From assembly GCA_002269645.1 (NCBI GenBank), contig NIVC01000180.1, forward strand, positions 372,001-436,000: DNA of 64,000 bases. Direction: 5' to 3'. Within the stretch, counting starts at the first letter, position 1; every line of letters starts with the position of its first letter. The notes beneath the pieces were generated by a model. The model did not search any database and had not been told where the DNA came from. It saw only the letters and a list, made by a program, of their open reading frames with translations. This DNA comes from Macrostomum lignano. Taxonomy: Eukaryota. This document shows positions 1 through 64,000 of the stretch, piece by piece. The position numbers and the translations under genes are program-made.

Positions 1-234
1 ATGATGATCATGATGATGTTGATAATGATGATCATGATGATGATGGTGATGATGATCATGATGATGGTGATCATGATGATGATGGTGATGATGATCATGA
101 TGATGATGGTGATGATGATCATGATGATGGTGATCATGGTGATGATGATCATGATGATGGTGATCATGATGATGATGGTGATGATGATCATGATGATGGT
201 GATCATGGTGATGATGATCATGATGATGTTGATA

Positions 235-280
<46 letters not shown>
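1..280. repeat. (ATG)n / (GAT)n imperfect trinucleotide microsatellite, truncated by window start
   Basis: Near-continuous ATG repeat with ATC/GTG/TTG variants; the poly-Met ORF 1..321 is a by-product. Confidence 0.95.
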
Positions 281-839
281 GGACTCAGCCTCCGAACTCG
301 CAATTGAAGTTCAGTAAATGATAAAGTTTAAAAATGGTGATTAGAGATCATATCTGAAGTTAAATGTATTTTTTGAAACTAATGCTGGACTTGCGAGTAC
401 AGCGTCCTTGTACTTTAGAGTTGTCCGTGATGCAGTGTTGTGGAAACTTGAGTTTATTCCCCTAACAACAAAGGCTCGCTGCGCATTAATTCCGTTTTTG
501 TTTCTTAGAAAAGCCGCGCAAGTCCCTGCCGAGCATTTACCGTATCCCGCTGTTTGCAATATTCGGCTCTATAAACATTTTAAACAACTTCCAAATCATT
601 AAAATTGGTTGTTTTGCAAATATTAATTAGACACTTTGACCGCTTGGAGCTGTTCATCGAATGCTTTAATAACAATGTGTAAGAAATATTATATAATACT
701 AGCACAATACACTTTTTGCTATCCAGTCTGATCGAACTGCCGCTTCTGTGGATTGAAAGTACCGTTTCGAATTTTGTTTCGTTTGGGCTGACGTTTTTAT
801 TATTTCCGGCCCTTTAAACAGATCCCGGCTGAAGCACAT

Positions 840-1760
840 GTAGCTCCCGAAATTCGGAATCCCACAATCCTGAATTCTTGAATCCTATCCTGCATTTCTG
901 AATCCAATCCCAAATTTCCGAATTATACAATCCCGAATTTCCGAATCCTATAATACTTAATTTCCGAATCCTACAATTCTGAATTTCGGAATCCACCCCG
1001 AATTTTCGAATTATACAATCCCGAATTTCTGATCCTACAATACTGAATTTCCGAATCCAATCCTGAATTTCTAAATCCAATCCCGAATTTTCAAATGCAA
1101 TCCTGAATTTTGGAATTCAATTCCGAATTTCCGAATTATACGATCCTTAATTTCCGAATCCTAAATCCGGAATTTCCAAATCCTACAATCCTGCAATCAG
1201 CAGTACTGCAATCATGAATTTCGGAATCCTGCAATCCAGAATTTCTGAATCAGACATGTAAAATTCTGAATTTCCAAATCCCACAATCCTGAATTTCCAA
1301 ATCCCACAATCCTGAATTTCCGAATCCTACAATCCTGAATTTCCGAATCCCACAATCCTGAATTTCCGAATCCTACAATCCTGAATTTCCGAATCTCACA
1401 ATCCTGAGTTTCCGAATCCTACAATCCTGAATTTCCGAATCCTACAATCCTGAATTTCCGAATCCTACAATCCTGAATTTCCGAATCCTACAATCCTGAA
1501 TTTCCGAATCCTACAATCCTGAATTTCCGAATCCTACAATCCTGAATTTCCGAATCCTACAATCCTGAGTTTCCGAATCCTACAATCCTGAGTTTCCGAA
1601 TCCCACAATCCCGAGTTTCCGAATCCTACAATCCTGAGTTTCCGAATCCTACAATCCCGAGTTTCCGAATCCCACAATCCCGAGTTTCCGAATCCTACGA
1701 GTACAATCCCGAGTTTCCGAATCCTACAATCCTGAATTTCCGAATCTCACAATCCTGAGT
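840..1760. repeat. 23-bp minisatellite (ATCCTGAATTTCCGAATCCTACA), degenerate 5' part, regular from ~1270
   Basis: Direct reading of tandem units. Confidence 0.9.
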
Positions 1761-2400
1761 CTCCGTATTCCGAATGTCTGACTGTGTTTTGGGGGTTTCC
1801 CAACGCAGAATTCTCAAATCCGGGCCGAGATCTGATCTAAGCCGTTAATTCCTGCATCCGCCTGCCCTGAGTCGCATTGGCCATGACTTCTCATCATGAA
1901 TTCTCCACATGGCGTCCAGCTATTTACGAGTTAGTCTGCGCATGCGGAACTCACCAACCAGCCTTCCAACTGTAATCCTTTGTCTGTTAATATTTAATGC
2001 CTGCAATGCTTGCACATGCAGCGGGTCGCAGGTCACGTGAGTTTGCAGTCTGCTGTAATTAATAATCTCTCACACCTGTGTCAGGTTTTTCAGTTGCTAC
2101 ACGCGCGCCCATGCAACAAACGCACCGTGAGCTGGCGTTTCTATAGCAACATTCAGTACAATACAATATATATTTCTGTGTATACATATTATGGTTAGCA
2201 TATATATTTTAACTTAGCTATTCCTTCCATCGATAAATACATGCATTCGCGATTGTGAGAAGCGTCATCTGCAGCGATAATGTCAGAGTTTGTACAGTAA
2301 TAAGCGGTACATGTACCTGCGCGCCAGCGCTTATTCAACTCGCCAGTCAAATTAATCTTTCATCGCCTTCTCGGCTTGCCGCAGTGTCCATATAGCCAGC

Positions 2401-3126
2401 ATGCAACAGCAGCATCTGCGGCTGAGCTCTGCTGGGCATGGCAGAAAGCCGAATCATCATCAGTGGCGGCAGCACCACCAACTGCATCGGCTGCTAGAGC
2501 TGCCTGAACAGCAGCAGAGCTCGGCCATTGACAATGGGATCAGTAAACCGTCGGAGGATTTCGGAGCGGCTGGCAGCGGCGTCGGCACCGGCGGCAGCGT
2601 CCTCTGGCAGAACTTTAGCCGGAATTTCCGAAGCGCTCTGATTGAAACTCGCCTGCGGGCCAAGCGGCAGGAGGCTGCAGAGGCGCCGGAGGCAGCGGCG
2701 ACGGCGGCGACGGCATCGACGGGTCCGGATGGCACGGAGAGCTGCAGCGTTAAGAAGAGTCCCGGAGTGCAGCAGCAGCAGCTCAGGTATCAGCAGCTTC
2801 GAGCCCGCCGACGCTGGCATCTGCTGAGGCAGAACCTGGGCCGCGTGGTGCAGGCGGCGCAACAGAAAGACGACCTATCTGTCCGGATTGCTAAGCCCCA
2901 GCAACAGCAGCAGCTCACCGGCTGGGAGCTGTTCAGCCGCACCGGACCGAGAATCCGTCAGCAGCTCTACTCGCGCTACAGCTGCGGCCACGGCCGAGTG
3001 ACCGCCGCCCCCGCCGCGGTTATCGTGGACCTGCCGAGCGCTCCCGACCAGCCGATGAAAACTGTCGGCCTTCCAGCGCTGCCAACAGCGTCGCGTAGTA
3101 GGAATCGTCGAGGCAATCAGCAGTGA
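2401..3126 (+). CDS. Uncharacterised 241-aa Q/R/A-rich protein (orphan, low complexity)
   Basis: GC-rich ORF with codon style like the confirmed genes here, AT-rich flanks, acceptor-like TTGCCGCAG ending at 2384. No recognisable domain. Confidence 0.5.
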   Translation: MQQQHLRLSSAGHGRKPNHHQWRQHHQLHRLLELPEQQQSSAIDNGISKPSEDFGAAGSGVGTGGSVLWQNFSRNFRSALIETRLRAKRQEAAEAPEAAATAATASTGPDGTESCSVKKSPGVQQQQLRYQQLRARRRWHLLRQNLGRVVQAAQQKDDLSVRIAKPQQQQQLTGWELFSRTGPRIRQQLYSRYSCGHGRVTAAPAAVIVDLPSAPDQPMKTVGLPALPTASRSRNRRGNQQ

Positions 3127-3740
3127 ATTTGGGGGTAATCACGAGTAACTTCGACTCATGCTCATCAATGCTCATCGACTCGTTCTAAATTCATGAAGTT
3201 TTTTTACACCGTACATTGTAATGCAAAATGCTAAATAAGAACGCGCATTGTTAAAAGCTCTAGAAAATGATAATTCCACTAAAAACTGCCAAGCTGCGCG
3301 CCGACAGCTCTGTCTGCCTGTCTGTCTTTCCCCCTATAGTGTCAGAACTGTGGCACAGTTGGCGGGGCTCCCTACTGGCCAAAGTGCTAAGCTACTGCTA
3401 GCAATTTCTCACTCGCTCTTGCTCTGCAAGTGGCACACTGGCGGCAGCTGAGGGCGAACGCATTGTACAAGAGCTGCTGCTGCACTGCTATTCGGCGGGC
3501 AGCCTGTTAAGGCACTCTATAGAAAATGAAAATGTCTACTTAGCAACGGGTCTCTCTCCGATCTTTTTCTACACCTTTCTATCACTTACTCTAAGTCTTA
3601 GTCCGAGTATTTTTGCCTACTCAACTTCAAGCTCAACTTCATCGAAACGAGAAACTGTTTCGAGTAGATTAAACTGAAAGCTAGCGGCGAGGCTTTTGAA
3701 AAAGTCACTGAGAATCAAGGTCAACATATAACTGGGCAAA

Positions 3741-6631
3741 ATGGACGGAGAAGCAGTGGAAGCTGCTCAAGAAACAGCAGTTGAAGAAGCAACCGAAGGA
3801 GCAGCCGAAGAAGCGGGTGAAGCAGCAGATGAAGCAGCTGAAGCAGCTGAAGAATCAGCTGAAGAAACAGGTGAAGCAGCTGAAGAAGCAGCTGAAGAAA
3901 CAGGTGAAGCAGCTGAAGAAGCAGCTGAAGAAACAGGTGAAGCAGCTGAAGAAGCAGCTGAAGAAACAGGTGAAGCAGCTGAAGAAGCAGCTGAAGAAAC
4001 AGGTGAAGCAGCTGAAGAAGCAGCTGAAGCAGCAGAAGAAGCAGATAAAGCAGCTGAAGAAGCAGCTGAAGAAGCAGGTGAAGCGGCTGAAGAAGCAGGT
4101 GAAATAGCCGAAGAAGCAGCTGAAGAAGCAGATGAAGCAGCCGAAGAAGCAGCTGAAGAAGCAGGTGAAGAAGCAGGTGAAGCGGCTAAAGAAGCAGCCG
4201 AAGAAGCAGCTGAAGAAGCAGGTGAAGCAGCTGAAGAAGCAGCTGAAGAAACAGGTGAAGCAGCTGAAGCAGCTGAAGAAGCAGCTGAAGCAGCTGAAGC
4301 AGCTGAAGAAGCAGGTGAAGCAGCCGAAGAAGCAGCTGAAGCAGCTGAAGAAGCAGCTGAAGAAGCAGCTGAAGCAGCTGAAGAAGCAGCTGAAGCAGCC
4401 GAAGAAGCAGCTGAAGAAGCAGGTGAGAAAGGTGATGGGAACAGGAGGTCAAGCAGGATCATAGCGATAACAAAACGAAGATTAGATATGATTTTATGAT
4501 TTTATTATAATTTTATTAAAGGAAATTAGGAAAAGTAAAAACACTAGGGATTAAAAGTGAAGCTCCACATCGCCATCAATTCTCCCCTCACCCCCGCCCG
4601 ACCGCAGAGCCGCCCCCGGACTACGAGGTCACCCGGGCGCGCATCGACGAGCTGAACGCCCAGCTGGAGATCGAGCCGCTGCCGGAGGAGGAGACCCAGC
4701 GTAGGCCGACGCGAATCCGCTTCCAGGAAGGGACGAACAGCTTTGAAGTGCCGGAGCACTACCACGAGGCGCTTTCAGCAGCGGGCGTGTCGGCGGAGGA
4801 AGCGAAGAAGTACTATCGTACATTCAAGCTATTCGACGCGGATAGATCCAACAGCATCGATGCCGGAGAGCTTTACAGTTGTCTGCAGGTTTCAGGCCAG
4901 GTGAGAGTGCAGTTGGAGCTTACCTATGCTCGTAGCCTAGCGTGTGGGTGTGCTCAGGTTACGGATATTCGTAATTCTCTCTCTTCTGTCTGAAGTTGTC
5001 CCCGAAAACCTGACCAACCAACGCCAACAATCCATGACTTCCACCAGGCACCGGAAAGCCAGGAGGAAATCCAGCAGATGCTGTCGGAGAGCGACACGGA
5101 CGCCAGCGGCAGCGTGGAATTTGTGGAATTCGCCTCGCTGATGTCGCGTCTTTGCAAGCCGGAGGCGGACGTGCGCCAGCAGCTGGTGAGCAGCTTCCAG
5201 GTGTTTGACAAAGACCAGAGCGGCTACTTGGACCGGGAGGAGCTGCGCGACGCCATCTACAGCATGGGGCCGGTGGAGCTTTCCGAGGAGGAGTTCGACG
5301 AACTGCTCAGCGCTGTGGACAAGAACGGAGACGGCCGTATCGACTATGAAGGTGAATTTTAGTGCGCAAGAACACCTTGCTTGCATTGCATTTGTACGCA
5401 AAATAAAAGTTCGAGTAAGAATATAGGCTGGTCTAGTTTGTGCATTCAATTGATTTCTCTTCAGAGTTTGCCGCGATTCTTTTAACTGACATCAATCAGC
5501 TGATTCAGACTACAAAAGAAGAGATGCAACGGAAAGGGTGAGATTTTAATAGAAATTTATTTTTTGAAAAGTGACCATGGCTTTATACTTGTAGTTTAAA
5601 GTACGAGTACGCTCTTTTGCAGGCATCCAGCACACCCGGAACATCCTGAGCACCCTGAGCATCCTGAGCATCCAGACCAACCAGACAAAGAGAAAAGTCG
5701 CGGGAATGGAAGGAAGGGGGCTGGAGCAGCTGCAGTTTCAATCTCTAGGTCTGGTGGAGCTGAAGGAGCTGATGCCGCGACTATAGGTGAAGCTCCAGTG
5801 GAGGAACCATCAGCTGAAGAAGAACCACCCATTGAGGAACCTCCTGCTGAAGAGCCGCCAGCTGAAGAGCCACCGGCTGAAGAGCCACCAGCCCAAGAAC
5901 CACCAGCTGAAGAACCACCAGCTGAAGAACCACCAGCTGAAGAACCACCAGCTGAAGAACCACCAGCTGAAGAACCACCAGCTGAAGAACCACCAGCTGA
6001 AGAACCACCAGCTGAAGAACCACCAGCTGAAGAACCACCAGCTGAAGAACCACCAGCTGAAGAAGAACCACCAGCTGAAGAACCACCAGCTGAAGAACCA
6101 CCAGCTGAAGAACCACCAGCTGAAGAACCACCAGCTGAAGAACCACCGGCTGAAGAACCACCAGCTGAAGAACCACCAGCTGAAGAACCACCAGCTGACG
6201 AAGAACCACCAGCTGAAAAAGATCCACATCTTGAGGAAAAACCAGTTGAAGCACCGCAAAGTCAGGAACCACATGTTGTACCCGCTGGGCAACCAGGTGT
6301 TTTTGTTTCTGTACAGCCAGGTGCTGTGCAAGTTGAACGGCCAGTGGTGGTACCAGCAAATCAGCAATCGGATGAGAAATCGCATGCCTCAGGTGGCATC
6401 CAACTTCAATTCAATGCTGGGGATGATTCACAAAAGCGGAATCAAGTACAGGCCGATGTGAAACAGAAGGACGCTCATGGTCAGCATCAAGTTAAAATTA
6501 AAAGACAGTCTGCCAAGTCTCGAGATGACCGATCTAGGCAGTCATCCGGTGATAGCTTCAAATCAGGCTCTCGGAAGTCGGCATCAAAGCCAAATTCAAA
6601 ATCAGGTGGCGGTTCCAGTGACTCAGATTAA
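3741..6631 (+). CDS. Calmodulin-like 4xEF-hand protein with N-terminal Ala/Glu repeat, HPE repeat and C-terminal (EEPPA)n; ~786 aa; exons 3741-4422, 4608-4900, 5048-5351, 5465-5537, 5623-6631
   Basis: All four introns are GT..AG with consistent phases (1,0,1,2); total 2361 nt = 787 codons including stop. Four canonical EF loops: DADRSNSIDAGE, DTDASGSVEFVE, DKDQSGYLDREE, DKNGDGRIDYEE. Confidence 0.8.
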
Positions 6632-8119
6632 ATAGTTTTGAGAAAAAATGTACGGTAAAACAGTGAGCGCTGTTTCTTAATGCGCCAATATTTATGAGAC
6701 TAAGAATTTAGTTTTTTGAGGACTCAGATATAATTAAAGCGCTTTATGATCTTTAATCCAACCGAGAAGCCAAAACACAGTTAAAATACGTATGGCTTTT
6801 CTTCAAAGCATCGCTCTGTTACATTTTAGCGGCTAAATACTCAAACATTCTGTGTGCTGATAAAATTGCTTGTTATACATGTACATTAATTTGGGTCAGA
6901 GCTGTATAAATTTTTACTAAAAATGATATTGTCTGTTTATTTTAACTTTTTTGATAAATTTGTTGAGATAGTCTTTACCTTAATGGAATGAAAACTGATA
7001 AGTTAACTCTTATGGCTTTTTGAATAGCTTTTAAAAAGGAACTAATTTTACGCAACACCGGAACAACGATTGTTGTCATGGTAATTTGTTTAACTATGCA
7101 GAGACATATTTAACGTTGAAAAATGAGCTAATTTTGCAAAGGGTGTGCACTGCTCTGAAAACATTTTTGCACTATTGAATGCTTTCTTGCTGGTAGCTTA
7201 CTTCTTGTTGTTGGCATTTTTTAAAAAATGCAACAAAAATGACGCACAAACTAATAACATACAAATAAACTATCATTAAAATAATAGCGTTGGCATCACT
7301 TTTAAATGAAAACCTGCCAAATAAGTCAATGACAAGTAGTCATAGGGATTCAAAGGATTTTTCACTGCAGTACGATTGCAATCACTCATTGATCTTCATC
7401 TATGCTTAATAAATAGTTTTATACTAGTTTTGATTAGGTGAATATAATACGAGTAGAATAAAATAAAAATATAATAGGTGTGCATTTTTTAATTCGAGAC
7501 AGTACCTTATTACAACAAAAAGAACAGACTTTGAAGCTAGGATGAAAGCAAAGCTGTAATTCTAAATAACAAATATGTTGATCTATCAATTTTCTAAATA
7601 TTTTGTTCTTATAATAATTTCCAGTGACTAAGTCCAATCAGATGTCTATTAAATATTCTGAGTGCTGATTCACTGCCATGTCATTGAATGGATTTCACAT
7701 ATATATATATATATGTATATTTACTCCTGTACATAGTGTTCTTTTTTTACTAGAAAACTTTAGCAAAAAATATTAAAATATTACTTATATTACTTACGAG
7801 ATATGAATAAACAATTAGATAAATTATTTGCTATCAGTTTAAAGAAAATATCATTGAAGTCTTTTTTTATTATTTAGGTAATAATTTTTTCAAGTAAACA
7901 TTGCAGAACAGATAAAACTTTTTTTATTCTTAAAAATACCATCTAGAACTTGGTAATCTGTTATCTGTTGAGTCCAGAAGGTTATTGTAAATTATAGCAA
8001 AGTGACTAACACATTGTTTTGATATTGAAATTTCAGCTCAAAATCAATTTTTTGAACTGTTTTTTAACCAAAACATATTCCAGACCGCCGAGCCCCAGCA
8101 GCCGCCCCCATCGGCAGGC

Positions 8120-10741
8120 ATGCCGCAGACCGGAGAGTCCGACGACTTCGGCATGCGAGACGATCAGCGCGCCGCCATGGCGGAGCTCGAGCGGCTGCAG
8201 AGCACCAGGCCGGAGGACTGGAACGGTGAGTAGCGCTTCCTTGGCTGCGTGCGACTTACATTTGAATTTTTTAAGATTTTCATCGCATTTTGAGCACCGC
8301 CGCCCCGCACCCCGCAATTCCGCATTGCAGAGGAAAAGGACGCGGAGTTCTTGCAGCTGCTCATGGGTGAGTCTGCGAGTCGATCCGGTCTCGAGCAGAG
8401 GTCGAGCAGGATCATAGCGGTAGCAAAACTAGAATTAGATATGATTTTCAGCTTCAGCTTTGAGGGGTTGGCCCTCATGGGCACGAGATGCAAGACAAAC
8501 CCGTTGCATTACTGCTGTGAGCTACTCAGCTCCTTGATGTACTCGTGGAAGCTTTTTTCAAGTATTTTGAGAACGTTAAACAGAGAGGCACGGCAGTTTC
8601 CATATCCTCTCAGTGTAATTCCAAGAAATAGTCAGGGGCGTCGCCACAAGGGACAGGGGGAGATGTCCCCCAAGTGAAAGCTATGGGGGACATGCCAATG
8701 GTTTGTCCCCTCCGCCCCACCTTGTGACCCCGTTATGGAAATCAACAATTTTGCTTCAGGGCGCCGCAATAATCGTCTGCGGCGCCGAAATGAGTGTCTG
8801 CGGCGCCGAAATGAGTGTCTGCGGCGCCGAAATGAGTGTCTGCGGCGCCGAAATGAGTGTCTGCGGCGCCGAAATGAGTGTCTGCGGCGCCGAAATGAGT
8901 GTCTGCGGCGCCGAAATGAGTGTCTGCGGCGCCAAAAAATATAGGACTTTATTCATGGTAGAATTCTTGGCTTTGCCCCCTCACCATAAAATCCATGATG
9001 ACGGCCAAGGCAATTTTCGGAGAATTTAAACCGAAAACGTTAAAAGCTAATCATTAAAGGTGAAGCTGCACATCGCAAACGATTCTCCTCCAACCCGCCC
9101 GGCCGCAGAGCCGCCCCCGGACTACGAGGTCACCCGGGCGCGCATCGACGAGCTGAACGCCCAGCTGGAGAGCGAGCCGCTGCCAGAGATGGAGGCCCAG
9201 CGTAGGCCGACGCGAATCTGCTTCAGCGAGAATCTCGTCAGCGTGGCGCCCGAGCCCGAGCCGCCGGCTGGTGAGCTGCACGAGGACACGAGCGACGAGG
9301 AGGAGGACAGTGAAGAGGAACAGCAGCAGCAGCAGCAGCAAGAAAGTGGCGATGCGGACGGGCTGGGCGAAATGCCGCAACCGGCCGCCAACCAAGACGA
9401 TGTTGATGAAGCACCACCTTCCAGATTGCCTCCCGCCACCACTGCTGAGCAGCAACAACAGCAGAAGCCGCAGCAAGAGAAAGAAGCATCACAGAAGGTT
9501 GTCGTTGTAAACGGCGGTCGGATTCGGTTCGTCGACAGCTCCGACTTCGAGGCGAAGAACTCGCCGTCGCCCAGGCCGGCAAGTCGGCGCCCGAAATCAG
9601 CCGCCGCCTCCGAGTCCCGCCGGCAACCGCAGGCGCAGCAGCAGCCGCAGTCCCAGCGCCGGAAGAACCGGCAGCAGGCGGCCGCTCGGCCGACCAGCGC
9701 CCCGCAGGCCTCCTTCAGCAGGCAGCAGCAGCAGGAGGAGCAGCAGAGGCTCGAGCTGCAGCAGCCGCAGCAGCAGCACAGCCGCGAGGAGAACGAGGCC
9801 GCCTTCCAGGCCTGGCTGGCCAAGAAGCGTCGGGAACGCGGTGGCAGCGGGCGAAAGTCGTCCGCCTCAACATCTGGCGGCGGCGGCGGCTCGAAGGCGG
9901 AGGACAGCGAGGCCGCCTTCCAGGCCTGGCTGATCCGCAAGCGGCAACAGTCGGAGGCGGAGCAGCGCCGAGCGGAGGCGGCGCGCCGCGCCGAGACTGA
10001 TCGGCGCCGGGACGCAGCGGCCGAGCGCGACGGCGTCAGCTTCGAGCGCTGGCTGGAGGCGAAGCGGGCGCAGCTCCGCCGCGAGGCCGACCTGCAGCAG
10101 CGGCGGCGGACGGAAGAAGACCCGCCGCCTGAGGCGATCCACTCGCCGGAGGAGTGTCGCAAGGCATTCAGGAGGTGAGTCGCGGGCCTGGAGCAAGGGA
10201 GGTCCTGGAGCCCCCGTTCTGCTGACCCCTGGAGGGCTGACACGTCTCGGCGAGTCGCCAGCAGCTGCGTAATCCCTACCTGAGATTACCCACCTGAGGC
10301 TACCCACTTGAGGTTACCCACCTGAGATTACCCACCTGAAGTTACGCACCTGAGGTTAACCACCTGAGATTACCCACCTGAGGTTACCCACCTGAGGTTA
10401 CCCACCTGAGGTTACCCACCTGAGATTACCCACCTGAAGTTACCCATCTGTAATTAGCCACCTCAAGGTAACCTGAGGTCAGTTACTCTGGTTAGTTCAC
10501 AGAGTTAAAAGCGCTGGTGGCACAGTCCAGAGTTCGAATCCTAGTCCATCCCGAACCCCCCCACCCCGCCAGCTGGCTCAAGAGGAAGGAAGAGCAGCGC
10601 CGCCAGGAGGAGAAGCTGGAGCGCCAGAGGGCGCGCATCACTCGCCTGGCGCTGCGCCGCTCACGCAAGTCGCAGGCCCTGGCCAGCGCGTTGCTGGCCG
10701 CAAACTCCTACAGGTACATGGACTACTATGGTTATCGATAG
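8120..10741 (+). CDS. CCDC181: Coiled-coil domain-containing protein 181-like; exons 8120-8225 (frame open back to acceptor at 8084), 8331-8366, 9109-10174, 10573-10741
   Basis: GT..AG introns, phases 1,1,2; 1377 nt = 459 codons. Motifs recalled from CCDC181: EVTRARIDELNAQLESEP..RICFSENLVSV, VVVVNGGRIRFVDSSD, repeated AFQAWLxKK, C-terminal RLALRRSRK..YRYMDYYGY. Confidence 0.8.
8633..9010. mobile_element. Probable non-autonomous DNA element in CCDC181 intron 2, with 7.5 x 21-bp repeat (GTCTGCGGCGCCGAAATGAGT, 8775-8933)
   Basis: Starts CAGGGGCGTCGCCA; internal 10-bp inverted repeat ATGTCCCCCA/TGGGGGACAT (8663-8693); only a weak terminal match at ~8997-9010. Confidence 0.4.
10275..10470. repeat. 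14-bp minisatellite (CACCTGAGGTTACC) in CCDC181 intron 3
   Basis: Direct reading of tandem units. Confidence 0.9.
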
Positions 10742-11139
10742 ATAGTTTTTCATGATAACAACTGGACTGGCGACTTGGGTTTGAGCTGCAACTCAGGCTG
10801 TAAAGCTGTCCGATTGCAAACTGCCAGCTCATCCTGCAACTCTTGCAGATTTGTTTGCTCCTAGAAGATTTCTGATTTTATTTCTATTTTTCTTTTTGAC
10901 TATATAATTTTGGCAATCAGTGCTTAGCCCATGATATTTTCCTTCTTTGTAGGCTCTTTTACCTGTTGATTTATAAATGCTACTCAGATTTATTGTTTGC
11001 TTCACGGATTCTAAACTCGCATATCAGCACTTGTCTCTGCGGCTCTGTGCGCTTTTATATGACCCACGCACTGACTTTTGTGAGCTGCCTGTCCTCTGCT
11101 TGCGATCCTCTTCTCAATCTCCAATTCTGTCACTGCCCT

Positions 11140-12390
11140 GTCACTCTCTCCGCCTTCTGCCTCTTCGCTCACTGTCACACTCTCTCCGCTCTTTGTCACT
11201 CTCTGTCCGCTCTCTGTCACTCTCTCTCTCCGCTCTCTGTCACTCTCTCTCCGCTCTCTGTCACACTCCCTCCGCTCTCTGCCACACTCTCTCCGGTCTC
11301 CGCCACACTCTCTCCACCCTCTGTCACACTCTCTGTCCGCTCACTGTCACACTCTCTCCGCTCTCTGTCACACTCCCTCCGCTCTCTGTCACACTCCCTC
11401 CGCTCTCTGCCACACTCTCTCCGGTCTCCACCACACTCTCTCCACCCTCTGCCCCACTCTCTCCGCTCTGTCACTCTCTCTCCGCTCTCTGTCACTCTCT
11501 CCGCTCTCTGTCACTCTCTCTCTCCGCTCTTTGTCACGCTCTCTCCGCTCTCTGCCCCACTCTCTCCGCTCTCTGTCACTCTCTCTCTCCGCTCTTTGTC
11601 ACGCTCTCTCCGCTCTCTGCCCCACTCTCTCCGCTCTCTGTCACTCTCTCCGCTCTCTGTCACTCTCTCCGCTCTCTGTCACTCTCTCTCTCCGCTCTCT
11701 GTCACTCTCTCCGCTCTCTGTCACTCTCTCCGCTCTCTGTCACTCTCTCCGCTCTCTGTCACTCTCTCCGCTCTCTGTCACTCTCTCTCTCCGCTCTCTG
11801 TCACTCTCTCCGCTCTCTGTCACTCTCTCTCTCCGCTCTTTGTCACACTCTCTCCGCTCTCTGTCACTCTCTCTCCGCTCTCTGTCACTCTCTCTCCGCT
11901 CTCTGTCACACTCTCTCCGCTCTTTGTCACACTCTCTCCGCTCTCTGTCACTCTCTCTCCGCTCTCTGTCACACTCTCTCCGCTCACTGTCACACTCTCT
12001 CCGCTCTCTGTCACTCTCTCTCCACCCTCTGCCCCACTCTCTCCGCCCTCTGTCACACTCTCTCCGCTCTGTCACTCTCTCTCCGCTCTCTGTCACTCTC
12101 TCTCTCCGCCCTCTGCCCCACTCTCTCCGCCCTCTGTCACTCTCTCCGCTCTCTGTCACTCTCTCCGCTCTCTGTCACTCTCTCTCTCCGCCCTCTGTCA
12201 CACTCTCTCCGCCCTCTGTCACACTCTCTCCGCCCTCTGTCACTCTCTCCGCTCTCTGTCACTCTCTCTCTCCGCCCTCTGTCACACTCTCTCCGCCCTC
12301 TGCCCCGCTCTCTCAGCCCTCTGTCACACTCCCACCACCCTCTGTCACTATCTCTCCGCTCTCTGCCACACTCTTTGCCACACTCTCTCC
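11140..12390. repeat. CT-rich variable-unit minisatellite (TCTCCGCTCTCTGTCACTC core)
   Basis: Tandem 19-23-bp variants; the long L/S/H ORFs across it are repeat artefacts. Confidence 0.95.
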
Positions 12391-12979
12391 GCCCGCTCTT
12401 TTTTAACAAGCAAGTATTTATGGTATTAAAATTCAGACCCGTTCAGCTTCAGTTTAGCTGGTTTGTTTCCCTCTTAACTTTGCAGCTCGTTTTTCTTCTG
12501 TTGGCAACAAGTCGCAATTTCTGTCTCTGTCAGACCTCTCTCTAGTTAGCAGGGCTCTAGCGGACTGTGCAATTAATTAGGCTGGTACATGCTTACAGTT
12601 CGGCTTTGTGTCTGATTTGCCCCCTGGTCCTTTTCTGCCTTGCGCGCACCTTACTTTGCCTCCGGCTTATCTGTTCCTATGTTATATATTTATTATTTTT
12701 ATATAATATACATATTTTTATCCGATAACTCAGCGGTGTAAACATGCAACAGATATGAACCCTCTTATGTTTATTGCATATTTTGCCTGTGTATGAATAA
12801 ACTCTAATTTGTACACACTTTGCAAACGCAGTGTTTTTAAATAGCTGCGCAGCAAACTGCAATCACAAGACTGACAGCTCGGCTTCTCAACACTTCATTG
12901 CATCAAATTTCTCCATCTGAACGCCACTGATGACCATCTGGAAAGCAAGTTCCAACCACAATTATGGCAACTAGATGAA

Positions 12980-15480
12980 TCTACTAGAATATTCACAAGC
13001 TATGGAATCTTCACAAACCATAGAATCTTCCCAAACTAGAATCTTCACAAACTAGAATCTTCACAAACTAGAATCTTCACAAACTAGAATCTTCAAAAAC
13101 TAGAATCTTCAAAAACTATAGAATCCTCACAAACTAGAATCTTCACAAACTATAGAATCCTCACAAACTAGAATCTTCACAAACTAGAATCTTCACAAAC
13201 TAGAATCTTCACAAACTAGAGTCTTCACAAACTATAGAATCCTCACAAACTAGAATCTTCACAAACTAGAATCCTCACAAACCATAGAATCTTCACAAAC
13301 TAGAATCTTCACAAACTAGAATCTTCACAAACTAGAATCTTCACCAACTAGAATCTTCACCAACTAGAATCTTCAAAAACTAGAATCTTCACAAACTATA
13401 GAATCCTCACAAACTAGAATCCTCACAAACTAGAATCTTCACAAACTATAGAATCTTCACAAACTAGAATCTTCACCAACTAGAATCTTCAAAAACTAGA
13501 ATCTTCACCAACTAGAATCTTCACCAACTAGAATCTTCACAAACTAGAATCTTCACAAACTAGAATCTTCACAAACTAGAATCTTCACAAACTAGAATCT
13601 TCACAAACTAGAATCTTCACAAACTAGAGTCTTCACAAACTATAGAATATTCACAAACTATAGAATCTTCACAAACTATAGAATCCTCACAAACTAGAAT
13701 CTTCACAAACTAGAATCCTCACAAACTAGAATCTTAACAAACTAGAATCCTCACAAACCATAGAATCTTCACAAACTAGAATCCTCACAAACTAGAATCT
13801 TCACAAACTAGAATCTTCACAAACTAGAATCTTCACAAACTAGAATCTTCACAAACTAGAGTCTTCACAAACTATAGAATCCTCACAAACTAGAATCTTC
13901 ACAAACTAGAATCCTCACAAACTAGAATCTTAACAAACTAGAATCCTCACAAACCATAGAATCTTCACAAACTAGAATCTTCACAAACTAGAGTCTTCAC
14001 AAACTATAGAATCCTCACAAACTAGAATCTTCACAAACTAGAATCCTCACAAACCATAGAATCTTCACAAACTAGAATCTTCACAAACTAGAATCTTCAC
14101 AAACTAGAATCTTCACCAACTAGAATCTTCACCAACTAGAATCTTCACAAACTAGAATCTTCACAAACTAGAATCTTCACCAACTAGAATCTTCACCAAC
14201 TAGAATCTTCACAAACTAGAATCTTCACAAACTAGAATCTTCACCAACTATCAAAACTTCAAAACTAGAATCTTCAAAAACTAGAATCTTCACAAACTAT
14301 AGAATCCTCACAAACTAGAATCTTCACAAACTAGAGTCTTCACAAACTATAGAATCCTCACAAACTAGAATCTTCACAAACTAGAATCTTCACCAACTAG
14401 AATCTTTAAAAACTAGAATCTTCACAAACTATAGAATCCTCACAAACTAGAATCTTCACAAACTATAGAATCCTCACAAACTAGAGTCTTCACAAACTAT
14501 AGAATCCTCACAAACTAGAATCTTCACCAACTAGAATCTTCACCAACTAGAAGCAACTAGAATCTTCAAAAACTAGAATATTCACCAACTAGAATCTTCA
14601 AAAACTAGAATATTCACCAACTAGAATCTTCAAAAACTAGAATCTTCACAAATTGGAATCTTGTAATTAGAATACTGCCTGAGATCTTTGTAAAGAATCT
14701 AGTTTCTGAAGATTTTAGCTTGTAAAGATTATAGCTGGTGAATCTTATAGTTTGTAAATATAGTTCTAGTTTGTGATGACATACCACTTCTAGTTTGTGA
14801 AAATTCTATTTTGTGAATACATTAGTTTGTGAAGATTCTATAGTTTGTGAAGATTCTAGTTTTTGAAGATTCTAGTTTGTGAAGATTATAGTTTGGGAAG
14901 ATTCTAGTTGGTGAAGATTATAGTTTGTGAAGATTATAGTTTGTGAAGATTCTAGTTTGTGAAGATTATAGTTTGTGAAGATTATAGTTTGTGAAGATTA
15001 TAGTTTGTGAAGATTATAGTTTGTGAAGATTATAGTTTGGGAAGATTATAGTTTGTGAAGATTATAGTCTGTGAAGATTATAGTTTGTGAAGATTTTTAT
15101 AGTTTGTGAAGATTATAGTTTGTGAAGATTATAGTTTGGGAAGATTATAGTTTGTGAAGATTATAGTCTGTGAAGATTATAGTTTGTGAAGATTTTTATA
15201 GTTTGTGAAGATTATAGTTTGTGAAGATTATAGTTTGGGAAGATTATAGTTTGTGAAGATTATAGTCTGTGAAGATTATAGTTTGTGAAGATTTTTATAG
15301 TTTGTGAAGATTATAGCTGTAAAGATTATAGTTTGTGAAGATTATAGCTGTAAAGATTATAGTTTGTGAAGATTATAGTTTGGGAAGATTATAGTTTGGG
15401 AAGATTATAGTTTGGGAAGATTATAGTTTGGGAAGATTATAGTCTGTGAAGATTATAGTTTGGGAAGATTATAGTTTGTG
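12980..15480. repeat. Inverted pair of 16-bp satellite arrays (foldback-like): ACTAGAATCTTCACAA arm ~12980-14660, reverse-complement arm ~14760-15480
   Basis: Right-arm unit TTGTGAAGATT(C/A)TAGT is the reverse complement of the left unit; short degenerate spacer between the arms. Confidence 0.9.
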
Positions 15481-16090
15481 AAGCTGCCCAAAAAAGTGCA
15501 GATTTCCCGAAAGATGTCAGTTGAACACCTGCACAGACTTTACGCTCGTATTGCAGGCTCTTACAATTTAAGCACTGGCCTGAGGCTTTGACGAGAATTA
15601 TAAAGTGTCTCGGAATCACGGGCAGCCCTGCAGGCAGCGTGAGAGCTGGAATTATAGATGAGGCACCGCACGGATCCCTGATTTTAATTGCCTTCATCTG
15701 CGAGATGGAGATCCGCAAATCCACCGGAGACTTCGCAAGATACCCGGTTGCATACAGTAAAATTTGAGTCGCAAATCCAATTCCACTTGAGCCAGGCTTG
15801 AGGCCTGGCTGAGCTGGGGTTGTGGTAATGAAATTGCTCAGTCACGTGATAGCAGGTGGGCACTGGAAGAGCCAGTGCTGGATAGTCACTCGCGCACATC
15901 AGCCCCTCAAAAAGTGGGGCAAGGGGAGCCGGTGTACATTTACTCAGTTTAACAAGCCCCACCCCACCTGTACTCACCGCTCCAACTTGGAGGCAGGCAA
16001 GAAAGGAGAGAGAGGGTGTGTATGCGTGTGTATAGAAGCCAGACCGCTAGAAGCGACCCAGGCAAAAGAAACACTCAAGCAAGCCAGGAA

Positions 16091-18293
16091 ATGTCAAAGA
16101 AGCATCTGGAAGACGCACTGCAGGCTGGGCACAGAATCTCGGCCGGGCAGCCGCATCACCAGCCCCGGGGTCCCGTCCGGCTGGAGGCTGGGCCGTCCAT
16201 CGCCGGCTCCCCAGAGGACGAAGGCCTGTTCGCCCTCTGCTACGTCGACGGCGACCGTCGGCTGGTGCTGGGCACCGGCTCCGAAGGCATTCGCTGCCTG
16301 GCGGCTGACTTCGCGGCGGGCGGCGAGGCGGCCGTTCTGGCAGAGGCGGTGACGGTGAAGCAGAACCAGCCGTTTGGCGGGCTGGCGGTGGCCTGCGTGC
16401 GCGGGGTGAGGGCGGGCGATTGCGGCACTCGATGAGCTTCGGGCTGTAATATGCTGTAATTTGCTGCGACGATGCTGTAATGATGCTGTGATGATGCTGT
16501 AATTTGCTGCGACAATGCTGTAATGATGCTGTGATGATGCTGTAATTTGCTGCTACGATGCTGTAATGATGCTGTGATGATGCTGTAATGACTCTGTAAT
16601 GGTGATGTAATATGCTGTAATGGTGTTGTAATATGCTGTAATGATGCTGTGATGATGCTGTAATTTACTGCGACGATGCTGTAATGATGCTGTGATGATG
16701 CTGTAATTTGCTGCGACGATGCTGTAATGATGCTGTGATGATGCTGTAATGATGCTGTGATGATGCTGTAATGATGCTGTGATGATGCTGTAATTTGCTG
16801 CGACGATGCTGTAATGATGCTGTGATGATGCTGTAATGATGCTGTAATATGCTGTAATATGCTGTAATGATGCTGTAATATGCTGTAGTATGCTGTAATG
16901 ATGCTGTAATATGCTGTAATATGCTGTAATATGCTGTAATGATGCTTTAATATGCTGTAATATGCTGTAATATGCTGTAATATGCTGTAATGATGCTGAT
17001 GCTGTGATGATGCTGTCATAAAATGGCATTTCCCGCAGATCCGCAGCCACCCCGACGTCATCCTGGCCGCCGCCACTTCCGGCTACGTCTACAAGGCCGA
17101 CTGGAGCAGCCCGGGCTTCAGCACCGTCGTCACCGAGCGGGGCAACCATCTGTCAGCAGTGGACACCTCGGACGAGCACCTGGCCACGGTTGGCTCGGAC
17201 TGCAGCGTCCGAGTTTACGACCTGCGCACCTGCCAGCCCGTCCGGCAGTACAGCGGCTACCGGGATCTCGACCCCGATTGTCCCGAAGGCCACGCCACTC
17301 GCCTGTTCGCCGCCAGGTTCAACGCCGACGGCCTTCTGCTGACCTCTGGCTGGGACGACTGCGTCAAGTTTTGGGACCTCCGGCTGGCCAGCGGCGACCA
17401 CGTCAGGCGCCTGTCCGGGCCACACATCTGCTGCCCAGACGGGCTCGACGTGAAAGGCGACCGCGTGCTCACTGGTGAGCTACGGTCTCTCAGAGTCTGC
17501 GATTGGGGATTCCCAGAGTCTGCGATTGGGGATTCCCAGAGTCTGCGATTGGGGATTCCCAGAGTCTGCGAGTGGGGATTCCCTGAGTTTGCGACTGTGG
17601 ATTCCTCGACTTTGCGACTGGGGATTCCCCACTCCCCGAGTTTGTGACTGGGGATTCCCCACTCCTCGAGTTTGTGACTGGGGATTCCCCACTCCCCGAG
17701 TTTGTGACTGGGGATTCCCCACTCCCCGAGTTTGTGACTGGGGATTCCCCACTCCCCGAGTTTGTGACTGGGGATTCCCCACTCCCCGAGTTTGTGACTG
17801 GGGATTCCCCACTCCCCGAGTTTGTGACTGGGGGATTCCCGAGTCACTGTTAGGGATTCCTCACTCTGGTTAAATTCCTCGAGTCTTTGAGTGAGATCCA
17901 CGCAGGCTTTGGCAGGGATTCTCGAATATTTGATTGTGAACATGGGATTACCCACTCTCTGAAACCATGCCAACCGTTCGCTCCGCAGGCTCCTACCGCG
18001 CCGGCTCGGCTCTACAGCTTTGGGACGCCAGGCAGTGCGAGGCCCCCCTCACCAGCTGGCCAGCCGACCACGTCTACTGCGCCCGGTTCACCGCCAAATC
18101 CACCGTGGCCTCGGCCGGCGCTCTCAGCCGCTGCCTAACTGTCTGGCCCGCCGCGGTGACCAGCGAGACGTCGCCGGAGCCGCTGGCCCGGCTGGAGCTG
18201 GACTCGGCGGTGTACAGCATGGCCGCGGCTGAGGATGGACGGCTGGCCGTCGGGTGCCGCAGCGGGAGGCTGCAGCTGGCGAGACTGCGGTGA
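16091..18293 (+). CDS. WD40-repeat beta-propeller protein, ~351 aa; exons 16091-16405, 17039-17474, 17989-18293
   Basis: GT..AG introns, phases 0,1; 1056 nt = 352 codons. WD motifs LATVGSDCSVRVYDL, LLLTSGWDDCVKFWDL, ALQLWDAR. Start codon is inferred. Confidence 0.8.
16445..17015. repeat. 10/11-bp repeat (GATGCTGTAAT family) filling WD40 intron 1
   Basis: Direct reading. Confidence 0.9.
17490..17850. repeat. GGGGATTCCC-core minisatellite in WD40 intron 2
   Basis: Units TGCGATTGGGGATTCCCAGAGTC, then TTTGTGACTGGGGATTCCCCACTCCCCGAG. Confidence 0.9.
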
Positions 18294-18419
18294 TCGGAGA
18301 GACCAGCAGATGAAGTTTGTCTTCAATCGGCACATGCTTGAGTTTACCGTGATTGACTGTTTGGATTTCCGAGTCGGATTTTTATTTCTAAAAGCAGAGA
18401 CTTTTTGGTATTCCCTTTG

Positions 18420-18640
18420 TCTGCGATTGTGGATTCCCTCGTCTGCGACCCGGGATTCCCTCGTCTGCGACCCGGGATTCCCTCGTCTGCGACCCGGGAT
18501 TCCCTCGTCTGCGATTAAGAATTCCCTAGTCTGCGATTGGGGATTCCCTCGTCTGCGATTAGGTATTCCCTAGTCTGCGATCGGGGATTCCCTCGCCTGC
18601 GATTGGGGATTCCCTCGCCTGCGATTGGGGATTCCCAAGT
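18420..18640. repeat. GGGATTCCC-core minisatellite downstream of WD40 stop
   Basis: Unit CTGCGATTGGGGATTCCCTCGT, related to the intron-2 repeat. Confidence 0.85.
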
Positions 18641-19199
18641 TTGTGATTTTTGGTACGCTCGTACTCCTATGTCTTTGATTGTGATTTCCATGTCTTTGGT
18701 GGGGATTTCCATGTCTTTGATAGGGAATTCCCATGTCTGCGACATGAGTTCTTTTCAAGCTAAGCTATTCAATACGATGAAACACAGCAGTTTCAGGACT
18801 GTGGGGACAAAAGTCTCACGAATGCTTACAAATTTCGGTCTGCCATATTTTTAGACAACTGGCTTCTCCTCCGTCCTGTAGCTCACTCGCCTCACTTATC
18901 CTGCTATTTCCGCAGGATAAATTCAAATTCAAATGCCAATCCAATATTCCTTCCAGTCTAAATTAACCATGCAGGAATTCATGTATTTTCACGAATTCTC
19001 ATTTCGTTTTAACATTTGAATTCAATAATTTTCAATCGAGAAAAAAAAATTATTTACAAGTGTAATTTTAACTCACTGTTGTCCGATATTTACTGCTTTG
19101 AAAATCTTCTAATAGGTTGAAAGTAGTATGAACCCTTGGCACTTAGAGTCCAGTTTGAGTTCAATTTCTGTAACCTGTGAACTCGATATCTAAAACCGC

Positions 19200-19610
19200 T
19201 GGTTGCACTGGTCAGTGACCGGTGATTGCACTGGTCAGTGAGCAGGTGATTGCACTGGTCAGTAACCGGGATTGCACTGGTCAGTGTGACGGTGATTGCA
19301 ATGGTCAGTGACCGATGATTGCACTGGTCAGTAACCGGTGATTGCACTGGTCAGTAACCGGATTGCACTGGTCAGTGACCGGTGATTGCACTGGTCAGTA
19401 ACCGGTGATTGCACTGGTCAGTGACCGGTGATTGCACTGGTCAGTGACCGGTGATTGCACTGGTCAGTAACCGGTGATTGCACTGGTCAGTGACCGGTGA
19501 TTGCACTGGTCAGTGACCGGTGATTGCACTGGTCAGTAACCGGTGATTGCACTGGTCAGTGACCGGTGATTGCACTGGTCAGTGACCGGTGATTGCAATG
19601 GTCAGTAACC
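19200..19610. repeat. 23-bp minisatellite (TGCACTGGTCAGTGACCGGTGAT)
   Basis: Direct reading of tandem units. Confidence 0.9.
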
Positions 19611-19789
19611 AGGGATCCCGCTGTTAAACCATAAAACCCCTAGCTTGTATAGTACAATATGCGGCAGTGCTACAGACTGTTAGCTCATGCTTCAAACCAA
19701 GATCTACTCAGAGGCCGCACCTGTCCCGTAATTATGAGCGCATTCTCATGGATCCGCTCCTCTATCTGGACGTCTTCTGTGATAGAGAG

Positions 19790-20855
19790 GCTACCAAAAC
19801 TACCTCTTCAACTCATCGATGCCGCCATCATGGCGCTGTATCAGGACACCACCGCCGCGGTAGCGACGCTAGACGGACCGTCGGACCTGTTTAGCACGAC
19901 GTCCGGAGTGCTACAGGGTGACACTCTGGCGCCCTTTCTCTTCGTGCTGGTGATGGACTGGGTGCTCAGGACCGGCCTGCCGACATCAGAGGACAGCTTT
20001 CTGCTGCAAAGGCGCACCAGTAGACGGCACCCGGAGAAGAAACTGTCTGTCCTTGGCTACGCGGACGACCTCGCCCTGCTGTCTTCGACGGCCGAAGGCG
20101 CCCAACGGCTGCTGGACGGCCTGACTGCGGCGGCGGCGAGGGTCGGTCTCGTCTTCAACGCCAGGAAGACCGAGGTGCGACGGTGCTGCATGATCTACCC
20201 GCGAGATTCGACTTCGAGACGGCGACGGCCCCGGGACGGCGCTCCCGAAGTGCCTTCAGTTCGTCTACCTCGGCGGACTGGTGCCGGACATCGGCGACGA
20301 CCTAGCGAGACGGCGCGGCAAGGCCTGGGCTGCCTTCCGATCTATGCGGGCGTTGCTGCTCTCCGAGGCTCTGTCCGACGGCGCCAGGTCCCAGCTGTTC
20401 CAGGCGGTTGTTGAGACCGCCCTGCTGTACAATGCTGAGACCTGGACGCTGACCGGGGCGCTTGGGGCGCAGCTCGATGCGGCGCATGCGGCCCTAGTCC
20501 GCGCCGCTTTCGGCGCCCGCCGCGGCCCTGGTAGCGAGACAACCGAGTCCCTGTACAAGCGCACAGGCCTGACGCGGCCTTCTGCCCTGCTGAGTCAGCC
20601 GCGTCTGCGGCTTGCCGGACATGTCATTCGGCCGAAGCCTACTGCCCAGAGCCGCTGCAGGACGTCCTGTTGTGGACCCCGCAGGGACCGCGCAGGCGTG
20701 GCCAGGGACGATCAGCCCGCTACATCGACCGCCTTTTTGAAGATGCGCGAGCACCCAGCCAGGCGGCCGGGTGTGAAGCACGTTAGAGACCTAGCTCTGA
20801 AACGCGCGATTTGACGCTCCCCCCTCTTGGCCACTCCCGTGGCTATTATTATTAT
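19790..20855 (+). mobile_element. 5'-truncated, frameshifted non-LTR retrotransposon (RTE-like reverse transcriptase)
   Basis: RT motifs GVLQGDTLAPFLF, YADDLALL, LVFNARKTE, then LLYNAETW and RLRLAGHVIR in another frame. Ends with hairpin GCCAC-TCCC-GTGGC and (TAT)n tail at 20844-20855. Confidence 0.9.
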
Positions 20856-21557
20856 GCTGGCATCAACTCCAAACCTTATGTCCTTAACACTGCGATCGCC
20901 CCACCATAACCTTCACCAGCATCCCAACCTCATGAAGCCGTGAAAGACCACTGGGCTCTGTAGTAAACCCAACAACGTCCTCATCAACGACAGCCCTGCA
21001 ACTACTCGTAAGAAAGTCGACTCGAGAAATGACAATGTGAAACGGTAGAATAGAATCTGACCTTCGAAAATAATCATTTTTTACGACTTGGACAGACAAC
21101 TTGCATGATGGCCGTGATGGCCAACTGCAGCTTCAAAGCAACTCAAAGCTTTCTAGTCAGAGAAAGTCTCTGGAGTCACCTCACTGAGTCACTACCTGCA
21201 CAGTTGAAAATTCACACGGCGCACCGATAGTCGCTGCTAATGCCAGATAAAGCAGCGCAAGGCATAGCATACCCTTGAAAAAACTTTCTAAAATTTTAAT
21301 GAATTTGAATGCTACTGAGTCACTGCTGGGGTCACCCGCTGCGGTCACCTGTGATCGGGCATGAAACTGACTCGGAAAGCAAAAAGAAGGCAGCTCATGA
21401 TATCGGCCTACTTGAAAGGGGTGTGGTATCGGGTGGACAACAACATTGGTATAAAAAACTAAATTGCTGGGTGAAAAAAATGAGCAAGCGCTATTGAGCA
21501 CGAAAGTGACGAAATTGACGAGTGCAGTAGTGCCAACAAACCAACGGCGAACAACAA

Positions 21558-23258
21558 ATGGCGAAAGCAAAGTTCTTCTTAGCGAGCATTCTGCTTGGCA
21601 GTCTTCTGGCTACGGTTTGCAAAAGCTTTCCGGATGGCAGGTTCATCAGGCTGCTGCCGGAGACTCGATCGCAGCCAGGGCAGAGCTCCGACCTGAGCCA
21701 CTGGGCCAAAATAGCCAAGCAGGACCTGCAGATCGCTACTGACGTCTTGCGCCAGACCAAGGAGAACAGAGCGAAGAACGCCATTCTCTTCCTCGGAGAC
21801 GGCATGGGAGTGCCTTCGATCACTGTGGGACGCATCCTCAAAGGTCAGCTCGCAGGAAACAGCGGCGAAGAGGAGATACTGGAGTTCGAGAGGTTCCCGC
21901 ACACTGGCCTTTCGAAGACGTACAACACGGACATGCAGACTCCGGACAGCGCCGGGACGGCCACCGCCTTCCTGTGCGGCGTGAAGGCCAAGTCTGGAAC
22001 CATGGGAGTGAACGAGCAGGTAATTAGTCGCAACTGCACTTCCCAGCTCAAAGAGCGCAACGTGATGTCGTTTCTGAATGAGGCTCAGCAGCTCGGCAAG
22101 TCGGTCGGCATCGTCACCACCACAAGGATCACTCACGCGACTCCGGGAGCTGCGTACTCGCACACGGCTTCAAGGGACTGGGAGGACGACACGGAAAGGA
22201 ACAGCGACGTGCCGAATGTTAATGAGCGTTCGATGTGCCCGGACATTGCCGAGCAGCTGGTTGAGTACGCCATCAACTATACCGTCATATTCGGAGGCGG
22301 TCGGCTGAAGTTTCTACCAAAGAACGAAATAACAATCGATCCCATTTCTGGAAGAAACGTCAGCGGAAGCCGAAGCGACTCGGTAAACCTCATCAACAAA
22401 TGGAAGCAGCGACAGGAAGGCTATGGACGTCGTCCGGTCTACCTGGAGACTCGCAAGGAGCTGCAAGACACTCCGACGGATCCCAACGCTGCATACTTTG
22501 GACTGTTCGCAATGAGCCATCTTCGCTACGACCTGGACAACCAAAAGGATGGGAAGGAGCCGACTCTGGAGGAGATGACGAGAAAGGCGATTGAGATTTT
22601 GAGTCAGAACAAGAACGGGTTCGCTCTGCTTGTCGAAGGAGGTCGAATTGATCACGGCCATCATGAAAACTTGGCGCAGAAGTCGATGCACGATCTTTTG
22701 GCGTTCGAAAAGGCCATCAAGGCGGCTGGCGAGTTGACGAAACCGGATGACACATTGACAATTGTGACAGCCGACCACAGTCACGTGTTCTCCATCGGAG
22801 GCTGGGGTCGCAGAGGCCAGCCAATCTTCGGCAAGGTGAAGTTCTCCTATTTCAATAGGTTCAACAGCAAGGGCGAAGCGCTCGGCTTCGACGATCTTCC
22901 TTACACACCCCTGTTCTACGGCGACGGGCCCGGCGCACCGGTCGGTCGGCCCCGGGCGAACATCACGGATGTTGACACCGAGCAGGAAAACTACAAGCAG
23001 CAAGCTGTTGTGAATTTTCCAATCGAATCGCACGCCGCAGAGGACGTCCCCATCTACGCTCGGGGTCCCGGGTCGCACCTGTTCCACGCTACCCATGAGC
23101 AGTCGTACATTGCTCATGTCATCAAGTATTCGCTCTGCGTCGGCTCGTACAGGGCGGAGAACTACTGCCTGAGCAGTTCAGTGGGTTTTGTCTCTCCTTC
23201 GATTCCCGCCACACTGCTGCTGTCGGTTGTGGCGGCTTTGATTGGCAGATTCTGCTAA
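21558..23258 (+). CDS. ALP: Alkaline phosphatase (copy 1), intronless, signal peptide and GPI-type hydrophobic C-terminus
   Basis: ILFLGDGMG, catalytic TPDSAGTATAF, VEGGRIDHGHH, VTADHSH, HAAEDVPIYARGP. Confidence 0.95.
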   Translation: MAKAKFFLASILLGSLLATVCKSFPDGRFIRLLPETRSQPGQSSDLSHWAKIAKQDLQIATDVLRQTKENRAKNAILFLGDGMGVPSITVGRILKGQLAGNSGEEEILEFERFPHTGLSKTYNTDMQTPDSAGTATAFLCGVKAKSGTMGVNEQVISRNCTSQLKERNVMSFLNEAQQLGKSVGIVTTTRITHATPGAAYSHTASRDWEDDTERNSDVPNVNERSMCPDIAEQLVEYAINYTVIFGGGRLKFLPKNEITIDPISGRNVSGSRSDSVNLINKWKQRQEGYGRRPVYLETRKELQDTPTDPNAAYFGLFAMSHLRYDLDNQKDGKEPTLEEMTRKAIEILSQNKNGFALLVEGGRIDHGHHENLAQKSMHDLLAFEKAIKAAGELTKPDDTLTIVTADHSHVFSIGGWGRRGQPIFGKVKFSYFNRFNSKGEALGFDDLPYTPLFYGDGPGAPVGRPRANITDVDTEQENYKQQAVVNFPIESHAAEDVPIYARGPGSHLFHATHEQSYIAHVIKYSLCVGSYRAENYCLSSSVGFVSPSIPATLLLSVVAALIGRFC

Positions 23259-26200
23259 TTCTTACCTGTAGAACCCGTTCCAGCTAATGTCACACGGCGA
23301 AAGCTGCTACAGTTTTCAGGTTCAACTTGGGTAACTACTTTATCTGGTTTTTAGATCTGGTAGCGGCGTTTCAAATTTTCTTGAGTCGGAGACCATTGTT
23401 CAAGTGACACGTTAAATCCCTTACTTACCTTCAAGTATAACTACGTGTTCCTATTTGGTCTGCAAGTAATTTTGAGTAAATCATTTCTAGGAAAATTTAA
23501 CTTTGTAGTGAAAAAACTACGCAACAATAGTTATCTCTGCAAAGCTCCTTCATTCGTATTTTTTCGTATTGCAGTCTGGCTAGTGCAAAATACTTTGCAA
23601 AATATTTCTTAAAAAACTCCCTAACTTCTACTTACAGTAGCTGCTTATGAGACGCTTGTAAAATTAAATAAAGTCGGTAGCTTTTCTGTAGTGACTTAGT
23701 TTGTGTTGTGTGGGGTGCTGGGGGGAGGGGTTGTTGCGTACACTTTACCATCCGTGCTATGCTTTAACTCTCTTCTTCGTTTGCTCTTTTGTGCGAAACG
23801 CGCGTGACTAATATGTCTACTAAATGCTATTTCGATAAACACATGTAATGGACGATTTTATCATGCTATCGCTAAGCATCGTTCTGCGACACAAACTAAG
23901 TGAAGTCTTTACATTTTCCATCACTATTTTCAACTGTTTTAATAAATAAAATGCAAGCGTATGTTTGAAGGACCTTGCGTATTTTTGCTCCTTGCCATTC
24001 TGCGCAATTTTCACATTAAATTGGGACAATTTAATTTGGGACAATTTTCAGGACAATTGTTAATCCCATTTCGCAGTTCTGAACTGTGAAAAGAGATGCA
24101 AGGCACAAGTTAGCATTAGCATTGCAAACACACACAACAAGGCAGACCGAGTGCAAAAGCCGGGGGCCGAATTGAAAAGGTTGAACCAATCGTGAATTTT
24201 AGGCGAATTTCTCTGCCGCTGTCATTGAGAGCTACGTGAGAGTCCACGCAAACTTAACTGACATTTTTGGTTAGTCCTAAAGACTCAAGAAGGCGCTGAT
24301 CGGAGTTGAGGCTCGAGAAGTGCAGAAAATTGAAGTTCCTAACTGCATTTTGTTCATCCCATGCTGGTCTGTGGCTTTTTATTCCTTGTTAATCGACCTC
24401 CAAGTAAATCGACTTATGAGCATATTGAAGTCAGGAAGGTGAGGTGAAATGCCAAACAGTGCGAAGTGGTGGTTGCTGCACCACAAACAGTGCCTCTACA
24501 GCTTCGGTGGAAATTTCGTTGAGAAAAACTCCCTACACAAAAACCAAACAAGGCCGGTTACGCAACCAATTCAACAAGCGTTCAGAATAATTGGCCTTAA
24601 ATCAACTCTGTCCAAAGAATTGGCATTCGCTAAGTCAGGGAGTTATTCGCCTCATTTGGTATGCTGGCATTTTGATATTCCAGCTCGTGCGATCACGGGA
24701 CAAGAGAGGTTCTGGAAGCGATAATTAGTACGTTGAATATCAACAGATGTTGTTGGAACCGGAAATGCCTCAGTAGAGTGGCCAGCAATTTTAAGTGCAG
24801 TATTTCGCCTCTGAGCTACTCCATGTGTACGCGAATGGAGTTAATTTTTATACCTTTAACTCATACCCAGAAACTCGATAACAGACGAATTCTCTACCTA
24901 TAGCGGAGACCTACACGACGGCATGAAAGCAGCGCAAGTTACCAACTTTGCACCCCTAGCAGGTGCGCGTCTTAAGCTAGTCTTTCTTTGCAGGTAAGAA
25001 CAGCATTGACGCATGTAGCTGCACATGCAGAATAAATATTAACGTATTATCATTTCAATCTACATAGACAGTAGAATATCTGCAAAGTAGCTAAGAGTCG
25101 CTTTAGCCGTCATGAAAATTGCCAACAACTCCGACCTTTCGCTTCAACATTCCGGGGCTCTAAGCTACCCCAAAAGCTTTCCAGTTAAAAACCAAACCTC
25201 GAATGCCTGAAAAAAACAGCAAACGCCGCGCACTGCAATGTAAATTGCATTTATTTCAGCTTTTGCTTGCCAGTGCCGAGGTCCCCCCCCCCGAAATTCG
25301 CGGGAACCGCAAGTCACGAACACCAATAGGCCTTTCTGCAGCCTGTCACCTCGGGTTTATGATTCAGGCGGACCCATCGCGGTGCACGATAAATTTATTC
25401 AGCCTACAAATTCGATAACACAGGCTGAAGACCCTGGGAAAGACCGGCACTGCGCGTGCCTGGCGGATGCTTGGTTTAGCTTTGGCAAAGCGTACAGTCT
25501 TATCAACGGCGCACAGATGCGACGCCGGTCAGTCAAGGACTTCCAGATCGGGCAACATCTGGATTGGAGCTGGGCATCAATTCTGAATAATCGTTCGCAT
25601 CTTTTTCAGAGGCAAGCTGTTTGTGTTAGAGTTAAATGCATGCGAAACGGATAGGTCCAGTTTCCTTCTCTACAGATTATTGAGTTCGAACTCCGTGGCT
25701 CAGCAAGCAAAAAGAATGGGTTGGGATGCCATCAACAGTTGAGTTCGGACTGCCAGCAAATCTTGAATTAATAAAAAACTTTTTATCTTGTTATTCGAAT
25801 TCCAGGACCCATGATTTTGTCATAGATTTTTAAATTGCCCAACCAATAATTGATTAGTCACGTGTGTTTTTATATGAATGTGGTGTGTGCTTTTAAGATG
25901 AATTCTTAAGCTTTTACATACGGCATTATGTGAGACTAGTTGCCCTTTGGCTTTACGGCAAAAGCAATTACATGTAACCATATAAACCAGTTAGTGAGAA
26001 ACGCAACACCTTAAAATAGTGGACCGCAGAATGAGGCCTTCTACTGATAAACTGCCACGTTTATAAACCCTTGATTAAGAGTTTCATGCCCAGGGTTCCC
26101 TAGTTTTTACCGACTCTTACCGATTTTATCGACATAGACGTCGGGCATCTAGCTCGTACGCATTTAATGTTATCGCATTTGGTTTTTGCATCAAGATTTG

Positions 26201-26659
26201 AAATGCTCAATTTTAACAGCGCCTGCAGATCGAGAATGCAAAACACGAGCAGGGTTAGCTCGTATCTGTGCAGAGAACGGCAGAAACAATGCAGCTGATA
26301 AGATTTCTACTATAAGCGACTTTTCACACCCATTTCGAAACTCTGAAGACACTCTGAAGACACTATAAGGTGGAATCGAGAGTTGGCTGCTTCACTTGTA
26401 CCAGTGAAACCAAGCAGCTGTGAATGAAATGATAGACTCGCTGAAGTGTCAGTAGTGGTATTCGGTGTCGCACACATAAAGCTTTTGCAGAATTATTGCG
26501 ATATCTCATTGGTTGCAAGACAGACAACCACCCAAAACCCATGCAGTTTATCTCCTTGGCTGTCCGCAGTCTCGTGCTTATTTAATGCACTGTCAGTAAC
26601 GCTTTAGGAGAAACCAACGCTACCAAGCCACAGAAAAATCATTTGAAAATTTCAACAAA

Positions 26660-28351
26660 ATGGAGAAAGGATTAAAGCTTCTCATAGTTTTTCTTCTGCT
26701 TGGATGCTCATTAAACGAGGGTTTTCCGGACCGAACATTTCAGAAAAGGTCTGTTGATAAGCAGCCAGCGACACAGAGCTCCGACCTGAGCCACTGGGCC
26801 AAGATAGCCAAGCAGGACCTGCAGACCGCTACTGACGTCTTGCGACAGACCAAGGAGAACAGAGCGAAGAACGCCATTCTCTTCCTCGGAGACGGCATGG
26901 GAGTGCCCTCGATCACTGTGGGACGCATCCTCAAAGGTCAGCTCGCAGGAAACAGTGGCGAAGAGGAGACGCTGGAGTTCGAGAGGTTCCCACACACTGG
27001 TCTTTCAAAGACGTACAACACGGACATGCAGACTCCGGACAGCGCCGGGACGGCCACCGCCTTCCTGTGCGGCGTGAAGGCCAAGTATGGAACCATGGGA
27101 GTGAACGAGCAGGTAATTAGTCGCAACTGCACTTCCCAGCTCAAAGAGCGCAGCGTGATGTCGTTTCTCAATGAGGCTCAGCAGCTCGGAAAGTCGGTCG
27201 GCATCGTCACCACCACAAGGATCACTCACGCGACTCCGGGAGCTGCGTACTCGCACACGGCTTCAAGGGACTGGGAGGACGACACGGAAAGGAACAGCGA
27301 CGTGCCGAATGTTAATGAGCGTTCGATGTGCCCTGACATTGCCGAGCAGCTGGTTGAGTACGCCATCAACTATACCGTCATATTCGGAGGCGGTCGGCTG
27401 AAGTTTCTACCAAAGAACGAAATAACAATCGATCCCATTTCTGGAAGAAACGTCAGCGGAAGCCGAAGCGACTCGGTAAACCTCATCAACAAATGGAAGC
27501 AGCGGCAGGAAGGCTATGGACGTCGTCCGGTCTACCTGGAGACTCGCAAGGAGCTGCAAGACGCTCTGACGGATCCCAACGCTGCATACTTCGGACTGTT
27601 CGCAATGAGCCATCTTCGCTACGACCTGGACAACCAAAAGGATGGGAAGGAGCCGACTTTGGAGGAGATGACGAGAAAGGCGATTGAGATTTTGAGTCAG
27701 AACCCGAACGGGTTCGCTCTGCTTGTCGAAGGAGGTCGAATTGATCACGGCCATCACGATAATCTGGCGCAAAAAGCGATGTACGATCTTGTGGCGTTTG
27801 ACAAGGCCATCAAGGCGGCTGGCGAGTTGACGAAACCGGATGACACATTGACAATTGTGACAGCCGACCACAGTCACGTGTTCTCCATCGGAGGCTGGAG
27901 TCGCAGGGGTCAACCTGTGTTTGGCAAGGTAACTTACTCTTACAACAACAATTACAACAGCAAAGGAGAAGCCTTGGCAGAGGACAACAAGCCGTATACA
28001 TCCCTGTACTATGGTGACGGACCGTCTGCTGTTGATGGTCCGCGAGCAAACATCACGAATGTCAATACAGAAAGTCCAGACTACCAGCCGCAGTCAGTGG
28101 TTAAACTTGCTTACGAGTCGCACGGGGCCGAGGATGTGCCTATCTACGCTAGAGGTCCCGGATCTCACCTGTTCCACGCTACTCATGAGCAATCGTACAT
28201 TGCGCACGTTGTCAAGTACTCGCTGTGCGTTGGATCTTATGCGTCGGAAAATTATTGTCTGAGCAGTTCTTCTGGCGCCATTTTACCATCCGCATCGGCC
28301 ATTGTGCTGTTGATTTTGCTGAAGATTGCAGTGAACTTCATGTACGAGTAG
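26660..28351 (+). CDS. ALP: Alkaline phosphatase (copy 2), intronless tandem paralog
   Basis: Same motifs as copy 1 (HGAEDVPIYARGP); different signal peptide and C-terminal part. Confidence 0.95.
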   Translation: MEKGLKLLIVFLLLGCSLNEGFPDRTFQKRSVDKQPATQSSDLSHWAKIAKQDLQTATDVLRQTKENRAKNAILFLGDGMGVPSITVGRILKGQLAGNSGEEETLEFERFPHTGLSKTYNTDMQTPDSAGTATAFLCGVKAKYGTMGVNEQVISRNCTSQLKERSVMSFLNEAQQLGKSVGIVTTTRITHATPGAAYSHTASRDWEDDTERNSDVPNVNERSMCPDIAEQLVEYAINYTVIFGGGRLKFLPKNEITIDPISGRNVSGSRSDSVNLINKWKQRQEGYGRRPVYLETRKELQDALTDPNAAYFGLFAMSHLRYDLDNQKDGKEPTLEEMTRKAIEILSQNPNGFALLVEGGRIDHGHHDNLAQKAMYDLVAFDKAIKAAGELTKPDDTLTIVTADHSHVFSIGGWSRRGQPVFGKVTYSYNNNYNSKGEALAEDNKPYTSLYYGDGPSAVDGPRANITNVNTESPDYQPQSVVKLAYESHGAEDVPIYARGPGSHLFHATHEQSYIAHVVKYSLCVGSYASENYCLSSSSGAILPSASAIVLLILLKIAVNFMYE

Positions 28352-28902
28352 AACTCGTGATCGTGCAGGCACACGCACTCGAGTGGTCACAAACATTTTC
28401 TAATTGTGTAGCGCTTCTAGCTGGTAATTCCCAACAAGTCTCTCTGTTCGGCGCTTTAATTCGCAAGCTGCTCTGCTAATGGGTTTATAAAAAGCTGTGC
28501 ACTCCAGTCAATAGGCTTGAAAGTCGTCACTGCTCTTTACAAGAATTTAGTTTTGGCTATAGAGTTAATAAACGTGGCTTAATTACTATTACTGGTACTG
28601 AGAATTAGGCTTCATGTTGCTTTGCGTGTATACAGGTACATGTATTAGCTATATGTCTGACATTTTACAGCTACGATTGAACCAACCAACTGAGTGAATA
28701 AAACTGATTGAAGCAATGTCTCGAAATTACGAATATTTTATTCGATTTACTACACCGACTTACTAACTGCATGATTCCGCTTCATTATCTATTCAATGAA
28801 ATTAGCGAACGTACTGCATGTGGTCTTTTAGGAATGCAATTTATCATTATTCATTGAAATTACGCATAATTTTTCTGAAAGCCACACTCAGTCTGCGCAA
28901 AG

Positions 28903-29394
28903 ACAGAAAGCTCTGTCTAGGGTAGTCCGGTCTTGAAAAGCTAGTCTGGACTTGGATTTGGTATGCAGAAACGCTAAGTTAGACCGGTCTACAGACAGAA
29001 CTAGGGCCGTATGCAGAAAGCTTAGTCCAGACTAGCTAGTCCGGACTTGGGTAGTTCAGTCTATGGTCTATGGTCTAGCTACCCTAGTTCTGTCTATAGT
29101 AGACCGGTCTAACTTTGCGTTTCTGCATACCAAATCCAAGTCCAGACTAGCTTTTCAAGACCGGACTACCCTAGACAGAGGGCCGTATGCAGAAAGCTCT
29201 GTCTAGGGTAGTCTGGTCTTGAAAAGCTAGTCTGGACTTGGATTTGGTATGCAGAAACGCAAAGTTAGACCGGTCTACTATAGACAGAACTAGGGTAGCT
29301 AGACCATAGACCATAGACTGAACTACCCAAGTCCGGACTAGCTAGTCTGGACTAAGCTTTCTGCATACGGCCCAGAGCTTTCTGCATACGGCCC
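28903..29394. mobile_element. Nest of three copies of a ~194-bp MITE with TIR GGGCCGTATGCAGAAAGC (PIF/Harbinger-like)
   Basis: Complete copy 29180-29373 flanked by AGA/AGA 3-bp duplication, inserted near the end of an inverted copy (29004-29394). A third partial copy lies at 28903-29003. Confidence 0.8.
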
Positions 29395-30227
29395 CATAGA
29401 GTGAAGTTATTCGTGAAGGATATACGAGCACCGTAAAAAGGATTAATTGCGCGCCCAGATTCTCAAATTGGTTGCTCCATAGACCCCCTTTCGGGCCATA
29501 GACAATGAAAACAAGTCTTTCAATAGCTTGATTCTCCCAATAAGGATTAAGTATAAGGTATCACCCCCATGGACTGATTTATCTGGCCCACATACAAGAC
29601 TGAGGACTGCGTTGATTGGCCGAGGCGAAGCAATCTCAATAGGCGAGATACCGAGTGCTTTTGGCCCTAGACAACTAAATGAGTTAGGAATATGAAATGT
29701 ATCCACCACTTAAAAGTAGTTAATTAATTTGCATCGATGCAAAGTGAAATAAATAATTTACTGCACTGGTTTAAATAAATTAAAAGCTTAAAAACATAGA
29801 CAACTGCCCGGGGCAAGTGGGGGATACATAGTTCTCAGTCCTGCTACAGTTGCATTTAACAAATGTAAACTAACAAAACCAACAACAACTGCAGGAAGTT
29901 TAACATAGTAAGAAATACGCCGTACACTGTGGAAGCGTCTTTTGAGCACTCACTTAAAAGCGATTTCAACTGTGTTGGTGTTACTGTTGATGTTAGGCCT
30001 CATTTTCTTTGCAGGATTAGCACTCACTACGTGCTTTGTTCCATAGCTTCAACAGAGAGTTCAGGCTCGGTATTATTAGACCGACTTGATGACTGACCAC
30101 CAGAAGAGCATGCGATAGATGGCATATCAAAAAAACGATTGACATTAACACTGATTTCAGAGAAACCAATCAAAACAGGCAAAGGCAAAACCATGGCTCT
30201 CAAAGAACAGTGTTGGACAGATTGAAA

Positions 30228-30494
30228 TCAAACCCGATTAATGTTCAGAGAATTTCTTCCTATTTTAAGCAGCGCGGAATGAAGCGAAGTATCTGTTTTT
30301 CTCTTTACGTGCAGCCATCGCGAAATGTGCTCAGCACTATCACCTCGCTCGATGGCAGCGACAATCAGGTCGTACTTTTCGTTGCTTATCTTGCGATAGG
30401 GTTCTCGCCCTGCAGGATTCTGCTCATCCACTGCATCTTGGGCTGTAGCAAAACTTTCGTCACTGCTCTGCTCACTAAATTCTTCGTCTGCCAT
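30228..30494 (-). pseudogene. Short ORF resembling a transposase-type N-terminal helix-turn-helix (relic)
   Basis: YRKISNEKYDLIVAAIERGDSAEHISRWLHVKRKT fits the pattern of Tc1/IS630-like HTH N-termini; no catalytic domain seen. Confidence 0.35.
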
Positions 30495-30809
30495 ATCATG
30501 TTTGTCTAACGAAATCTGTTATTTTCTTACCCAAATTCTCAAATTGGTTGCTCCATAGACCCCCTTTCGGGCCATAGACATTCTTGTTTGAGCCAGCGCG
30601 TGGGAATGATGTAAATCGTGCAGGAATGATATTGTCTATGGTCGAAATTCATTAAAACGTCCAACAGAGAGCGTTCCTGCACGCTGACACATTTTACGCA
30701 TTTATTTTATTATCCATGACAACAGTTAGTAACAGTACAGAAACGATCAGGACACAACTATAGAAAATACAAAAAGCAATGTCAAATGTCAAATATCAAA
30801 TGTCAAATG

Positions 30810-31420
30810 TCAAATGTCAAATACACACGGCACAATGTTGTTGGTACCGTCGGCTAAAATCTTCAGTTTTTTTGACGGTGCGCCAATTCGCAATGCAGAA
30901 GCTGTGCCAAAAGGCTGCTCGGATATTTCCACTATTTCGGCCGACCCGTTGCCGCTAGTTCCTTCAATTGGTGGCGTACGAGCCGTATGCCTGGCGAGAG
31001 CCTCTGTCAAGTGGTTGCTCATCTTGGCCATGATGCCCTCTCTCTTTCTTCCTTGCCTGATGTACCTTTCTACCAATGTATACTTGTCTGCAAATCAATA
31101 ATGGAACATGGATGATTATTAGATAATTTAGGATATGACACCAGTTGTTTTAATTAGCTAATGTACTTCAAGTAAATTTGGAGATTACCTTGTGCCCAGT
31201 CACCTTCGTGATAGTCTTTGTCGGAATTCCAGCTTCGTGTAGCACCGTCACTACAGTAGGCCGTACACAATGCGCTGTGTAGGGTCGCGACAGCTCGGCA
31301 CTAGCAGAGATGCGCTTTAGCCTACACTGTAGGTCCTAGCGTATTGATGCCAATTGCCTTTTTGTGTACCACAGGCCATCGGAGCCTACATGCGGCCTCG
31401 GTCGCAGGAAAAAATCTGAT
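30810..31420 (-). mobile_element. Degenerate Crypton-type (DUF3504-like) tyrosine recombinase C-terminal half
   Basis: Manual minus-strand translation: DFFLRPRPHVGSDGLWYTK, frameshift, AIGINTLG, frameshift, LKRISASAELSRPYTAHCVRPTVVTVLHEAGIPTKTITKVTGHK (to 31189), then LVERYIRQGRKREGIMAKMSNHL from 31076. HxxR, TGH and a candidate Tyr are in order. Confidence 0.75.
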
Positions 31421-34400
31421 CCATTCCATCCAGGCACTGATTTAATTACGCTCATACATTTGTCTATGGTCAAAACTATCGGTCACAAGTGACACCCCCA
31501 CACACCACACACCCGTCACATTCTTCCCACTCTAGTCTATCTAGTCTAATATTTTCGTGCAGGAATGGCTCAAACAAGAATGGAAATCATGAACGCTCAC
31601 TCGTGATCTTGATGCACTCGCTAGCGTTGAAGATTTATTCAATGAAAAACAAGTCTTCAATAGCTTGATTTCCCACTAAAGATTAAACTGCTTGCTCCTA
31701 TTAGGCTCAATTGGCTTGAAAAATGCTATATTATATTGTTTGGTGGTAATTCAATGCGAGCGATTTTTTAAGCAATTGTACACTGAGTGAGCTGAGATTA
31801 TACTGTAGCTTATACACATGACAGCTGCTGTGGGACTGTGGTACGTTTGTTTTCCAGCTATATCTCATTTGGGATGTGGGAGACGTACATAATTAAAATA
31901 TGAATTTAAAGAGATGGGATTGTACATGCATATGATATGTGCATGAGTGCTGAAGTTCATACTTAATTACAGCGCGCCCCTTAGCCAAGTTCAATTGCAG
32001 CCGCAGAGTGAGCTACCCCTACTGACTAAATGTCTACGTACATGTACATAATATGTGTGTCAGAGCAGTGCAATATCATGGTCTCTTGCGGATTGGACGG
32101 GAAATGAGTGGAAAGCTTACAGGAGCCTATATAGTAAGCAAAATTGCAGGTTGAAGAATATGCATAACAAAAAATATGAATTTAAGTTTATTTTTTGCAG
32201 AGAAAATCACGCGCACATTACATGTATGTCAATTAAGGCATATGATGGGTTTCGACCTTTCGGCCCCCTTGTGGGGAAGCCTTCGGGCCTCAGGTCTCAG
32301 AAATAAATCAATTAGAGTCCTGGCCCCCCACTCCTGTCAGATGGTCAGCCCCATGGTAGCTTGATCGAGTAGCGAGCAGTCTAGGTCCAATAGCTAAGAG
32401 AGGGACAGCGAGAGACAAGCAGGGAGAAATTTGAAGGTAGAAATTAGTTAATCCGCAGATTAGCTAACTCGCTGCCACCAGCCCGTACGTCCTGGCTCAC
32501 CACACCGGGACTCTCGAAATCGGGCTTCCGACTAGAAGGGGCTTTGTACTTACCTGCCAACTAGTGTCTTTTTGCTGTCAATCTCGAAGTCATAGCCGAT
32601 GTTAAGGGACACTGCTGGGACTAGATCGCATTGGCCATGCAGGTACAGAGGGGACTTGTGCAGGGGATTCTTGCAGTGGCGAGTCTATGGGGTAGCTACA
32701 TGTACTATTACATTGCTAAATACGAAGAATTGTACTTTTGGCCTTCAACGCGCCAACCAGCCTCTCGTAGCGCTGATGATAGACTAACTCGAACATCAGA
32801 GACCGCATGATTCGTTACCCGAGCCGCTTAACGAATCTAGAGTGCATAGAGTACATCTCTAGCGCCGATTTTGCACTATTGGCAATTTCGCTAACTGATT
32901 TGATAGATTGATCAACTGAGAACTGCCTTGCCATTGGTCTACTGTGACCGGCGCCTACTAGCTTAGCTACTCATCTGAGCCATCGGCGAAAAAAGAAATA
33001 AAACCGATAAAAATAACTGTTAGATTTAACCTTCTCCTTAGATCACTTCACACTTCAGATTGAACTGGAGTTTTAGATTACTAGCAGTATTATTGAATGA
33101 CTTCTGCCTCAGCAACAGCACTACTGAACAAAAAGAGCTAAAGTGTGCGCCTAATCCAGCTACTGAAACAGGGGACAGATAAGGAATCACCCAATCAAGC
33201 AAGTCTAGGCAGCCTCTCACCCAACCAATCAGAAACTCAACAGCCGGAGACCAGGTAATCCACAGTGAACGAATCGGCTTAGTGCTTTGCAGCTGTAGAC
33301 CCGGGATGGTGCTGATGTCACGGTCTTCGCAGATAGCTAGCAGGTGATGTTCTTAACTTGATGTTCGCTGCTGATGACCGGGAAGACTAGCTCGTCCTTG
33401 ATGATGATGGGGGAGGTCGCAATCCGGGGATCAAGAAACGACGGTCGCGCTCCGGGACGTCTCAATCTAGGCTAAGGTCCCAGGATGAGTTGGTCCAAGC
33501 GGGCCAAAAACACCGGTTTAAATAGCCGCCAACTGGACCGCAGTTTGTTATAATGGAACACGTCGATTCTGATTGGCTGAGCCGATTTGTTAAAATGAGC
33601 GCCGAATTTTCTGATTGGCTAAGCTGGTTGCTACCCAGAATCACGTGACCGGGAGATCCTATCAGTTCCCTCGGGGTCGTAAAAAACATGACAGGTGCGG
33701 CCATAAATCAATCAAAATCGCAACAAAATGATTTATGACTTTTCGCGTAGAATTGACAAACATTAATGAAAAAATATACATTAGAAAGTTCTTATTAAAT
33801 AGAAAGTGAAGATAATGAAGAGAAATCACTAATCGCTAATCCCAAAGTACTTTTGGGGGTAAAACGCATAGCTGTCAAAGCTGTCACACGCTTGAGTGAA
33901 CACGAACAATAGGCCCTGACCTCATAAATCTTGATGGCCTGTCAAAATGATGAGAAAAAAGCTAACATTCGCATCCCCTCAGACCATCTGGCGCCCGCCT
34001 CAACACTGAGTGAGGCGCAGGTGGCTGTCAGACCAGCTTCGAAAGCGATGATTTATGACCCAAAAAGCTGCGCCTATGTTATTATGACTACTAGTATGAC
34101 CAAACATTATATCTAGTATAGATTCTATGACAACTCGCAGAAAAAGGATAAAATGCCCATTGCCCACTGTTAGTAGGCTTGTAAGTTTAGAGCCCATGTG
34201 CTAGCGCGAGATTAGGAAAAAAGTGCGTCCTCATCACATACATCATGTAAATTTATATAAAATATCATTATACCATACTCAGATTCTAAAAGAGCCTTAA
34301 GAATGACCATTTGCCGTTTGCCATTTGACATAATACTCATTCTTAGTATTCCACAGCATAACTATACACATGTATGAAGTGTTAAATGTACATGTATGCC

Positions 34401-34529
34401 CATGGAACAAAAATAAAACTTAAGTACGAGTATACACTCCATGCAATGTTTCCAGCAAGTTATTAGTCAATTAAGGGTGCTGGAACATGCACTGCATAAG
34501 ATATTAAGTTTGGCCAGGCCTTTTTTATT

Positions 34530-34763
34530 TGTGGTGTATCGCACACTGAGATGCACTATAGTTTATATAAGTTCAAGTTCGTTATTCTATGCCGTTTGTT
34601 TGCACTAATCGCCTCTAAGCATTCTATCGCTACAGTTTCTTCTATGGTAATTAACCCAGCCCAAAGTTCCTAGAGCTCACCCTTCTGATCTCTTTCAAAT
34701 AAGAAATATAAAGAATCTTAAGCTCATGAGTTAAATACTTCAGCCGGAGTTCAATTCACAACA
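34530..34763 (+). repeat. 5' LTR (234 bp)
   Basis: Identical to 38639-38874 except a 2-bp indel. Confidence 0.97.
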
Positions 34764-37700
34764 ATGGCGTCGCAGCTCGGCGAACTGCCGCTGGATAAAC
34801 CTGACCGAGCACAGGTTTGGCTGACTGCCTTTCAAGCGCTGGCCAGAGCGAAAGGCTGGTCTGATTCAACCGAAAAAAAAAATGATCGCTGACAACTTTC
34901 TCGCTATCTGTGGACTCACCGCGCTTGAAAAGCTGCAGAGTCTGGTGTCGCCACGCCCACTCACGGAGCTCTCATTCGAGGATATTCAGACGACATTTGT
35001 CACGTATCTGCGCCCCAAAGAGAAACTGATAATCGCTGAGCGCGCGCGATTCTTCAAGACGCAACAACTGCAAGGAGAAAGCATTTCTGATTTCGTCAGT
35101 CGTCTCCGCCAGGCGGCCACTGACTGCAAGTTCGACGACCTCAAGGCATGCAGAAGCCCTTCCGAGGAGCTAATCAGTACGGCACTCATTGCAGGACTGC
35201 GCGATAGCCGGGAGCAGCAGCGCGTACTCGAAGCAATGCAGCTGAAACTGATGTCCGTCTCAGAAATCACGGACTTCATACGCAACCTAGAGCAAGTCGA
35301 TGGCTTCGTCGCCAGGCAGATGGACAAGGCAACCGGCCAATCTAAATCACCATGCACCTACGAAGCCACCCTTCATTACGCTCAATCCGGTCGGCCTGAG
35401 ACATCGCAGCATGCAAGCTCTCGTCGCACAATCAGCGCCTGTCGGTACTGTGGCAAGTCACACCCTGAAGGCAGATGCCCGGCTTTCGGAAAAAGCTGCT
35501 CCAAGTGTGGAAAGAAAAACCACTTCAGTACTGTTTGTAAGTCTCGATCCATGCACTACACGACTACTGGTGAGGAGGATTCAGATTCCGCCCAACAAAA
35601 AACAGACGTACTGCATCTCATCGATGCGCTCAATTCGATTGAAGTATCTATGGAGACTGTGCGCATCAACGATAAGCCCTTCAAAATGCAGATCGACACG
35701 GGAGCATCAGTCTCCGTGCTCTCCAGTGCGCAGTGGGCTCTGCTGGGTAAGCCACCACTCATGCGTTCCAATCGGCGTTTGGAGGCCTTCGACGGGCACG
35801 TCATGAAATCGCTTGGCAAAGTGACTGCAACTGTGGAGCTACGAGGACGCCTTCAACCAGTGGAACTGATTGTAGTCTCTTCGGAAAAGACGTACGGGTT
35901 GCTTGGCCGCGACCTCCTCGAGTCTGACGGTGTCTTCCATGCCAGCGATGTTCAAGCAGAAAAAACTGCCGTCGAACCTCTGCCCTGTATCCGAGGCGTT
36001 AAGGCCCGAATGGAACTGGTGGACGGTGCTAAACCACAATTTTGCCGCGCTCGTGCTGTGCCACTCGCCCTAGAAAGCCAAATCAGCGCAGAACTGGATC
36101 GCCTCCACCAACTTGGTGTCATCGAGCCAACAGAGGGTCCGGTTAGTAACGCTTCACCCGTAGTGTGGGTAAAGAAGAAGGATGGAACTCTCCGCATGTG
36201 CGCGGACTACAGCGTGCACGTCAATTCGAAGATCAAATCAGACTCATATCCCATTCCACACATCGAGACCATGTTCTCCAAGCTAAAGAACGCCAAAACT
36301 TTCGCCACAGTCGATCTACGTTCGGCGTACTGGCAGATCGAGCTTGATGAAGCCGCGAGAGACCTATCGGTAATAAACACGTCCCGCGGGCTCTATCGTG
36401 TCAATCGGCTGCAAATGGGGATGAAGAACGCCTCCTTCATCTTCCAACGCACCATGGAATCCATTCTAGGAGACATCAAAGGACTGCTTATCTACCAAGA
36501 CGACATTCTCATTCACGCGCCAGACAAACCCACGCTGGAGAAGCGCCTCGCTGCTGTGCGAACGCGTCTATCTGAGAAGCGCGTGACTATCAACGAAGCG
36601 AAAAGCATCAGCTATTGCGATTCGGTTTCGTTCTTGGGCTTCCGAATATCCGCGGCTGGTATTCAGCCCGATGATAGCCTAGTGGAGAAAATTCGCCATG
36701 TGTGCCCGCCAGCAAATAAATCAGAGCTCGCTCACTTTCTTGGCTTGGTAAACTTCTTCGGCCGCCTCATCCCAAACTTTGCAGGCAAAACTGCACCGCT
36801 TAATTGACTACGACAAGCAAGCGTTCCGTTCGTGTGGTCGGAGGAGTGTTCCAAAGCGTTCGAGAGCCTAAAGCTGGAAATCGCTTCAGCGCCTGTGGTC
36901 CAGCCTTACAGCTTGACAAAGGAACTGACGCTGACCACTGATGCTTCCAAAGGAGCCCTCGCCGCCGTGGCAACACAAGATGGCCATCCCGTGATATACG
37001 TGTTACGTAGCCTGTCCTCCGCTGAATCCAATTATTCTAACATCGAGCGGGAGGCCTTGGCTATTGTTTGGGCCATCGCACGCTTGAAGCACTACTTCCA
37101 TGGCCGACCATTCACAATACGCACAGACCATCAACCGCTCATCCGACTTTTTGGCTCCGGATCCGGCGTCCCAGTGGATGCCTCAGCCCGAATCGGACGC
37201 TGGGCCTTGTACCTGATGCAGTTTGATTACCGAATTCAGTATGCACGTGGCAGTAGCATTCCACACGTAGATGCCTTATCCAGACTCAGATTCGATGACA
37301 GCTCATCAGACGACAAGGCCACATTCGAGACGATTAATTCAATCGCATTTGAATCACCTGTGATCGACGCTAAACGAATCACAGCGGAGATGGAGTTAGA
37401 CGCGCTCACCCAGAGAATTCTCAATCGCGTCCGCCAAGGCGATTGGCGAAACTGCAGCCAGGCAGAAGCGCAGTTCAAAAAAGTCTCAAACAAACTAACG
37501 CTAGAAAATGGACTACTCACATGCAAAGAAGAGTCTTCATTCCACCAAGACTGCGCAAGGCCGCGTTCGATGCCATTCACGACACGCACACGGGCATGCA
37601 TGCAGCGCACAGTCTAATGTCTACTAGCTGCTGGTGGCCCGGAATGCAACAGAACGTTGCCCAGTTTGTTCGACGCTGTCCAGACTGCTGCAGGCTTCGG

Positions 37701-38537
37701 CCTCAACTCGGCCACGACAGGGATCGCTGGCCTCCATCAACGTATCCGTTCCAGCGCGTATACATGGACTGGGCATACGTAAAAGGCGCTGGAAACATCC
37801 TGGTCATCGTGGATTCCTTTTCCGGCTGGATAGAAGCCTTTCCTTGCCGCGATCGCACAGCTGATTCAGTCATTCAGTGCCTGCGTACCGTATTCACACG
37901 GTTCGGCGTCCCCGAGCTGGTGGTTTCGGACAACGCCCCAGAGTTCACCACTGAAGTGCTCACATCGTGGCTCCGCGCCAATGGTGCCAAGAAGCTCGAG
38001 TCACCCACCTATTACCCGCAGGCGAATGGAGCCGCAGAAAGGGCCGTTCAGACCGTCAAGTCCGCACTAAGGGTCTGGTCTGAAAAAATTACGCACATGG
38101 AGTTTAGCCGCTTCTTGCAAAAGGTCCTCCTGCACCACAGAAACTCAGCCTCTTCGCGGGGCTGCTGCCCAGCCGAAATTATTTTTGGACGGCGACTCAG
38201 AGTCCCGGTGGTGACCAACTTCGAACAGGGTGACAGCGTGATCTATGCGCCAAGCAGCTCCTCAGTCGGCAACCCGGCAAAGTTCGTGATGACGGCAGGT
38301 CAAAACACGGCATGGATCCTCGCTGACGATGGGCTTCGCCTTGCAAGCACGAATCAACTTGCCCCAATGGCCACCCGGCCATGGGAATTCGAGATGGAGG
38401 ACGAAGATGAGACTAACAGCGTGCCAGAAACCGGAAACGAGTCAGTCGCAGGGATTCAGACACCCGTGCCTGAAGAAGCCGTTCAGCTGAGAAGGAGCCT
38501 CAGAAACCGATCCGCTCCTGAGCGCTTTGTGCCCTAA
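34764..38537 (+). pseudogene. gag-pol polyprotein with three lesions
   Basis: Zinc knuckles CRYCGKSH..CSKCGKKNHFSTVC, protease QIDTGAS, RT YQDD, RNase H TTDASK, integrase HHCC and VDSFSGWIEA. Lesions: extra A in the A10 run 34873-34882, TGA at 36805-36807, frameshift near 37520. Confidence 0.9.
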
Positions 38538-38638
38538 ACTGGTATCCGAGGAGGGTTGAAAAAAAACGCGAAACTAATGAAACGACATGAAACGACTTCA
38601 CTGTTCCAATTGACATCTTCTGAATATAGGGAGGGGCA

Positions 38639-38874
38639 TGTGGTGTATCGCACACTGAGATGCACTATAGTTTATATAAGTTCAAGTTCGTTATTCTATG
38701 CCGTTTGTTTGCACTAATCGCCTCTAAGCATTCTATCGCTACAGTTTCTTCTATGGTAATTAACCCAGCGCCCAAAGTTCCTAGAGCTCACCCTTCTGAT
38801 CTCTTTCAAATAAGAAATATAAAGAATCTTAAGCTCATGAGTTAAATACTTCAGCCGGAGTTCAATTCACAACA
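38639..38874 (+). repeat. 3' LTR (236 bp)
   Basis: See 5' LTR. Confidence 0.97.
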
Positions 38875-41800
38875 TTATTTTTATTAGATTGTAGAGGCAG
38901 GGGGTTGTGTGCACCCTGGCGCACTTCAAGCGTCATAGGCACACAACCGGCGAGAGGCATTTACTGCCCATTCCGCCGACTCCCCTGAGCAGGCATACCA
39001 AGCGCGCGGATACGTACGCAGACACACACTCACACAGGAGTGTACAGCGGCCCTAACTTTATTTTATCGTTAGGCGTGTACACTTTACTGCTCCTTGGGG
39101 GGTTGGCTCTCAAGGCCGTTAATTGCACGAGCAGAGCTAAGCCGAGCTAGATTCCAATTCAACCCCAAATTAATGTGACTGCACTTGGAATTGAGCCTGG
39201 GTCGCTGGCACACCAGAGCCTGCGCTAGACCCCTGGGCTACGGCGCCCCTGCCAGGCCTTTTAATATCCGGTTAAAGTGTGGAGTTTCGAAGCTGGAGCG
39301 CAGGAATTTAAAACAAGGATTGCGCGCCAGAGGAAATCGTAATTGCATTGACCGTGCTCGTCGAACATGCTTAATCTGATTCTCATCGGCATAGTACCTG
39401 CTTTCGAGCTATTATATCAAAAGCAGAATAACAGGTATAGCAAAATTCTGATGCAGTACTATCAGTGTAAAGGCGTAATTCCTGCCTTGAGAAAATTCAC
39501 CAATGCTCTCAGCTTATTCGTAGTAAACGAACGAGTCATTTTACACATTTAATTGCGCGTTTTTAAAACTTCTGTTTACATGAACTAAGCTTCATAAACA
39601 AAAAAATTTAAACAAAAAATTCCTAACAACCCTCCTAAAACTGAAATGCGAAATTACACCCAACATTTTCTCCCATGAAGCATGTAGACTGTGTGGAGCG
39701 AGAAATGGTTCCGACATCCTACACTACTTGACCGAATGTCCGCAAACTGAAAAGATCAGAAAAAAATACTTCTGTCAGTACCTCTTAAATGACAAGCAAG
39801 TACACAAGTTAGGATATGCTACAAATGAAAAAAGAGTCAGAAAAGAGCTCACTGGTGTAGCTAAAATATATGAAGTCATGAATAGCTAAAACATGCAGTT
39901 ATGCAAACTGAAACAGACATATCAGCAGTGTAATAAATCCGCTTTTCTTTTGTTTATTCATTTACTGTCTTTTTAATTTCCTATTTAATTAGCATTTAAT
40001 TAGTATTTAATTAGTTTCCTATCTAATACCTATTTAAATCGTCGTTATTCGTTTAACGTAAAGTTCTTTCGAAGTTCGTTTTTGTTCATTTTTCGTTCGT
40101 TTTTCACGCTCTTTCAAATTTTATATTGTATTCAATTTTGTTGTCATCTAATTAATATCTATATAAATTTACTTTTATAACGTAAGGACTAAGCTGCTTC
40201 GTGCAATACCACCAACTACATACATAAATTTCACGCAATACTTTTTTAACTCCTTGCTTTTTCTTTCGCTTCGTTAGTCGTCCAAGTATCGTTAATAACA
40301 TTTCCGCGTTCTTTTAAAATACCATATTGCAAAACTCGTACTAATCATAATTAAATAACTAGTGCTAAAATATTGTCTCCTATTCCTGAAGTAATCTTAA
40401 ATACACTATACACAGAAATATATTGGCCAAACAGGCTTCTTGCCTGAGCCAACTTACTACTACTACTACTACTACTAAGCTAGGCCGCCTACGAGTTATA
40501 AAAGTAGCAAAAATAATAATATGCCTATCCGTTAGGCCTATCATATCATTTAACCTTGTAACTAACTAGAATGAAATCTTGTAGCTAACTAGAGTGAATC
40601 TAGATTTCGCTGAGGGCTTAGGGCTTAATGCTGTACTTAAGGGCTGTTACTTATTTAGTGTGGCTGAAATCAGGACACTACACCAGAGCCCCCAGACCAG
40701 CCAGACATAGTAAGGCCTATGATTGATCTTTGGTGTACTGGATGAAACCTAAAAATTTACTAATTCCAATATGGCTTTTTGGCATCTTGAAGAGTCTATC
40801 AATCATTCATTGCCTTTTTTAACTAGGCCTAATTTTCTCAAGTTAAGATTTAATCTCAGTCACTAAATGTAATCTATGCTTTCTATGAATTTAGATAGAC
40901 CACAGATGAAAATAGAATAAATAAATTTAAACTGAGGTCGAGTATTCAAGAATACCAAAGGCTGTGACCTTTTAATCTTGGAAATGCCCAACAATACTGG
41001 AACTGATAGTGATATGCATGCAATGCAGATCAGGTACAATATATTGAAAAAATAATATATAGGCCTATTACCACTCAAGTTTATGTTATGTAGACTGCCA
41101 CTAGTAAGAACAATAAGTAAGAACTACTTAGATATATGCTAAGACAAATACCTAGATATAGGGCCTATACTTAAGACTTATATATTTTTATTATTTTATT
41201 ATCAAGGTTTTGCTTTTGCACAATTTTTGCACAAACTGCTTAGACGTATGCCAAGAAGCAACAGCCTTCAACTTTAAAGCACGCCAAGGCCAAAAATTTA
41301 GCCCTAAAAGTGCACCAAGCTGCTCCACATTGCGCTGCATAGATATTTTCTTGTTGCGTTGCACCATACACGTAATCTCCTGCGCCACGCTGCGCCATCG
41401 CGCTATGCGCGCAACCTATTCTAAGGAATCTAAGTATTATTCTAAGCATTGGTTATCCCTTTTATTGGTAGTGTTTCTACTCTATACTAATAGCATTCTC
41501 ATTTCTCAATGTCATTCTTCTAGCATTATGTGCAAATTTGAACTGAGCAATATATTATTATTATTACTACTGGTATGTACATTGCAATGTTGCATGTATA
41601 TTCTTTCTAGTCCTAGGCATTACTGAGATCAGAGGGTCATTGCCCTTATATGTTTTGAGATATACTTTGTATTTCTCCTTCCGATGTTCTTCTTCTCAGT
41701 AGTATATACTGTATGCACTCCCTCCTATTTCATTTCATTATAAAATGAATTAGCTTGAAAAATCACTTCTTGAAAAGGATCTCTTTGGAAGTCATTAACA

Positions 41801-42409
41801 ATTTCTTAATTAACTAGTAAAGGATAAAGGCTGATTCAAAGCTCAAATGAGCCATGCTTCTCATTGCCCAAAATTGCTTCTATTTATACTAGTTTTCTTG
41901 ACTATTTAAAGCAAAAATTAAATTGGGAAAATATTTTGAAAAATTTGTACAGTATAACAAAATGTTGTTCTTAGTAATTGTATAGATTTAAAATGCATAA
42001 AAAGTTAGATTTTTGCATACAAATAATGAATAAAAAGAGGCCTTCCACAATTTATACTTGGATAAATACTCAAGTATATTCTAAGAATTATGCTCAGAGG
42101 TTGATTATCCTATTATAACAAGTTTGGTAGCAGCTCTAGAATATTGTTAAGAGGGCAGTAAAATCCCCTATCACCACTTTTTGGCAATAGTATGATTATT
42201 TTAAGATAGAACCATTATCCATAACACAACATTGGTGGCATCATTTCAATATTTTTATAGGTAGAACAATAGCCTTTTGACATAAATTTAAGGTAAATTC
42301 TATGCAAAAAATAATACATTGGCATTACTATACACTTAGATCTATACAAAAAGAAAAATTAAAAATATATATTTATAGCAAGTTTTTAAAATTATACTTT
42401 TGAATTGCT

Positions 42410-42682
42410 TTTCTTTATTAATATTAAAAATTCTAAGTTCTATAGAGATAAGACTTTTGAAATGTTTTTCTTTATTAATATTAAAAATTCTAAGTTCTAT
42501 AGAGATAAGACTTTTGAAATGTTTTTCTTTATTAATATTAAAAATTCTAAGTTCTATAGAGATAAGACTTTTGAAATGTTTTTCTTTATTAATATTAAAA
42601 ATTCTAAGTTCTATAGAGATAAGACTTTTGAAATGTTTTTCTTTATTAATATTAAAAATTCTAAGTTCTATAGAGATAAGAC
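42410..42682. repeat. 57-bp AT-rich tandem repeat, ~4.8 copies
   Basis: Unit TTTTCTTTATTAATATTAAAAATTCTAAGTTCTATAGAGATAAGACTTTTGAAATGT. Confidence 0.9.
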
Positions 42683-43116
42683 AGAATACCTAATCCTAAC
42701 TATAAAATAATTGGGATATTATTTAGCATAATTGGGATGCAAGTCTTGCCTAATCTATCTAACCTAATTATTTAACCTCTAACCTAACCTAACTTATCTA
42801 ACCTAAACTATATATGCTTAATATAGTAGATAGACCATTGAATCCTAATTATATTCCTATAATCTAAAAATCTTAGGACCTTAGAGAAATTAAAATCTAA
42901 CAGCTAGAAACAATATGACCTTATTGTTAATCATATTTTATTTATATCTGTATGATATGTACCTCTATTTTAGAGTTATTGATAAAATGTTAAAATCTAT
43001 CTTCTTTATCCTAAATTTAATGTATTTCTTAGTCAATGGATTTGTGCTTAATGGGAATATTCAAAATGTAATTTTGTATCTCATTCTGAACTCCTGAGCC
43101 ATCCAGTGGGGGCAGC

Positions 43117-44760
43117 ATGGCCAGCAGACCTCCCAACTGTGACGAGAACATCAAAACTTACAAGCTAGTAGTAGTTGGCAATGGCGGTGTTGGCAAGAGT
43201 GCACTCACCATTCAGTTCTTCCAGAAGATGTTTGTGCAGGACTATGACCCAACCATTGAGGACTCCTACATCCAGTACAAGATGATTGGCAGCGACTGGT
43301 ACTTGCTGGATGTCCTGGATACAGCGGGTAGGTCTGCTGTCTTGCTGCTTGTGAGGATCCCTACTGGTCTCGTTCCACCCCAAATCCCATCCCTACCAGC
43401 CTCTTCCCACCCCAAATCCCATGCCTACCAGCCTCTTCCCACCCCAAATCCCATCCCTACCAGCCTCTTCCCACCCCAAATCCCATCCCTACCTGCCTCT
43501 TCCCATCCTAAATTCAATCCCTACCTCCCTCTTCCCATCCTAAATCAAATCCCATCTGCCTCTTCCCATTCCCGTCTTTTATTAATCCATCTAATCATAA
43601 CGCTACTGAGCTATCCTTAAATTTGCTCAAATCCCAACTTTCCCCAGTCTCAACTCTCCAGCCCGTCCCCTATCCGCAGGCCAGGAGGAGTTCTCTGCCA
43701 TGCGCGAGCAGTACATGCGCAAGGGTGACGGCTTCCTGCTGGTGTACTCCGTCACCGATTGTAAGAGCTTCGACGATATGCGCCATTTTCACACGCAAAT
43801 CCTGCGCGTGAAGGACAAGGAGCACTACCCCATGATTCTGGTGGCCAACAAGGTTGACCTGGTGCACTCCAGGCGGGTCTGCGAGGAGGAGGGCAAACAG
43901 CTGGCCAGTCAGCTCAAGGTACCGGCTGCTGATGGACTGGGGTGTCTGCTGATGGACTTGGGTGTCTGCTAATGGACTGGGGTGTCTGCTGATGGACTGG
44001 GGTGTCTGCTGATGGACTGGGGTGTCTGCTGATGGACTGGTGTGTCTGCTAATGGACTGGGGTGTCTGCTGATGGACTGGGGTGTCTGCTGATGGACTGG
44101 GGTGTCTGCTGATGGACTGGGGTGTCTGCTGATGGACTGGGGTGTCTGCTGGTGGACTGGGGTGTCTGCTGATGGACTGGGGTGTCTGCTGGGGGACTGG
44201 GGTGTCTGCTGATGGACTGGGGTGTCTGCTGATGGACTTGGGTGTCTGCTAATGGACTGGGGTGTCTGCTGGGGGACTGGGGTGTCTGCTGATGGACTGG
44301 GGTGTCTGCTGATGGACTGGGGTGTCTGCTGATGGACTGGGGTGTCTGCTGATGGACTGGGGTATCTGCTGATGGACTGGGGTGTCTGCGGTGTCTGCTA
44401 ATGGACTGGGGTGTCTGCTGATGGACTGGGGTGTCTGCTGATGGACTGGGGTGTCTGCTGATGGACTGGGGTGTCTGCTGGGGGACTGGGGTGTCTGCTG
44501 TTCGACTGGGTGTCTGCTGATGAGCCAGGGAATGCAGGTTGTTAGTTCATTTCATAGGGTTGGCTGTGTGGGCACTCAGTTATCATCGTACTAGCCGCAA
44601 TGCCAATTGCCCGCAGATCCAGTACATCGAGACCAGCGCCAAAGACCCGCCATTCAACGTAGACGAGGCCTTCCACTCTGTGGTGCAGGCCATCCGCATG
44701 CAGCCGCCCGAGGCGCCGCCGCCTCCGCCAAGGCGCAAACGAAAATGCCGAGTCATGTGA
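43117..44760 (+). CDS. MRAS: M-Ras / R-Ras3 small GTPase, 197 aa; exons 43117-43327, 43680-43918, 44617-44760
   Basis: [71 protein letters not shown] (MRAS-type), CAAX CRVM; 594 nt, phases 1,0. Confidence 0.92.
43370..43560. repeat. Imperfect ~32-bp C-rich repeat in MRAS intron 1
   Basis: CCAAATCCCATCCCTACCAGCCTCTTCCCACC variants. Confidence 0.8.
43925..44520. repeat. 20-bp minisatellite (GGACTGGGGTGTCTGCTGAT) in MRAS intron 2
   Basis: Direct reading. Confidence 0.95.
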
Positions 44761-44789
44761 TCCTCGCCTGCGCGTCCCTACAGTTTTAT

Positions 44790-45440
44790 TGTCCGCCCCT
44801 TACTAGTCCTTTCCGCCCCCTTACCAGTCCTTTCCGTCCCCTTACTAGTCCTTTCCGCCCCCTTACCAGTCCTTTCCGCCCCCTTACCAGTCCTTTCCGC
44901 CCCCTTACCAGTCCTTTCCGCCCCCTTACCAGTCCTTTCCGCCCCCCTTACTAGTCCTTTCCGCCCCCTTACCAGTCCTTTCCGCCCCCTTACCAGTCCT
45001 TTCCGTCCCCTTACTAGTCCTTTCCGCCCCCTTACCAGTCCTTTCCGCCCCCTTACTAGTCCTTTCCGCCCCCTTACCAGTCCTTTCCGCCCCCTTACCA
45101 GTCCTTTCCGTCCCCTTACTAGTCCTTTCCGCCCCCTTACCAGTCCTTTCCGCCCCCTTACTAGTCCTTTCCGCCCCCTTACCAGTCCTTTCCGCCCCCC
45201 TTACCAGTCCTTTCCGCCCCCTTACCAGTCCTTTCCGTCCCCCCTTACCAGTCCTTTCCGCCCCCCCTTACCAGTCCTTTCCGCCCCCTTACCAGTCCTT
45301 TCCGCCCCCTTACCAGTCCTTTCCGCCCCCTTACCAGTCCTTTCCGCCCCCTTACTGTCCTTTCCGCCCCTTAATTTTCCCTTCCGCTCCTTACTAATCT
45401 TTTCCGCCCCTTACTATTCCTTTCCACCCCTTACTAATCC
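44790..45440. repeat. 21-bp minisatellite (TCCTTTCCGCCCCCTTACCAG) just after MRAS stop
   Basis: Direct reading. Confidence 0.95.
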
Positions 45441-46229
45441 CTTCCGCCCCCACGCTAAATAACTCTTGGGCCCCTTCTGTCTATTGCAGTCCAATTTCAG
45501 TGGGACCATATCTTCATGTTAACATTTTTCTGCAATAGAAATCTACCTCTGATTTCCCAGACACCATTTTGAGCACTGCTCTGCCGCGCACAGTGTTTCA
45601 CTATTGCCAGTAAATTGTCATCTCCTTTCTCTTCTTTTTTCTCTGAAGCCGGAGCCGCTGTCGCCTGCATTCCAAGACATCGCTAAGTTGGAGCTGCGGC
45701 AATCTCAATGGACAATGAATTCCTGTCTGCTTGCTCCATTTTTTATCTACAGATGTTCCACTACCGGAGTCTCAATAGCATATCCACCAGTGCTTGCGCT
45801 GCAATGCAACGCAGTTTTGTGATTTTTCCCTCGTTTCTTTTTGTCCTAACTTTTGAAGGTCAACTGTGAGTATTTGTGCAGCTTGTAAATCTCTCATAGC
45901 TTTGTTTTGATTTGTCCTGTGATCCGCCTGCTGTTTCTGACCAAGTTTTTGAACAGCATGTGGTTTTTTCTCTCTGTAATCTCTTGTTCTAACTTTTACA
46001 GTTTCCATAGGCCTGTTGAGCTACATGTACTACTAGAGCGTATTCATGTATTTATTTGTCACTAATGCTTAGATTTTCTTACAATCATTGTGCTTTTATT
46101 TCACTGTTGTCAAGGTTGCAATCGTGTTTTAGTGCAATGCATGTAACTTTACAATATAATCTTATTATCTGGTTTCATTATTATCGCTTTATTTTATTTA
46201 TTGACTTGCATTCCCTGTATGAAATCCCA

Positions 46230-47620
46230 ATTCCCTCAGATGAACTCCCATATCCCTCAGATGAAATCCCATATCCCTCAGCTAAACTCCCATATCCCTC
46301 AGCTGAACTCCCATATCCCTCAGCTGAACTCCCATATCCCTCAGCTGAACTCCCATATCCCTCAGCTGAAATCCCATATCCCTCAGCTGAAATCCCATAT
46401 CCCTCAGCTAAACTCCCATATCCCTCAGCTAAACTCCCATATCCCTCAGCTAAACTCCCATATCCCTCAGCTGAAATCCCATATCCCTCAGCTGAACTCC
46501 CATATCCCTCAGCTAAACTCCCATATCCCTCAGCTAAACTCCCATATCCCTCAGCTAAACTCCCATATCCCTCAGCTGAACTCCCATATCCCTCAGCTGA
46601 ACTCCCATATCCCTCAGCTGAACTCCCATATCCCTCAGCTGAACTCCCATATCCCTCAGCTGAACTCCCATATCCCTCAGCTGAAATCCCATATCCCTCA
46701 GCTGAACTCCCGTATCCCTCAGCTGAAATCCCATATCCCTCAGCTGAACTCCCGTATCCCTCAGCTGAAATCCCTCAGCTGAACTCCCGTATCCCTCAGC
46801 TGAAATCCCTCAGCTGAACTCCCATATCCCTCAGCTGAACTCCCATATCCCTCAGCTGAACTCCCATATCCCTCAGCTGAAATCCCATATCCCTCAGCTG
46901 AAATCCCATATCCCTCAGCTGAAATCCCATATCCCTCAGCTGAAATCCCATATCCCTCAGCTAAACTCCCATATCCCTCAGCTGAAATCCCATATCCCTC
47001 AGCTGAAATCCCATATCCCTCAGCTGAACTCCCATATCCCTCAGCTGAACTCCCATATCCCTCAGCTGAAATCCCATATCCCTCAGCTGAACTCCCGTAT
47101 CCCTCAGCTGAAATCCCTCAGCTGAACTCCCGTATCCCTCAGCTGAAATCCCTCAGCTGAACTCCCATATCCCTCAGCTGAACTCCCATATCCCTCAGCT
47201 GAACTCCCATATCCCTTAGCTGAACTCCCATATCCCTCAGCTGAACTCCCATATCCCTCAGCTAAACTCCCATATCCCTCAGCTAAACTCCCATATCCCT
47301 CAGCTGAACTCCCATATCCCTCAGCTGAACTCCCATATCCCTCAGCTGAAATCCCTCAGCTGAACTCCCATATCCCTCAGCTGAACTCCCATATCCCTCA
47401 GCTGAAATCCCATATCCCTCAGCTGAACTCCCATATCCCTCAGCTGAACTCCCATATCCCTCAGCTGAACTCACATATCCCTCAGCTGAACTCCCATATC
47501 CCTCAGCTGAACTCCCATATCCCTCAGCTGAACTCCCATATCCCTCAGCTGAAATCCCATATCCCTCAGCTGCTCCAATATCCCTCAGCTGAAATCCCAT
47601 ATCCCTCAGCTGAACTCCCA
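46230..47620. repeat. 21-bp minisatellite (CCCATATCCCTCAGCTGAACT), ~65 copies
   Basis: Direct reading; the ELPYPSA ORFs are artefacts. Confidence 0.95.
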
Positions 47621-47661
47621 AATCCCTTGACTCAAATTAGAAATCGACCATTGAATTCCAG

Positions 47662-49279
47662 CAGTTTCCGGCGTCTCTTCTATTGGCACTGCTGCTTCCG
47701 CAGCTGCTGGCCCCGGTTGCTTCCGGCAGTGAGTCGGAACCGGATGCTGCATCACCACCGTGTCCCCAGGTGAGTAGATGGGATCAGCAGTGCGCTGTGG
47801 CAGCCAGCCAATTCAAACTGACACTTTGCACTTTTTTGCAGACTGCAGACCAGCCGCCGCCGCCGTGCGACCGCCTGCCGTTCGCCTGCCTGTCTTGCCG
47901 CGTCAACGCCACCGCTGGCTGTCGGCTCGGCGCCGCGGTGCCCGCCGTGCCCTGCGAGCCGCTGCCTGATGTGAACTGCACTGGGGATCGGGGACCGCTG
48001 CCGCGCACCGTAGTATGCCGCTACTGCCACCAGCTGCCGCCTGAGCTGTACACCTGCGACAAGCGAGCCACGTGCAAGGTGGGACTAGTGCTCTCTGAGT
48101 ACTGCTGGCTATATTACAGCGAATATTCATACGTTACTACTAAAAGTATTTCTATTATTACTGATTTTGCCACTATACGACTACTGAACTACTATTACTA
48201 CTGCTGATGTTACTATTACTACTACTGAACTACTATTACTACTGCTGATGTTACTATTACTACTGCCGATACTACTACTACTATTGCTGATAGCTCGTAC
48301 TACTATTACTATTGCCGATACTACTATTACTACTACTATTGCTGATAGCTCGTACTACTATTACTATTGCCGATACTACTATTACTACTACTATTGCTGA
48401 TAGCTCGTACTACTATTACTACTGCCGATACTACTAATACTACTGCTGATACTACTATTACAATTAATGATACTACTATTACTAATGCTAATACTACTAT
48501 TACTACTGCTGATACTACTATTACTGTTGCTGATACTACTATTACTACTGCTGATACTACTATTACAATTAATGATACTACTATTACCATTGCCGATGCT
48601 ACTATTACTATTACTGATACTACTATTACTATTACTATTACTATTACTGATACTACTATTACTATTACTACTGCTGATACTACTATTACTATTGCTGATA
48701 CTACTATTACTACTGCTGATACTACTATTACTACTGCTGATACTACTATTACTGTTGCTGATACTACTATTACTACTGCTGATACTACTATTACTACTGC
48801 CGATACTACTATTACTACTGCCGATACTACTATTACTATTGCTGATACTACTATTACTACTGCCGATACTACTATTACTACTGCTGATGCTACTATTACT
48901 ATTGCTGATACTACTATTACTACTGCCGATACTACTATTACTACTGCTGACACTACTGCAACCCCAGGTCCGGGACCCGGTGTTCCGCCACTACGAGACC
49001 AACTGCACGGCAGCTTTGAACGCCAGCTGCATTGGCCGCCGCTCGTTTCGCCGGATGCTGCGCTGCGATTGGTCGGGCGGCTACAAATGGTCGGTGAGCA
49101 TGTGGTGCACAGCCCTGCTGGGCGGCTTCGGCCTGGACAGATTCTACCTGGGCCAGTGGCGCGAGGGGCTCGGCAAGCTGTTCAGCTTTGGCGGCTTCGG
49201 AGTCTGGTCACTGGTTGACGCCATCCTCATTGCCGTCGGCTACATCAGTCCGATTGACGAGTCCGTGTATGCGCCTTAG
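47662..49279 (+). CDS. TM2D3: TM2 domain protein 3 (almondex-like), 5'-incomplete; exons ~47662-47769, 47842-48078, 48968-49279
   Basis: C-terminus CDWSGGYKWS...LGGFGLDRFYLGQWREGLGKLFSFGGFGVWSLVDAILIAVGYISP matches TM2D3; Cys-rich ectodomain; signal-like LLLALLLPQLL; phase-0 introns. No in-frame ATG in the first visible exon. Confidence 0.88.
48170..48955. repeat. ACT/ATT/GCT/GAT triplet-mosaic repeat in TM2D3 intron
   Basis: Direct reading; the ADTTITT and poly-Leu ORFs are artefacts. Confidence 0.9.
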
Positions 49280-49399
49280 GCTGTGGCTTGAGTCAACCCT
49301 TGGATAATTATTTGTGTGTTTTGTTTTTCTCGCTGTTCGACTCATTGTGAGGCTCGGTTTCCCGATAGCAGTTCAGGGCTCAGTTCAGGTGGGTCATCC

Positions 49400-50115
49400 T
49401 CTAATGCCAGTGTGTCATTCTCTGATTTCGGTGTGTCATTCTCTAAGGTCGGTGGGTCATCCTCTGGTGTCGGTGTGTCATTCTTTGGTGTCATGTCGGT
49501 GTGAAATTCTCTAATGTCGTGTCGGAGTGTCATTCTCTGATGTCGGTGTGTCATTCTCTAACATACATGCGCAACCTTGGGAATCACCCGGCCGTTTCTA
49601 ATGGCAACACACACATGTAAGTCGCTATTGGCTGAGAGCAGTCACGTGACTACTATTCCGTCCAATAGCGACTTACATGTGTGTGTTGCCAATAGAAACG
49701 GCCGGGTGAATCCCTAGGTTGCGCCCAAGCATGTTCTCTAAGGTCGGTGGGTCATTCTCTGGTGTCTGTGTGTCATTCTCTGATGTCTGTGTGTCATTCT
49801 CTGGTGTCTGTGTGTCATTCTCTGGTGTCTGTGTGTCATTCTCTGATGTCGGTGTGTCATTCTCTGATGTCATGCCGGTGTGAAATTCTCTGATGTCGGT
49901 GGGTCATACTCTGATTTCGGTGGGTCATTCTCTGATGTCGGTGTGTCACTCTCTGATGTCGTTGGGTCATTCTCTGATGTCGGTGTGTCATTCTCTGATG
50001 TCGGTGTGTCATTCTCTGATGTCGGTGGGTCATTCCCTGATGTCGGTGGGTCATTCTCTGATGTCGGTGGGTCATTCTCTGATGTCGGTGTGTCATTCTC
50101 TGATGTCGGTGGGTC
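49400..50115. repeat. 21-bp minisatellite (GTGTCATTCTCTGATGTCGGT), interrupted by a MITE
   Basis: Direct reading. Confidence 0.9.
49562..49733. mobile_element. 172-bp hairpin MITE, CAT...ATG ends, 8-bp TSD TTCTCTAA
   Basis: ~62-bp near-perfect inverted arms; TTCTCTAA at 49554-49561 and 49734-49741 reconstitutes the interrupted minisatellite unit. Confidence 0.85.
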
Positions 50116-50733
50116 CTAAAGCTAACGTCCGTGGGCCATGCTCCCATGCCAGTGGGTCGCACCATGTTGTAAACCATGCCTGTTAATTAAAAAAATGCAT
50201 TTGAGGCAAATTGGTAAGCAGCGAGAGCCCTCTTCATGCCCTGAGTGTCAAGAGTTTCCATAGCAAGCTTCAGATCTAAATGCTTGCAGCTCTCATATCA
50301 AATACTGTTGTTTGACTTGTACAAACCTGTCATGTATATTTTAATGGATGAGCTGTCTGAATAAATGCAGTTTTTTTATACGCAATTGTGCTTTGCTGCT
50401 AATCCTGATGCATCTGGGTGCGCGCCTATTCAGAGCCGCTCAGAAATTTTATCGAGCCTCGTCTTCGTGTTTTCCTGCTTTTTTCAAGCGTTCCAAGAGC
50501 CTGTTACGTTTCAGTCCCAGGTTTCCATGGTAACACCTATCCCTTGAATTTAGGCATTGTCAATTACCCTCAGAAATTCATATTTCTGGGCTTTTTGTAA
50601 CCCTTAGTGTCTTGTGGCTGCGCGCTTCTTTCTTGTAAAAAGCCAACAGATGGTGGCTGCCTTGGCCCCAAGTCTGTTGGCTTATAAAAGCCAAGCCCCG
50701 TGCGTTGAGCTGTTTTGAGTCGCCAATTGCAAA

Positions 50734-51471
50734 ATGCTCGCCGTCCAAGCTCGCCGCTTCGCCGCCGCCGCCGCGGCATTTGCCGTCTCCATAGCCGCCA
50801 TCTGGTCGTCGGCCTGCCCGAGCCCGTACTTTCCTGTTGGCGGCCGCGGCGCCTGCGCCTACTACAACGACACCGATTTGCCGCTGGACTGGTGCCAGGC
50901 GGCCGCCCACTGTCTGCACCTGGCTGGTGAGCTCGCCGTCGACCTCGGCCTGGTGCGCGACATCGCCGAGAGCTTTAACTCCAGCTCCAGCTGGCTGTGG
51001 ATCGGCGCCACCGACCTGCTGGTCGAGCGCGGCCGCAACCGCACCGGCTGGCTGTGGAGCAACGGCTCCCAGCTGCTGGCCGCCGATGCCGACTGGGGCG
51101 ACGCGGCGCCCAGCCAAAGCTCCGAGACCGACGACTTCCTGGCCGTCAGCTCCATTGGAATCGCCGACGTAAAGTTCGAGCATCGCAAGGCCTTCATCTG
51201 CCAGCCGCTGGTGACGCCGAACAGCGGGAGGTTCAGGCGGGCCAGCTTCCTGCGCCTCGGCAACATCAGCCCCAGCTACTGCTTCACCGAGCTGGCGGGC
51301 GTCAGGCGGGAGTCCGAGTGCGCTCTCCGCTGCGCCGACCGGTGGCAGTGCAGGGCCGCCCTGCACAACAAGGCGGACGGCAGGTGCAGGATGCTGGACT
51401 TCTCTGATGCCAGCGTTGGAGACGCCATCGAGACGGACCCTGACTGGAGCAAGCTGGTTAAGGTCTACTGA
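50734..51471 (+). CDS. Secreted C-type lectin-like domain + PAN/apple domain protein, 245 aa, single exon
   Basis: Signal peptide; CPSPYF..WCQAAAHC..GELA..LWIGATD..WLWSNG..FICQ (CTLD); ECALRCADRWQCRAALHNKADGRCRML (PAN). Confidence 0.85.
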   Translation: MLAVQARRFAAAAAAFAVSIAAIWSSACPSPYFPVGGRGACAYYNDTDLPLDWCQAAAHCLHLAGELAVDLGLVRDIAESFNSSSSWLWIGATDLLVERGRNRTGWLWSNGSQLLAADADWGDAAPSQSSETDDFLAVSSIGIADVKFEHRKAFICQPLVTPNSGRFRRASFLRLGNISPSYCFTELAGVRRESECALRCADRWQCRAALHNKADGRCRMLDFSDASVGDAIETDPDWSKLVKVY

Positions 51472-53199
51472 GTACTGGCTTCGTGATTTGAAGAAGTTTT
51501 TACTAAAAAATCGATTCGTGACATTCGACATTCAGTTCGAATATTCGAGTACACGCACGGGTGCAAGCGTGTCGCATATTCAAAACTGTCAAACTTAAAA
51601 CCGATGCTAATAAACTTTAATCAAAAAAAAACCTAAGGGCAACTATTCTCAAATAAAAGTACATTTATTCGCTGCAATTTAGATATTGTTTAGTTTGTGT
51701 TTCTTTCGTTTTAAGCGAAGTACTGTAGCTCGTACTATATGAATACATATCTTTATTCAAAGGTAAATGAATGCATCAAAATTTTTATCGCTTATATAAA
51801 TTCGCGTTGTAAATTGAATAAAAATAGCCTCTGATTGTTCTACAGTGTTAGTTGGAGAAAATATAAGCATAAAAATAAAATACTCTAATAAAATAAGTCA
51901 TGCGTACATGCACATACATGTACACGTGCCTGTGAAGTTTTCCCGCAGAACTACAGTTAACTATACAGTACAGTTTGACCAGTATATTTAGTCTAAATTA
52001 GGTACCCTGTATATACACTGTATATGAACGGAAAGAGGCTTGCCATCGAACTACAGTGTACATGCATAAAAAAGAAATTACTATGGCTGTTTACTTTTGT
52101 CTTAATGGAAGCCACAAATTACGAGCTAAAATGTAAAAAACACTCCGTCTCGGAATTTTCAGTGCAGGAAGGGCTATCGGCGATGATAAGTTTGTGTTAA
52201 CCAATGTGATAAATTTAAGCAAAAACCAGTCCATATAAAAAAACCCGGCCCATATTTGGCCACTTGCATCGAGGAAAATGCTGGATATTTAGCAAAAATG
52301 AAAAATATAGAAAACCAGATATTAAGGGACAATAAGTTTAATTTAATTTATTGACTAACATTAACTGCGTGCGTCATTCGTTTCAACAATTGCAATTTTC
52401 AAAAAACGTGGCATTTCTGAGAAACGCATTTTTAACTGAAACTTTGACTACGTCTTTAAAGTCCAATACTCGTATTTCACTAATTTTAGCAGCTGTAGGC
52501 CTGTAGCTTAGGACGTAGCAGCATTGACTGAGTGAAATTGCGTGCGTAGCCAGAAATTTTCTCCAGGTGAGGGGGGGGGTTAAGCAGCGAGGGGTTACCG
52601 CCCGAGGCCCACACTTGACCCACACCACACGCCACACCCACTGGCACGTCTCAACAGAACGGTTTATGGGTTTAGTAGGCGATAGGGGCAAAACGACCAG
52701 TTAGGCCTACCCAGCCCTACCCTCTAAAGCAGACTGGCCCACAATACTTGTAAGTTGGGCCAGCCGAATTCACCCCCATTGATGATCAACATTGGTGCCA
52801 GCATAGCATTATCTGGGTTTTTAAGCAGAATCACAGTGCCATTTGACAAGAGGTCCATCTGTCAAAAATTTCAAATAAATAAGATATCAACATCTCTACC
52901 CTCCTACCTTCTCTGCATTGCTGAGGCTGTGTATAGTCTGACTCATTATCCCACAAGTTTTAGCATTAGAAGTCTACAATTTACAGTGTCCAAATGACCA
53001 TATTTTTACAGATTACTTGAATTTGTCAATTAGGCTTATCCACCTATTAGAAGTCTAGAAGTCTAAAAAACTATCAATAGTTACACCTGCACAAAATTAT
53101 TGATGTTTTAAATAAAAATAGAGAACTTTATTGAATTAGATAGGGCCTAAGCCAATATATTAATTAAAAAGACAAAGTTTGAAAAAATAATAATATGTT

Positions 53200-53758
53200 T
53201 GGCGCATGACCAAGATGGCCACATACCAAGATGGCCATAGCTCTAAGACTAGTTACATTTATTTAACTCCTCTCCTTTCTTAGTAATTAAGAAAATAGAT
53301 GTTATAATAGAATTGTATTATAATCATTCCCTTTGGACTTAGGCCTAGCTTTTATTGTAGCCTGACCTGTAGGGGCCTACCTATTTATCTACTATATGAA
53401 GCAAGTAACCTAGCACAAAATAAATACCCTATGATATTTATATATTTATCTTAATTATTTGCATAGCTAGCATTACCATTAGCAATAGTTTCTTAATAAA
53501 CAGATCATGATAGATTTGATAGATATAATGATAAAGAATAAATTGGCACAAACACTAAAAAAGATTAAAGGTTTTCTATTATAAGTAGGCCTAATTAGTT
53601 TCAAATCTATTACTGTATCAGTATTTATGAATATAATTGATTAAACAAAAATAATTTAATATATTATATTGCTAATTAATGATAGTAAAAGAGAGTAGAT
53701 ATAATAAATATTCAATGTTGTGGCCATCTTGGTGTATGGCCATCTTGGTCTTACACCA
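53200..53758. mobile_element. AT-rich MITE-like element with tandem subterminal motif ACCAAGATGGCCA x2 at each end, inverted
   Basis: GACCAAGATGGCCACATACCAAGATGGCCATA (53208-53239) versus TGTGGCCATCTTGGTGTATGGCCATCTTGGTC (53719-53750). Confidence 0.6.
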
Positions 53759-56700
53759 TATGTTCTACATTATTACAGTTTTCTAGGCATATGGGGTTTA
53801 AAAAGAAATAATACATTAATAGTAGATAGTCATCCATTTTCCCTAAACCTTATTCAAATGCTTGTTGCTATTTTAACTATTAAACTTTAATAGGCCCCTA
53901 TATATATATAAATATATATATATTATTGCATTAATATTGATAATTATAAGCAGCTATCCTACAGAATCATTTTTAAATTCTTTTTGTTGCTTGAATTCTT
54001 TTTATTCCATTTTAGAGTCCAAAAATATAAAATAAGTGAACAAATTTAAATTAACAATTTACCATGTACTAGGGCCTAGCAGCAAAATTATTTGTTATAG
54101 TCAATTTAGTTGCCACTCTAAAAGCTAGTCATACTTCTGCAGGTGGCACAATTGAACTTGAGGCTGCTAGTTGTCTTGCCATGAGCTATCTGTAAAATAA
54201 TAGTCCAAAATAAAAAAAGTAAACAATGGCTTGACTTGAATCCCAGTATTAGCAACTTAGTTGGTAGCTAATTTTTCAATCTCAAATGCATCTCCCTTTA
54301 AATGTCCCCTTTAACTATTATAGCCTTTTGACCATAGACATGTTTTCATCTATATGCTTTGTATGCACAAAACTGATACTATTGTAAAAATTCCTGATAT
54401 AGGCCTATCAATATATAAATTCAAATATATTAGGCCTAAAGATATATCCTAGATAAAATTTCTTAGTCATATTTTTAATATGCAACATTAAAGTAGTACA
54501 TATATACCCTTGTGATATAGCAATTGATTATAAACAATTTTGTTGCCAATATATATTAAACAGTTATTTCATTTATTTGTTTTATATTTTTGAAATTCAA
54601 AGCCTTATAAGCTATAATGTCAATGATATAAGCTATATATTTTGCTTTTTATCTAGACTATAATTTTAATTAGGCCTATTGCCCATGTACCACCTATATT
54701 ATATATAATTTCCTGGCTTTCCTTTTGTCCTATGCCAATCTTGTTAAGCATATGCATCTGTATTCAATATTAAAAACTAGTCAGTTTAGCAAAAAAGCTA
54801 TTTTGGCAATATGTTTCAGCAAAAAGCTTTTCTTGACACAGTAGCTATTTAAGTATTTTGTATAAAAATAAAAACTTCTTTAAAAATATATACAAAATAA
54901 TAAACTTGTATAAAAATATATCATTAGGCCTATAATGTATATATTCTACAATTTAGGTGAATTTACTAGGTAACACAATCATAATAAGCCAACAGTGCTT
55001 AAGCAGATTATACTATTTATTAATCAAAAAGAACAAATTGCTAATTCACTTATATATTGTCTTTTATTATATAGGCCTATGTTATGCTTCTTAATGTAAC
55101 ACAATTAATAAACACAATGTTCTTATTGTTCTATTAAACATTATATACAGTGAGCAGCTAGCTCTAGTCTTGGTCCATTGCAATTACCTTTGCTTGTTTA
55201 TTTTGTAGGGCCTAGCTGGGCTACTAAGCCTAAAGAATTGAGATGCAAGACCTGAACCTTACAAATACTCTGTAGCATACAAATGTTCAAAATAAGTTTA
55301 CTCTACTTAGGCCTGATTTCCTATAGCAAAATAAAGTTTTTTTCTATTTGACCTAAAAAACCTTAAATATCAAAGCTAAAAATAAGGTACTCAAATGTTA
55401 TAACAAAGATATTAATATATATTTGCAATAGCTTTTCTCTGAAATATCTATTGCTAAAATGACTTTTTGTTGAAATGACCCTAACCTTCAACACTTGACT
55501 TGAGCCTATGCCTATTGTGCCAAATGATATAGTTGGAAATCTAGGTATTTAAATGGTATCTAGATTATATTTAATTTATCAATATCAAGTCTGTTATTCA
55601 TATATAGATTGAACCTTTGTCATTATAACTAGTCATAAAAGTCACTAAACAATGTCACCTTTGCAATTAAAACTTTGTTTGCCATAGTTTATACTAGTGA
55701 AATTGGCTTAAGTTGGGTAATAGTTGTTGATATATAGGCTTAATAGTATATCAATCCTGATTTTTTATCTAGGTTGTTTTGTCAAATAAACAGATTATCA
55801 ATAGTTTAGCTTTCTATGTATAAATATATCCTTGAATAAAATTTTATAAAAAGGCACTTTTTTAGTCATTTGTTCAAAATTGATAATTGCTATTTGCCAG
55901 ATCTAGCGCATAGCTATAGAACAAATAAGTGATAAAAGATAGGATAAGAGAAGAGATAAAAAATATAAAAATGATACAATGAAAGATAAGATAATAGATA
56001 AAGAAAAAAAGATAAAGAAAAAAAGGAGAAAGGGGCTAAGAGAAAAATATTTAATAGCTTAGATTGTTATCATTAACTTCCAAATAACCTAAGAGCCAGA
56101 TAAGCTTTGTGATATATTAAATTTGAAAATAGAAAGTATTTAGTTTCAAGACTATTGTCCTAATAAGTACTATTAACTTTAACAAACTTGAATCCCTTAA
56201 ATCTGAAATTAAACTCATTAAATGCTAATATTTCTACGCCTTCAACTATGCCTCCAAAAGCATAGCTAGGGTAGTTAGTTAGCATCTTAGGCTGATTTCT
56301 TCTTGGCTTAAATTTTTAAATATTTATTTAGTAAATAGATATATACAGAAAGTCTATGAATAAATCATACACATAGTGTTAGTGGTAGCTATGGGTTCAA
56401 AATCTATTCCAATTATGTATTTGGTATAAGTTTTATGTTGTTCTAGTGAGTTTTTTAAATTAATATTATTTTCTTTTTCAACAATGAATTATAATAAGCA
56501 TGGATGCATATGATATGCTTTTGATTTTGTCAGATTTTGTCAGACCAGCATCTTATGTGTGTCCTTGGTGTGCTTTTCACTTCAATGTTATTTGTAAGTT
56601 GTAACCAATTTTAGGCAGAGAAGGCATTTGTTTTACTCAACAAAGATAAAAATGGTGGCTTCTAGAATGCCCAGAGCCGACTCAGTTCATTTGTAACTTG

Positions 56701-56809
56701 CAGCTCAACTCGGCGACCGGCCTCTGACTCTGACTGCCGAGTTGAAATCGCAGCCAACTCAGCACAGCCGAGCCTTCACACCTGTCCGAGTCTCTGCTCA
56801 GGCCGCGCC

Positions 56810-63438
<6,629 letters not shown>

Positions 63439-63524
63439 GTCTGGCTGTGGAGCTGCTCGCGGGGTGTCTGATTGGCAGCTTCTGCCTCATGTCTGTGTTC
63501 AACGGGTAGCAACCGGGTCTAAAC

Positions 63525-64000
63525 AGGTAGCATCAGAGACTCAGGTAGCTTGAGAGACTCGGGTAGCTTGAGAGACTCAGGTAGCATGAGAGACTTACAG
63601 GTAGCATGAGAGACTCAGGTAGCATGAGAGACTCAGGTAGCTTGAGAGACTCAGGTAGCATCATAGACTTACAGGTAGCATGAGAGACTCAGGTAGCATG
63701 AGAGACTCAGGTAGCTTGAGAGACTTACAGGTAGCATGAGAGACTCAGGTAGCATGAGAGACTCAGGTAGCTTGAGAGACTCAGGTAGCATCATAGACTT
63801 ACAGGTAGCATCATAGACTTACAGGTAGCATGAGAGACTCAGGTAGCATGAGAGACTCAGGTAGCATGAGAGACTCAGGTAGCATCATAGACTTACAGGT
63901 AGCATGAGAGACTCGGGTAGCATCATAGACTTACAGGTAGCATCATAGACTTACAGGTAGCATGAGAGACTCGGGTAGCATCATAGACTTACAGGTAGCA
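63525..64000. repeat. 18/20-bp minisatellite (GTAGCATGAGAGACTCAG) in SAS-6 intron 5, runs off the window
   Basis: Direct reading. Confidence 0.93.

Follow-up and report, generated by a model that had tools for sequence, protein, structure and literature searches.

A predicted chimeric EF-hand gene in Macrostomum lignano with a copied intron-exon boundary of the neighbouring CCDC181-like gene

The locus and its two genes

The window, that is, the whole 64-kb stretch of Macrostomum lignano DNA that was analysed, carries on its forward strand a predicted chimeric EF-hand gene (gene A) and a parental CCDC181-like gene (gene B). The features of gene A are as follows.

3741..4422, + strand: putative exon 1, with the ATG and a GAA/GCA/GCT minisatellite, ending in phase 1 at the donor CAG/GTGAGA
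4423..4607, + strand: intron 1 (185 nt), copied in shortened form from CCDC181 intron 2
4445-4495, + strand: 5' homologous piece of intron 1, matching parental intron 2
4496-4549, + strand: AT-rich stretch of intron 1 without counterpart in the parent
4550-4607, + strand: 3' homologous piece of intron 1, with polypyrimidine tract and CCGCAG acceptor
4608..4723, + strand: copy of the 5' portion of CCDC181 exon 3 (116 nt; 39 codons if the split one is counted), EPPPDYEVTRARIDELNAQLEIEPLPEEETQRRPTRIRF
4724..4900, + strand: native part, the first coding exon of the EF-hand gene, QEGTNSFEVPEHYH... and then EF-hand 1, DADRSNSIDAGE
5048..5351, + strand: exon 3, EF-hands 2-4; the protein model P0001 is 97% identical
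5465..5537, + strand: exon 4, exiting helix of EF-hand 4 and linker, EFAAILLTDINQLIQTTKEEMQRKG; P0001 reads through the junction
5623..6631, + strand: last exon, with HPE repeats, an (EEPPA)n minisatellite and a Ser/Lys/Arg-rich tail; P0001 continues into it
5819-6217, + strand: (EEPPA)n minisatellite of the tail, within the last exon
6629-6631, + strand: stop codon, at the end of the last exon

The model comprises 786 codons, its ORF is continuous across the fusion, and all four introns have GT/AG ends; the acceptor at 4607 is preceded by pyrimidines at 15 of 20 positions. Translation bears out the earlier reading that the copied peptide runs in frame into EF-hand 1. The frame is closed by a stop at 4553 and is open from 4556 throughout exon 2. 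The first in-frame ATG past the fusion lies at 5078, and there is none between the stop at 4553 and this position, the native part 4724-4900 included. Therefore, gene A depends on an upstream exon. SL trans-splicing at the 4607 acceptor was considered as a source of the start codon, with the SL sequence taken from PMC8629364, and was rejected: an AUG supplied by the SL would lie in the wrong frame and open an ORF of 16 codons.

The recipient is a calmodulin-like gene, as the earlier note had proposed, with four canonical loops recognised by Pfam as EF-hands (PF13499, EF-hand_7, 1.3e-30, 106 bits against a cut-off of 30; PF00036, 88.8 bits in four stretches). AlphaFold2 predicts four helix-loop-helix units in the EF core with a pLDDT of about 78-84, and a mostly disordered CCDC181 module with a pLDDT of 29-53.

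The putative first exon is of another kind. Its ATG stands in a good context (caaaATGG) and is followed by (E-A-A-E)n over 227 codons of a tandem repeat with a period of 12/33. GC3 is 0.06 in this exon as against 0.66-0.95 in the later ones, and its codon usage is unlike that of every neighbouring exon; the copied stretch 4608-4723 has a CCDC181-like GC3 of 0.95. Twelve more CAG/GTGAA donor-like sites, each in phase 1, are scattered through the repeat. The minisatellite can be read without stops in two forward frames and also on the reverse strand, which makes the exon 1 ORF weak evidence for coding, and with such odd codon usage the status of gene A as a gene remains a model.

The features of gene B are as follows.

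8120-8225, + strand: exon 1; P0012 has the same junctions
8331-8366, + strand: exon 2; P0012 has the same junctions
8367..9108, + strand: intron 2 (742 nt); the copied pieces derive from 8398-8448 and 9053-9108
8714-8997, + strand: dispersed-repeat insertion in intron 2, with a reverse copy at L005:6938-7269
8760-8937, + strand: 21-bp x 8.5 minisatellite (tandem repeat) within this insertion
9109..9224, + strand: parental module at the head of exon 3 (116 nt), source of the copied exon part
9225 to 10174, + strand: remainder of exon 3 (gene model)
10175-10572, + strand: intron 3, containing a 14-bp array
10573-10741, + strand: last exon (gene model)

Gene B is intact: it encodes 458 aa, is open over four exons and is 96% identical to P0012 over the full length. 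Its PF13904 match (33 bits, E 6e-8) falls slightly below the 35-bit cut-off; precomputed matches to this family exist for P0012-P0014, and UniProt names the copies of gene B CCDC181. Repeats of the CCDC34 type (AF-WL--KR motifs) mark the C-terminal region of the gene and its copies, whose C-terminus is conserved. A sequence search of the PDB returned no CCDC181 structure. Human CCDC181 presumably carries a motif similar to the 39-residue module, which we take as a lead only. CCDC181 is described in PMC11491787 (Schwarz et al. 2017 therein) as a component of the sperm flagellum and of motile cilia, and the same source assigns HOOK1 binding to the C-terminal region of mouse CCDC181 (aa 393-448).

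The duplicated block and its borders

A blastn search of 3700-5700 against the 64-kb window matched both regions of intronic homology that had been seen by eye, the acceptor region and the 5' part of the intron: 4550-4723 aligns with 9053-9224 (90.2% over 174 nt, 15 mismatches, one gap, E 1.4e-63) and 4445-4495 with 8398-8448 (88.2% over 51 nt, E 1.5e-12). Besides these, the search returned only minisatellite self-matches, with no further copy of the block in the window. Between the exon blocks 4608-4723 and 9109-9224 the previously reported count of six differences in 116 nt is exact (94.8% identity); they lie at 4671, 4684, 4688, 4689, 4694 and 4718, and copy and parent are identical without a break over 69 nt (4602-4670). 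The intron pieces differ by 15 mismatches in 107 aligned nt and by one 2-nt indel. Both introns are indeed in phase 1 with CCGCAG acceptors. Their common GTGAG donor, also taken as a sign of homology, is uninformative, because all seven introns of genes A and B start with GTGA(G).

The copy lies 4.5 kb upstream of the parent in the same orientation. Clear homology begins at 4436-4445, about 13-22 nt inside intron 1 of gene A and not at its donor, while some 600 nt from the middle of the parental intron (8449-9052) have no counterpart in the copy. It ends at 4723/4724, inside the exon; the parental exon runs 950 nt further. Since intron sequence was copied too, from both ends of the parental intron, the copying took place at the DNA level, and a retroposed chimera was rejected. 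A larger tandem duplication that left CCDC181 exons 1-2 upstream of the chimera was also rejected: it has no trace at the DNA or protein level, neither exon of gene B has a copy there, and no further collinear homology was found. The earlier note had held that its reading would fail if the block were a multi-copy repeat; in 170 kb of M. lignano DNA the block matches CCDC181 exons only, and a dispersed repeat was discarded.

Direction of copying and the gained intron

The motif and a phase-1 acceptor occur at the same codon in three CCDC181 paralog groups (38-96% identical). The proteins P0012-P0015 all have P-DYE-T-AR--LNA-LE-EP-P...R-RFS at the position of the module, and at L001 and L005 a phase-1 acceptor (cag/) falls on the same codon as in gene B. 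The motif is kept in CCDC181 paralogs at 38-50% identity and is absent from the EF-hand paralog P0023. Motif and acceptor are thus ancestral in the CCDC181 paralogs, so that CCDC181 was the donor, as first proposed, and the EF-hand gene as donor was rejected. An ancestral neighbourhood of EF-hand and CCDC181 genes was not found at the paralogous loci L001-L005.

An EF-hand relative lacking the module, for which the earlier note had pointed to related species, exists as a paralog within M. lignano. This nearest relative of gene A, P0023 (BOX15_Mlig028917g1), is 54% identical and starts with MAAVSAVPEQYY, which aligns to QEGTNSFEVPEHYH of gene A. In the alignment, the start codon (Met) of P0023 falls 1-3 codons downstream of the fusion breakpoint. 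The 5'UTR of P0023 is colinear with the genome, so there is no intron at the position of gene A intron 1; the intron after DYE in gene A is conserved with P0023. Therefore, an intron, a 3' splice site and 39 codons were added to gene A where its coding sequence used to start.

The fusion also occurs in two older-assembly gene models, P0002 and P0018, which have the same RIRF/QEGT breakpoint, reading ESEPLPEEETQRRPTRIRFQEGT, and end exon 1 at the donor equivalent to 4422; both are automatic, frame-shifted models from an error-prone assembly. P0002 holds the junctions 4422/4608 (PKKQLKKQ/SRPG) and 4900/5048, and its acceptor at 4607 differs from that of P0018, at 4663. The shared breakpoint means that the fusion is no assembly artefact and that at least two distinct copies exist. 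An NCBI (transcript-based) model or protein for gene A was not found, and the flanking unique peptides, used as query in a word-indexed search, returned only P0018, without a contig.

Divergence, selection and age

The earlier note held that the exon copy is better conserved than the intron copy and, on that ground, under selection, and it called the gene a young product of exon shuffling. The difference in conservation is there but marginal (6/116 against 15/107, Fisher p=0.037), and selection finds no support in the dN/dS of the 116-nt block: five of the six exon differences are non-synonymous and one is synonymous, omega is about 1.65 and not significant, and three of the six changes happened on the side of the parent, the CCDC181 copy in the window. 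Nor does the chimera look young. Its intron pieces are about 14% diverged from the parent, as compared with about 2% among the M. lignano subgenomes (PMC10733133); together with the presence of at least two distinct copies, this suggests that it probably predates the recent genome duplication. Classical exon shuffling was rejected as well, because the 3' breakpoint lies inside an exon: no complete symmetrical exon was moved, only part of one, and the event is a partial-duplication fusion.

Proposed origin and alternative explanations

The model that we favour, with a probability of roughly 0.65, proposes that gene A is a predicted chimera that arose by partial duplication of the CCDC181 intron 2/exon 3 boundary and in-frame fusion to an EF-hand gene. 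In the M. lignano lineage, a DNA-level event copied this boundary, of which some 110 nt of intron and 116 nt from the head of exon 3 survive, and joined it in frame to the very start of a four-EF-hand (calmodulin/troponin-C-like) coding sequence. The copied intron end brought a ready-made 3' splice site, the upstream GAA/GCA minisatellite would provide an ATG and phase-1 donors, and the old EF-hand start codon was lost. The duplication, its direction, its breakpoints, the gained intron, the intact chimeric ORF and the presence of more than one genomic copy are shown by the sequence. If the mRNA is made and spliced at 4422/4608, and the EAAE frame is the one translated in exon 1, the predicted product would consist of an acidic (EAAE)n repeat, 39 CCDC181 residues, four EF-hands and a repeat-rich tail.

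It could be argued that the duplication is real and the module non-coding, serving as 5' leader, intron or decaying 5' end, so that translation would start at Met 5078 without EF-hand 1, or that the gene is a pseudogene in progress. The P0001 model does start at the equivalent of 5078, and the non-native codon usage of exon 1, the omega of the module, its predicted disorder and the missing transcript-derived NCBI protein point the same way. However, the open frame across all of exon 2, the in-frame fusion with its strong acceptor kept, a canonical EF-hand 1 that can be aligned to P0023, and the same arrangement in at least two diverged copies make this doubtful. A different 5' structure is considerably less probable. 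Exon 1 would be read in a Lys/Gln/Leu frame (ATG 4132; AAG/CAG/CTG) and spliced from the 4422 donor to an acceptor at 4663/4664, which retains only the last 20 module residues (LEIEPLPEEETQRRPTRIRF). This frame is GC3-rich and native-like, by our reasoning the combination is in frame within the window, and P0018 reads ...KKQL/ESEPLP, the 4422/4664 junction. Yet P0018 shows clear frame shifts, and its model probably makes up for indels in the assembly; the Lys/Gln/Leu frame has a stop at 4105, and the acceptor is unused in CCDC181 and has a weaker polypyrimidine tract than that at 4607 (9/20 against 15/20).

Two further alternatives concern the block itself. Ongoing gene conversion between parent and copy, instead of selection or recent origin, might account for the identity over 4602-4670: all six exon differences cluster in the final 53 nt (P about 0.009 if they were spread uniformly), synonymous sites agree as well, and the copies lie close together in the same orientation. 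The numbers are very small, however, and the intron piece next to this tract shows only 84% identity, without a clear tract edge past 4601. We consider conversion unlikely, and it would modify the partial-duplication model, not replace it. Wrong joining of sequences, in an assembly with many duplications and some chimeric scaffolds, is hardly credible as the source of the junction. Scaffolds chimeric between subgenomes do make up 36% of the length of the Mlig_3_7 assembly (PMC10733133), but the two copies differ by 10%, the reading frame is kept across the join, the splice signals are intact, and the breakpoint recurs in proteins of a different assembly (P0002 and P0018).

Relation to known chimeric genes

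Young chimeric genes formed by partial gene duplication include Sdic, and partial and chimeric duplicates have been surveyed in C. elegans. Drosophila Hun Hunaphu is another young chimera that arose by DNA-level partial duplication (PMC1463047). As in these cases, a gene fragment was duplicated nearby and fused to other sequence into a new ORF with the parent left intact, the copied intron marks the event as DNA-based, and non-coding or unrelated sequence would have been recruited as a new exon. In contrast, the fragment in gene A is tiny (39 codons and a splice acceptor) and sits as an N-terminal adaptor in front of an EF-hand gene that is otherwise complete, its presumed first exon is a minisatellite, and gene A, unlike those genes, is a predicted one. 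As in intron-mediated shuffling of symmetrical 1-1 exons, a phase-1 intron and its acceptor moved with a coding piece, and the relevant introns are all in phase 1; unlike there, only the 5' breakpoint is intronic, and at its other end the exon fragment directly adjoins coding sequence or 5'UTR.

Partial duplication is a well-documented source of chimeric genes, and gene A therefore opens no new question by itself. If its mRNA were confirmed, it would be a clean, datable flatworm case of a very small partial duplication rebuilding the 5' end of a gene, in which copying a splice acceptor and a short conserved peptide added an intron and put a new upstream exon in the place of the start codon. 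The 39-residue motif might even act as a docking peptide that re-targets the calcium sensor to CCDC181 partners in cilia or sperm flagella, a rather improbable idea. Were it true, three rare steps would have come together: intron gain by segmental duplication, exchange of a start codon for a splice acceptor, and recruitment of a minisatellite, by exonisation, as a new translated first exon. With three recently diverged subgenomes, RNAi and transgenesis (PMC5730564), M. lignano would allow direct tests of what became of the chimera in each subgenome and of any role of the motif.

Compared with CCDC181, the chimera holds the N-terminal motif only and none of the HOOK1-binding C-terminal region; thus, it is not a member of the CCDC181 family in any functional sense. 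Its four canonical EF-hand loops are shared with calmodulin/troponin C-like proteins and with P0023, and the latter also has two intron positions in common with it (one shifted by 12 nt) and a similar basic Ser-rich tail. Apart from the moderate sequence identity, gene A differs from P0023 in its 266-residue N-terminal extension (repeat and CCDC181 motif), its extra intron and the (EEPPA)n array in its tail.

Chimeric gene and parental gene

For gene A, a chimeric EF-hand gene, the core structural reading of the earlier note is supported: a local partial duplication of the neighbouring CCDC181-like gene B, fused in frame to an EF-hand gene. The expression of gene A is only predicted. The features concerned are the following:

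Gene A (hand-built model, 786 codons), exons 3741-4422, 4608-4900, 5048-5351, 5465-5537 and 5623-6631
Gene B, exons 8120-8225, 8331-8366, 9109-10174 and 10573-10741
Module, 4608-4723 in gene A, copied from 9109-9224 in gene B

All introns of gene A are GT..AG, and the M. lignano protein P0001, 97% identical, has matching junctions behind exons 3 and 4 and likewise continues into the last exon. The part of the predicted product that runs from the module to residue 223 scores in Pfam as a four-EF-hand protein (EF-hand_7, 1.3e-30; EF-hand_1 with four stretches), and its AlphaFold2 model has four helix-loop-helix units. Gene B scores just below the cut-off of Pfam CCDC34. Protein searches place the window in Macrostomum lignano; they returned no NCBI (Mlig_3_7) protein for either gene. 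The regions around 3800-5600 and 8000-10400 have a eukaryotic character: their exons are GC-rich and their introns AT-rich, and minisatellites are numerous.

The duplicated segment

A blastn search of 3700-5700 against the whole window gave two matches to gene B, 4550-4723 with 9053-9224 (90.2% over 174 nt, E 1.4e-63) and 4445-4495 with 8398-8448 (88.2% over 51 nt, E 1.5e-12), and otherwise only minisatellite self-matches. Exactly 6 of the 116 nt of the module differ, and 4602-4670 is identical throughout between copy and parent. In a gapped alignment, unambiguous 5' homology starts 13-22 nt within the intron, and about 600 nt of the parental intron middle (8449-9052) are without counterpart in the copy. 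The coordinates and difference counts reported earlier are thus correct. The GTGAG donor common to both introns is not evidence of homology, because 7/7 introns of the two genes begin with GTGA.

Direction of copying

At least three CCDC181 paralog groups are found in M. lignano (gene B/P0012, P0013/P0168/P0170 and P0014/P0015). In their alignment, residues P49, P51, D52, Y53, E54, T56, A58, R59, L63 and N64, followed by A65, L67, E68, E70, P71, P73, R80, R83 and F86, are invariant in paralogs only 42-50% identical overall, and RFS-(E/A)-(N/E)-LV follows in every aligned paralog. A phase-1 cag acceptor lies at exactly the same codon in two paralog loci, L001 and L005. Therefore, motif and intron boundary alike are native to CCDC181, which supports it as the donor.

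On the recipient side, an exhaustive search found P0023 (BOX15_Mlig028917g1) to be the nearest relative of gene A, at 54% identity. Its start, MAAVSAVPEQYYAALQEAGVS, aligns with QEGTNSFEVPEHYHEALSAAGVS of gene A, so that the breakpoint 4723/4724 lies 1-3 codons upstream of the P0023 Met position. P0165, a 5'-open translation of this paralog, stays colinear with the genome over about 300 nt before the ATG; an intron was therefore absent from this position in the ancestral form, and intron 1 of gene A is a gained intron. Intron 2 of gene A (4889-4900 / 5048) follows LQVSGQ, and the homologous P0023 intron lies after LQ and before VMGQ (L004, ~10160 / ~11190), an otherwise conserved position with an in-phase shift of 12 nt (4 codons). 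P0014 is found on three contigs (L001, L002, L003) and P0023 in four assembly copies, each on its own contig (g1-g4), counts consistent with the three subgenomes that have been reported in M. lignano.

Splicing and start codon of the fusion

The EF-hand frame of gene A has a stop at 4553-4555 and then no ATG before 5078, and therefore translation of EF-hand 1 needs an upstream exon spliced to the acceptor of the copied segment. This acceptor, at 4607, is strong (pyrimidines at 15/20, CCGCAG), as is that of the parent. Spliced leader (SL) trans-splicing at 4608 is rejected as the source of the start codon, because the SL ATG would be out of frame, with an ORF of 16 codons; cis-splicing from an upstream exon is thus needed. 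For this there is one candidate only, the minisatellite exon 3741-4422, which has an ATG in good context, an open E-A-A-E frame and a phase-1 end that fits the phase-1 acceptor. Its array holds twelve further CAG/GTGAA donor-like sites, all of phase 1 in this frame, so the donor at 4423 may derive from a repeat unit and not from CCDC181.

In our reading, a young minisatellite of variable length would have been recruited as first exon; the corresponding array of P0018, a second copy, is about half as long. GC3 is 0.06 in exon 1, 0.95 in the module, 0.66 and 0.83 in the EF-hand exons and 0.46 in exon 4, and in the last exon 0.32 before the (EEPPA)n array, 0.08 within it and 0.34 in the tail. All of gene B lies at 0.81-0.92. 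Read in the +1 frame (K-Q-L-K), exon 1 would have a native-like GC3, but a stop at 4105 interrupts this frame, and its phase does not fit the 4607 acceptor. The GC3 mosaic is strong for a single gene model (3741-6631), and the (GAA GAA GCA GCT)n and (GAA GAA CCA CCA GCT)n arrays of gene A are weakly similar (68% over 278 nt).

The fusion is also present in P0002 (A0A1I8FI97) and P0018 (A0A1I8F511), UniProt proteins from a different, error-prone assembly. Both contain ESEPLPEEETQRRPTRIRFQEGT, with the RIRF/QEGT breakpoint of the window, and therefore the fusion is not an artefact of the window's assembly; they have Ser for the window's Ile and Asp for its Asn, which places the fusion in two or more distinct copies. 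In P0002 the sequence is PKKQLKKQ/SRPGLRG: the final 24 nt of the array, shifted to the +1 frame by an indel, are joined directly to AGCCGCCCC, which corresponds to the 4422/4608 junction. P0002 also reads through 4900/5048. P0018 uses the same donor, together with an internal acceptor that corresponds to 4663/4664. Both models are visibly frame-shifted and count as gene predictions in support of the fusion rather than as transcripts. The P0018 model also fuses to gene A an intact ORF at 2401-3126 (241 codons, GC3 0.72, no Pfam match), 615 nt upstream of the gene A ATG. This ORF may belong to a gene of its own upstream of gene A, possibly in an operon-like unit with it, since SL trans-splicing occurs in M. 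lignano.

Mechanism of origin

Because intron sequence was copied, the event was DNA-based, and retroposition is ruled out. Either a short segment would have been inserted at the start of the EF-hand gene, or a larger tandem duplication would afterwards have been eroded and overwritten by the minisatellite. Upstream of the chimera, neither exons 1-2 of CCDC181 nor its promoter have left a trace, and the sequence downstream of 4723 does not match that downstream of 9224. The parental intron part absent from the copy holds a repeat (8714-8997) with a 21-bp minisatellite (8760-8937 in intron 2, 8.5 units). A reverse-strand relative, 74-87% identical, lies in unrelated intergenic sequence on another contig (L005:6938-7269); the repeat resembles an element that is dispersed and possibly mobile, and therefore at least part of the intron length difference arose by insertion into the parent rather than by deletion from the copy.

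It had been proposed that the gene arose by exon shuffling. As the 3' breakpoint lies inside an exon, the event is a partial-exon fusion rather than the classical shuffling of a symmetrical exon. Gene A belongs to the well-known kind of chimeric genes formed by partial duplication, such as Hun Hunaphu (PMC1463047), within which its gained intron, replaced start codon and minisatellite first exon are tidy features.

Age, selection and function of the module

The six exon differences were polarised with the second copies, giving ESEPLPEEEAQRRPTRIRF as the ancestral state. E to M (2 nt) and R to C are private to the window's gene B; in the chimera lineage, A to T is found in both copies and S to I is private to the window; a synonymous CCG/CCA difference is unpolarised. 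Nei-Gojobori counts (5 non-synonymous changes over 88.3 sites, 1 synonymous over 28.7; omega ~1.65, not significant) give no sign of purifying selection, so the selection previously suggested for the copied exon is not borne out. Exon divergence is lower than that of the intron pieces (6/116 vs 15/107, p=0.037), which, like the identity of 4602-4670, could reflect constraint, gene conversion or chance.

The intron pieces have diverged by ~14%, far above the SNP divergence of 1.9-2.4% between subgenomes S, L1 and L2 (PMC10733133). Given this and the at least two diverged chimera copies, the duplication probably predates the recent whole-genome duplication. Of the description "young, lineage-specific", the second term holds and the first is weakened, the event being not very young.

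Mouse CCDC181 is a protein of the sperm flagellum and motile cilia, needed for flagellum biogenesis, with a C-terminal HOOK1-binding region (aa 393-448) (PMC11491787), whereas the chimera has an N-terminal motif only. AlphaFold2 gives, at low confidence, a weak helix at module residues 6-19 and then a disordered stretch. The module could possibly be a docking peptide by which a calcium sensor would reach the partners of CCDC181, a purely speculative role.

Other features of the window

17159-17647, WD40-repeat exon
19659-20814, reverse-transcriptase fragment, non-LTR-like
21558-23258 and 26660-28351, alkaline phosphatase ORFs of 566 and 563 aa, without introns and in tandem (PF00245, E 2e-129 and 1e-132 in Pfam)
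34882-36807, Ty3/gypsy-type ORF, protease and reverse transcriptase
36832-37617, Ty3/gypsy-type middle ORF
37443-38537, Ty3/gypsy-type integrase ORF
43117-43330, Ras-family GTPase first exon

The two alkaline phosphatase ORFs are highly similar and form a local tandem gene duplicate. The Ty3/gypsy-type ORFs, long and mostly open, make up the coding region of an LTR retroelement (34882-38537). The automatic model P0016 fuses the CCDC181 C-terminus, the WD-repeat region and RT-like sequence. Mini- and microsatellite density is very high (1-280, 845-1765, 10278-10450, 11161-12374, 12983-14000+, 46056-46817 and 48336-49218), with periods of 3/15, 23/46, 14, 21 and 16 nt among others, and several of the window's arrays yield long spurious ORFs in several frames.
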